A program made the position numbers and the translations under genes. From Spongiibacteraceae bacterium (GTDB lineage: Bacteria; Pseudomonadota; Gammaproteobacteria; Pseudomonadales; PIVM01), in assembly GCA_030618505.1 (NCBI GenBank), contig JAUXDF010000002.1, positions 1 to 38,661 on the forward strand: a stretch of 38,661 bases of DNA, read 5' to 3'. The notes under the pieces were generated by a model, which worked only from the letters and a program-made list of their open reading frames with translations, searched no databases and was not told the DNA's origin. Below are positions 1 to 38,661 of the stretch, one piece after another; the stretch's first letter is position 1; each line of letters starts with the position of its first letter.

Positions 1-52
1 AGACACATTTCTCAGTGGGAAATGGAACGTTATTTTGAAATTATTTAGTGGT

Positions 53-113
53 TTGTAGGGTGCGGCCCCCGCACCATTATTGACCCGAGCGGTGCGGGAG
101 CCACACCCTACAA
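53..113. repeat. Inverted pair of REP-like elements (GTAG-headed GC-rich hairpins)
   Basis: 55-75 GTAGGGTGCGGCCCCCGCACC contains the hairpin GGTGCGG-CCC-CCGCACC. 91-113 is its reverse complement with 2 mismatches. A third copy lies at 34440-34460. Confidence 0.7.
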
Positions 114-116
114 GCC

Positions 117-154
117 ATAGCATTAGCGCTTGCTAATATAGCATCCCCTATAAT
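117..154 (+). promoter_or_regulatory. Candidate operator/promoter of the ArsR-family gene
   Basis: Perfect palindrome ATTAGC-GCTT-GCTAAT at 122-137. It is flanked by direct repeats ATAGCAT at 117-123 and 138-144. TATAAT at 149-154 lies about 40 nt upstream of the ATG at 195. Confidence 0.4.
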
Positions 155-194
155 AGACTCAGCACTTCAGATCAAATGAACAAAGTACTGAGTA

Positions 195-506
195 ATGAAT
201 CAAGCCAAGCCAGACTTGCAGGAAATGCAGGATCACGCCAAGACAGCCAGTGATTTGCTTAAGAGCCTGTCCAATCCTAACCGATTATTAATATTGTGCA
301 GTTTGATCGATAATGAACTTTCCGTAAGCGAATTAAACCAGCTAGTTACACTCAGCCAATCGGCGCTATCACAGCATCTGGCGTGGCTTCGCAAGCAAGA
401 GCTGGTCACCACTCGGCGCGAAGCGCAAACCATTTACTATCGACTTAGCGGCAATAAAGCCAGCCGGATAATACATGTTCTCCATGATATCTATTGTAGT
501 TCCTAG
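195..506 (+). CDS. ArsR/SmtB-family winged-helix repressor, BigR/SqrR-like two-cysteine type
   Basis: 103 aa. HTH region ELSVSELNQLVTLSQSALSQHLAWLRKQELV. Only two Cys residues: C35 in NRLLILCSL and C101 near the C-terminus, spaced 66 residues apart. Confidence 0.8.
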   Translation: MNQAKPDLQEMQDHAKTASDLLKSLSNPNRLLILCSLIDNELSVSELNQLVTLSQSALSQHLAWLRKQELVTTRREAQTIYYRLSGNKASRIIHVLHDIYCSS

Positions 507-584
507 TATTATTTTCCCTCTGCGCAAGCAAACAATATAAAACAGCTCTAAGAACTGCAGCTAATCACATTCGGGAAACTATTG

Positions 585-2171
585 ATGTTTGACTATATCG
601 TTATCGGTGCAGGATCTGCCGGCTGTGTTATTGCCAGCCGACTTTCAGAAAATCCTGACAATAAAGTGCTACTCCTTGAAGCTGGCCCCAAAGACAGTAA
701 TCCGATGATCCATATGCCGGGTGGCTGTGCTGAAGTTTTAAAGAGTAAGACCCTCAACTGGCAACTTTGGTCAACACCACAGAAAGAACTAAATAATCGC
801 AAGCTCTTTGTGCCACGCGGGCGCACACTGGGTGGCTCCAGCAGTGCCAATGGCATGATTTATATTCGTGGTCACGCCAGCGATTATGATGACTGGGCAA
901 CCGCCGGCAACAAGGGATGGAGTTATAAAGAGATCCTCCCCTACTTTAAAAAATCCGAGGATCAGGTACGCGGAGAAAATGCCTACCACGGTAGCGGTGG
1001 TGCACTCCACGTGCAAAATTCTCCTTCGGACAACCCGCTTTTTGATCTTTTTGTTGAAGCGGGAAAAGAAATTGGCTGGCCTTATAACGATGATTTTAAT
1101 GGTGAAACACAGGACGGTATAGGCCGCTTCCAATGCACTATTAAAAATGGCAAACGACAAAGTAGCGCTGTTGCCTTTCTGAACCCTGCGCTCAAAAGAC
1201 CCAACCTGACAGTAATAACCGGCGCTAATGTTGAACAGCTTATTGTTAAAAATGATCGTGTCACTGGCGTCAAATATAGCAAGGGACGTTCAAGCGAAAC
1301 TGTGAATATTAACAAAGAAGTTGTACTCAGTGCCGGCACGATAAAAAACCCGCAAATCCTGCAACTCTCCGGCATCGGCAGACCTGATGACCTGGAAAAA
1401 GCAGGCGTAAAAACCTTGCACGAATTGCCCGGGGTAGGTCATAACCTGCAGGAGCACCTCGACCTGGTATCACACTACGAATGCACAAAACCTATCACAC
1501 TCAATGGCGCCCAACGCTGGGATAAACAATTAAAAATCGGTCTGGATTATTTTCTGTTTAAAAAAGGCGTTGCCACTCACAGCAATATTGAAGGTGGTGC
1601 TTTTCTTCGCAGCAATGAGTCGGAATCACGCCCCGATATTCAACTGCATTTTAGCCCGGTTTACATGTTGGATCTCACCGGCCCACTACCCAAAGAGCAT
1701 GGCGTAACACTGCACGCCTGTGTCCTTCGTCCCGAAGCCAAAGGTTCGGTCACGCTGGCCAGCAACAACCCCAACGATGCGCCGCTGATTGATTTTAATT
1801 TTCTCGATAATGATAGCGATTGGCAAAAACTTATCCGCTCTTTTCATATGAGTCGAGAGCTGATGAACAGCAGCGGCTGGCAAGGTTATATCGGCAAACA
1901 ACTGGGAGTCGCCGCCAAGGCCAAGAGCGAAGATGAAATTCGTGAAGCCATACGACAGACCGCCGATACCATATACCACCCGGTGGGCAGCTGTAAGATG
2001 GGTACCGAAGATGATGCGGTTGTCGATGAGCAATTGCGAGTACGTGGTATTGAAGGTTTGCGCGTTGCCGATGCCTCCATCATTCCATCACTGGTTGGCG
2101 GCAACACCAATGCGCCCGCCATTATGATCGGTGAAAAATGTGCGGATATGATGTTGGGGAAAACTATTTAG
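585..2171 (+). CDS. GMC-family FAD oxidoreductase (choline/alcohol dehydrogenase-like)
   Basis: N-terminal FAD fold DYIVIGAGSAGCVIASRLSE, then LLLEAGP. C-terminal HPVGSCKMG and ADASIIP motifs are typical of GMC enzymes. ATG at 585 is preferred over the in-frame TTG at 582. Confidence 0.85.
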   Translation: MFDYIVIGAGSAGCVIASRLSENPDNKVLLLEAGPKDSNPMIHMPGGCAEVLKSKTLNWQLWSTPQKELNNRKLFVPRGRTLGGSSSANGMIYIRGHASDYDDWATAGNKGWSYKEILPYFKKSEDQVRGENAYHGSGGALHVQNSPSDNPLFDLFVEAGKEIGWPYNDDFNGETQDGIGRFQCTIKNGKRQSSAVAFLNPALKRPNLTVITGANVEQLIVKNDRVTGVKYSKGRSSETVNINKEVVLSAGTIKNPQILQLSGIGRPDDLEKAGVKTLHELPGVGHNLQEHLDLVSHYECTKPITLNGAQRWDKQLKIGLDYFLFKKGVATHSNIEGGAFLRSNESESRPDIQLHFSPVYMLDLTGPLPKEHGVTLHACVLRPEAKGSVTLASNNPNDAPLIDFNFLDNDSDWQKLIRSFHMSRELMNSSGWQGYIGKQLGVAAKAKSEDEIREAIRQTADTIYHPVGSCKMGTEDDAVVDEQLRVRGIEGLRVADASIIPSLVGGNTNAPAIMIGEKCADMMLGKTI

Positions 2172-2311
2172 TGCCCATCCATAAACTGGACAAAGAGATC
2201 CTGGCCAACGCAAATCTTGCGACTTAAAGGCCTTGAAAAGGCCTAGGAGCTAGATTTGCGTTGGCCAGGAGCGGACTTGATTTTCGAAAACTTCCGATTT
2301 CTGGTTAGGCA
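2172..2311. mobile_element. MITE-like non-autonomous element with target-site duplication
   Basis: Direct repeat ACTATTTAG at 2163-2171 and 2311-2319 flanks about 140 bp. Termini TGCCCATCCATAAACTGG and the reverse complement of the right end (TGCCTAACCAGAAATCGG) match at 13/18 positions. Internal perfect 17-bp inverted repeat at 2201-2217 and 2252-2268. No ORF. Confidence 0.5.
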
Positions 2312-2579
2312 CTATTTAGCCAGAAGACGGGGACCTGCGGCAAGTAAGCTCTAACCACAACTCCACTCCGAGAATCGAAATAGCCAGATATTTCTATATG
2401 CTGCTTTTGAACATAGCCGTGCTTTAAAATAAGTATTAACTTTTCAATAATCCTAGTAACATCTAATATGAATTACTACTTTCCATTTCCCAATCCCTGC
2501 ATATAATCGAACGGGTACGTCTTTCTCAATCTGCCTACATCAGTTAGCTATATGCTTATCAACACATGGAACCATTACT

Positions 2580-3734
2580 ATGACCGTTAAACCCTCAATT
2601 CGAATCCTTGTCGCCCTCGGTTTAACCTGCCTGTTTTCTCTCCCCGGCATTGCCAACAGCAACCCGGATCTTAATCAGCAGATGGGGAAAATGGCACAAA
2701 GCGTTAAACAGCTCTACCCCATCATTCTCGAAAGTGAGAGCATGAAAAGTGCGGGACAACTGAACGACAATGAAATTACGCAATTAAAAGAAGTAATTAA
2801 AGACTTGCAGCAACACCTTGAACCACTGGAAGCTGTTTTTGAAAAACGCACAGAAACACGACGCATAACCCTGAACACCATTATCGAACATCTGCAGCAG
2901 GCGGAAAATGCCCTCAACAACAATAGACAGGATTACGCAATTAACCTGCTGCGAAGTACCACTTCGCTGTGTATGGCATGTCACACCCAGGACAATACAT
3001 TGCGTTCGCTTGGCACCAACAAGCTCGTCACATTTAAAACCCGCTTTGCCAATGCGGAGTTTCTTTACATGACACGCAGCTATCCGGAGGCGCTAGCCGC
3101 ATTTCAGGATTATATCCAGCAGCGAGGACAAGCCAGTTACGATAAACAAAGCATCGATGCACTAAATCATATTCTGGTCATCTATATTCAGATACTCGAT
3201 CAGCCAGAGGAGGCAATGCAGTATTTCTCATTGCTGCTCAAAAATAACAAACTGGCTAAGAACCTGTCTCAGGATGTCGAACTCTGGCTAAAAGGCTTAC
3301 AAGAATTACCCGCATTAACCCATAAACAGCAGGTCGACTATCAGGGACTTAAAAACCTCGCCAAAGAACATATCTTCCAACACAGCAATCAAAGCGCTCC
3401 CATCCATATCCAGGAACAACAACGGCCCTTTTATATCTGGCTGAGAGGATCTCTCTATAATTTCGCTGACCATAAAGCCAATACAGAACAGATGCCAACT
3501 TTACTCTACTGGCTGGCAATCAGTGACCGGGTTCTTGAGTATCGTTTTTTCTACTCATTGGCCGATTTGTATTTAAAGCAATGCATCATTGCCTACAGCG
3601 ACACCCCGGTAGCAAAACAATGCTATCAGGAATATGAGAACTACATCACCTTTGCCTACTCAGGCTCCGGCGGCACCCATATTCCTGATGATATCCAGGC
3701 GGAATTAAACGCTTTAAAACAAATGCTGCCGTAG
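2580..3734 (+). CDS. Secreted protein with a single CxxCH haem-c motif at the end of a helical N-terminal domain, plus a TPR-like C-terminal domain
   Basis: Signal peptide ending LPGIANS. CMACH at aa 131-135 (nt 2970-2984) is preceded by about 100 aa of helix-like sequence. The rest has no recognisable catalytic motif. Confidence 0.55.
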   Translation: MTVKPSIRILVALGLTCLFSLPGIANSNPDLNQQMGKMAQSVKQLYPIILESESMKSAGQLNDNEITQLKEVIKDLQQHLEPLEAVFEKRTETRRITLNTIIEHLQQAENALNNNRQDYAINLLRSTTSLCMACHTQDNTLRSLGTNKLVTFKTRFANAEFLYMTRSYPEALAAFQDYIQQRGQASYDKQSIDALNHILVIYIQILDQPEEAMQYFSLLLKNNKLAKNLSQDVELWLKGLQELPALTHKQQVDYQGLKNLAKEHIFQHSNQSAPIHIQEQQRPFYIWLRGSLYNFADHKANTEQMPTLLYWLAISDRVLEYRFFYSLADLYLKQCIIAYSDTPVAKQCYQEYENYITFAYSGSGGTHIPDDIQAELNALKQMLP

Positions 3735-3828
3735 TGGAGAACACGAGTAAAAAAGCCGGCGACAAAACTCAGCCTGTCGGAAAATTTCAACTATACTGAG
3801 TTCTATATTTGGCCAATAACAATAGATA

Positions 3829-4968
3829 ATGAAACCAGCTTTAATACTTTCCGGCGGTGGAGCTCGCGGCGCTTATCAGGTGGGTGTACTGAAAGCGGTC
3901 GCTGACCTGCATGAGAAAAACGCCCACAATCCCTTTTCCATCATCAGTGGAACATCTGCTGGTGCCTTGAATGCTGTAGCCCTGGCAGCCTCGGCAAACA
4001 ACTTTCGACTGGCCGTCAGAAAAGTAGAAAAAATCTGGAAAAATCTCCATGTGGATCAGGTGTACCGTTCTACTGGCAAAGACCTGCTCAAAGGCCTTGG
4101 CCGCCTTGGTGCTTCGATGTTTAATGACGGCATAGGGCGAACGCAACCACTAGCCATTTTAAATAACGACCCGCTAAGAGACCTTATTACCCATAGCATT
4201 CAGTTTAAAAATATTCAAAAACGCATAGACAGCGGTTTTCTTGATGCGGTCGCCGTTTCAGCAACCGGTTACACCTCCGGTGAGAGTGTCACCTTTTTTC
4301 AGGGTAAAGAAGATATTGTTAAGTGGCGACGCGGACGACGCGTTGGCGTACCAACCACACTGACGCCATCACACCTGCTGGCATCTTCTGCTATCCCCGC
4401 CATTCTGCCGGCGGAAAAAGTTAGCCGTGAATATTTTGGCGATGGCGCCTTAAGGCAATTGTCTCCCATTTCCCCGGTTTTAAAAATGGGGGCCGATCGT
4501 ATTATGGTCGTGGGAGTCAGCGGTAACACTACGCACATTCCCAAGCATGACCATGAGTCCCACTCCCCCTCAATGGCCCAAATGGTCGGGCATGTATTTA
4601 ACAGCGCATTTATCGACAGCCTGGAACATGATCTGGAAATGCTGGTGAAAATCAATGACCTGCTGGGCATGGTGGCTAATGAAAATCCTCACCGCCCCAC
4701 CGGTGATATGCGCAGAGTCGGCTTACTGGTCATTTACCCCAGCGTTGAGTTTGATGACATCGCCGCAAAACACATTAAGGATTTGCCGCGCGCCATGCGT
4801 ATCGGTATGAAAATTATCGGGGCAACCGACAAAGGCGGTGGCTCCAGCCTTGCCAGCTACCTGCTTTTTGAAAAGGAATTTTGCAAAGAGTTAATCGAAT
4901 ACGGCTACCGGGATGCAATGAACCAAAGGGATGCGATTATGGATTTTTTTGCGCACCCAGGCTCTTAG
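3829..4968 (+). CDS. Patatin-like phospholipase
   Basis: GGGARG oxyanion motif at the N-terminus, GTSAG nucleophile elbow, and downstream FGDGALR (the Asp-Gly of the Ser-Asp dyad). Confidence 0.85.
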   Translation: MKPALILSGGGARGAYQVGVLKAVADLHEKNAHNPFSIISGTSAGALNAVALAASANNFRLAVRKVEKIWKNLHVDQVYRSTGKDLLKGLGRLGASMFNDGIGRTQPLAILNNDPLRDLITHSIQFKNIQKRIDSGFLDAVAVSATGYTSGESVTFFQGKEDIVKWRRGRRVGVPTTLTPSHLLASSAIPAILPAEKVSREYFGDGALRQLSPISPVLKMGADRIMVVGVSGNTTHIPKHDHESHSPSMAQMVGHVFNSAFIDSLEHDLEMLVKINDLLGMVANENPHRPTGDMRRVGLLVIYPSVEFDDIAAKHIKDLPRAMRIGMKIIGATDKGGGSSLASYLLFEKEFCKELIEYGYRDAMNQRDAIMDFFAHPGS

Positions 4969-5033
4969 TTCGACTTATCAAACAAATGGAGCTTTACCCA
5001 CGCTTACGCATGGGATAAAAGAGTAACTGCGGT

Positions 5034-6344
5034 TTAAGCCAAGCGTTTGTAAACCGGCTCATCAGTCACCATATCAACTACTGGCGGACAGTTATTAGAG
5101 ATAGCTCCCATCATGTTGGGTAGCGCTTTAATGTGAGGCCCAAGAACGGGCTTACCAGTATTCATAATCGCCACCGATATGTCACGCTCAGGATCAGCCC
5201 AGCAAAAAATATTAGAAAAACCCACATGCCCATAGGCGTAATGGCTGTTTCGCCCATACATTCCTACCGGTTTAGCACCCAGCATCATTCCCGCACTATA
5301 ACGCATCGGCAAAAACAGGGATTTATCAATTTGCATCTTACCCGTTTCACGCGTTGCACGATGAATCGTCAAAGGATCAAAAATTTTCTTACCCTTCCAC
5401 TCACCATGATTAAGCAGCAACTGATAAAAGCGACTCACTTCTTCAGCCGTCGCATAAATATTTCCCGAGGGCACAATCGTCTGGTAGAACTGCTCGCTGT
5501 TAGATAGCTCCACACAGTCTTCAACGTCAACAGAAAGTACTTTTTTCAATACACCGCCAATGACACGCCCATTACGCAAACCGGAAGTATAATTAATGGC
5601 GACCTTGTTATAATCTTTTTTATCAAGACCGTAACGAAAATATTTCATCCCCATCGGCTTACGAATATATTTATCAAGATACTGCTGAATATCCATTCCC
5701 GTGGTAACACGAATCAGCTCATCAATAATAAAACCGCCAGTGACTGCATGATAAGCCATCACCCTGCCATCAGGGTCGTTGGGTTCGGCCTCGCAGATCT
5801 GCCTCACTGTCTCGTCGCGATCAAACTCTTCACTAGGTTCGCCAGGAAGATTAGGCACGCCGCCACGATGGGAGAGCATTTGCTGAATAGTAATATTACC
5901 CTTTCCTTTGGCCGCAAATGCAGGAATGTAATAACTCACCGGGTCAAGCAAATTGATTTTTCCCTGCTCTGCTAACAAGTGAGCCAACATCGCACTGATG
6001 GATTTTGACGCAGAGAACAAACAAACAGGCGTATCGAGGGTGGCGATCACAGGATCTTCCACCTGCTCTGCAAAACTGACACCGCGAGCATAGCCAATTG
6101 AGCGATTCAAAAACACTTTGCCATGCCTTCGAATACAAACACTTAACATGGGGTGAATACCGGTGCGAAAAAAATCCTCAATCGTTGACCAGATTTCCTC
6201 GACGGCTTCTGGCGTCAAACCAACATCTCGCGGTGCAGCCTCCCCTTTCTTGTCAATGTCGGTAATTGAGGTCAGGTCTTCGGGAATATCAATGGCACGA
6301 AAGGCTCGGCGATAAATCGCTTTACTGAACTTTTGATATATCAT
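5034..6344 (-). CDS. Serine hydrolase, beta-lactamase/esterase (class C-like) family
   Basis: SxxK motif in LFSASKSISAM. 436-455 aa. The longest ORF extends to 6401, but AGGAG (complement of 6352-6356) sits 7 nt upstream of the ATG at 6344. Confidence 0.75.
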   Translation of the reverse strand: MIYQKFSKAIYRRAFRAIDIPEDLTSITDIDKKGEAAPRDVGLTPEAVEEIWSTIEDFFRTGIHPMLSVCIRRHGKVFLNRSIGYARGVSFAEQVEDPVIATLDTPVCLFSASKSISAMLAHLLAEQGKINLLDPVSYYIPAFAAKGKGNITIQQMLSHRGGVPNLPGEPSEEFDRDETVRQICEAEPNDPDGRVMAYHAVTGGFIIDELIRVTTGMDIQQYLDKYIRKPMGMKYFRYGLDKKDYNKVAINYTSGLRNGRVIGGVLKKVLSVDVEDCVELSNSEQFYQTIVPSGNIYATAEEVSRFYQLLLNHGEWKGKKIFDPLTIHRATRETGKMQIDKSLFLPMRYSAGMMLGAKPVGMYGRNSHYAYGHVGFSNIFCWADPERDISVAIMNTGKPVLGPHIKALPNMMGAISNNCPPVVDMVTDEPVYKRLA

Positions 6345-6514
6345 GGTCATGCTCCTGAGAGGCGAATAAAGCTTATTAAGATTGTCTACTATGCTTTCCA
6401 CATTAACGGAAATTTTGCGCTTTTCAACATAGAAATTTCGAGCTTTGGTGTATTATGACCTTAGACTTCACTAATATATGATCCATATCAAGCCCATAAA
6501 GGCACGAGCCCCAA

Positions 6515-7123
6515 ATGAACAGCAGTCACGACCAACTAGTCTACGATATTGGCAACAAACGTTATATTAACCTTGGTAAACACTGCACGCTGAAATGTAC
6601 CTTTTGCCCAAAAACCCAGGGGAACTGGGATTTACACGAATATAATCTGTCATTGCACCAGCAGCCCAAAGCGCAAGACATTATCGCGTTAATCGGTGAC
6701 CCGAAGGAATTTGAAGAAATTGTTTTCTGCGGTTATAGCGAGCCCACCCTGCGACTAAAAGAGTTGCTGCTTGTTGCTCAGGCAATTAAAGACCAGGGTG
6801 GTCGCGTGCGTCTCAATACTGATGGCCTGGCCAACCTGGTTCATCAGCGTAATGTACTGCCCGAATTGGCTCAATGTGTCGATGCCCTATCCATTTCGAT
6901 GAATGCGCATACAGAAGAAATTTATAATAAGCACTGCCAGCCCGGACTACCCAAGGCATTTGATGCGATGTTGGAATTTATTGAGCTAGCCACAAAAACT
7001 ATTGATGATGTGACAGCCACTGCAATTGACGGTTTGGAAGGTGTGGATATTGCTATTTGCCAGCAAATGGCCGAACAGCGTGGGGCGAAATTTCGTCGTC
7101 GGGTACTGGATATTGTTGGGTAA
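6515..7123 (+). CDS. Small radical SAM protein (resembles the TatD-associated radical SAM family)
   Basis: CX3CX2C cluster motif CTLKCTFC at aa 24-31. About 200 aa. The family assignment is from memory and needs an HMM check. Confidence 0.6.
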   Translation: MNSSHDQLVYDIGNKRYINLGKHCTLKCTFCPKTQGNWDLHEYNLSLHQQPKAQDIIALIGDPKEFEEIVFCGYSEPTLRLKELLLVAQAIKDQGGRVRLNTDGLANLVHQRNVLPELAQCVDALSISMNAHTEEIYNKHCQPGLPKAFDAMLEFIELATKTIDDVTATAIDGLEGVDIAICQQMAEQRGAKFRRRVLDIVG

Positions 7124-7149
7124 TTATTCAGCATCGCTTTGAACCCTCC

Positions 7150-7235
7150 GTTTTCGTCATCCTCGAAGTGTTTTATCGGGGATCCAGAGTTCTGAAAGCT
7201 GGATTCCGGCTAAAAGACTGCCGGAATGACGAACT
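7150..7235. repeat. Composite palindromic intergenic element (nested hairpins)
   Basis: TTCGTCAT 7153-7160 pairs with ATGACGAA 7226-7233. GGGATCCAG 7179-7187 pairs with CTGGATTCC 7199-7207 (8/9). CCGGC 7206-7210 pairs with GCCGG 7220-7224. Confidence 0.5.
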
Positions 7236-7381
7236 TTGTGCCTTTGTTAAATAGTTACGTTGTTGGCTAAATAACAGCCTCTCGACAGCAAAAATGTCGG
7301 CAGTAGCAATCATTCAAATACTCGCTTACCATAACGACCATCAAAATCAGCACAAAAACAACAGTAAGGGAATAAGCAGCT

Positions 7382-8503
7382 ATGACTCTATCCTGGCAAA
7401 GGGTTCTATCAGGTGTATTTATCGCAGCAGCGTTAACTGCCTGCAGTAAAGATAAGGAAGTTTCAAGCAAACCTCCCATTCGACCCGTCAAACTGTTTAC
7501 CGTTGCCAGCGGAGACGGCAGTGCGATACGCAAATTTCCTGGCCGAATTGAAGCCTCCCAACAAGCCGAGCTGGGCTTTAGGGTTAGCGGTACTGTTGAA
7601 GAACTTGCTGTAAAAGAAGGCGATCAGGTCACAGAGGGGCAAGTACTCGCCCGCCTGGATGCCACCGATTTTCGCATCACCGTAGAAGACCGTCAGGCCA
7701 CATTTGATAATGCCAATCGTAATTTCGCCCGCGCTAAAGACCTCGTTGCCGAAGGTGCTATCTCCAAGCTGGATTATGATCGTATGGAGGCTAATTTTAA
7801 AACCAGCCGGGCCGCCCTCAGTGCCGCTAAACAGAACCTCGCTTACACTCAGTTAAGAGCGCCTTTTACAGGACAAATTGCCCGCCGTCATATCGATAAT
7901 TTTGAAGAAATTCAGGCCAAGCAGGAAATCTTCAGCCTGCAAAACACTAATGACCTAGACGTTATTATCGATTTGCCCGAATCTGTAATCAGAAACCTGC
8001 GCAGCGATGATGGCGATGTTGAGCCAAAAAAACAGGGCGTCCCTATGTATGCCGAATTTGAAGGTAAGGTAGATGCCAAATTCCCCCTTAAAATCAAGGA
8101 AATTGCCACCCGAGCAGATCGCGATACTCAGACCTTTCAGGTCAGGATGACCATGTCGGCACCCGCTAATTTTATTGTACTGCCAGGCATGACCGCCAAT
8201 GTCACAGTAGACTTCAGTCAGTTTTCCAACAATGCAGCAGTATTTTTGGTTCCTTCCAGCTCAGTCATTTCTGACCAGGATCTTAATGCCCAGTTATGGG
8301 TACTGGATCTGGACAGTATGACAGTTAAGAGCCGCGAAATTACTATTGGTCGTATGACAGGCACCATGATTGAAGTGAAAAGCGGCTTGACCGGCAATGA
8401 AGAAATTGTCAGCGTTGGCGCGGCCTACCTTGCCGAGGACATGCGAGTATCGCGTATGATTCAATCGGAGCAAGCCCTTCCCCGCTCGGATGACCCTAGC
8501 TAA
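7382..8503 (+). CDS. RND efflux periplasmic adaptor (membrane fusion protein), lipoprotein
   Basis: Lipobox LTAC at aa 19-22. HlyD/MFP-like barrel-sandwich and coiled-coil sequence. Lies immediately upstream of the RND permease. Confidence 0.85.
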   Translation: MTLSWQRVLSGVFIAAALTACSKDKEVSSKPPIRPVKLFTVASGDGSAIRKFPGRIEASQQAELGFRVSGTVEELAVKEGDQVTEGQVLARLDATDFRITVEDRQATFDNANRNFARAKDLVAEGAISKLDYDRMEANFKTSRAALSAAKQNLAYTQLRAPFTGQIARRHIDNFEEIQAKQEIFSLQNTNDLDVIIDLPESVIRNLRSDDGDVEPKKQGVPMYAEFEGKVDAKFPLKIKEIATRADRDTQTFQVRMTMSAPANFIVLPGMTANVTVDFSQFSNNAAVFLVPSSSVISDQDLNAQLWVLDLDSMTVKSREITIGRMTGTMIEVKSGLTGNEEIVSVGAAYLAEDMRVSRMIQSEQALPRSDDPS

Positions 8504-8530
8504 CCATCATCAGCCTGAAAGGAAACACCT

Positions 8531-11500
8531 ATGAATATCGGTGAATACTCGGTAAAGAGTAAAGTTATTTCGTGGCTATTGGTTGTCATTATGGTTGGCG
8601 GTGGCTTGTCTGCCTTCCAAAGCATGGGCAAACTCGAAGACCCGGAATTTACTATTAAGCTGGCCAAGGTCGTTACGCTTTATCCGGGCGCCACCGCCAA
8701 AGAAGTACAGGATGAGGTCACCTACCATATAGAAGATGCCATCCAGAAATTACCCCAGGTCAAATGGATCAAAATGTCCGTTTCCCGACCCGGTGCTTCC
8801 GATATCACCATTGAGTTTAAGGATGAATATCGCAAAAAAGACTTTCCTAATATATTTGACGAGCTACGTCGCAAGATAGCTGATGTAAGCCCAAGCCTGC
8901 CTCCCGGAGCACACGCACCGATGGTCATCGACGACTTTGGCGATGTTTATGGCGTGTACGGTATTATCAGCGGTGAGGGCTACAGCTGGAGAGATCTTTG
9001 GGACACCGCTGATCGCGCAAAAAAAGAGTTGGTACGCGTACCCGGCGTCCGTAAAGTCGTCATTGATGGCGAACAAAAGGAAGTCGTCTATGTGGATATT
9101 TCACGCACTCGACTCGGCGAACTGGGTATTTCCCCCGCCAGTATTGCCCAGGTGCTGGCCTCTCAAAACGAGGTCGTTAATGCTGGCAATATTAAAGTCG
9201 GCGATGACTACCTGCGCATCAGCCCTACGGGTGCTTTCGAGTCAGTACAGGCCATTGGTGATGTACTCATTAGCTCGAACGATAAGAAACTGCTCTTTCT
9301 CCGTGATATTGCCACCATTACCCGCTCCTATGATGAAGTACCCAATAAAATGTACTACATCAATGGCAAGCCAGGGCTGGCTATGGGCATCTCAATGATG
9401 GAGGGCGAAAATGTTGTCGAGGTTGGCCAGCGTCTTGCGAAGCGTTATCAAGAATTAAAAACCATCATTCCCATCGGCATGAATATCAGCCTGATTTACA
9501 ACCAGCCGGTGGAAGTGGATAAATCAGTCAGTGGCTTTGTTGTCAGTGTCGGCCAGGCAGTTGCTATTGTGATTATCGTTTTGCTGCTGTTTATGGGCGT
9601 GCGCGTCGGCATTATTATTGGTGCGGTATTGCTTATCACCGTTGCCGGCACCCTGTTTTTTATGAATCTGTTTGCCATTGACCTTCAACGAATTTCACTC
9701 GGCGCACTGGTTATCGCCTTGGGAATGCTGGTCGACAATGCCATTGTGGTTGCCGAGGGAATGCTGGTGCGCATGCAAGCGGGCATGAGCGCCGAAAAAG
9801 CAGCCGGAGAAGCAGTGGGCAAAACCATCTGGGCACTACTCGGTGGTACCGCTATTGGTGTGCTGGCCTTTTCGGCTATCGGCCTGTCGCCGGACTCTAC
9901 GGGAGAATTCGCCAGCTCGCTGTTCTATGTCATCCTCATCTCGCTTTCACTATCATGGATTACCGCCGTCAGCACCACACCTTTATTGTGTGCCTTACTG
10001 CTTAAGCCAGGCAACAGCAACGAAGAACAGAAAGACCCTTATGGCGCCAAACCTTTTCAGGTTTATCGAGGTATCGTCGCGGCAGCAATCGACCATCGCT
10101 GGGCTACAGTCAGTGCGGTAGTCGCATTGTTTGTACTGGCCATTATCGGTTTTGGTAATGTAAAAAGCGGCTTTTTCCCGGAATCCAATACGCCGATGTT
10201 CTTTATCGATATTTGGGAACCAGAAGGTGCGGACATCCGCAAGACCCGCGAAACCACCTTACAAGTCAGCAAATATCTGGAAACCCTGCCTGGTGTCGTA
10301 CAAACGAGCTCTGTAATCGGCGGCCCACATCTGCGTTTCACCCTGGTATATGATTCAAAGGAGCAGGCACGTGCGTATGCCCAGATTATTGTGCAAACTG
10401 AAACACGCGAGCAAATACCTGAGATCTGGCAGCAGGTCGAAACCTTTATGCGCGAAAACTCGCCCTCCAATGACCCGATTATAAAAGCACTGCGTATTGG
10501 CCCCGGGCGTGATAGTAAAATCGAAGCACGCTTTCATGGCCCTGACCCGGCAGTGCTCAGAGAGCTTTCGATCAAAGCCATGGATATCATGCGCGCAGAT
10601 AATGAAGCACGAGATATCCGTGACGACTGGCGCAACGCCGTCAAAGTAGTCACACCGGTATTTAACGAGCAGGTTGGCCGGCAGCTCGGCATTACCCGCG
10701 AGGAACTCAGTGCGGCGCTACAATATGCTTTTGAGGGGAACCCGGTTGGCAGCTATCGCGATGGCATACGCCTGTTGCCAATTAAACTACGTGCCCCTGA
10801 AGATGAGCGCGGCGATATCGACAATATGCAGGACATCCAGGTCTGGAGCCCAATATTGGGCCGCTCGATTCCCGCCGCACAGGTCGTCAGTGGTTTTGAA
10901 ACTACTTGGGAAAATACCGTAGTACGAGGCCGCGATCGTATCCAGACCATTATCGCCTCCTGCAACCCCGCCGGTCCGATGGCCACCCCCTTGTTTGAGC
11001 GGCTACGTATAGAAATTGAAGCAATGAAACTGCCACCGGGTTACAGTCAGTCCTGGGGCGGCGAATATGAAGATTCCCAAAAAGCTCAGGCGGGTCTGGC
11101 GGGCGCGTTGCCTACCGGCTTTTTATTGATGATTCTCACATCGATCTTTTTGTTTGCAAAATTAAAGCAACCGGCCATTATCTGGCTCACCGTCCCGCTA
11201 TCGATTATTGGCATTACCGTCGGCCTGCTGACAACAGGTGGAGCCTTTGATTTCATGTCAATACTCGGCGCCTTATCGCTGGTTGGCTTGTTAATTAAAA
11301 ATGCCATTGTGCTCATTGAGGAAATTGACCAACAGATAGAAACTGGAAAAGATCCTTATGACGCTATAGTTGACTCATCGGTCAGCCGATTACGACCCGT
11401 GGTGCTGGCAGCCACTACCACCATATTGGGAATGATTCCGCTACTGCCGGATGTATTCTTCGTAAACATGTCCATTACCATCATGGCAGGACTAGGGTTT

Positions 11501-11575
11501 GCCACAGTATTAACAATGATTGTAGTGCCAACACTGTATGCTATTTTCTTTCATATCAAACGAGAGACAAACTAA
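8531..11575 (+). CDS. RND efflux transporter permease (AcrB/HAE1-like)
   Basis: 1014 aa. Two large periplasmic loops and two 6-TM bundles. Contains the typical GMLVDNAIVVAE and LIKNAIVLIEE motifs. Confidence 0.9.
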   Translation: MNIGEYSVKSKVISWLLVVIMVGGGLSAFQSMGKLEDPEFTIKLAKVVTLYPGATAKEVQDEVTYHIEDAIQKLPQVKWIKMSVSRPGASDITIEFKDEYRKKDFPNIFDELRRKIADVSPSLPPGAHAPMVIDDFGDVYGVYGIISGEGYSWRDLWDTADRAKKELVRVPGVRKVVIDGEQKEVVYVDISRTRLGELGISPASIAQVLASQNEVVNAGNIKVGDDYLRISPTGAFESVQAIGDVLISSNDKKLLFLRDIATITRSYDEVPNKMYYINGKPGLAMGISMMEGENVVEVGQRLAKRYQELKTIIPIGMNISLIYNQPVEVDKSVSGFVVSVGQAVAIVIIVLLLFMGVRVGIIIGAVLLITVAGTLFFMNLFAIDLQRISLGALVIALGMLVDNAIVVAEGMLVRMQAGMSAEKAAGEAVGKTIWALLGGTAIGVLAFSAIGLSPDSTGEFASSLFYVILISLSLSWITAVSTTPLLCALLLKPGNSNEEQKDPYGAKPFQVYRGIVAAAIDHRWATVSAVVALFVLAIIGFGNVKSGFFPESNTPMFFIDIWEPEGADIRKTRETTLQVSKYLETLPGVVQTSSVIGGPHLRFTLVYDSKEQARAYAQIIVQTETREQIPEIWQQVETFMRENSPSNDPIIKALRIGPGRDSKIEARFHGPDPAVLRELSIKAMDIMRADNEARDIRDDWRNAVKVVTPVFNEQVGRQLGITREELSAALQYAFEGNPVGSYRDGIRLLPIKLRAPEDERGDIDNMQDIQVWSPILGRSIPAAQVVSGFETTWENTVVRGRDRIQTIIASCNPAGPMATPLFERLRIEIEAMKLPPGYSQSWGGEYEDSQKAQAGLAGALPTGFLLMILTSIFLFAKLKQPAIIWLTVPLSIIGITVGLLTTGGAFDFMSILGALSLVGLLIKNAIVLIEEIDQQIETGKDPYDAIVDSSVSRLRPVVLAATTTILGMIPLLPDVFFVNMSITIMAGLGFATVLTMIVVPTLYAIFFHIKRETN

Positions 11576-11583
11576 CACCCTCT

Positions 11584-11626
11584 CTCCTCCCCCTCTCCCC
11601 CTGGGAGAGGGTCGGGGTGAGGGGGA
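11584..11626. repeat. GC-rich palindromic element (CCCTCTCCC/GGGAGAGGG type)
   Basis: 9-bp stem CCCTCTCCC 11591-11599 with GGGAGAGGG 11603-11611 and a 3-nt loop. Outer CCCCCTC arm can pair with GAGGGGG 11619-11625. Starts 9 nt after the RND stop codon. Confidence 0.6.
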
Positions 11627-11665
11627 TTCCTACACCTCTAATTTAAATACACAAGCCCAAACAAC

Positions 11666-12127
11666 TCACTCCTGAAAAAATGGATTATCCCGAGTAGCAA
11701 TAAGGCTTACCACCTCTATAGTAAACACTTTCTCACCTCGCTGATTACGCATTGTGGAGACACTCCTGACAATACCGCAATGGGGTTTACTCTTTGATAA
11801 GCGCTTCTCAACACAATGATATTGATAGCTGATCTGATCGCCTGGCCGAAGTGGCGCGTGAAGACGCATTTTATCAAAACCCAGAGCGCTGAGGGCAGCA
11901 ACGTCCCGACCACCTTGCTGCCCTAACCAGACAAAAATAGGGAAAATATGTGCTGAGGATGCAACCAAGCCACCAAACATTGAATTATTGGCAGCCTCCT
12001 CATCAATATGAAAAGGCTGCGGATCCCAGCGAGATGCCATCTCCACAATCTCCTCTTTGGTCACCGAGTAGGTCACCGGGATATCGATATTCTCATCAAC
12101 AATATAATCTTCGTAATATATTTTCAT
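11666..12127 (-). CDS. MaoC-like (R)-hydratase / hotdog-fold dehydratase
   Basis: 153 aa. Motif DPQPFHIDEEAANNSMFGGLVASSAH is typical of the MaoC dehydratase family. Confidence 0.8.
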   Translation of the reverse strand: MKIYYEDYIVDENIDIPVTYSVTKEEIVEMASRWDPQPFHIDEEAANNSMFGGLVASSAHIFPIFVWLGQQGGRDVAALSALGFDKMRLHAPLRPGDQISYQYHCVEKRLSKSKPHCGIVRSVSTMRNQRGEKVFTIEVVSLIATRDNPFFQE

Positions 12128-12321
12128 ATTTCAATTTACTTTATTCAAACAAAAATCGCAGGGTTCAGTGCAAATAAGCGCTCAACTATAAACTGATAGA
12201 TCATCTCTCGCTATCTTCTCAGCCCCAAATTCTGCAAAAGTTTCGCAATTTCACATCTTCTGTTAGGCTAGCAGCCTAATCATTTCAAACTACATGTTTT
12301 AGCAGCGAACAAGGAATTCAG

Positions 12322-13323
12322 ATGTTACGCTTTACTCTATTGTTTATCTTAATTGCATATAGCCTTAGCGCGCAGAGTCTTAATGTATTCAGAGTAGCGG
12401 CAGACGAATGGCCGCCCTTCACCAGCGAAAAAAGCGACCAACGCATCGCCGTTGATCTGGTTCAAACGGCTCTAATACGCACCGGCTGGATACCAAAAAT
12501 TACCATTACTGACTGGGGAAAAATCGCCCCTGCAATAAAGGCTGGAGAGTTTGATGGCATTATTGCCGAATGGTACACAAAAGAGCGAGAAGAATACCTG
12601 CTTTTCTCCCAACCCTATCTGGAAAACCGGATAATCGCCCTCGGCCTTAAAAACAAAGCTAGCAAAGTGAGCAAAATCACCCAACTAAAAGGCAAACGTG
12701 TTGCCCTTGTAAAAGGCTACGCTTACGGTGATAAACTCTTTGCCAATGCGCCCTTTGAAGCAATCTACGGCGCAAGCGTACAGGAAAATTTACAGCTTCT
12801 ACTAACAGATAAAGTAGACTACCTGCTAGCGGATGAACTGGTTCTGAAATCACTTTATACGCAACTATCCAAAAGTGAGCGACAACAACTACAAAGCCAT
12901 TCAGCGCCCTTAACCATTAAAAAACTCTTTTTTGTCGTTAGCAAACAACATCCAAAAGCCGACATTATTATCGATAAATTTAACCGAGCTATTCGTGAGA
13001 TGGTCAATGATGGTAGCTATAACGACATTCTGGGCTTTGGTGTCATTTTCAGAACTGACGAAGAAGGCATTGCTGATGTCATTACCTCAAAGAGCAAACT
13101 CGATCTATCGTTACCGGAACAAGCACAGGATGGCTATCAGGTATTCAGTGAAGATAATGCGTTTGCCAGCAAGGGGTCAATGAAATACCGAGTGGATGGA
13201 CGCACCTACGCTAACTGGGATGATGCAAAGAAAGCGATAAACGAAGGCAGCCAGGATGTCAACAAACTGGACCCGGATCAGGATCAAGAGAATGAATACC
13301 AGCTTATAATTCCCATTCGCTAG
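12322..13323 (+). CDS. Periplasmic solute-binding protein (family 3, amino-acid-type fold) with a C-terminal extension
   Basis: Signal peptide ending AQS. PBP type-2 pattern (ADEWPPF, FDGIIAEW, SQPYLENR, KVDYLLADE). No permease or ATPase gene is adjacent. Confidence 0.7.
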   Translation: MLRFTLLFILIAYSLSAQSLNVFRVAADEWPPFTSEKSDQRIAVDLVQTALIRTGWIPKITITDWGKIAPAIKAGEFDGIIAEWYTKEREEYLLFSQPYLENRIIALGLKNKASKVSKITQLKGKRVALVKGYAYGDKLFANAPFEAIYGASVQENLQLLLTDKVDYLLADELVLKSLYTQLSKSERQQLQSHSAPLTIKKLFFVVSKQHPKADIIIDKFNRAIREMVNDGSYNDILGFGVIFRTDEEGIADVITSKSKLDLSLPEQAQDGYQVFSEDNAFASKGSMKYRVDGRTYANWDDAKKAINEGSQDVNKLDPDQDQENEYQLIIPIR

Positions 13324-13415
13324 GCAATAAACTGTTAACAAAAAGCGCTATTATATTGCGTTTGGCAAATACCTTAATATACTGTTAAAAACACCATAAA
13401 ACTGAGGAACTCAAT

Positions 13416-13937
13416 ATGAACAAAACTCTATTAAAATTCCTGGCCACCGCCAGCATCGCGCTAGTTGCTAATCTCGCAAATGCCGACATTTACCTGGGCG
13501 GCGGTTTATATCAATCCACTCTGGATGCCGATAATGATTTAGGCGACGATGATGATAAAGCGATGACCATATTTCTGGGCTGGGAGCCGCCTGTCATTCC
13601 CTTTTTGTCGGTTGAGATAGCCTACCACGATTTAGGTTCTTATAAGCTGAGTGAAGATATTGAGGCAGACCTCACTGCATATTCAGCCCAAGCTGTACTC
13701 GCATTCCCTATTTTGATGTTTGATATTTACGGAAAACTCGGTTATGCCAAAACTGATTCTGATTTCTCGGTAAATGGCGATAAAGACAATGACAGCAGCT
13801 CTGACCCCTATTTAGCTTTAGGCGTAGCCCTCACGCTACTCCCGGTTGTTGATTTCTATGCCGAATATCAACGCTTTGAATTCAATGATGACAATACCGT
13901 TGATATGTTTGGCGTGGGCGTAAAGGCGACATTTTAA
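13416..13937 (+). CDS. Small outer-membrane beta-barrel protein (OmpA-barrel/OmpW-like)
   Basis: Signal peptide ending ANA. Alternating hydrophobic beta-strand pattern. C-terminal GVGVKATF with terminal Phe. Confidence 0.75.
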   Translation: MNKTLLKFLATASIALVANLANADIYLGGGLYQSTLDADNDLGDDDDKAMTIFLGWEPPVIPFLSVEIAYHDLGSYKLSEDIEADLTAYSAQAVLAFPILMFDIYGKLGYAKTDSDFSVNGDKDNDSSSDPYLALGVALTLLPVVDFYAEYQRFEFNDDNTVDMFGVGVKATF

Positions 13938-13967
13938 GCGCTTGTAAAAATACCAAGCAATAAACTG

Positions 13968-14003
13968 AACCCTGGATAGTCCTTTTGAGATCCGGGGTTT
14001 TTA
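13968..14003 (+). terminator. Rho-independent terminator candidate
   Basis: 9-bp stem 13968-13976 with 13991-13999 (one G-U pair) and a 14-nt loop, running into TTTTT at 13998-14002. Lies 31 nt after the stop of the 13416-13937 gene. Confidence 0.5.
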
Positions 14004-14084
14004 ATATGTCAGGAGCGACTCAAACAAGATTACAGCCGAGACAAGCACCATAGTCGTTATTTTCCACCATGGCACTTTTAATAA

Positions 14085-16169
14085 TCAAAAAATATAATAG
14101 TAACCCAAGTTAAAAAATAAAATACGGTACTTTTCGTTCTGATCAAAGCGATTTTTTCCTCGTATAAACTGTCCACCAAACTCACCATCGAGGGTATGCC
14201 GTTTCATAAAACGGTATTCAACACGCAAGACCGGCGCAGTTTTGCTCTGGTCGCTGCCATCTTGATTGTCCCTTTTTTGAAAGCTCAATTTTGACTGTAA
14301 AGACCAGGCACTGGGCCACCGATAGCGATAATGCAGGTAAAGGGTATTAATATCTGAATAGGCCAGTCTTGAGTGATTGGAACTAATAGTTACACTATCG
14401 TAGTCACTAAACAGTCCCTGCCCAAAAATCTGCAGATAATAATAGTATTCGTTTCCTGTGCCCTCAAAGCCCTGCACACCGCCTGATTCTGGTGTATCGG
14501 AAAGATGGGATAAGGTGAATGAGCCGCTGATGCTGTAACGCTGGCTTAATGGATGACTCACATAAAGGTTGGCCGTCTTACTGACATAGGTGCGATCAAG
14601 CGCCAGATCCTCTATAGAGGATCCATCCTCAATAATTTGTTCAAGCGTATCCAGCTCATCACTTTGTTGACCAATCAATGCATTTTGTGTCGTTAAGAAA
14701 GGACTTTTGCGATAGTTTAATGACAGGTTTGTTGTGGTTCCGCTGGAGAAAATATAACTACTATTCAGTAGCAGTGCATTAAGCTCCTTATAAAAAACAT
14801 CATAGTCAAGCAAGCCAGAGAGGTGGACACGCTGCGTGTTATAGGTCACTTCGGTGCCAATCGCACGTCGATCAACGTAGCTATCAATACGCTGCTCTAT
14901 AGCAAAAATATTAACATCTGTAGCCCCATAGAATGGCCCCAGATCACTGCCTACACCGAAGAAATAACGATTTGAATTCACCGATGTGTCGGACGAGCTA
15001 TTTACCGGGTAGCCGGCAACAACATTAATCCGGCTTTTGTTTCCCGTTGGCGTGGAAAGTTGTACTCCATCAAAACGTCCCATAACGCCGTTATGATTAT
15101 CCCGTTGGCGACCTAGCTTGATATGGTGTTCATTTTCCCTATCTTCTGCTTCGATATAAAAATAGCTTAGTCGTCCGCTGTCGCCAGGGCCACCACCAAG
15201 AAAGTCAGCATCATAACCTCCGTTTACTCGACTGGTGACCTCATACTGGCCGCTGCGATAGCGCTGATGGTAATCAATTGAAGTACTTAGCATGGACAGA
15301 CTGGTTTTGCTTTCGCCATTATCATCGGTATTTTCTGCCATGCGATAATACTGAAAAAACCCCCCGTAGCTTTGCCAGGTTTCAGAGGTTTTTTTACGCT
15401 TGTTATTGGCTGAGCGTAATTCTGCTGTCGGCTGCTCCAGGGTAATAAGCGCTGCAAGGCGCTGTTTTACTCGAAAACTGCCATCACTTTCAGGGTATTG
15501 TTTCAGGTAGTCATCGTAAGCTTTTTTGGCGCGGGCTTTTTTACCCGATCTCTCCAGTGCTACCGCATAAAACTCGTAGGCTAGTTGCTTAACAGTTTCG
15601 TCCGTCGATTCTATCAAACGGATATAGATCGATTCAGCTTTGGCGTAGTCGCGCTGGGACATCGCATGTTGTGCTGCCAGAAACAGTGCTTTACTGCTGG
15701 CTTGTTCACCATCCGCTGATACTGCACTTATACTTTGATTTTCTTTGGAGACTCGAAAATCGATAATGAGTCGATGCCCATAACGACCGCTTGGGCCTAA
15801 TAAAAAAACATTCTCCGTGACTGGTTTTGAAAGATCAATAGTAAGCAGCGTAAGGCCTTTATTGACTTTGTCTTGCCTGCGAATGTTCTTTATAAGCTTA
15901 TTGTTTGCGATGATATCTTTCGTAGACAGTTGAAAGCTCGCCAGTGGAATTTCCAGTACCAGCTGAGTTGAGGTACTTTTTCCAAGGCGTTTATAACTAA
16001 TCGCGCCGCTGAGATCGAACACCATGCGGGTTTTGCTCTCACTACTACCGACACGAATATCGTTGATAACAACATCATTAACATTATCTCCCAGAACAGA
16101 CCCTGAGATACACAGCAGTATAAAGCCCCAGCGGCGTATGAGTTTCCCATTAAACTGCCACAGGTGCAT
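14085..16169 (-). CDS. Outer-membrane protein: signal peptide + AMIN domain + TPR region + large C-terminal beta-barrel
   Basis: AMIN-like segment INDIRVGSSESKTRMVFDLSG...RLIIDF. TPR-like helices (AQHAMSQRDYAKAESIYIRL...YDDYLKQYP). About 430 aa of alternating-strand sequence ending YYYIF. The start ATG overlaps the upstream stop (TAATG, 16167-16171). Confidence 0.7.
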   Translation of the reverse strand: MHLWQFNGKLIRRWGFILLCISGSVLGDNVNDVVINDIRVGSSESKTRMVFDLSGAISYKRLGKSTSTQLVLEIPLASFQLSTKDIIANNKLIKNIRRQDKVNKGLTLLTIDLSKPVTENVFLLGPSGRYGHRLIIDFRVSKENQSISAVSADGEQASSKALFLAAQHAMSQRDYAKAESIYIRLIESTDETVKQLAYEFYAVALERSGKKARAKKAYDDYLKQYPESDGSFRVKQRLAALITLEQPTAELRSANNKRKKTSETWQSYGGFFQYYRMAENTDDNGESKTSLSMLSTSIDYHQRYRSGQYEVTSRVNGGYDADFLGGGPGDSGRLSYFYIEAEDRENEHHIKLGRQRDNHNGVMGRFDGVQLSTPTGNKSRINVVAGYPVNSSSDTSVNSNRYFFGVGSDLGPFYGATDVNIFAIEQRIDSYVDRRAIGTEVTYNTQRVHLSGLLDYDVFYKELNALLLNSSYIFSSGTTTNLSLNYRKSPFLTTQNALIGQQSDELDTLEQIIEDGSSIEDLALDRTYVSKTANLYVSHPLSQRYSISGSFTLSHLSDTPESGGVQGFEGTGNEYYYYLQIFGQGLFSDYDSVTISSNHSRLAYSDINTLYLHYRYRWPSAWSLQSKLSFQKRDNQDGSDQSKTAPVLRVEYRFMKRHTLDGEFGGQFIRGKNRFDQNEKYRILFFNLGYYYIF

Positions 16170-17863
16170 TAGAACTCGCCATCCTGCACGCGGTGTTCGC
16201 TGCTCTCATGGCATGCACCTGAGCAATCCTTTAATTCAAACACTGTGTACTTAATATCACCAGATTTCTTGTGAGGCCCTGGGTCGTAATCCTTTTCATG
16301 GCAGGCTGCGCAATCAGGTTGATGCGCAGGAAAAGGCCAGGGAACAGTTTCTGCGTTGCTGGTATGGCAAATATTACAAGTGAGATTACTCCGGTGATCG
16401 CCGGGATAGTTAGCGCTAATGTGAGAAAAGCTGGTAAACGACCAATTGGTAGTATTATGGCAACGATCACATTGCTGGGTCGTCATAAAGTGGCTGGCAG
16501 ATTTTCCCGTGGCGATGATGCCGTCATGGCAGCTGGAACAGTTATTGGAGGCAGTACTATGATCAAAGCTTGCCGGTGTCCAGGCAAGATTGCTGTGGCA
16601 AAGATCGCACTCTGCGTTAGTAGCAATATGATCGCCCGGCTTGCCGGTGGCGACAGAACCATTATGACAACTTGAGCAAGCGCTGGTAATGCCGCTATGG
16701 TCGAACACCGCCGGTAGCCAGGCAAGGTTACTATGACAGAGATCGCACTCTCCACTGGTACTGATATGACCCGTGGGCTTTCCATCAGCCGTGCTACCGT
16801 TATGACAGCTGGAACAACTGCCAAGGACTTCGTCATGATCTACGCGAACGGCAGGTTCCCACTGTACGTTGTTGTGGCAAGCCTCACATACATTACTCGA
16901 TAGTATATGGCTAGTCCCCTTGGGCGTTGACGTAACACCATCGTGACAAGCAATGCAGCTGCTGGTGACGGCATTGTGATCAAAAATTGCTGGCGACCAA
17001 GCAAGGCTATTGTGGCAAAAAGCACAATCGGCATTAGTGGGCAGATGACTAGCATCCTTCCCCGTTGCCTCGATACCATTGTGACAGCTGGCGCATTGCC
17101 CCAACACCTCATTGTGATCGATACGAATGACCGGTTCCCACAGATTTGAACTATGGCATGCTTCGCAAGCGTTGCCAGTCAGTGCATGACTCGCGCTTTT
17201 ACCGGTAGCCGTTAATCCATCATGGCAAGCGATACAATTATTACTCACCGTACTGTGATCAAAGGTCGCCGGCAACCAGGCGATGGCGCTATGACAAAAC
17301 TGACAGTCTGCGTTAGTCGGTAGATGATTGTTGGTTTTTCCCGTGGCGATGACGTTATTGTGACAAGTGAAACATTGACCAGAAATTTCATTATGATCAA
17401 CACGTGGTATTGTTTGCCAGTTATTGTCGATATGACAGCTATCACACTGCTGGGAGCTTAAAATGTGCTGGATCGGTTTTCCCTCAGCACTAATATTGTT
17501 ATGGCAGTTTTGACAAGGCCCAATAGTAGCGCTATGTTCAACACGGACAACTATGTCCCAGCCATTCTCCGTGTGGCAGTCCAGACAATGGTCAGTGCTT
17601 GGAACATGCTGTAAGGGTTTAACAGATGCATCAATACGTCCACGATTGGCGTGGCACGCTTCACAGATTACCGGTGTTCCTTTAAATTGACCATTGATAT
17701 GGCATGACTGGCAATCAACCTGGCGATGTAATCCTTCCAGGGGAAAGCCGGTAAGAAAGTGGTCATACTCAACATTCTGGGCCAAGGCTTGTTGAAACAA
17801 ACACAACATCGCAATAATACTCAAAAAGCCGAAGCGCGAAATAGTGATAGGATCTATTTTCAT
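16169..17863 (-). CDS. Secreted multihaem c-type cytochrome, 21 CxxCH + 1 CxxxCH
   Basis: Signal peptide ending ALAQ with no lipobox. I counted 21 CxxCH motifs plus CSGACH at aa 547-552. About eight tandem di-haem units of 46-47 aa. Confidence 0.9.
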   Translation of the reverse strand: MKIDPITISRFGFLSIIAMLCLFQQALAQNVEYDHFLTGFPLEGLHRQVDCQSCHINGQFKGTPVICEACHANRGRIDASVKPLQHVPSTDHCLDCHTENGWDIVVRVEHSATIGPCQNCHNNISAEGKPIQHILSSQQCDSCHIDNNWQTIPRVDHNEISGQCFTCHNNVIATGKTNNHLPTNADCQFCHSAIAWLPATFDHSTVSNNCIACHDGLTATGKSASHALTGNACEACHSSNLWEPVIRIDHNEVLGQCASCHNGIEATGKDASHLPTNADCAFCHNSLAWSPAIFDHNAVTSSCIACHDGVTSTPKGTSHILSSNVCEACHNNVQWEPAVRVDHDEVLGSCSSCHNGSTADGKPTGHISTSGECDLCHSNLAWLPAVFDHSGITSACSSCHNGSVATGKPGDHIATNAECDLCHSNLAWTPASFDHSTASNNCSSCHDGIIATGKSASHFMTTQQCDRCHNTTNWSFTSFSHISANYPGDHRSNLTCNICHTSNAETVPWPFPAHQPDCAACHEKDYDPGPHKKSGDIKYTVFELKDCSGACHESSEHRVQDGEF

Positions 17864-19443
17864 TATTGCGTCCCTTCATCCAGATTAAAACTATCCACCT
17901 GATGACACTGACTGCAGCGTTTTCCAAAACTGCCTCGATGTATATCATCATCACGGTGACAATCAAAGCAGGACTGAGGTGTCTGTTTCGAGTTGTTATG
18001 GCATAGCTCGCATTGCAGGTTTTCATGTGCACCTTGTAATGCGAAGTGCGTCTGTCGACCATGATCAAACAACCACATCATCCAGTCATTGGGGTTATGG
18101 CATAGACCACAATCCTCACCCAAAGCACCTTTGTGAGCATCTTGTTGCTTGTGGCACTGCTGACAATCAGAGGGTGTTTTTTCGTAATGAGCGTTTAGAT
18201 GGCACTCCTGGCAACTCAGTTGGCGATGCATACCCACGAGCGGAAATTGGGTAATTTCATGACTGAATAAAGTCTTTTTCCAACTATCGGGAGAGTGGCA
18301 GTTGTCACACTCCTTTCCCAAGGATTGCTGATGCGGGTCAGACAATTGATGACAATCAACACATTGCTGTGAAAGTTTTTCATCTGTTTTTGTCGGACTA
18401 TGACAAGAATTACAGGCAAGATGCTTATGTTTTCCGGCCAAGGGGTATTCAGTATCGCTATTATGATCAAAGGCTGTTTTTGACCAGCTTTTGGATGAGT
18501 GGCATTGCTGACAATCCTCGCCATTGCGACCGTTGTGAATATCGCTACTTTTGTGGCAACTGAAACAATCACTGGCAAGCATATTCTCTTTGCTGACAGT
18601 TTTCTGATGGCAGGCCAGGCAAGATGTTTTCTGATGCGAGAAAAGCAATTTAAATTTAGTGTCAAGACCATGATCAAACAGACTTTTCCCCCAGTCTTTT
18701 TCAGAATGACAATTTTTACAATCACTGCCAAACCTTCCCTGATGGATATCATGTATACGATGACAGTCATTACATTGCTTGCCAATATCCTGGTACTGAC
18801 GATTGATGTGGCAGCGATTACAGGCTACATCCTGGTGTTTATGCGCCAATGGAAACTCGGTTTTATCATGGTCAAACTGCTGCTTTTTCCAGTTGTCCGT
18901 TGTATGGCAGTCTTCACACTGTTTTCCCAGTTTATTGTTATGTATGTCATTTTTTTCATGGCAATCAAAGCAGCTTCGTTGCTCTAATCTGTAGCTCTTC
19001 TTATTAGTCGAGGTATGACAAAGAACACAGGCTGTAACGCTATGTTTGCCATCCAGCGGGAAGTTTGTAAGGTGGTGATTAAAACTGTCGGTATCCAGAT
19101 TAACAATATCGTACCCTCTGCCTTTATGATCGGTATGGCAGGTTTTACATTCGGCATTTTTAATATTTTTGTTTAAACCGTGAAAACCGGCGCTACGATC
19201 AAGATCTTCAGCGATCTTATCGTGACAGTCCAAACAGAGAGAGCTTTGCTCTGCTTTGGAAAAGTCCTGATGGCATTTGTCGCAGCTCGCAGCCTCCTCC
19301 TGGTGAGATTGCGTTAAATCGCCAGGACTGAGCAATATCTGTTTTAGCGTTTGGGCCTGGGAAAAAGGTGTGCTTAATAACAAGACAAAACAAAGCAACG
19401 ATAGGAAAATAACAATAGCAGATCGATTTCTTATCAAATTCAT
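17863..19443 (-). CDS. Secreted multihaem c-type cytochrome, 21 CxxCH
   Basis: Signal peptide ending SQAQ with no lipobox. 21 CxxCH motifs counted. Five tandem tri-haem units of 65-69 aa plus a partial sixth (two CxxCH), of the c7/c3-like paired-CxxCH type. The stop overlaps the next start (TAATG, 17861-17865). Confidence 0.9.
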   Translation of the reverse strand: MNLIRNRSAIVIFLSLLCFVLLLSTPFSQAQTLKQILLSPGDLTQSHQEEAASCDKCHQDFSKAEQSSLCLDCHDKIAEDLDRSAGFHGLNKNIKNAECKTCHTDHKGRGYDIVNLDTDSFNHHLTNFPLDGKHSVTACVLCHTSTNKKSYRLEQRSCFDCHEKNDIHNNKLGKQCEDCHTTDNWKKQQFDHDKTEFPLAHKHQDVACNRCHINRQYQDIGKQCNDCHRIHDIHQGRFGSDCKNCHSEKDWGKSLFDHGLDTKFKLLFSHQKTSCLACHQKTVSKENMLASDCFSCHKSSDIHNGRNGEDCQQCHSSKSWSKTAFDHNSDTEYPLAGKHKHLACNSCHSPTKTDEKLSQQCVDCHQLSDPHQQSLGKECDNCHSPDSWKKTLFSHEITQFPLVGMHRQLSCQECHLNAHYEKTPSDCQQCHKQQDAHKGALGEDCGLCHNPNDWMMWLFDHGRQTHFALQGAHENLQCELCHNNSKQTPQSCFDCHRDDDIHRGSFGKRCSQCHQVDSFNLDEGTQ

Positions 19444-19444
19444 A

Positions 19445-20296
19445 TCAATACATATGCACCACTACAATATGAACTGTTGCAGTAATAATCATCATAAAGA
19501 AAAATGGCAGATGTACGATATGCCAAATGGAGAACAGCCGATTGTAGAGTGAGAGGCCAATCATCGAACGCAAGGTTTTTAGTTCTTGCTCAAAATGTTC
19601 TGTCATCTCCGTGTAAAAAAATTGCTGTCCCCCAGCTGTTTGCACAGATGCGCCATTTAAACGCCTGAGCTCACTCAATAAACGGTGTGACAGCACATTG
19701 ACCCTGAAAACGGAACGCCAACTGTGAATCAGAGAGCTATTTTTATCAGCCACCAGATCCTCAATTTTTTGCAGATGCTGCAATAAAGCATCATCAATCA
19801 TCGCGTTTGAACTGAGTTGCTGCTTGAACTGGGCGTGCTGGGCTTGAAGTTGATCATAATTCAGTTTTTTACCGTAAAGTCCATTATGGGTGTGTCGGTA
19901 AATATAACGGCCAATCAAACCACTGAACGCCACTAACAGCATGGAGAACAATGCAACATTAGAGTTCATGGAGCCGAGACCAAAATTGCAATGAAAGAGA
20001 ATTAATGTGGGGCCCAAAATACCAAATAGCATATGGGCCTTAAACCAGTATTTAATCGGGAAAACACCACGCATCCAACGCGCTTTTTTTCGTAGCGGGT
20101 AAAGCAGCAATAAGGCCATTAAACTCACGCCGATAATACCCAGGTAATAACCCAAACCTTGTTCCGCACTAAGCCAATATTCATCACGTTGCAGCCAGCC
20201 CCAGCTTAATGCAAGCGCCAAACTGACCGAAAAAAGTAATTGGTAAATGTTTTTAGTTAATATTTCGAACATCGTTATAACCGGTGCTTCTATCAC
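19445..20296 (-). CDS. Integral membrane protein with two H-x13-H helices (putative di-haem b-type electron carrier)
   Basis: Five predicted TM helices. H88/H102 lie in one helix and H262/H276 in the last. About 100 aa of soluble helical insert between TM4 and TM5. GTG start at 20296, alternative ATG at 20272. The stop is 1 nt from the cytochrome start. Confidence 0.6.
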   Translation of the reverse strand: MIEAPVITMFEILTKNIYQLLFSVSLALALSWGWLQRDEYWLSAEQGLGYYLGIIGVSLMALLLLYPLRKKARWMRGVFPIKYWFKAHMLFGILGPTLILFHCNFGLGSMNSNVALFSMLLVAFSGLIGRYIYRHTHNGLYGKKLNYDQLQAQHAQFKQQLSSNAMIDDALLQHLQKIEDLVADKNSSLIHSWRSVFRVNVLSHRLLSELRRLNGASVQTAGGQQFFYTEMTEHFEQELKTLRSMIGLSLYNRLFSIWHIVHLPFFFMMIITATVHIVVVHMY

Positions 20297-20554
20297 ATGC
20301 GAAATATACGAATAAGATCTTTTAAAACCACCACTCGCAAGTGAATTGTATCAATTAAAGATTAAGATAAACTTAAGCATAGCCTGTTTTCCCTTCACAC
20401 TGTCGGGCAGATCTCACATTACGCAGAGAAGCTCTATGTTTTGGTGACCGGTGTTCTAAAATTTATACCCGGCAGTAGCCTTGTTTATCTCGCATGCTAA
20501 AGTGTTAATAACAATCGATTTCTTATAACGACCAGAAAACAGATAGGTAGATTG

Positions 20555-21868
20555 ATGGGCAGTAGCGCAGCAACAATGATTTATATCGTACCGATGATAT
20601 TGATTATTTCGATCTATCTGTTCCGGCAACACAAACATCACCAAAGCAGCATTAGCGTTAAACAGGCCGCCACCAGTAGTGGCTTGACCGAACCCGCATC
20701 ACTTCACCCGCTGATAGACCCCGAGCGCTGCATAGGCTGCGGCTCCTGTGTGGATGCCTGTCCCGAAAAACAAGTACTCGGTCTCATTAACAACAAAGCT
20801 GAACTGATCGCCCCGGCCAACTGCATTGGCCACGGTGCCTGTAAGCTCGCTTGCCCAGAGGCTGCTATTTCCTTGGTATTTGGCACCGAACAACGTGGAG
20901 TTGATATTCCTGAACTATCAAAAGATTTTCAAACCAGCGTAAAAGGCGTTTACATCGCTGGTGAATTAGGCGGTATGGGGTTAATTCGCAATGCCATTGA
21001 GCAAGGTCGCCAGGCAATTGAGTCGATTAAGAAACAGGAATTAAAGGCGACTGCAGGTAATAATGAGGTGCTTGATGTATTAATCGTTGGTGCTGGACCC
21101 GCCGGCATCTCGGCATCGCTTTGTGCGCTGGAAAACAAGATGACATTTTGCACCATCGAACAGGACAGTCTAGGCGGGACAGTGTCACATTATCCACGTG
21201 GAAAGCTGGTGATGACGGCCCCGGCCAAACTGCCGCTAGTGGGAAAAATGAATTTCTCAGAAGTGAGCAAAGAGAAGTTAATCGAATTTTGGCAGGGTGT
21301 AGAGCAGCAATATCCCCTTGCCATCCACTACCAGGAGCGCCTGGAAGATATTAGCAAGCAAGGCGAGCTGCTGGATATTCAGACTAGCAAAGGCTGCTAT
21401 CGTGCTCGTAGTGTTTTATTGGCCATTGGCCGAAGGGGAACACCGAGAAAGTTAGGGGTGCCGGGTGAGGGCCTGGAGAAAGTCGTCTATCGTATGATTG
21501 ATCCTGAGCAGTATAGAGAGAAGCATGTCTTAGTGGTCGGTGGCGGTGATAGTGCTCTGGAGGCCGCTCATGAGATAGCCAAACAAACTGGAGGGCATGT
21601 TGTTCTATCCTATCGTGGCGCTAGCTTTAGTCGTGCAAAGGAGAAAAATCGACAGAAGATAGAGGCCGCCGAGCGCTCAGGAACATTAACAGTCCATTTA
21701 GAATCTAACGTGAAGAATATAGATGAAAAGCAGGTGGTTATTGAAACCTCTAGCGGTTTTGAAACCATAGAAAACGATGCGATTATTGTCTGCGCTGGCG
21801 GTGTACTACCAACGCCGATGCTAAAGAAAATCGGTATCGGCATTGTGACCAAATATGGTGAGGTTTAA
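20555..21868 (+). CDS. Membrane-anchored 2x[4Fe-4S] ferredoxin-domain / FAD- and NAD(P)-binding oxidoreductase (thioredoxin-reductase-like fold, no redox CxxC)
   Basis: N-terminal TM helix IYIVPMILIISIYLF. CIGCGSCVDACP and CIGHGACKLACP. GxGxxG motif VLIVGAGPAGISA. Second dinucleotide site VLVVGGGDSALEAA. Confidence 0.8.
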   Translation: MGSSAATMIYIVPMILIISIYLFRQHKHHQSSISVKQAATSSGLTEPASLHPLIDPERCIGCGSCVDACPEKQVLGLINNKAELIAPANCIGHGACKLACPEAAISLVFGTEQRGVDIPELSKDFQTSVKGVYIAGELGGMGLIRNAIEQGRQAIESIKKQELKATAGNNEVLDVLIVGAGPAGISASLCALENKMTFCTIEQDSLGGTVSHYPRGKLVMTAPAKLPLVGKMNFSEVSKEKLIEFWQGVEQQYPLAIHYQERLEDISKQGELLDIQTSKGCYRARSVLLAIGRRGTPRKLGVPGEGLEKVVYRMIDPEQYREKHVLVVGGGDSALEAAHEIAKQTGGHVVLSYRGASFSRAKEKNRQKIEAAERSGTLTVHLESNVKNIDEKQVVIETSSGFETIENDAIIVCAGGVLPTPMLKKIGIGIVTKYGEV

Positions 21869-21870
21869 TT

Positions 21871-23880
21871 TTGGTGGATAAGCGCACTACATATATCCAA
21901 TGTTTTACCGCACTGGGAGGCTACAGGAAGGTATGCGTTCATTTTCTCTGGGCTCTATTGATACTGATCGGTCTAACAACTCCCTGTACAGGAGCAGAAA
22001 ATAAAACTGTACTGGCGCCACACATTAAGCGCTTAATACTTACTGAACAGTATCAACAACTTGAACCTGAACTACGCAAGTTAGCTATGCAAGGTAACGC
22101 TGAAGGACAGTATCAACTGGGGATACTTTATCTCCACGGTAATGCGGTAAAGGAAAACCATCAAATGGCGCTTTACTGGTTTGAAAAGTCGGCCAGACAG
22201 CATCATACAAAAGCACAATTTAACAGTGCCATGCTGTTAGTAGGCGAAAAAAGAAACCGGCAAAAGGCCATTATTTATTTACAATCGGCTGCCGCTAGCG
22301 ACCACAAAATGGCTGAAATGCACCTAAAAGATTTGACTCAGGGCTCTGAAAAAAATAAAGAGATGGACCAGTCAACACTCAATAGCCGCTTGATTTATGC
22401 AGCAAAAAAAGGCGATAGCGAGGAGATAAGTTCATGGATAAATGCCGGTGCCGATCCCAACAGCACCGACAGCGACGGCAGGACAGCACTGATACTCGCT
22501 GTGGAAAATGGCAATATTGCCGCCCCAACGGTATTGCTCAATGCTGGTGCGAATATGCTAGTGACAGATCCCACGGGAAATACAGCCCTTCATTTCGCCG
22601 TTATTACGCATAATCGTAAAATAGTAAAACCTCTTGCTGCAAGCGGCAATTTGGAACAAAAAAACCAACAGGGACTGACTGCTCTTCTATTAGCCATTGA
22701 GTTAAACGATGCCAATTTGGTGGCTGAATTGCTATTGCATGGTTCCAATGCCAATGCGGTAAACAGCAATAGCGCAAGTGCCCTGGATAATGCACAAAGG
22801 AAATCGAATAAAACGATTATTGATTTACTTAAACAATACGGAGCCAGATCAGCCACAACGGAAAAAAAGGAGTTGACCCGTCGCTTGGCCGCCATTCAAG
22901 CACAGCTAAAACAGCCACAATTTAAAGACTGGGATGAGTTAATGCTAGCAGCCAGCATGGGTGATTATGAAATGGTTGACTGGTTACTAATAGAGGATTC
23001 ACCGGATAAAAACAGTTATAAGACTGGCAAAGCAATCGCTCAGTCAGTTATCTCAAACGACAAAAAGACCACTGAGCTATTGTTAAATCATTTGCAAGAA
23101 AAAAGTATCGCTAATGCCGATATTCGAGAGATTATTGATCTTGCCATTGAGCATTATGACCTGGGGCGGTTTTCTCATTTGTATCAACATCCTTTATTGC
23201 ATGAGGCAAAAAACCTGTCCGCCGGAAAACTGTTAAGACAGTCGATTACTGAGGGGAAGCCAGACACTGCAATCTATCTTATTCAGCAAGGCGGCAAACT
23301 TAACTATGTATCAGAAAATGGTGAATCACATTTAATAACTGCATCAAAAAGAGGCCAGACCGCTGTGATCGAAAAGCTTTTAGCCACCGGTGTCGCGGTT
23401 GATGATAAAGATCAGCTAGGAAGAACTGCGCTATGGCACAGCGCTTATGCGGGGCATCACCAAACGGCTAAATTGCTAATCTCTAACGGTGCTGACCTTG
23501 ATCTAAGCGATCAGCAAGGACGGACAGTTTTGATGATGGCAGTGCTCAACAATGACGACAAATTAGTAGACCTACTGCTGCGCTCAGGCGCTAGCCTGGA
23601 TAAAGTTAGCAAGAGTGGAAATACGCCGTTACATATCGCAGCTAAAAAAACCTCTCCCCAAATCATCACCCTCCTGTTAGAAAAGAAGGCTAATTTATCA
23701 CTTCGTAACAGCAACAGCCTGACGCCATTAATGATCGCTGCACAAGCAGGTAATGAGCCGGCAGTGAAGCTATTATTGATTGCAGGTGCTGACCCAGACA
23801 GAAAAAATCAGAATGGTCACTCAGCCATCGACATAGCAAACAAGCAGAAAGTAGTTACTCTATTGAAAGAATACCAGTAG
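21871..23880 (+). CDS. Secreted Sel1-like repeat + ankyrin-repeat protein
   Basis: TTG/GTG start 7-10 nt after GGTGAGG. Hydrophobic signal-like segment FLWALLILIGLTTPCTGA. Sel1 repeats (GNAEGQYQLGILYLHG, ALYWFEKSA). At least 8 ankyrin repeats (e.g. GRTALILAVENGN, GNTALHFAV, GNTPLHIAAKK). Confidence 0.8.
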   Translation: MVDKRTTYIQCFTALGGYRKVCVHFLWALLILIGLTTPCTGAENKTVLAPHIKRLILTEQYQQLEPELRKLAMQGNAEGQYQLGILYLHGNAVKENHQMALYWFEKSARQHHTKAQFNSAMLLVGEKRNRQKAIIYLQSAAASDHKMAEMHLKDLTQGSEKNKEMDQSTLNSRLIYAAKKGDSEEISSWINAGADPNSTDSDGRTALILAVENGNIAAPTVLLNAGANMLVTDPTGNTALHFAVITHNRKIVKPLAASGNLEQKNQQGLTALLLAIELNDANLVAELLLHGSNANAVNSNSASALDNAQRKSNKTIIDLLKQYGARSATTEKKELTRRLAAIQAQLKQPQFKDWDELMLAASMGDYEMVDWLLIEDSPDKNSYKTGKAIAQSVISNDKKTTELLLNHLQEKSIANADIREIIDLAIEHYDLGRFSHLYQHPLLHEAKNLSAGKLLRQSITEGKPDTAIYLIQQGGKLNYVSENGESHLITASKRGQTAVIEKLLATGVAVDDKDQLGRTALWHSAYAGHHQTAKLLISNGADLDLSDQQGRTVLMMAVLNNDDKLVDLLLRSGASLDKVSKSGNTPLHIAAKKTSPQIITLLLEKKANLSLRNSNSLTPLMIAAQAGNEPAVKLLLIAGADPDRKNQNGHSAIDIANKQKVVTLLKEYQ

Positions 23881-24096
23881 CTTTATTTGAGGGGAAATTA
23901 CAGTAATTTTTCTTGGCATAGCAAACTCCTTTTGCGTTAAGCCTGTGTTATTTTTAAACTTTTAATTGTAAAATTATCGTTACGCCCCGCTCATTCATCC
24001 CTTTAATTCACAGCCAGCTCTTTAATAGAACATTGGACACTAACGCACAAGATCTAAATAACGACCAACGCGTTCACATCAAAATGCGAAAATACT

Positions 24097-25959
24097 CTAT
24101 ACCTTAAATGAGCCCATTAAACCTTCCAGCTCAGTAGACAAGTGTTCCAGATCGCCAGCAGCAGACATCAAACTCGTCATCGTCGTTGAGCTACTGTCCG
24201 CCAGGCTATAGATATTGGATATGCTCTTATTAATATCAGCTGTCACGAGCGATTGCTCTTCAGATGCACTAGCGACCTGAAAATTAAGACTCGTGATAGC
24301 TTTCACACCCTCGTTAATACTACTTAATGCTTCGGTTCCCTTTGACGCTTCATCCACACCTTCTTGTGCTTTTGCACTGCAATTGTCCATTGACTTAACC
24401 GCAGAGCTTGCACGCCCCTGAAGCGTTTCAATCATAGACTGAATCTCCTCTGTCGACTCCTGGGTGCGCGCAGCCAGCGCTCTCACCTCATCAGCAACAA
24501 CAGCGAAGCCTCGACCTTGCTCTCCTGCACGAGCCGCCTCAATCGCAGCGTTAAGTGCAAGCAAATTAGTTTGTTCGGCGATACCACGAATAACATCCAG
24601 TATTGTCCCAATATTTTCGCTATCCTCTTTAAGCTCAGTAATAACAACGGTTGTCTGCTGCATAGAAGACATTAGTGCATTAATAGTGCTGCGTGTATTG
24701 GTAACAATTTGCATGCCACTTTCCGTATCGTTTTCAGCAGACTGGACAGTGTCTGTGGCTTGAACAGCAGACTGGGCTATTTCCCTGGATGATGTTTCCA
24801 TTTGAGCAATGGCATCGGCAACCTGAGTCAACTCACCTTTCTGTGACTCTACACCTTGTTGCGTTTGTCCACTCAACTGCAACAAGTTATGGGATGCTCT
24901 AGAAACCTCAGCCGAGGATTCACCAATACGGGTAAGCAGACCATGAATAGACTCTTGCATTACCCGCATGGCTTCCTGCAGCTGACCAATCTCATCGCCA
25001 TTGCCTTTAGGAATCGCTTGAGTCAAATCCCCGCTGGCAATATTCGATAGTTGATTAGCGCAATCCTGCAAGGGTAAAAGTTTTTTCCTTAGATAAAACG
25101 GTATAACAAGAGCAAAAATGATGACGACCGAACCCGTAACAAGATAGGACGTCAATTTCAATTGCTGTTGAGTAGCGTAGCTTTCAGATATATCGCTTGC
25201 GGTAATCAGATGTGAAATCACCGACCCATCGCTTGATTTAATGGCAGTATTGCTTACGCTGTAAGTCATATCTTTTAGCATCATGTAACTTAACGCAGGA
25301 GACTGTATTGACAAGCCCGCTACCGACAATGACTCGAGCAAGGCCTGATCAGTGGCATACTCAATGCCATTTTTGCTCAAAACAGCTATATCCGCTCCGT
25401 CACTTAACTTAAAATCAGTCAAAACACTATCAAGCTCCAAGGCATAGATCCCAACTCCAACGGGCTTTCCTCGGCTATGCAAAGGAAATGCAATCGCTGC
25501 TACGAGTTTGCCGTCATAATCACGCGCAATTCCACGTTTTATTTTTCCATCGACGAGCGCGCTTTTTGCCAGTTTAAATGACGTTAAGCCTGAGTAGGAG
25601 GAAGGTGCTGAATAAAGCACTGCTCCCCCCAGGTTAACCAGTTGAATTCGATCTAAAATATTTGAACTACTCAATAGATTAAATGTGGTTTTAGCAGCAT
25701 CAGCAAGGGTGACTTTATCCCCAGATTGTAGCGCTTTACGTGTCACTCGGTCTCTTACCAGAGTTGACGTATTGGCTTCCATGCGCTCAAATTGAGCCGA
25801 TAGGGTTTTTTCCCATAATACAGACTTCCCCCTACTGACAGCATCTGCAAACCTACCCTCAACTTGTTGCATCAACAAATACTGCGAACCCAGCAAAATA
25901 CTAACCAGCAACAACGTACTGCCGAGAATAGCGATCGCGATCCGAGTTCGTAGCATCAT
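24097..25959 (-). CDS. Methyl-accepting chemotaxis protein with a ~250-aa periplasmic (Cache-like) sensor domain
   Basis: Two TM segments, a HAMP region, and the highly conserved signalling hairpin [35 protein letters not shown]. Confidence 0.9.
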
Positions 25960-25981
25960 ATCTTTCTCAATTAATTATCAT

Positions 25982-26398
25982 TTATTCAACAGGGTAAGAG
26001 GCTGCCTTCCAGGCAGGAAAACCATCGCGATAATAATAGACCTTTGAGAACCCCCAACTAACAGCCTGCGCAGTAGCCTTGGAACTTCTCATACAACTCT
26101 CGCCATTACAGTACAATACAAACCTCTCATCTTTTTTGACTTCAGCACTAAGAGAGCTTTCGCTAAAGATCTTCTTTAATTCAATGTGAATGGCATCTGG
26201 CACGCGTCCTGCCTCCCAATCCTTATCCTTTCTCACATCCACAAAAGCAACACCCTCATCGAAAAGCGCTTTCGCCTGAGAGGTATCAACCGTCGTGGCT
26301 CCCTCTATACTCTTTGGTGACTTTTCATCTCCCGCCCATGCGGCGCAAGCGAACAACAGACCTGCAAATGCCAAAAAAATTCGTGATTCTATTTTCAT
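25982..26398 (-). CDS. Periplasmic single-domain rhodanese (PspE-like sulfurtransferase)
   Basis: Signal peptide ending AWAG. Active-site loop LYCNGESCMRS. 138 aa. Confidence 0.8.
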   Translation of the reverse strand: MKIESRIFLAFAGLLFACAAWAGDEKSPKSIEGATTVDTSQAKALFDEGVAFVDVRKDKDWEAGRVPDAIHIELKKIFSESSLSAEVKKDERFVLYCNGESCMRSSKATAQAVSWGFSKVYYYRDGFPAWKAASYPVE

Positions 26399-26513
26399 CT
26401 TTTTTACCTTTAAATTCTGATAATAATGATTTTCTTTTACAGTATAGATAACATCCAGGTTTTATGTACTCAATTTGAAGCCTACTATTAACACTGAGTC
26501 GCCGGATTGAAGC

Positions 26514-27197
26514 TTATGGTAATTTAAGCGTAAAACAACCACCGCCGGAGGGAAGATTGCTAATCTCAATCATGCCTTTTAATTCATCTTTCGTGTGCAT
26601 CGCTGCTATCTGGGCAGCAAAATACAAGCCCAAACTGGTGCTACCACTGTCAAAATCAATGCCTTTTACATAAGCAGAAGGTTCACGGATCATCATCTCC
26701 GGGTACCCTCTCCCATTATCCATCACCTTTATTTGTAGATATTCATCATCGATAGCGGCACTGATAACAATGCTGTCTTTGGTATATCTGGCAGCGTTTA
26801 CCAATATATTATTTAACACCCCGGCAATCAGGTCATCATCAAAATAGCCGGCAAGATTTTCCTCACACTGCACAGTGGTCGTGATATCACGAATATCAAA
26901 TAAGATACTATTTTGAGCTACTTGCTCCTCAAGGAAATCTCTAACAAATATCTCTTCAATATGAATAGGAAGCTCATCGCGCTGTAGCCTATATATACCG
27001 AGCAAGTAAATAAGATCATTTCGAATCCGGGATGCTTCACCCTGCAAAGTACAATATTTCTTTTTATGATTGTCTTCTTCGGCGGGGTATTCACTCATTA
27101 AATCCTCAAGGGAGGAGAGCAACATCCCCAGAGAGTTCTTCATATCATGAACAGAAGACGCTAACAGCAGGGAGAAATCATTATTGTTATCATTCAT
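26514..27197 (-). CDS. Soluble histidine kinase lacking a recognisable input domain
   Basis: H-box SVHDMKNSL, N-box NNILVNAARY, G1 MDNGRGYP, G2 GSTSLGL. No TM segment. ATGA overlap with the upstream response-regulator gene. Confidence 0.85.
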   Translation of the reverse strand: MNDNNNDFSLLLASSVHDMKNSLGMLLSSLEDLMSEYPAEEDNHKKKYCTLQGEASRIRNDLIYLLGIYRLQRDELPIHIEEIFVRDFLEEQVAQNSILFDIRDITTTVQCEENLAGYFDDDLIAGVLNNILVNAARYTKDSIVISAAIDDEYLQIKVMDNGRGYPEMMIREPSAYVKGIDFDSGSTSLGLYFAAQIAAMHTKDELKGMIEISNLPSGGGCFTLKLP

Positions 27198-28843
27198 GCT
27201 TTTTTATCCGCCCATTTTTCCAGTTGCTGTTTAAGGTTTTCCCGGAGCTTGTAAAACTGACTATCCTCTTCTAAATATTCCAATTTAATCAGTATGCGCT
27301 TACAGCGGGAAAGATAAATGCTGTCAGTGCCTGTTTTAACCATCTCTCTAACCAGGGCCATCGCCAGATTTAAATTCAGTGCCACATGATTAGGGAAGAT
27401 TCGCAAGGCTTTGTTAAAGAAATCGACAGCGCCTTTGAAGTCCTTGGCATCAAACAAGGCCTTTCCTTCGTGGTTAAACTCAAGCATTTTGGCTTTACCG
27501 GCCTGACTGACCGGCTCATCAAGGCAGTTATCAATGGCGTTGGTAACTGCCTCATCATCACGGTATTTTTCCGCCAGATTGGTAAGTACTTCCTTGGCCT
27601 TTTCGCTTTCACCATTGGCATGAAGCGCTCTGGCACGACTTAATATCACCTCGGGAGGCAACTCCTCTAAAGCTTCCATTTTTGATAAAGATTCTTCTGC
27701 CGATTTTAAAAACTCCTCCGCCTTATCCTCTTTTCCGGCAGCTTTCGCGGTCTCAAATTGCATATACTTGGTTCTGACCTGAACCCCTGCATCCCCGCAA
27801 AATCGTTTGCTCACTCGCTTCAACGTAGTGTTCGCATCCTCATAACGCCTTTTATCAAAGCCTGAACCACTATCTACCACCTTATTCAAACAACTGACAT
27901 AGTTAAAATAATTGCTCGGCTCTTCATGGCAGGAATGCAGGCCAATTTTGACGACTTTTTTATGCGCTTTCTCCGCTCTCTCCAGATCATCATTAGTTTC
28001 ACAGACTGCAGCCAATTTTATTTGTCGCAATATGGCTTCCGGTGAAAGCTCTGCGGCCTCTTCAAGAATCGCCTGAGCCTCGAAGGTATTACCCTTTTCA
28101 TTCAAGACCTCTGCCAAACAATCATGCACCTCAAGACAAGGACTGCGTTGCTGCAGCAAACTTCGAAAAACCTCTTCAGATTTATCCAGCATACCGACAC
28201 CCATCAGCGCCTTTCCCAAACCGATCATCGCCCAGACCATCTGGCGTTCTTTCAAGGCATCCTGATAGAGAGCTATCGCCTCTTTATATTGCTTGGTACG
28301 CAACATAAAGTTACCCAGCATCTTTGTACATAAAGTGCGGTATTTATCATTCAGAGCTATTTTATCTTCACATAATTCGATAGCTAGCTCGTACTGCTCA
28401 TTGTCTGCAGCCTCATTAATCGCACTCAACTCGTTCCTGGCAATAAGCAGTGCATCAAGACGTTTTTGCAGATAAGGCGGTGAAAATGGTTTGGCGATAT
28501 AGGCATCAGGCTGATTTTCTATGGCACTGTAAACCTTGTCACGAGTGGTTTCAGCGGTAATCATCAAGTACAGACTGGAGTGTTTGATCAGGTTTCGAAA
28601 TCGCATTTCCTCCAACAACTGCTGTCCGTTCTTTTTCTCCCCCAGATTAAAATCAGCCAGAATAATGTCATATCTGTGCTTCATGCACATCTCCATCGCC
28701 TCTTCACATTTGCTGGCGGTATCCACATGCTCGGAGCCAAATTTAGCCAACAAGCGTTTTATCGACGCACGGATATCAGGATAATCATCGACCACCAAAC
28801 ATTTTTTGTTTTTATAGAGTCGAACAATATCGATCTGCAGCAT
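27194..28843 (-). CDS. Response regulator: receiver domain + long TPR domain (no DNA-binding output)
   Basis: REC motifs VVDD, ILADFNL and AKPF. About 400 aa of TPR-like repeats follow. Confidence 0.85.
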   Translation of the reverse strand: MLQIDIVRLYKNKKCLVVDDYPDIRASIKRLLAKFGSEHVDTASKCEEAMEMCMKHRYDIILADFNLGEKKNGQQLLEEMRFRNLIKHSSLYLMITAETTRDKVYSAIENQPDAYIAKPFSPPYLQKRLDALLIARNELSAINEAADNEQYELAIELCEDKIALNDKYRTLCTKMLGNFMLRTKQYKEAIALYQDALKERQMVWAMIGLGKALMGVGMLDKSEEVFRSLLQQRSPCLEVHDCLAEVLNEKGNTFEAQAILEEAAELSPEAILRQIKLAAVCETNDDLERAEKAHKKVVKIGLHSCHEEPSNYFNYVSCLNKVVDSGSGFDKRRYEDANTTLKRVSKRFCGDAGVQVRTKYMQFETAKAAGKEDKAEEFLKSAEESLSKMEALEELPPEVILSRARALHANGESEKAKEVLTNLAEKYRDDEAVTNAIDNCLDEPVSQAGKAKMLEFNHEGKALFDAKDFKGAVDFFNKALRIFPNHVALNLNLAMALVREMVKTGTDSIYLSRCKRILIKLEYLEEDSQFYKLRENLKQQLEKWADKKA

Positions 28844-29049
28844 AATGTATGAGCCAAAGCTGTTAAATAAAATACGGGTTATAAATGAGTCTAGATCAGC
28901 CTGCCACGCTTTGCAGGCTTAAGAGCATGAAAATCCACAGTTTTCGTGGAGTCCGCCACAGATATACCTCTATTTTGTCCAGAAAAGCCGTTATAATCTT
29001 TTAACCTTAAGCCTTAAAATATTATTCATTTCGCGAAGCAGTACAAATT

Positions 29050-31902
29050 ATGTTCATTCGTTATAGCTTGAGCGCAATCACTCCCCTGCTGCTTTTGCTG
29101 GGTCTGACCGTTTTTGCCATCAATGGCGAGGCGGCTTCGCCTCCCCCCTTCAATAACTGGCAAACTATCGAAACCGATCACTTTCGTATTAATTATGAAA
29201 AACCACATGCCAGGCAGGCACAACATCTGGCGGATATCGCCGAATCGGTCTATCCGAAAATCACCCAATACCTGGACTGGCAACCCAAGCGCAAGACGCA
29301 GGTAAACCTGTTTGACTTTACCGATGCTACCCACGGTTGGGCAAATATTCTCCCCTACCCACTCACCGGGATATTTATGACCCCACCGGATGAGGGAGAA
29401 CTACTTGGCAATGACGATTGGCTACAGCTGCTATTTACCCACGAATTTCTTCATATCGTCCATCTCGACAAAGTACGCACAACACCGGCCAGCCTGCAAA
29501 ATATTTTCGGGCGCCACCGCTGGCTGTTTCCAAATCGTTTTCAGCCCGCCTGGGTCAGTGAGGGTCTGGCGACCTATACTGAATCTCACTTCAGTCTGGT
29601 GAATGGCGGACGAGCACTAAGCCCCTATTATGAAATGTTGATGCGCCTGGAAGTCGCCCAGGGTTTAAAGCCCATCGAGGAAATCAACACTAATGGCAAC
29701 TTCTGGCCGCTGAACCATAGCTATCTCTACGGCAGCTATTTTTTCGTGTTTTTGGAAGAGGAGTACGGCGACAAGGTTATTAGCCGCTATGTAAATGACT
29801 ATAGCGACAACCTGGTTCCCTATCGAATTGTCAGCAATCCGCTAAAGACCACCGGGCTGAAACTGCCACAACTCTGGCAGCGCTTTGAGCAGTGGTTGCA
29901 CCAACGCTTTGATCCACAGATTGCACAGATACGCGAACAGGGAGAAGTGGGCGGAGAAGCATTAACCAATAGCGGTTTTTTCTCAGCTAACCCCGTGCAA
30001 AACAATCTCGGTGAACTCTATTTTGTTGAAAACGATGCGGGCAGCCATGCCTATTTAGCCCAGCTCATTTCAGGCAAAAAGAAAGAAGAACAAACAAAAC
30101 GCTATCGTCGACTGACAAAGGTGCAACCCGGTGCCCGAATCGACAGTCACCCCACCGAAGGCATTATCATCGCCCAGCCTGAGATATGCGACCATAATCG
30201 CAGTTACTACGACCTGTTTCTACTTCCTCGAGACGAAGGCAAACCTCGGCGCCTGACCAAATGCTCCCGTTACCGGCTCGCCAGCTGGCACCCCAATGGC
30301 AAACAACTGGCCGCAGTGCATGTTAATCAGGGTATCGTGCGTATTGACCTGTTATCGTCTGATGCTGTTCCTCTTGATACGCTGTATCGAGGCGGGACGA
30401 ACGAAGCCATTAACGCCATCGACTGGTCTCCGGACGGACAGCGGTTATTGGTCAGTCGAAAAATCAATCAGCAGTGGGATCTGTATTATCTGGATGTCAC
30501 GAGTCACCAATGGCAACAGATTACCGATGACAAGGTAACCCAGTTAAATGGCCGCTTCAGCGATGATGGACAACATATTGTTTACAGCAGCGACAAGGAT
30601 GACCAATTTCGAATAAAGTTACTTGATACCGAAAGCGGCACTGTCAGCACCCTCAGCAATCGACTTGGTGCATCGTTACACCCATCCGGTTATGGCGAGA
30701 AAGGTGTGCTGGCTTATACCGCAATCGACAGCGAGGGGCAGGACATTTACCAACTTGGCTTAAACGAGACACAGATAGAAAAATTCATATTACCCACTCC
30801 CCAAACTGTCGCGACAACAGACAGCAGCAGCCCCGAAAACGCTACTACTGTCGAGTATCAAAGCACGCGTTACAACCCCCTGCGCAGTATTGCGCCAACG
30901 TCTTGGGAGCCCGTCTGGCGAACCGATGATGGCGACAGCACCGCGTTGGGCATCAGCGTATCGGGACAAGATGCGGTTGGGCTGCATTTTTACAATGCTC
31001 AGCTATTGTATGAAACCGATGTAAAAGAATACTTCGGCACCATCAACTATATTTTTGACCAACGCCTTTTCCTCAGTTTCGACAAGGAGTTTGATGTTGA
31101 AGTGGTTGTTGATGGTAAAACCAGCATCTACGAAACCAATACCGAATACCAGATGGCCTATACCTTTCCCTTTGACACACTGGATGAGCGCTGGCATATC
31201 TCCCCCGCCTACAGTTTCGAGCGCGTTAAATACAAATCAAGGGACAGCTCCCTACAAGCGGCAAGAGAAAACGTCCTCGGCATACATTTTTCATACAGCA
31301 ACGTGCAACAGTACATACTCTCACACGGCCCCGCCGAGGGAAGATCCATTGAGTTTATTGTCGAGAGTTATGACTGGCTTAACAACGATTTTACCGGCGA
31401 GGTATACACCCTCGACTGGCATGAATATATCCCCGCTTTTGGCACAACTTTAGCGCTACGCTTTATGCAAGGCTGGGGAACAGAAAATCCAACGAAATTT
31501 GAGCTCGGTGGTGTATTTTCCGAATACGAATTTGATATACCGCGTATTAATCAACGCAGTTATTCGCTTCGAGGCTATAGCACCAACGCCACTTACCTGC
31601 GAGGCCGACGTGCCCGCCTGGGCAGTGCAGAGTGGCGAATACCAATTAATCAAAAATATTACTCTTATATGGTACCGCCTATAGGTTTTGGCAAAATGTC
31701 TACCATTCTTTTTGCTGAAAGCGGCGCTGCCTGGGATAAGGGCGGATCGCCAGATAGCTACTATTCATCCGCCGGCGCCGAATTTATCGCAGAAATTATT
31801 CTTGGTTATAACCTGGTGCTGGATACTCGCCTGGGCTATGCCCATGGTTTTGATGAGATTGGTGAAGACCGTTATTATGTGCGTATTGGCAGGGCATTTT
31901 AA
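29050..31902 (+). CDS. Secreted fusion protein: gluzincin-like metallopeptidase domain + PD40/TolB-like beta-propeller + Omp85-type C-terminal beta-barrel
   Basis: Signal peptide ending INGEA. HEFLH at aa 131-135 (nt 29440-29454) with WVSEGLATY downstream. PD40-like repeats WHPNGKQLAAV, WSPDGQRLLVS and FSDDGQHIVYSS. The C-terminus (LRGY...AEWRIP...FAESGAAW...RIGRAF) resembles the bacterial surface antigen barrel. Confidence 0.7.
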   Translation: MFIRYSLSAITPLLLLLGLTVFAINGEAASPPPFNNWQTIETDHFRINYEKPHARQAQHLADIAESVYPKITQYLDWQPKRKTQVNLFDFTDATHGWANILPYPLTGIFMTPPDEGELLGNDDWLQLLFTHEFLHIVHLDKVRTTPASLQNIFGRHRWLFPNRFQPAWVSEGLATYTESHFSLVNGGRALSPYYEMLMRLEVAQGLKPIEEINTNGNFWPLNHSYLYGSYFFVFLEEEYGDKVISRYVNDYSDNLVPYRIVSNPLKTTGLKLPQLWQRFEQWLHQRFDPQIAQIREQGEVGGEALTNSGFFSANPVQNNLGELYFVENDAGSHAYLAQLISGKKKEEQTKRYRRLTKVQPGARIDSHPTEGIIIAQPEICDHNRSYYDLFLLPRDEGKPRRLTKCSRYRLASWHPNGKQLAAVHVNQGIVRIDLLSSDAVPLDTLYRGGTNEAINAIDWSPDGQRLLVSRKINQQWDLYYLDVTSHQWQQITDDKVTQLNGRFSDDGQHIVYSSDKDDQFRIKLLDTESGTVSTLSNRLGASLHPSGYGEKGVLAYTAIDSEGQDIYQLGLNETQIEKFILPTPQTVATTDSSSPENATTVEYQSTRYNPLRSIAPTSWEPVWRTDDGDSTALGISVSGQDAVGLHFYNAQLLYETDVKEYFGTINYIFDQRLFLSFDKEFDVEVVVDGKTSIYETNTEYQMAYTFPFDTLDERWHISPAYSFERVKYKSRDSSLQAARENVLGIHFSYSNVQQYILSHGPAEGRSIEFIVESYDWLNNDFTGEVYTLDWHEYIPAFGTTLALRFMQGWGTENPTKFELGGVFSEYEFDIPRINQRSYSLRGYSTNATYLRGRRARLGSAEWRIPINQKYYSYMVPPIGFGKMSTILFAESGAAWDKGGSPDSYYSSAGAEFIAEIILGYNLVLDTRLGYAHGFDEIGEDRYYVRIGRAF

Positions 31903-32116
31903 CAGTGGGCACTTGTAGCAGCCCAGCGCTGCAATATCAGCATGCCCCCCAACAATCACCCTCATAGCATCATTTTACTAACACAAAAAAACGTCAGAAA
32001 ACTGATATCAATCAAGGTAGACAGCCAAACAATTAACCACAAAGAAGTGAACATGAACTATGATTAAGGACTTCCCTTCAAATTAATTATTCTGCAAACG
32101 AGAAGAAAAGCCAAAA

Positions 32117-32851
32117 GTGAAGCAAGCACTCACAGCATTTCTGAAAACGCTATTAAATAGCGCACGCGACCTGCTTCCAATCGTTGCTGTCGTGCTCTTT
32201 TTTCAATTTGTGGTACTCCAGCAACCACTGCCCAACATGGCAGGGCTGATCATCGGTATGGCCTTCGTGGTACTGGGTTTAACCTTTTTTATCTACGGCT
32301 TGGAAATGGGTCTATTCCCCATCGGCGAATCAATGGCTCATGCTTTTGCCCGTAAAGGCAGTATATTCTGGTTGCTAACGTTTGCTTTCGCCCTTGGTTT
32401 TGGCACCACTATCGCAGAACCTGCACTTATTGCGGTGGCGAAAGAAGCCGCCACCATCGCCGCAGAAGGCAATATGATAGTGAACACCGAAGAGGCAAGA
32501 TCAAGCTACGCCTCCGGGTTGCGTTTAACCGTGGCTTTTTCGGTTGGCCTTGCTATTGTTATTGGCGTACTGAGAATATTGAAGGGCTGGCCAATTCAGT
32601 ACCTTATTGTTGGCGGTTATATTCTTGTGGTTTTAATGACCACCATTGCGCCGAAAGAAATTATTGGTATAGCCTATGATTCCGGCGGCGTCACTACTTC
32701 CACCATTACCGTACCGCTGGTAACGGCACTCGGGGTAGGCCTCGCATCCTCCATTAAAGGGCGAAACCCAATGATCGACGGCTTTGGCTTAATTGCCTTT
32801 GCCTCATTAACACCGATGATCTTTGTGATGGCTTACGGGATGTTAATATGA
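32117..32851 (+). CDS. DUF1538-family integral membrane protein (paralog 1)
   Basis: Polytopic membrane protein. Motifs [22 protein letters not shown] and [17 protein letters not shown] are shared with the next gene. GTG start. Confidence 0.7.
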
Positions 32852-33648
32852 TCGAGCTCCTCAAAGAATTTTTCATGATGTTCCTGTCCACGATTGTGGA
32901 TGTGCTTCCCATCATCACCATTATTTTTGCCTTCCAGCTTTTTGTTATCCGCCGCCCCGTTCCCAATATCAAAAAGGTCTGCTTTGGTTTTATCTACGTT
33001 TTGATCGGCTTGTCACTTTTTCTGCTGGGACTTGAGAAGGCTCTATTTCCACTTGGCCGGACAATGGCCGAGCAGCTCACCGCAGCTAACTTTATCACCG
33101 AAAGCGGAGATCTTACACTCGTCAGCTGGAAGGATTATTACTGGGTATATCTATTTGCATTTATGATCGGCTTTAGCACTACTATCGCAGAACCATCACT
33201 AATGGCCGTCGCTATTAAGGCCAATGAAGTATCGGGTGGTGCAATTGGTATCTGGGGTTTGCGGATAGCCGTTGCCTTCGGTGTGGCCTTTGGCATTTCG
33301 CTGGGGAGCTATCGCATTGTGGTGGGTCATCCGATCCACTACTACATTATCGCTGGCTATATTGTCGTTGTAATACAAACTTTTTTTGCTCCCAAGCTGA
33401 TCATCCCCCTGGCCTACGACTCAGGCGGCGTCACCACCTCAACAGTAACAGTTCCACTGGTTGCAGCTCTGGGTTTGGGCTTATCAGAGACAGTACCGGG
33501 AAGAAGCCCTTTGATTGACGGTTTTGGCCTAATCGCCTTTGCCAGCTTGTTCCCGATCATATCCGTGATGTTTTACGCACAGCTCGCTGAAGCACGATCA
33601 CGGCTGGAATTTTTTAAAAACAGAAACAACGAAAACAAAAAAGCTTAG
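32848..33648 (+). CDS. DUF1538-family integral membrane protein (paralog 2)
   Basis: Same motif set ([39 protein letters not shown]). ATGA overlap with paralog 1. Confidence 0.7.
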
Positions 33649-33658
33649 GAGATCCCTT

Positions 33659-34009
33659 ATGCATTTTAAAATGATTATTGTCTTTGTCGAAGATGACAAG
33701 ACCGATGCCGTGGTGAAAGCAGCGCGCCATGCTGGGGCAACTGGTTCAACAATCATCAACAATGCCAGAGGCGAAGGACTGAAAAAAAATAAAACGTTTT
33801 TTGGTCTATCACTGGAAACCCAGAGAGACGTTTTACTTTTTTTGGTAGAAGAACATCTTAGCCGACATATACTCGAGGAAATCGGCAAAGCAGGACATTT
33901 TGATGACAGCCCTGGCACAGGCATCGCTGTTCAAATTGATGTTGAGGATGCCATCGGGGTAAAACACCAGATTGAGAAACTAGCCGATATCGTGGAGAAA
34001 GAGCTATGA
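33659..34009 (+). CDS. PII-like signal-transduction protein
   Basis: 116 aa. Beta-alpha-beta pattern MIIVFVEDDKTDAVVKAARHAGATGSTII, then a T-loop-like ARGEGLKKNKTFFG segment, then GTGIAVQIDVEDAIG. Confidence 0.65.
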   Translation: MHFKMIIVFVEDDKTDAVVKAARHAGATGSTIINNARGEGLKKNKTFFGLSLETQRDVLLFLVEEHLSRHILEEIGKAGHFDDSPGTGIAVQIDVEDAIGVKHQIEKLADIVEKEL

Positions 34010-34413
34010 GTGAAAAAACACTGATTCGCACACGCGAGATAATGACCAAGCAACATATCGAACTTGATGGTTTGATGACCGTAGCAGATGCCATTAAGGA
34101 AATGGCCGCCGCCAAGGCCAATGTGCTGATTGTTAAAAAACGTGATCAAGATGATGAATACGGTATCGTTCAGTTATCGGATATTGCCAAAAAAGTATTG
34201 GCAAAAGATCGCTCTGCCGATCGGGTAAATATCTATGAGATCATGACAAAGCCGGTTATCAGCGTCTCTCCTGATATGGATGTTCGTTACTGCTCACGAC
34301 TTTTTGAACAGTTTGGTTTATCCAGCGTACCGGTCATTGAGCAAGGCGAGATTATTGGAATGGTGGGATACACTGAGCTGGTTCTGCAGGGGCTGCTAAA
34401 ATTGCAAGAATAG
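34006..34413 (+). CDS. CBS-pair domain protein
   Basis: 135 aa with two CBS-like motifs (IMTKQHIELD...ANVLIV and IMTKPVISVSPD...SSVPVIEQGEIIGMV). ATGA overlap with the PII-like gene. Confidence 0.75.
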   Translation: MSEKTLIRTREIMTKQHIELDGLMTVADAIKEMAAAKANVLIVKKRDQDDEYGIVQLSDIAKKVLAKDRSADRVNIYEIMTKPVISVSPDMDVRYCSRLFEQFGLSSVPVIEQGEIIGMVGYTELVLQGLLKLQE

Positions 34414-34431
34414 GAGGATTAGCATTTGATT

Positions 34432-34470
34432 CCAGCCAAGTAGGGTGCGCCCCGCGCACCACTTGCCTGG
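34432..34470. repeat. REP copy embedded in a longer hairpin between convergent genes (possible bidirectional terminator)
   Basis: GTAGGGTGCGCCCCGCGCACC at 34440-34460 contains the hairpin GGTGCGC-CCC-GCGCACC. Outer arms CCAGCCAAGT at 34432-34441 and ACTTGCCTGG at 34461-34470 pair at 9/10 positions. Confidence 0.6.
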
Positions 34471-34524
34471 CTTCCACACAGAAGCACGGAAACATTCTGC
34501 CAAACAGTGCTTTTACTCACGCAA

Positions 34525-35058
34525 CTATTTCCCCTGCCCCGCTATATTTTTCTCCAGCTGATCTTCACGTGATGGTTTCATGCCGATGGTACGCCCTTCC
34601 ATCAAGGCGGCACTGTGCGCCACACCACTTTGTAGCTTATACATAGTCCAAACCATACCCACACGATTGGCTGATCCACAGTGAATCAACATAGGATAAT
34701 TATCTTCATTTTCTACCAGGGTTTTGAACTGAGTGAACACTTCAGCGGTAGGCCAGCTCTTGCCAACCGGAATATTGTGATAGGAAAGCTCCGCTTTTTT
34801 GGCCAGCTCAGCCTCATCCGACGTCCCCTCTGAGACGGTTCTCAAATCTACAATGGTTTTAAAACCATGGGACTTCAATTCTTCAAGTGCTCCCGGGGCG
34901 AGTTTCCCGGAAGTTGCCACATAGGGCGTGTGACGATGATAGTTATAAACCTTATCACTAACCACATCACCAAAAGGCACTTGAGAAGCCGCCATCGAGG
35001 CCTGAGCCATTAAAATAGAAACAATAAAAACACTGAGTTTTACAGCGAAAGTGCGCAT
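34525..35058 (-). CDS. Secreted DUF442/PTP-superfamily protein (phosphatase- or sulfur-transferase-like)
   Basis: Signal peptide ending SMAAS. P-loop-like LIHCGSANRVG motif. 177 aa. Confidence 0.6.
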   Translation of the reverse strand: MRTFAVKLSVFIVSILMAQASMAASQVPFGDVVSDKVYNYHRHTPYVATSGKLAPGALEELKSHGFKTIVDLRTVSEGTSDEAELAKKAELSYHNIPVGKSWPTAEVFTQFKTLVENEDNYPMLIHCGSANRVGMVWTMYKLQSGVAHSAALMEGRTIGMKPSREDQLEKNIAGQGK

Positions 35059-35092
35059 AGTCTTTGTCCTGTTAGTACATGGGGTTAGCCTA

Positions 35093-35133
35093 AGTATATT
35101 AGCATAAGCTTAAATAGCAATGCTTATATTAGC
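35093..35133 (-). promoter_or_regulatory. Candidate sigma70 promoter with repeated GCTAATATA boxes
   Basis: On the minus strand: TTGCTA (35120-35115), a 16-nt spacer, then TATACT (35098-35093). TATATTAGC repeats at 35095-35103 and 35125-35133 are 30 bp apart. The first overlaps the -10 element. Confidence 0.4.
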
Positions 35134-35205
35134 CCACCCTAATACTATGCCTTCTGCTCATTTCAACACTGCACGATTTTTTCCACAGACTCACAAATCA
35201 GGGTT

Positions 35206-36363
35206 TTAGGCAAAAAGTTGCTCTTCCCACAAAACATAGGGTTCCGTGCGACTCTTGGATACGTACATCGCCTTATCAGCCTTTTCCTGCAAGCTTTGCA
35301 GATCACAGCCATGATCAGGGTAGATTGCCGCACCGATACTGGCTTTTAACTCTACTGTTGCCTGTTGTAGTAACATGGGTTTTTCGATTTTTTTGAATAG
35401 TTTTTTTGCTACTGCCCCCACTTGTTCTTCACTGTCGATATTATCCAGAATAATCACAAACTCATCTCCGCCGATGCGAGCAATCATATCTGTTTGTCGA
35501 ACACTCAACCTCAGTCGGGTAGCAATGTTAAGTAGCAACAAATCACCTGCCCTGTGACCATAGGTATCATTGATGCCCTTAAAACCATTTAAGTCAATCA
35601 TCAACAAACCAAAACGCTGCTCATAACGGCGAGCACGCTTACTGGCAATATCCAGGTGATGATAAAAGTTTCGTCGATTAGGTAGTTTGGTCAGGGGGTC
35701 ATGGCTGGCAAGAAATTCCAACAGCTCATTTTTTTTCGACAACACTTTGCGCAAGGAGCGGTTTAACGCTGCATAGATGGTAACAACCGAAGAGATGACG
35801 ACACCAACAGCCAAAAGAATAATAATCCAGGCAGTCGAAAAATTTTCGTTTATTATAATTTGCTCGAATTGATACCCGGTTTTCACCAGATAAAATAATA
35901 CCAATAAAGACATTATCATCATAACTGTCCAGACAACACTTAACCTGGTGCCACCTAGCATCGCTGCAATCAAAGGCAATAAAAACAATGCAGGCAAGGT
36001 TGGCGCCAGTGCGCCACCAAAATAAAAGCTGGAAAAGAAAAATACGGCCCAGATAACCGTTAATAATATATTAGCGGCAATTAGGCTTTGTCCGGTTATC
36101 CTAAGCACAGCCAAGCTCAACGAAATACCACTCATTAACAAGATAATCAGAATATTTGCTATCTTGGCGCCAGCAGAAGTTATAGATATCAAATAGGGGA
36201 TTAGTATGCCAATAGTAATAACTATAAATAGAATAGCAAAATTAATATTGACCAGAATTCGGTCACGATAAAGCGCCTCCCCGTCAAGCGCTTGAACTTG
36301 GGGGATAAATAGATCCAGGATGAAAAGCCAGATCTCTTTAAAGCGATCTATTAATTGAAGCAC
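35206..36363 (-). CDS. Membrane-bound diguanylate cyclase (GGDEF)
   Basis: About 200-aa polytopic N-terminal domain. GGDEF domain with RIGGDEFVII active site and an RxxD-type region upstream. Confidence 0.9.
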   Translation of the reverse strand: MLQLIDRFKEIWLFILDLFIPQVQALDGEALYRDRILVNINFAILFIVITIGILIPYLISITSAGAKIANILIILLMSGISLSLAVLRITGQSLIAANILLTVIWAVFFFSSFYFGGALAPTLPALFLLPLIAAMLGGTRLSVVWTVMMIMSLLVLFYLVKTGYQFEQIIINENFSTAWIIILLAVGVVISSVVTIYAALNRSLRKVLSKKNELLEFLASHDPLTKLPNRRNFYHHLDIASKRARRYEQRFGLLMIDLNGFKGINDTYGHRAGDLLLLNIATRLRLSVRQTDMIARIGGDEFVIILDNIDSEEQVGAVAKKLFKKIEKPMLLQQATVELKASIGAAIYPDHGCDLQSLQEKADKAMYVSKSRTEPYVLWEEQLFA

Positions 36364-36525
36364 ACTATTTAACTTATCTATATTATTGTCGTTTCACACC
36401 CTCAAGCCCACATTCCTATGCAGCCTGATAGAAAATAGTACACCTTTATTGAAGGTTCTGCACTTTTTCGTTATTTCGAGCAATCAATAAATCAGGCGCC
36501 AGTAAAGAACTCCGACATTTATCCA

Positions 36526-36534
36526 TGATATAAT
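36526..36534 (+). promoter_or_regulatory. Extended -10 promoter element upstream of rapA
   Basis: TGaTATAAT at 36526-36534, about 90 nt upstream of the rapA ATG. No good -35 element, which is consistent with an extended -10 promoter. Confidence 0.35.
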
Positions 36535-36625
36535 CAACAGACTAGCTCGATACCTTCACTTACTGACTTCAAACCACCTTCTTTTAATTAATCAAACCTT
36601 CAACGCCATATTTACTCTTATTGCT

Positions 36626-38661
36626 ATGACAAACGAATTTATCCCCGGACAACGCTGGATTAGCCTTACCGAACATCACCTTGGTCTTGGTATTATTGTT
36701 GAACTCTCAGGCAGGCAAGTCACCATCAGCTTTCCTGCGGCAGATGAGCGCCGAACCTATGCCATTGATAATGCACCGCTAAACCGGGTACGTTTTCATA
36801 TTGGCGATAGCGTTAGCAACCTTGATGGTGAGGCGCTTACGGTAACAGGCATACATGAAGATGATGGCCTGCTGGTCTATGCCTGCCTCAACAAAGACTC
36901 TCATCAGGTGGTACTGGATGAGCTGGAGCTAGACAGTTTTATCCAGTTCTCGACACCACTGGATCGTTTATTATCGGGACAAATTGATCGCGGCTCGGCG
37001 CTGCAGTTAAGGGTGGAAACTCTCGAGCACCTGCGGGAACTCGATCAGTCCGAGGTATCGGGACTGTTAGGGGCCAGAACCTCACTACTCCCCCACCAAA
37101 TTTATATCGCCCACGAAGTCGGTCGCCGTCATGCCCCGCGAGTATTGCTGGCTGATGAAGTGGGGCTGGGTAAAACGATTGAAGCGGGTTTGATTATTCA
37201 TCAACAACTTTACACCAGCCAGGCACAACGGGTTTTAATACTGGTGCCCGACTCCCTGGTACACCAGTGGTTTATCGAGATGTTGCGCCGCTTTAATCTC
37301 CATTTTTCGATTTTTGATGATGAGCGCATTGCTACCACAGAGATGGGAGTAAACCCCTTTGAGACCGAACAGCTGATTCTTTGTCCTCTCTCCTTGCTCA
37401 GTGACAACCCTCATATTGCATCGGCTGCCAGTGCAGCACAGTGGGACTTGCTGGTCGTTGATGAGGCCCATCACCTTGAGTGGTCGTCCACACAACCCAG
37501 CGCGGCTTATAGCTGTGTTGAGGCGCTAAGCGCCAAAAGCAAAAGTGTCCTGCTGCTGACCGCCACCCCGGAACAGGTCGGCATTGAAAGCCATTTTGCT
37601 CGCCTGCGCCTACTCGACCCGGATCGCTTTTTCGACCTCGAGGCATTTAAACAACAAGAGAGCAGCTACCAGCCATTAAACGAGCTGCTCGAACAACTAC
37701 TGGCCTGCGAGCCAGCGACGATTACTTCAAACACAACACTTATGGATGCACTTGGCGGGTACATTGACACCACTCAGCTCGATGATATTTTGCAAAACAA
37801 GCCAAACCCCGTTGAGAATATAACCGCCCAACTGCTCGACCGTCACGGCACCAGTCGTGTGTTGTTTCGCAATACCCGCGCCGCTATTCCCAACTTTCCC
37901 GTCAGAGCTGCCCATCAATACCCCCTGGAGCAGCCCGCACAATACGCGCATTTAAGTGGCGAGCAACAATTAACACCCGAGCATTTTTACCAGGACGACG
38001 ACTGGGTATTATTTGACCCTCGAGTAAACTGGCTAACTGAGCAATTGAAATTGCTACGCCCGGAAAAAGTACTCGTCATCTGCGCCAATGCACAAAGCGC
38101 CATCACCCTTGAACAGCACCTGCGGCTAAAATCCGGCTTTCGCAGCGCTGTTTTCCATGAAAACACGACGCTGATAGAACGTGACCGAGCCGCCGCCTAC
38201 TTTGCCGATGAAGACGAAGGTGCGCAGGTACTTATCTGCTCGGAGATTGGCAGCGAAGGGCGTAACTTTCAATTTTCCCATCATCTGGTGTTATTTGATC
38301 TGCCCCTTAACCCTGATCTGGTCGAACAACGTATCGGCCGCCTCGATCGTATTGGGCAACGCAACACAATTAATATTCATGTGCCCTTTATTCAAGGCAG
38401 CGCCCAGGAAGTATTGTTCCGCTGGTATCACCAGGGATTAAATTTACTGGAAAAAAGCTGCGGGTCTGGAACGGTAATCTACGAAAATTTTGCCGATGAG
38501 CTGAACAAACAAATTAAAAAACCCGATGCCAAGCTCGATCAGCTAATTGATAAAACCGCGTTATTCGCCGAGCAAACACACGAACAACTACAACAGGGCC
38601 GCGACAAACTACTGGAATTAAATTCCTGCAGAAGTGATATCGCTGAAGATATCATTTACCA
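36626..38661 (+). CDS. rapA: RNA polymerase-associated SWI2/SNF2 ATPase RapA (HepA), 3'-truncated by the window end
   Basis: N-terminus MTNEFIPGQRWISLTEHHLGLG resembles E. coli RapA (GQRWISDTESELGLG). Motif I ADEVGLGKTIEAG, motif II LVVDEAHHL, helicase-C CSEIGSEGRNFQF...DLPLNPDLVEQRIGRLDRIGQ. The frame stays open to 38661. Confidence 0.95.
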   Translation, partial: MTNEFIPGQRWISLTEHHLGLGIIVELSGRQVTISFPAADERRTYAIDNAPLNRVRFHIGDSVSNLDGEALTVTGIHEDDGLLVYACLNKDSHQVVLDELELDSFIQFSTPLDRLLSGQIDRGSALQLRVETLEHLRELDQSEVSGLLGARTSLLPHQIYIAHEVGRRHAPRVLLADEVGLGKTIEAGLIIHQQLYTSQAQRVLILVPDSLVHQWFIEMLRRFNLHFSIFDDERIATTEMGVNPFETEQLILCPLSLLSDNPHIASAASAAQWDLLVVDEAHHLEWSSTQPSAAYSCVEALSAKSKSVLLLTATPEQVGIESHFARLRLLDPDRFFDLEAFKQQESSYQPLNELLEQLLACEPATITSNTTLMDALGGYIDTTQLDDILQNKPNPVENITAQLLDRHGTSRVLFRNTRAAIPNFPVRAAHQYPLEQPAQYAHLSGEQQLTPEHFYQDDDWVLFDPRVNWLTEQLKLLRPEKVLVICANAQSAITLEQHLRLKSGFRSAVFHENTTLIERDRAAAYFADEDEGAQVLICSEIGSEGRNFQFSHHLVLFDLPLNPDLVEQRIGRLDRIGQRNTINIHVPFIQGSAQEVLFRWYHQGLNLLEKSCGSGTVIYENFADELNKQIKKPDAKLDQLIDKTALFAEQTHEQLQQGRDKLLELNSCRSDIAEDIIY

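Follow-up and report, generated by a model that had tools for sequence, protein, structure and literature searches.

The four closely packed minus-strand genes described here lie in a 38,661-nt stretch of Spongiibacteraceae DNA (GCA_030618505.1 JAUXDF010000002.1:1-38661; hereafter the window) and are assigned on sequence grounds to PCC3, because their gene order, the diagnostic motifs of the inner-membrane protein (IMP), the haem counts and the homology to Sideroxydans clusters point to this type. Together with two divergent genes, which gene neighbourhoods across genomes place in the same conserved module and which encode a flavoprotein and a Sel1/ankyrin protein, this PCC3-type cluster probably (roughly 60% by our estimate) forms a six-protein module that moves electrons across the whole Gram-negative envelope. 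PCC3 was first described, and already proposed as a trans-envelope electron conduit, by He, Barco, Emerson and Roden (2017); it has been surveyed again since then, and was termed functionally uncharacterised in the literature as late as 2026. The initial annotation had taken the four genes for a novel type of conduit. The conduit reading is consistent with all findings, none of which is of the kind listed there as contrary (a small or plugged barrel, orthologues in exopolysaccharide loci, lack of synteny, a periplasm-only function of close orthologues), but the claim of novelty falls, since gene order, IMP motifs and proposed role had all been published in 2017. The four-gene boundary was also drawn too tightly, leaving outside it the divergent genes for the flavoprotein and the ankyrin protein, which are part of the conserved module.

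Gene Organization and Relation to Published PCC3 Clusters

All four open reading frames are contiguous and intact at the coordinates of Table 1. Re-reading of the sequence upheld their tight coupling, the junctions being TGA-t-ATG, TAATG and TAATG (overlapping or 1-nt spacing). The IMP frame gives 283 aa from a GTG, whereas in the database the gene is called at 275 aa, which puts the start at ATG 20272, probably the true one.

Table 1. Features of the PCC3-type cluster and its divergent neighbours in the window.
Feature	Position	Strand	Description
Outer-membrane protein	14085-16169	-	694 aa; signal peptide, AMIN, TPR-like helices, 22-strand beta-barrel (profiles and AF2)
Second multihaem cytochrome (MHC-C)	16169-17863	-	564 aa; 21 CxxCH + 1 CxxxCH
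Putative periplasmic 21-haem c-type cytochrome (MHC-B)	17863-19443	-	526 aa; Sec signal peptide, 21 CxxCH
PCC3 IMP, putative di-haem b carrier	19445-20296	-	5 TM, two WX3HX13H, SGLIG
Divergent intergenic region, presumed divergent promoters	20297-20551	.	255 bp; head-to-head layout
Membrane-anchored Fe-S flavoprotein	20552-21868	+	N-terminal TM, 2-cluster ferredoxin domain, FAD + NAD(P)H domain
Sel1 + ankyrin-repeat protein	21871-23880	+	669 aa; N-terminal hydrophobic signal; Ank_2 2e-71, Sel1 3e-13

The four components (IMP, two multihaem cytochromes and barrel) stand in the conserved PCC3 arrangement. Their order equals that of Slit_1446-1449 in S. lithotrophicus ES-1 (IMP, cyt-c_p, cyt-c_e, porin), and the layout is also that of a Sideroxydans MAG locus, where identity to the present proteins is 34% for the IMP (3e-35), 38% over 536 aa for the first cytochrome and 53% for the flavoprotein. 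The barrel protein matches homologues from Sideroxydans sp. P0088 (5e-50) and Gallionellaceae P0091 (3e-49). Reported carriers of PCC3 are S. lithotrophicus ES-1, where Slit_0867-0870 form another cluster, Leptothrix and many Alpha-, Beta- and Gammaproteobacteria. Across the ~160 loci retrieved, the gene order is kept, running IMP, ~21-haem cytochrome, variable cytochrome and barrel in nearly all loci with enough DNA, with synteny of the four genes in dozens of genomes. Whereas PCC3 as published comprises four genes and barrels of up to 42 strands, here 22 strands are modelled and two further genes form part of the conserved unit.

The Inner-Membrane Protein

The IMP has the features published for its PCC3 counterparts (He et al., 2017), namely about 300 aa, five TM segments, SGXXG on TM4 and WX3HX13H on TM3 and TM5. 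Its five hydrophobic segments carry W84-x3-H88-x13-H102 on TM3, SGLIG at 125 on TM4 and W258-x3-H262-x13-H276 on TM5, which confirms the five-TM protein with two H-x13-H helices recognised earlier and extends the motif to W-x3-H-x13-H. All four motif His, both Trp and SG..G are invariant among 66 IMP homologues, and the AF2 model (pLDDT 88.9) places helices at residues 6-35, 49-62, 81-102, 110-136 and 228-281. The protein is regarded as a putative di-haem b-binding protein.

Profile searches gave no Pfam or NCBIfam match above threshold for the IMP, its homologues giving sub-threshold matches only (DUF4405, Ni_hydr_CYTB and Ferric_reduct). A ferric reductase domain (PF01794) was rejected for it, Ferric_reduct being matched below threshold by 2 of the 66 IMPs (best E 0.021); Foldseek with the IMP model returned no solved relative and no match at E <1. 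No fusion of the IMP to an Fe-S or flavin domain occurs among the best 150 representatives. In the IMP, as in NOX/FRE and MsrQ, two TM helices each carry a His pair with a spacing of 13 residues, and the IMP may share a working principle with ferric reductase domain proteins, proposed here as common also to MsrQ-Fre, in which electrons pass from NAD(P)H through flavin and two b haems to an acceptor across the membrane. The flavin part of NOX/FRE is of the FNR type (FAD_binding_8/NAD_binding_6), whereas here it would be a separate TrxR/YpdA-type protein with an Fe-S ferredoxin domain, and the acceptor, which is O2 or Fe(III) in NOX/FRE, would be the 21-haem cytochrome.

The same 5-TM, SGxxG and double WX3HX13H pattern is found in the IMP of PCC4; in its subgroup II the gene directly upstream of the IMP encodes an Fe-S protein (He et al., 2017). 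The IMP families of PCC4 and PCC3 are nevertheless without significant overall similarity, and PCC4 differs from the present cluster in having three small periplasmic cytochromes (4, 5 and 10 haems) and no extracellular cytochrome.

The Two Multihaem Cytochromes

The 21 and 21 (+1 CxxxCH) haem motifs claimed for the two cytochromes were recovered by motif counting, with one CxxCH per 25.0 residues in the first and one per 26.9 residues in the second, where the CxxxCH is at position 547. Composition-preserving shuffles of both proteins averaged 0.3 motifs and never exceeded 3, so 21 lies far beyond chance, and none of the other ORFs of the window has two or more CxxCH. Read directly, neither sequence contains a canonical lipobox.

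Corresponding to the haem-dense periplasmic cytochrome of PCC3 (published median 21), the first cytochrome consists of seven tri-haem c7-like modules of ~67 aa each, with a repeated haem spacing of 16-18/18/32-33, and holds enough His for bis-His ligation of all haems. It matches Cytochrome_C7 of Pfam at 6e-25 and the nanowire_3heme model weakly (E 0.04). Tandem tri-haem modules of the c7 type are also found in the Geobacter poly-c7 'nanowire' cytochromes such as the dodecahaem GSU1996, and a linear haem chain is therefore expected; GSU1996 has four modules, whereas the present protein has seven and is encoded in an envelope-spanning operon.

The second cytochrome has the attributes of the other PCC3 cytochrome, i.e., low complexity, richness in T/S/A/G (32% here) and a haem in each short repeat (23-24 aa here), with haem number varying between genomes. 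It is the counterpart of the predicted 'extracellular' PCC3 cytochrome and likely the component associated with the barrel. Its first ten haems (residues 46-267) align weakly along nearly the full length of the DmsE/MtrA decahaem profile (TIGR03508), but at 83.2 bits against a cut-off of 192.2; the first cytochrome gave no match, and membership of this family was rejected for both.

Haem counts across loci set the two positions apart. The first holds exactly 21 haems in 66 of 92 loci (the mode), the common alternatives of 18, 24 and 27 being steps of one tri-haem module, and the second holds from 5 to 55, with a median of 28.5. The near-constant number in the first fits a length constraint such as the width of the periplasm, and the free number in the second fits an unconstrained extracellular part. 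As a signature, "two ~21-haem cytochromes" therefore describes this genome and, for the first cytochrome, the family in general, but not the second cytochrome, which with 22 haems is here below the family median; the equal numbers are a coincidence of this genome.

The Outer-Membrane Barrel Protein

The description of the last gene product as an outer-membrane protein bearing a signal peptide, AMIN/TPR region and C-terminal barrel ending in Phe has proved sound. It has a signal-peptide-like N-terminus, an AMIN domain at residues 37-138 that passes the Pfam cut-off (5e-06), significant TPR-type matches at 164-229 that do not reach curated cut-offs, and a barrel ending in ...YYYIF. Homologues carry AMIN, LysM or SPOR, three different peptidoglycan-binding domains, at the same N-terminal position; the barrel is homologous to those of PCC3 relatives with LysM or SPOR, while the domain here is AMIN. 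In the AF2 model (pLDDT 87.8) the barrel has 22 strands and is thus not small, and its loops are short save for one 38-residue insert. A helical insert at residues 494-525, within the loop that follows strand 13, is among the conserved family motifs. TonB-dependent transporters with 22 strands need a plug of about 150 residues, and by comparison with them the modelled lumen would stand open if no partner occupied it. Foldseek with the barrel model gave generic matches only (TM-scores <=0.49), with no MtrB-specific fold among the best; with no MtrB_PioB Pfam match and 22 strands, the barrel was not accepted as an MtrB/PioB porin of 26-28 strands.

A TPR region joined to a barrel superficially resembles BcsC/PgaA, and AlgE is among the generic Foldseek matches, so that the protein could be read as an exporter of polysaccharide or another polymer standing beside unrelated cytochrome genes. 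The TPR-barrel exopolysaccharide exporters (BcsC, PgaA, PelB, AlgK/E) have 16-18 strands, however, against 22 here; no BcsC/PgaA match was obtained, the AlgE match is generic (TM <=0.40), and no glycosyltransferase or polymer-synthesis genes are nearby. Barrel homologues adjoin multihaem cytochromes instead of lying in exopolysaccharide loci, being consistently preceded by genes for an IMP and two such cytochromes. Synteny effectively refutes the exporter, which retains next to no probability.

Somewhat more weight, though still little, is given to a system limited to the periplasm, in which the cytochromes would store or distribute electrons, as a capacitor, as donors to periplasmic reductases or in oxidative-stress defence, with the AMIN/TPR barrel merely an anchor that no polypeptide crosses. 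A capacitor role for many haems has been suggested in the literature, neither cytochrome is a lipoprotein, the cluster has no dedicated secretion gene, and none of the barrel's fold matches is specific to MtrB. The most conserved barrel segment, the helical insert, could occlude the lumen, yet 38 residues are few beside the plugs of other 22-strand barrels, and 22 strands far exceed the needs of an anchor. If both cytochromes were confined to the periplasm, a fixed haem number in one and a range from 5 to 55 in the other would be hard to explain. In addition, the barrel gene always closes the cytochrome operon across loci, as in Mtr-type systems, and close orthologues have been given no role confined to the periplasm.

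Comparison With Known Envelope Conduits

MtrCAB, MtoAB and PioAB likewise have a gene for a periplasmic multihaem cytochrome adjoining one for an outer-membrane barrel, and the porin-cytochrome logic is shared. They differ in their 26 strands, against 22 here, and in their CymA/NapC-type tetrahaem c partner, whose place here is taken by a putative b-type 5-TM protein; the lipoprotein MtrC of MtrCAB has no counterpart, and the haem numbers here are two to five times larger. The Geobacter Pcc (OmbB-OmaB-OmcB) and Ext clusters also encode a porin together with periplasmic and outer multihaem cytochromes. No significant homology to them was found (49.5 bits with the GSU2203-family decahaem profile, against a 325-bit cut-off), and, unlike here, the outer cytochromes of Geobacter are lipoproteins and the clusters lack a dedicated inner-membrane or flavoprotein gene.

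The Divergent Flavoprotein and Sel1/Ankyrin Genes

Of 93 loci, 83 keep the head-to-head arrangement of IMP and flavoprotein genes; promoter-like matches in the intergenic region did not exceed chance. The flavoprotein begins with a TM helix followed by basic residues, and its bulk is therefore predicted to be cytoplasmic. Its Fe-S motifs are CxxCxxCxxxCP and CxxHxxCxxxCP, and its FAD/NAD(P)H domain is of the TrxR/YpdA/FNR type, with invariant GAGPAG and GGGDSA. Disulfide reductases of the two-dinucleotide-domain type need a redox-active Cys pair; the flavin domain here has no conserved CxxC. Among PDB structures, YpdA/Bdr and TrxR-type FNRs match best (3e-26 to 1e-16); the present protein, probably also of the two-dinucleotide-domain type, has in addition a fused 2-cluster ferredoxin domain and a TM anchor; at 151 bits against a cut-off of 340 for the YpdA model, it is not an equivalog. 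With 53-63% identity between loci, the flavoprotein is the best-conserved protein of the module.

The Sel1/ankyrin gene begins 2 nt past the flavoprotein stop codon and lies downstream of the flavoprotein gene in 33 of the 43 loci with enough DNA. Its product is predicted to be periplasmic, and homologues have Sec-type signal peptides with AxA-like sites.

The linkage of PCC3 to the flavoprotein is reciprocal, being present in 41 of 47 assessable loci seeded with the barrel and in 50 of 58 seeded with the flavoprotein (about 13% of assessable loci lack it). It occurs in several phyla and in three gene arrangements, including four loci with all six genes in one co-directional string, and is found in cultured Paraglaciecola, a Nitrospinaceae MAG and Ca. 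Tenderia. No mention of this linkage was found in the PCC3 descriptions consulted, to which the divergent NAD(P)H-type flavoprotein and ankyrin genes are here added as parts of the module.

Proposed Route and Direction of Electron Flow

From the gene linkage we infer that the flavoprotein is a physical partner of the IMP. Anchored by its N-terminus at the cytoplasmic face, it would pass electrons from NAD(P)H through FAD to its two Fe-S clusters. The IMP would then carry them over the cytoplasmic membrane by two b-type haems held between TM3 and TM5, one near each membrane face, with H88/H262 and H102/H276 as the predicted ligands. The seven tri-haem modules of the 21-haem cytochrome, lying in line, would act as a periplasmic wire of fixed length, and the second cytochrome, its length varying by genome, would sit in the barrel and reach out of it. 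The barrel would be tied to peptidoglycan by its AMIN domain, its TPR surface facing the periplasm, and the Sel1/ankyrin protein would be a periplasmic accessory (scaffold or chaperone). Overall, electrons would leave cytoplasmic NAD(P)H for an acceptor at the surface or outside the cell, without passing through the quinone pool.

The reciprocal linkage to an NAD(P)H-type flavoprotein suggests that net flow is outward, which is therefore the direction favoured here. Electron entry to NAD(P)+ is uphill, against the membrane potential, which likewise counts for the outward direction. So does the behaviour of S. lithotrophicus ES-1, whose two PCC3 clusters show down-regulation on Fe(II) and no induction on magnetite, and were judged by the authors of that work to be apparently uninvolved under those conditions. 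On the other hand, exporting electrons at the expense of NAD(P)H would dissipate energy instead of conserving it.

Others favour inward flow because PCC3 is enriched in iron oxidisers. According to the published model, electrons enter at the surface cytochrome by oxidation of Fe(II), Mn(II), minerals or a cathode outside the cell, and run from the barrel through the 21-haem wire and the di-haem IMP to quinone; on this view the flavoprotein and ankyrin genes would be co-located for some other reason. PCC3 was indeed discovered in iron oxidisers and is common there (59% of Sideroxydans, also Leptothrix), although the module also occurs widely in lineages that are not known to oxidise iron, among them Colwellia, Alteromonadaceae, Oceanicoccus, Paraglaciecola, Steroidobacteraceae and Phenylobacterium. 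Some IMPs weakly match Ni_hydr_CYTB, a quinone-reactive cytochrome b family; no quinone site has been identified. One IMP gene is up in iron-oxidising cells of Sideroxydans CL21, and the module is carried by Ca. Tenderia, a lineage of cathode oxidisers. The inward model leaves unexplained a linkage to the NAD(P)H/FAD/Fe-S protein that is reciprocal and recurs in several arrangements, and it is considered rather unlikely.

A further proposal, held tentatively and at clearly less than even odds, is that PCC3 does not supply the quinone pool as a conduit for iron oxidation but is a six-protein, quinone-independent NAD(P)H:extracellular-acceptor oxidoreductase, a prokaryotic envelope-spanning counterpart of NOX/FRE. 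Here a dedicated, membrane-anchored dehydrogenase with FAD and two Fe-S clusters, the terminal one perhaps that in which an invariant His replaces the second Cys, would feed a new di-haem b family without a solved or Pfam-defined relative. That family would in turn serve a 21-haem 'ruler' wire and a variable surface cytochrome in a peptidoglycan-anchored 22-strand barrel. If this is true, aerobic and facultative bacteria would have in PCC3 a major unrecognised means of exporting reducing power, major because the module is very widespread (3,512 representative IMP clusters and at least 8,000 flavoprotein clusters, in several phyla), and the exported electrons may serve, for example, to reduce Fe(III)/Mn(IV) or to form superoxide outside the cell.

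Identity of the gene cluster

The four minus-strand genes (listed in the table) are intact, and the junctions reported in the initial annotation (TGA-t-ATG, TAATG and TAATG) were read from the sequence exactly as claimed. A 275-aa gene call in the databases suggests that the inner-membrane protein (IMP) truly starts at ATG 20272 rather than at GTG 20296. The haem counts were likewise reproduced, with 21 CxxCH motifs in the 526-aa first cytochrome and 21 plus one CxxxCH in the 564-aa second cytochrome, and composition-preserving shuffles of the cytochromes gave a mean of 0.3 haem motifs and a maximum of 3. Tandem cytochrome c7/c3 units were found in both proteins by Pfam search. The 283-aa membrane protein does have five hydrophobic segments and both H-x13-H motifs, and in the presumed AMIN/TPR outer-membrane protein the AMIN match exceeds the Pfam cut-off, the TPR-type matches stay below the curated ones, and the C-terminus reads YYYIF. 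Promoter and terminator scans gave matches no better than the shuffle expectation, and RNA scans of the window found no Rfam families and no tRNAs.

Positions of features in the window and in the modelled barrel protein
Feature	Position	Strand	Remarks
IMP gene	19445-20296	-	283 aa from GTG 20296, intact
First cytochrome gene	17863-19443	-	526 aa, intact
Second cytochrome gene	16169-17863	-	564 aa, intact
Barrel gene	14085-16169	-	694 aa, intact
Iron-sulfur flavoprotein gene	20552-21868	+	divergent from IMP gene, 255 bp away
Sel1 and ankyrin-repeat protein gene	21871-23880	+	starts 2 nt past the flavoprotein stop codon
AMIN beta-sandwich of barrel protein	residues 33-140		AlphaFold2 model
Helical TPR region of barrel protein	residues 156-254		AlphaFold2 model
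22 beta-strands of barrel protein	residues 264-693		AlphaFold2 model
SBP_bac_3 and OmpA-like genes	12322-13937	+	solute-binding protein, 333 aa; small 8-strand-type barrel, 173 aa
Sensory cluster	24097-28843	-	methyl-accepting chemotaxis protein (dCache/HAMP), rhodanese-domain protein, overlapping gene pair
DUF1538 gene pair	32117-33648	+	244 and 266 aa, adjacent and overlapping
ORF	2580-3734	+	384 aa, no Pfam match
ORF	29050-31902	+	950 aa, weak PD40/beta-propeller matches only

The porin-cytochrome gene cluster type PCC3 was described as four components, namely a porin, two multihaem cytochromes and an IMP (He et al., 2017; PMC5566968). According to that study, the "extracellular" cytochrome has a median of 34 haems and the "periplasmic" one a median of 21, while the IMP, of ~300 aa, has five TM helices with SGXXG on TM4 and WX3HX13H on TM3 and TM5 and was proposed to hold two b haems. 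All of these defining features were found in the window cluster by motif and sequence check, the IMP bearing W84-x3-H88-x13-H102, SGLIG125 and W258-x3-H262-x13-H276. The gene order is also that of Slit_1446-1449 in Sideroxydans lithotrophicus ES-1, i.e., IMP, periplasmic cytochrome, extracellular cytochrome and porin. The barrel has ~97 homologues in a large protein database, Sideroxydans and Gallionellaceae proteins among them, and the Sideroxydans locus shares the layout of the window (IMP of 298 aa, 24-haem cytochrome, 11-haem cytochrome, barrel of 716 aa), in agreement with published descriptions of the Sideroxydans PCC3 copies. We put the probability that the window cluster belongs to PCC3 at about 0.9.

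Membership in the Mtr, Geobacter Pcc or NOX/FRD families was considered as well and ruled out by profile scores. The initial annotation held the combination of these parts to be unmatched among known systems, which is incorrect because the cluster matches the PCC3 description of 2017. Its conduit idea stands and coincides with the published hypothesis, whereas neither the novelty, nor the signature of two 21-haem cytochromes, nor the four-gene extent of the unit holds. The finding is real, but it is one more case of a known, computationally described kind of cluster, labelled in the literature to mid-2026 as predicted and functionally uncharacterised. On balance, we lean towards PCC3 being a true trans-envelope conduit.

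Synteny and haem counts in related loci

A locus scan built on a 7-sequence barrel alignment, with one genome per species, gave 80 loci with a barrel homologue of 27-45% identity. Most are gammaproteobacterial MAGs (Steroidobacteraceae, Colwellia, Alteromonadaceae, Methylophagaceae, Chromatiaceae, Thiohalomonadaceae and Woeseiaceae), and Rhodospirillaceae and Phenylobacterium are also represented. The nearest named MAGs by barrel are Oceanicoccus and UBA3067; no reference-genome barrel was more than 45% identical, and a 94% relative was found solely in an ENA metagenome. The survey bore out the proposed synteny, since the order IMP, multihaem cytochrome, multihaem cytochrome, barrel was seen wherever the upstream DNA suffices.

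Among the fetched loci, exactly 21 CxxCH motifs occur in 66 of 92 first cytochromes, 18, 24 and 27 being the other frequent values. As the 526-aa protein is built of seven tri-haem modules of ~67 aa, the step of three in the family counts corresponds to one module. In the second cytochrome, the number of CxxCH motifs lies anywhere between 5 and 55 (median 28.5 over all fetched loci), so the equal counts taken for a signature are a coincidence of this genome. By inference, the fixed 21 haems would reflect a limit on length, for which periplasm width is the simplest candidate, and the free variation of the second cytochrome would point to no such limit, i.e., to a part lying outside the cell. 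Earlier suggestions in PCC3 papers agree with both readings (He et al., 2017, PMC5566968, and a later paper). Compared with PDB sequences, the first cytochrome had no match and the second had a weak match to ActA of ACIII and no other. Along the MtrA/DmsE profile, the first ten haems of the second cytochrome align weakly.

Inner-membrane protein

Among 66 IMP homologues, H88, H102, H262, H276, W84, W258, S125, G126 and G129 are invariant, and the cytoplasmic-face motif R130-Y-x-Y-x-x-I-H137-x-G-L-Y-G is nearly so. Charge distribution predicts that the N-terminus and the helical insertion 133-250 are cytoplasmic. On this topology, H88 and H262 would lie towards the cytoplasmic side of the membrane and H102 and H276 towards the periplasmic side, the geometry expected of two stacked b haems. 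No Pfam or NCBIfam model matched the IMP in profile searches, a profile search against PDB sequences returned no relative and only coiled-coil noise on the cytoplasmic loop, and the fold search gave nothing with E <1. At a relaxed threshold, sub-threshold matches included DUF4405 (18/66), Ni_hydr_CYTB (5/66) and Ferric_reduct (2/66), which we take to be cytochrome-b-type families; unrelated membrane families recur too, e.g., DUF202 in 16 members. The IMP is therefore likely to operate in the manner of FRD or cytochrome b proteins, of whose families it is at most a putative member.

The IMP family comprises 3,512 representative clusters at E <=1e-3, 799 of them at E <=1e-30. Among the top 150 representatives, no fusion to an Fe-S or flavin domain was found. 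About a dozen of these (database proteins P0363, P0396, P0411 and others) are long homologues whose N-termini are extended by 150-400 residues, consisting of TPR repeats, a SPOR domain or no recognisable domain; these may be fusions with an upstream CycH-like gene or mis-called starts. In many related PCC3 loci, a gene for a dedicated CcmI/CycH-type cytochrome c maturation chaperone (TPR_CcmH_CycH and Ig_CycH) lies directly upstream of the IMP gene and is co-oriented with it (loci L036:2792-4156 and L019:2683-3636, and L164:4170-5039 of Paraglaciecola). It is absent from the window, where only the 255-bp intergenic region is found at that place.

Flavoprotein and ankyrin-repeat protein

The flavoprotein starts with a TM helix and a stretch of basic residues and continues with a ferredoxin domain for two clusters (C60xxCxxCxxxCP and C91xxH94xxC97xxxC101P) and a TrxR/YpdA/FNR-type FAD and NAD(P)H domain in which GAGPAG and GGGDSA are invariant and no CxxC is conserved. 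His94, within the motif CxxHxxCxxxCP at residues 91-102, is invariant in ten diverse homologues, and the sequence suggests that the second cluster is either 3Fe-4S or a His-ligated 4Fe-4S cluster, the latter kind often being located at inter-protein electron exit points. No fusions were found among the top 120 flavoprotein homologues. Homologues of the ankyrin protein bear Sec signal peptides.

At 53-63% identity, no protein of the region is better conserved than the flavoprotein, whose gene was found in 41 of the 47 assessable barrel-seeded loci with an IMP. Conversely, a PCC3 IMP is located beside the flavoprotein in 50 of 58 flavoprotein-seeded metagenome loci with at least 1.5 kb upstream, rising to 14 of 15 among those with two long flanks, and the ankyrin gene follows the flavoprotein gene in 33 of 43 flavoprotein-seeded loci. 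On this reciprocal linkage, both genes belong to the PCC3 module, and the unit as initially delimited, which left them out, is two genes too short. Approximately one locus in eight has no flavoprotein linkage. Of the 93 loci with both flavoprotein and IMP, 83 have them head-to-head, six have them convergent beyond the barrel, and four have a single co-directional string (flavoprotein, ankyrin, IMP, 21-haem cytochrome, second cytochrome, barrel). The six genes also occur together in Paraglaciecola sp. MB-3u-78, a Nitrospinaceae MAG, a Ca. Tenderia MAG and Sideroxydans.

Paraglaciecola sp. MB-3u-78 is a cultured isolate with the complete module (GCA_002835935.1, PJCF01000004.1, ~132.9-155.0 kb). 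One operon encodes the flavoprotein (439 aa) and then an ankyrin-like protein (673 aa), and the divergent operon encodes a CycH-like protein (289 aa), the IMP (287 aa), a 21-haem (526 aa) and a 31-haem (816 aa) cytochrome and the barrel (717 aa), with an ice-binding protein gene just downstream.

The words FAD, ferredoxin, 4Fe-4S, pyridine nucleotide and ankyrin are absent from the text of He et al. (2017; PMC5566968), and searches of the open-access literature found no report that connects PCC3 with a flavoprotein, a ferredoxin or an ankyrin protein. Three results go further than the PCC3 papers considered: the reciprocal linkage to the flavoprotein and ankyrin genes, the barrel with 22 modelled strands and a wall anchor, and the module-of-three statistics of the 21-haem cytochrome.

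Barrel protein

The barrel was confidently modelled with AlphaFold2 on 85 homologues (pLDDT 87.8). PCC3 porins were predicted to have up to 42 strands (He et al., 2017; PMC5566968), whereas the window member models with 22, and the small barrel that the initial annotation had allowed for was not obtained. All connections but one are short: strand 13 is followed by a helical insert of 38 residues (494-525), which strand parity predicts on the extracellular side and which bears some of the most conserved residues of the family, within the motif SPxLTTxNALIGQ...DR. In 22-strand TonB-dependent transporters a plug of ~150 residues is needed, so a 38-residue insert could not close this barrel, which by analogy argues for a partner polypeptide filling the lumen of the model. 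Foldseek against the PDB returned generic barrels, best the FimD and PapC ushers and porins (TM <=0.49), and no BcsC, PgaA or MtrB-specific match. A role of the TPR-barrel as polysaccharide exporter was ruled out by synteny and strand number.

Across the family, the N-terminal domain is AMIN, LysM or SPOR. Since all three are peptidoglycan-binding modules, wall attachment seems to be the property under selection. In the Ca. Tenderia sp. MAG (L167:2624-4863), a shorter barrel gene (585 aa) follows a separate gene for a 161-aa secreted protein; the N-terminal periplasmic domain seems to have a gene of its own there.

Other genes in the window

Immediately past the 3' end of the barrel gene, and on the other strand, are the SBP_bac_3 and OmpA-like genes. 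They recur in the 94%-identical metagenome contig and are absent from more distant loci, and the neighbourhood is therefore probably local synteny only. The sensory cluster lies immediately past the ankyrin gene, and its overlapping pair encodes a 549-aa fusion of a response regulator with a long stretch of TPRs and a 227-aa protein whose sole domain is HATPase_c; no association with PCC3 was seen in other loci. The two DUF1538 genes encode membrane proteins of a paired family.

Direction of electron flow and implications

On the most economical reading, the flavoprotein would be the cytoplasmic redox partner of the IMP. Electrons would pass from NAD(P)H to FAD and the two Fe-S clusters, from these to the inner and then the outer haem b of the IMP, into the 21-haem wire of the first cytochrome, on to the second cytochrome, placed in the barrel, and finally to an acceptor on the surface of the cell or outside it. 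The second cytochrome gene adjoins the barrel gene. Among the top IMP and flavoprotein homologues, no fusion protein supports physical contact between the two, and the IMP may alternatively have a quinone site. The full NAD(P)H-driven outward model is put forward tentatively, as a possibility that we regard as somewhat improbable in its entirety.

Inward flow from Fe(II)-type donors to NAD(P)+ (-320 mV) would be uphill, would run against the inside-negative membrane potential and has no obvious coupling device; outward flow would be favoured on both energetic counts. Many heterotrophs of marine and soil lineages carry the module, which was also counted toward outward flow. PCC3 is usually entered as a "possible iron oxidase", but the sole transcript data speak against that: in S. 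lithotrophicus ES-1, both PCC3 clusters are down on Fe(II) versus thiosulfate and are not induced on magnetite. Outward export from NAD(P)H does not conserve energy, and the candidate benefits are redox balancing, metal reduction for uptake and reactive-oxygen chemistry.

PCC3 is among the most widespread predicted porin-cytochrome systems, and its function is made more directly testable by the flavoprotein/ankyrin linkage, the 22-strand barrel and the haem-module statistics. The near-invariant 21 haems against a freely varying second cytochrome offer a clean natural test of a single cytochrome spanning the periplasm, and the cultured Paraglaciecola with a complete module provides an entry point for genetics. 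If the partner is indeed an NAD(P)H-oxidising iron-sulfur flavoprotein, membranes with both inner-membrane proteins could be assayed concretely for their ability to reduce the 21-haem cytochrome with NAD(P)H. The default would then shift from electron uptake to export bypassing the quinone pool, and the interpretation of PCC3 genes in sediment, soil and ocean metagenomes would change.

Follow-up and report, generated by a model that had tools for sequence, protein, structure and literature searches.

Genes and features at the locus

The window (the whole stretch of DNA analyzed, 38,661 bp) carries at positions 29050 to 31902 of the forward strand a complete gene that, according to the list of open reading frames, starts with ATG, ends with a stop codon at 31900 to 31902, and encodes a protein of 950 residues. 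From the N terminus, the order of domains is a Sec signal peptide, a gluzincin peptidase, a TolB-like propeller, a linker of 35 residues, and a 16-strand Omp85 barrel. The AlphaFold2 (AF2) model of the 950-residue protein has a pLDDT of 91.5 and a pTM of 0.91, and its Foldseek matches are TolB, BamA, and TamA (probability 1.00).

On the reverse strand, the divergent neighbor (27194 to 28843) encodes a protein of 549 residues with a response-regulator receiver and TPR repeats (REC-TPR), in which Pfam finds no DNA-binding output domain. Its gene overlaps by 4 bp that of a small soluble histidine-kinase-like protein of 227 residues, with a HATPase_c domain according to Pfam (26514 to 27197, reverse strand). 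The REC-TPR operon and the peptidase-barrel gene share a divergent intergenic region of 206 bp (28844 to 29049), exactly as an earlier interpretation of this DNA, made from its letters alone (the sequence-only reading), had described. The 11-bp motif GTCTAGATCAG lies in this region (28889 to 28899, forward strand) and is a candidate operator; the window has one copy, as does each of three related loci (L081, L082, and L086), in every case within this spacer, at the same intergenic position and on this strand, and 84 other loci lack it. Moreover, the REC-TPR/kinase pair is adjacent and divergent in six of the six subclade members examined and in none of 78 main-clade loci. The link to a response regulator/histidine kinase operon proposed by the sequence-only reading is then real in the subclade, but does not hold across the family, and within the subclade the gene is probably co-regulated with the REC-TPR/kinase pair. 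In the 206-bp intergenic region no sigma-E-type promoter was found, a scan of it for sigma-70 promoters and terminators gave results no better than shuffled sequence, and no RNA-seq run carrying the gene was found.

Among the 78 main-clade loci there is no conserved gene neighbor, the best family being present in 13 of them at variable positions, so these loci point to no pathway or substrate. Some family genes follow ubiE-ubiJ-ubiB or sit near uvrD, which is uninformative.

Domain assignment and the peptidase domain

Taken alone, the window protein lies below every Pfam peptidase or Omp85 threshold, and these two assignments come from its homologs and from predicted structure. In single-sequence Pfam and NCBIfam scans only the propeller is significant (M61, E 0.069; BamA NF058613, E 0.15), and sequence and profile searches of the PDB retrieve TolB-type propellers only, the peptidase and the barrel being unmatched even at E ≤10. 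The family was scanned with Pfam on 50 of 117 homologs, giving matches to PD40 in 31, to Peptidase_MA_2 in 5, and to Omp85 PF01103 in 10 (at E ≤0.01, best 6.7e-6), this last model leaving the window protein unmatched at E ≤1. Together with the AF2 model and Foldseek, these matches bear out the fusion of a metallopeptidase, a PD40 propeller, and an Omp85-like barrel recognized by the sequence-only reading. The signal peptide that it noted also stands: residues 1 to approximately 28 (29050 to 29133, forward strand) read as a type I (Sec) signal peptide, with MFIR, a hydrophobic core, a GEA/A site, and no lipobox. The region (residues 1–29) has low pLDDT in the AF2 model, and in the alignment the homologs start with comparable AxA-type signal peptides directly before the conserved mature N terminus.

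Residues 30 to 296 (29137 to 29937, forward strand) correspond to a gluzincin-fold zinc metallopeptidase domain. A separate model of this domain has a pLDDT of 88.5, and its top 50 Foldseek matches are all gluzincins (M30, M1, M9, and M61), with probability ≥0.99 and TM-scores up to 0.60. These include M30 lugdulysin (PDB code: 7bb8; E 6e-6, TM-score 0.60), M61 (PDB code: 4fgm), and M9 (PDB code: 4ar1) structures. The zinc-binding/catalytic motif HEFLH (residues 131–135; 29440 to 29454, forward strand) is located in helix 124–140 of the AF2 model. Of this motif, H131, E132, and H135 are the same in every one of the 117 homologs, and H138 and D140 are kept in 115 of them, the family signature around the zinc motif being HE[YFL]xH[IV][VLI]HLDK. 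The segment WVSEGLATY (residues 168–176; 29551 to 29577, forward strand) falls in helix 167–180, with W168, E171, and G172 invariant in all 117 sequences and E178 invariant as well. Here, E171 is the candidate counterpart of the NEGFA glutamate of M1 peptidases and is predicted from the alignment to be the third zinc ligand. Both motifs had been picked out by the sequence-only reading and are found where it placed them, the HExxH residues being invariant and the role of E171 keeping its candidate status. The existence of at least 455 full-length homologs and the invariance of these residues across 117 sequences, down to about 33% identity, indicate that none of these features is due to chance.

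The peptidase is also the most conserved domain, with 21% of its columns ≥90% conserved versus 5.6% in the propeller. By sequence, the domain would possess a complete and invariant gluzincin active site, and the members of the family are better regarded as active proteases than as BamB-like scaffolds. The compared gluzincins, M30 (lugdulysin/hyicolysin), M9 collagenases, M1, and M61, have in common with it a thermolysin-like fold, the HExxH motif plus a glutamate on the next helix, and the xEGxA context; for clostridial collagenases, the HEYTH motif is identical to the family consensus. However, the identity is only 12 to 17%, and the present family differs in carrying a further conserved stretch, HLDK, behind HExxH. 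Membership in the M1 aminopeptidases was ruled out by the GxMEN exopeptidase motif, absent from 117 of 117 members, and by the His-to-Glu spacing, which from H135 to E171 is 35 residues versus 18 in M1.

The propeller

Residues 297 to 580 (29938 to 30789, forward strand) form a TolB/PD40-like β-propeller. A PD40 repeat scores 31 bits against a Pfam cut-off of 20.9, the TolB equivalog model matches residues 456–577 with an E-value of 2e-17, and TolB structures are matched by sequence profile (E 1e-22) and by fold (E approximately 1e-7). In the AF2 model, DSSP assigns about 23 to 24 strands between residues 300 and 580, a number in line with six blades. The sequence-only reading was then right about the PD40/TolB propeller, in which it had counted three repeats. 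TolB is the best match by sequence and by fold, although its N-terminal TolA-binding domain is absent here. Orthology with TolB was rejected, TIGR02800 giving 63.2 bits where 343 are required and covering only propeller positions 239–360 of the model. Also, the Tricorn_N and Tricorn_2nd propeller models match family members, and a PD40-type propeller is common to this protein, the tricorn protease, and prolyl oligopeptidase/DPP-IV. Nonetheless, those enzymes are serine peptidases, whereas a metallopeptidase is found here, and gating by the propeller is here a putative feature.

Linker, barrel, and topology

The propeller is followed by a linker of 35 residues (residues 581–615; 30790 to 30894, forward strand) with pLDDT values of 55 to 74, almost no secondary structure, and one conserved column in 35. 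No POTRA domain is present, in accordance with the sequence-only reading, the linker being too short and PF07244 matching 0 of 50 family members. From residue 616 to 950 (30895 to 31899, forward strand), DSSP of the model finds the 16 long strands of an Omp85-type β-barrel, between residues 618 and 946, and the C terminus carries a β-signal-like Y943-x-x-x-G947-x-x-F950. By Foldseek, the barrel resembles TamA (PDB code: 4n74, TM-score 0.59), Deinococcus radiodurans BamA (PDB code: 8xnb, 0.56), and Escherichia coli BamA (PDB code: 9cs0, 0.50), all with probability 1.00. Several homologs carry precomputed PF01103 matches, and one of them is named "BamA/TamA family outer membrane protein" by NCBI.

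Loop 6 (residues 811–853; 31480 to 31608, forward strand), defined by DSSP between strands 11 and 12, carries L840-R841-G842-Y843, which is the counterpart of the VRGF/Y lock of BamA. In the 117 homologs, G842 and Y843 are conserved in all, R841 in 116, and 26% of the loop-6 columns are ≥90% conserved. The partner motifs of strands 12 and 13 are E861-x-R863-x-P865 and F888-x-E890-x-G892, with R863 and F888 kept in 117 of the 117 homologs, G892 in 116, and E861 in 113. The elements by which the sequence-only reading recognized an Omp85 barrel (LRGY, E-x-R-x-P, F-x-(D/E)-x-G, and the terminal phenylalanine) are thus all confirmed, and so is the expected number of 16 strands in the model. In BamA, loop 6 plugs the lumen; by analogy, E861-x-R863, F888-x-[ED]-x-G, and RGY would imply a lumen plugged in the same way. 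Moreover, the first and last strands are short in the model (618–625 and 940–946), which is reminiscent of the BamA seam. BamA and TamA therefore have in common with this protein the 16-strand barrel, an RG[YF] loop 6 between strands 11 and 12, the strand 12/13 partners, the short seam strands, and a C-terminal aromatic residue. They differ in having POTRA domains, in whose place an enzyme and a propeller are found here; the sequence similarity is marginal (the NF058613 match mentioned above), and the gene is not near bam or tam genes.

In Omp85 proteins, loop 6 is external, and its location between strands 11 and 12 places the start of strand 1 on the periplasmic side. Because strand 1 starts in the periplasm, the 550-residue peptidase-propeller module would hang under the outer membrane, and from the model we infer that the N terminus and this module are periplasmic. 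TolB-type propellers are periplasmic modules, and the near-invariant C380/C405 pair of the propeller fits an oxidizing compartment.

This topology bears on the proposal, made by the sequence-only reading, of a self-exported or surface-displayed protease analogous to type Vd secretion. In this case, the barrel would translocate its own peptidase-propeller passenger, and extracellular proteins would be degraded or the passenger released. PlpD is, to our knowledge, the only precedent, and the window protein is likewise an enzyme-Omp85 fusion. The fold neighbors of the N-terminal domain include secreted enzymes (M30 lugdulysin and M9 collagenases), the low-confidence linker is in principle long enough to span the barrel, and the same alternative was raised by Heinz and Lithgow for the "Metallo" class of Omp85 proteins (PMC4104836). 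However, the loop 6 retained here with its invariant RGY is the one that in BamA and TamA occupies the lumen, below a dome that is closed to the outside (PMC4104836). Neither POTRA nor TpsB-like features are present, a 16-strand barrel would hardly be able to export a folded passenger of two domains that includes a closed propeller, and the type of propeller also speaks for the periplasm. Moreover, PlpD itself keeps its enzyme domain on the inner side, a 2024 study having placed the patatin domain in the periplasm and found that it is not secreted (PMC11116518). Both the position of loop 6 and this result weaken the type Vd analogy, and export of the module appears quite improbable.

PlpD/FplA (patatin-Omp85) and the window protein each combine an N-terminal hydrolase and an Omp85 barrel in one polypeptide, the hydrolase probably facing the periplasm in both. 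PlpD is a patatin lipase with one POTRA domain and forms homodimers, whereas a zinc peptidase and a propeller without POTRA are found here; Pfam gives neither patatin nor POTRA matches in the window protein and 50 homologs. On the other hand, the description of the product as an outer-membrane-anchored metalloprotease, also due to the sequence-only reading, is upheld as a prediction by the domain assignments, the AF2 model, and Foldseek.

Relation to the WD40-like Omp85 subfamily

The architecture is not new. Heinz and Lithgow (2014, Front Microbiol 5:370, PMC4104836) defined a "WD40-like Omp85" subfamily whose Pfam architectures consist of PF01103 plus PF07676 repeats (their Table S2). For its members, their Table S3 gives Phyre2 matches to BamA/TamA and TolB and "best aminopeptidase" matches, the last with templates c1z5hB, c4kxdA, c4fgmA, and c4ar1A; 4fgm and 4ar1 are also retrieved by our fold search with the N-terminal domain. 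One WD40-like member of that table, D5CSQ4 from Sideroxydans lithotrophicus (UniRef100_D5CSQ4), aligns end to end with the window protein (residues 13–950 against 5–933) with a BLASTP E-value of 1e-149 and 31% identity. The window protein has a barrel behind a PD40/TolB propeller instead of POTRA domains, a gluzincin domain at the N terminus, and homology to D5CSQ4, and is a member of this known subfamily. The three-part architecture without POTRA is identical and nothing architectural differs. The absence of POTRA does not exclude Omp85 membership because accepted subfamilies without it exist, namely noNterm and WD40-like (PMC4104836). The sequence-only reading had called the architecture uncharacterized; it was already catalogued in 2014, but literature searches found no experimental function for any family member.

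The main text of the catalogue considers the propeller only and proposes a BamA-BamB-like scaffold, the invariant zinc site and an active protease not being discussed (PMC4104836). As a nonproteolytic assembly factor for outer-membrane proteins, such a fusion would dock through its propeller and insert through its barrel, the peptidase-like domain only binding. The BamA signature motifs kept in the barrel and its seam-like short strands agree with that proposal. Nonetheless, pseudo-enzymes normally lose their catalytic residues, whereas here HExxH and the glutamate never vary among the 117 sequences, and the strongest constraint in the protein falls on the peptidase domain. Also, BamB is an eight-bladed propeller of the PQQ type, whereas the propeller here is TolB-like (PD40 type, about six blades), and without POTRA the usual docking sites for substrates and lipoproteins are gone. 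A purely scaffolding role is thus very unlikely.

The family is large, with members in at least 560 species-level genomes and with about 7,900 sequence clusters. Of the top 150 matches to the peptidase-domain profile, nearly all have a length of 900 to 1000 residues, and the module is therefore inseparable. Within the family, the subclade of the window protein is divergent, with ≤36% identity to the main clade and its own REC-TPR/kinase linkage.

Proposed function

The explanation that we favor as a whole, with a probability of roughly 0.55, is that the gene product is an outer-membrane-anchored, periplasm-facing zinc endopeptidase. Its steps are given here in order of decreasing support, from activity, through endopeptidase type and then BAM-inserted anchor and topology, to the role of the propeller. 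The enzyme would be active, since there is no variation in HExxH, E171, or the remainder of the active-site helices, all of which belong to the most constrained domain. Given the lack of GxMEN and the different His-to-Glu spacing, it would belong with the endopeptidases or oligopeptidases rather than with the M1-type aminopeptidases. The barrel would be inserted by BAM and would serve as an anchor, with the peptidase-propeller module beneath the outer membrane. Propellers of the tricorn protease and prolyl oligopeptidases restrict or recruit substrates, and by analogy, the propeller may do so here. Unfolded envelope polypeptides or peptides would be the substrates, which suggests that the enzyme may help to process envelope proteins or to control their quality.

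A more modest alternative is a periplasmic enzyme that trims oligopeptides or peptidoglycan peptides, for which the barrel would be a mere anchor with no link to protein quality control. The tricorn protease, prolyl oligopeptidase, and DPP-IV, all propeller-gated, typically handle short peptides; the fold resembles M1 and M61 aminopeptidases, and in one main-clade locus an NlpC/P60 gene lies immediately downstream. However, GxMEN is absent, loop 6 and the barrel motifs are more conserved than a passive anchor seems to need, and neither peptide transport nor murein genes show a conserved linkage. This alternative we consider unlikely.

A bolder version of the favored endopeptidase would be a one-polypeptide equivalent of BAM-BepA. 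In this case, the barrel, which lacks POTRA but keeps the BamA-like short seam strands and the loop-6 lock, would capture at its lateral seam the β-signal of stalled or misassembled outer-membrane proteins and feed them to the propeller-gated protease beneath, an activity tuned in the subclade by the REC-TPR/kinase pair via GTCTAGATCAG. BepA, which acts in outer-membrane protein quality control, is reported to bind BAM and so likewise brings a zinc protease of the periplasm to an Omp85 barrel (PMC13478230; bioRxiv 10.64898/2026.07.01.735768). It differs in being a separate soluble M48 protein, docked noncovalently via TPR repeats. Handling of substrates by the barrel is hypothetical here, and this elaboration is unlikely.

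Omp85 proteins have a central part in building the outer membrane. Should the protease act on envelope proteins at the membrane, it would represent a novel type of quality-control device for the envelope; should its action be limited to trimming peptides, it would be an ordinary enzyme on an unusual anchor.

Finally, with respect to the 2014 catalogue, the new elements are a putatively complete and invariant gluzincin active site in the most constrained domain, its non-M1 type, the large size of the family, and its presence in cultured hosts. A further new detail is that a small subclade, including the window, keeps the divergent REC-TPR/kinase pair and the 11-bp motif beside the gene. The cultured hosts carrying the family are Sideroxydans lithotrophicus ES-1, Pleionea mediterranea, Permianibacter fluminis, and Natronospira bacteriovora, and the DNA of the window originates from cold-seep and marine sediment metagenomes.

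Domain architecture of the 950-residue protein

The gene at 29050..31902 (+) is a single ORF of 950 codons, and the motifs proposed in the sequence-only reading are all found at their positions, namely HEFLH at residues 131-135, WVSEGLATY at 168-176 and, in the barrel, LRGY at 840-843, E861-x-R863-x-P865 and F888-A-E-S-G892, F950 being the last residue. Also, the N-terminal hydrophobic signal sequence is present, without a lipobox, and exactly 206 bp (28844-29049) separate the gene from the divergent operon upstream of it.

Single-sequence profile searches recognised only the middle of the protein, through PD40 (31 bits vs a cut-off of 20.9) and a TolB equivalog model covering residues 456-577 (E 2e-17); the peptidase signal (M61, E 0.069) and the BamA signal (E 0.15) fell below threshold. 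The AlphaFold2 model, built from an alignment of 117 sequences, is highly confident (mean pLDDT 91.5, pTM 0.91). In this model, a disordered signal peptide (residues 1-29) precedes an alpha/beta domain (30-296), whose helices 124-140 and 167-180 hold HEFLH and E171, respectively, and a propeller (300-580) of about 23-24 strands, the number expected for six blades. A poorly predicted linker (581-615) then leads to a barrel of sixteen long strands (618-946), where the 43-residue loop 6 insertion (811-853), placed between strands 11 and 12, bears the LRGY motif.

A Foldseek comparison of the model with the PDB retrieved TolB structures and BamA/TamA barrels with probability 1.00, the barrel matches being TamA (4n74, TM 0.59), Deinococcus radiodurans BamA (8xnb, TM 0.56) and Escherichia coli BamA (9cs0, TM 0.50). 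For the N-terminal domain modelled separately (pLDDT 88.5), all 50 top structural matches are gluzincins, including M30 lugdulysin (E 6e-6, TM 0.60), M1 aminopeptidases (IRAP, ERAP1/2, LTA4H, ColAP), M9 collagenases and M61 enzymes. Moreover, homologues support the assignments transitively at the sequence level, as a Pfam search of 50 family members detected Omp85 in 10 (best E 6.7e-6), Peptidase_MA_2 in 5 (best 4.2e-5), PD40 in 31 and POTRA in none. Therefore, the homologue matches and the fold evidence together establish the domain calls made from the sequence, including the absence of POTRA.

A propeller loop carries a 7-residue charged insertion at residues 340-346 (window 30067-30087), within SGKKKEEQTKRY, which is missing in more than 90% of homologues and where the model confidence is lower.

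Membership in the WD40-like Omp85 subfamily

The Omp85/TpsB superfamily has been divided into subfamilies, among them the "WD40-like" one, in which POTRA is replaced by a TolB-like propeller and for which a BamA-BamB-like platform was suggested (Heinz & Lithgow 2014, PMC4104836). In the same work, Table S2 gives the WD40-like architectures as PF01103 plus PF07676, and Table S3 lists for each member a BamA/TamA barrel, TolB and a "best aminopeptidase hit", with 1z5h, 4kxd, 4fgm, 4ar1 and others as templates. A 2024 summary likewise mentions Omp85 subfamilies with "divergent WD40 and peptidase domains" (PMC11358297). One protein of the WD40-like block, D5CSQ4 from Sideroxydans lithotrophicus (PMC4104836), is among the homologues found here (P0291) and aligns end to end with the window protein (E 1e-149, 31% identity). 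Therefore, the architecture, which had been proposed as new, was already catalogued, and the window protein is a member of the WD40-like Omp85 subfamily; the sequence-only reading was right on the domains, on anchoring in the membrane and on the conserved catalytic site.

No experimental work on this subfamily was found in the literature, and a 2024 paper on PlpD, a patatin-Omp85 protein, states that WD40-like Omp85 proteins "have not been well characterized" (PMC11116518). The window protein thus adds a member to a known kind, defined by bioinformatics and experimentally untouched, and an Omp85 specialist would find nothing surprising in it.

Conservation and family size

The 117 homologues, with identities as low as about 33%, share H131, E132, H135, E171, E178, G842, Y843, R863, F888 and E911 without exception, and R841, E861, P865, G892 and F950 are kept in at least 95%. 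Constraint is strongest in the peptidase domain, where 21% of columns are at least 90% conserved, vs 14% for the whole barrel and 5.6% for the propeller; within the barrel, loop 6 reaches a comparable level (26%).

The family signature is HE[YFL]xH[IV][VLI]HLDK, the HExxH motif being extended by the nearly invariant H138-L-D140-K141 (residues 138-141, window 29461-29472). H138 shares a helix face with H131 and H135 and is a candidate second-shell residue or alternative ligand; E178 lies seven residues past E171. In the propeller, the most conserved stretch (residues 371-413) contains C380 (30187-30189) and C405 (30262-30264), each near-invariant at 91%. This pair is probably a disulfide and may mark an interface with another domain.

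The family comprises at least 455 matches, mostly full-length (920-990 residues), and among Gamma- and Betaproteobacteria at least 560 species-level genomes carry a relative; the source of the window is an uncultured cold-seep sediment bacterium. When only the peptidase domain is used as a profile, 7,872 cluster representatives match, 1,845 of them at E<=1e-30. The best 150 of the 7,872 are nearly all 900-1000 residues long, so peptidase, propeller and barrel occur together. As its active site is invariant, its members are many and cultured hosts exist, with orthologues in Sideroxydans, Pleionea and Permianibacter, the family is a tractable target for experiments and a worthwhile one.

Proposed topology and mechanism

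In Omp85 proteins, loop 6 is extracellular and folds back into the lumen, where its RG[FY] motif locks it. Since loop 6 connects strands 11 and 12 in the model, odd-numbered strands would run outward and strand 1 would begin in the periplasm. Sec export followed by BAM-dependent insertion would fit the signal peptide and the terminal Phe. From this topology and these signals, the peptidase-propeller module, of 550 residues, would most likely be suspended from the outer membrane on its inner, periplasmic side, and such an oxidising compartment would fit the near-invariant C380/C405 pair.

The opposite placement, in which the barrel would export the peptidase and propeller as its own passenger in the manner proposed for type Vd secretion, is distinctly unlikely, because the loop-6 plug is retained, POTRA is absent and the folded passenger is large. 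Moreover, the precedent on which this analogy was based does not hold, as the patatin domain of PlpD resides in the periplasm and is not secreted (PMC11116518). The window also encodes a stand-alone patatin-like phospholipase of 379 residues (3829-4968, +); it has no attached Omp85 barrel, so it is not a PlpD-type fusion.

As for the peptidase-propeller module itself, the invariance of the catalytic set argues for an active enzyme and against a pure scaffold role, which is very unlikely. The GxMEN motif of M1 exopeptidases is found in none of the 117 members, and the His-to-Glu spacing in the family is 35 residues, not 18. The missing GxMEN argues for an endopeptidase or oligopeptidase, whose substrates the propeller would likely select or gate, if tricorn protease and the prolyl oligopeptidases are a guide. 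Taken together, an outer-membrane-anchored, periplasm-facing zinc endopeptidase is somewhat favoured, with a probability of about 0.55. That the barrel seam might capture stalled outer-membrane proteins for the fused protease, as a covalent counterpart of BAM-BepA, is an unlikely extension.

Genomic context of the family and of the subclade

No conserved neighbour exists across 78 main-clade loci, the best family being present in 13 of them at variable positions; thus, the gene is normally a stand-alone unit. In subsets of the main clade, it follows ubiE-ubiJ-ubiB or flanks uvrD.

The window protein belongs to a divergent subclade (P0001-P0013) with 42-100% mutual identity and at most 36% identity to the main clade. 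In all six subclade members examined, a response-regulator receiver protein with TPR repeats (REC-TPR, about 545 residues) and a small soluble HATPase_c kinase (about 227 residues) are encoded divergently from the gene, and the outer flanks of these loci differ. This pair is found in none of the 78 main-clade loci. In the window (26514-28843, -), the two proteins have 549 and 227 residues and their genes overlap by 4 bp.

In four of the six subclade loci, the spacer that separates the REC-TPR operon from the peptidase-Omp85 gene contains a single copy of the 11-bp motif GTCTAGA(T/A)CAG, always on the same strand, which is absent in 84 other loci. It lies at window 28889-28899 (+) as GTCTAGATCAG, and at 5593-5603, 5773-5783 and 4979-4989 in the related loci L081, L082 and L086, respectively, with TTTGCAGG following it in the window and in L081. 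The motif is a candidate operator, and the subclade linkage together with a spacer motif restricted to related loci supports a lineage-specific functional link between the pair and the peptidase-Omp85 gene. As REC-TPR lacks a DNA-binding output domain, it is no obvious candidate for the factor that acts on the motif. No sigma-E-type promoter was found in the 206-bp spacer, and generic promoter and terminator scans gave results at chance level; a look for RNA data from this organism found none.

Directly downstream of the peptidase-Omp85 gene, at window 32117-34009 (+), two tandem DUF1538 membrane proteins and then a P-II-like protein are encoded; the three form a conserved cassette, present in L081 together with a CBS protein. 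The two closest relatives encode, directly downstream of the orthologue, a lipoprotein of about 500 residues (L081 8643-10124, L082 9026-10570), with lipobox LLSAC, 46% identity between the loci and no Pfam match; it is missing in the window and all other loci.

Other genes of the window

A four-gene cluster at 14085-20296 (-) encodes two multihaem c-type cytochromes of about 525-565 residues with Cytochrome_C7, c3 and MtrC/MtrF-like domains, a 694-residue AMIN-domain protein and a 283-residue protein without a Pfam match. The cluster may serve this cold-seep bacterium as a module for electron transfer, either outside the cell or in the periplasm. Finally, a 669-residue protein (21871-23880, +) is made up of ankyrin repeats over nearly its whole length, with a Sel1 repeat in addition, a repeat load that is unusual for a free-living bacterium.
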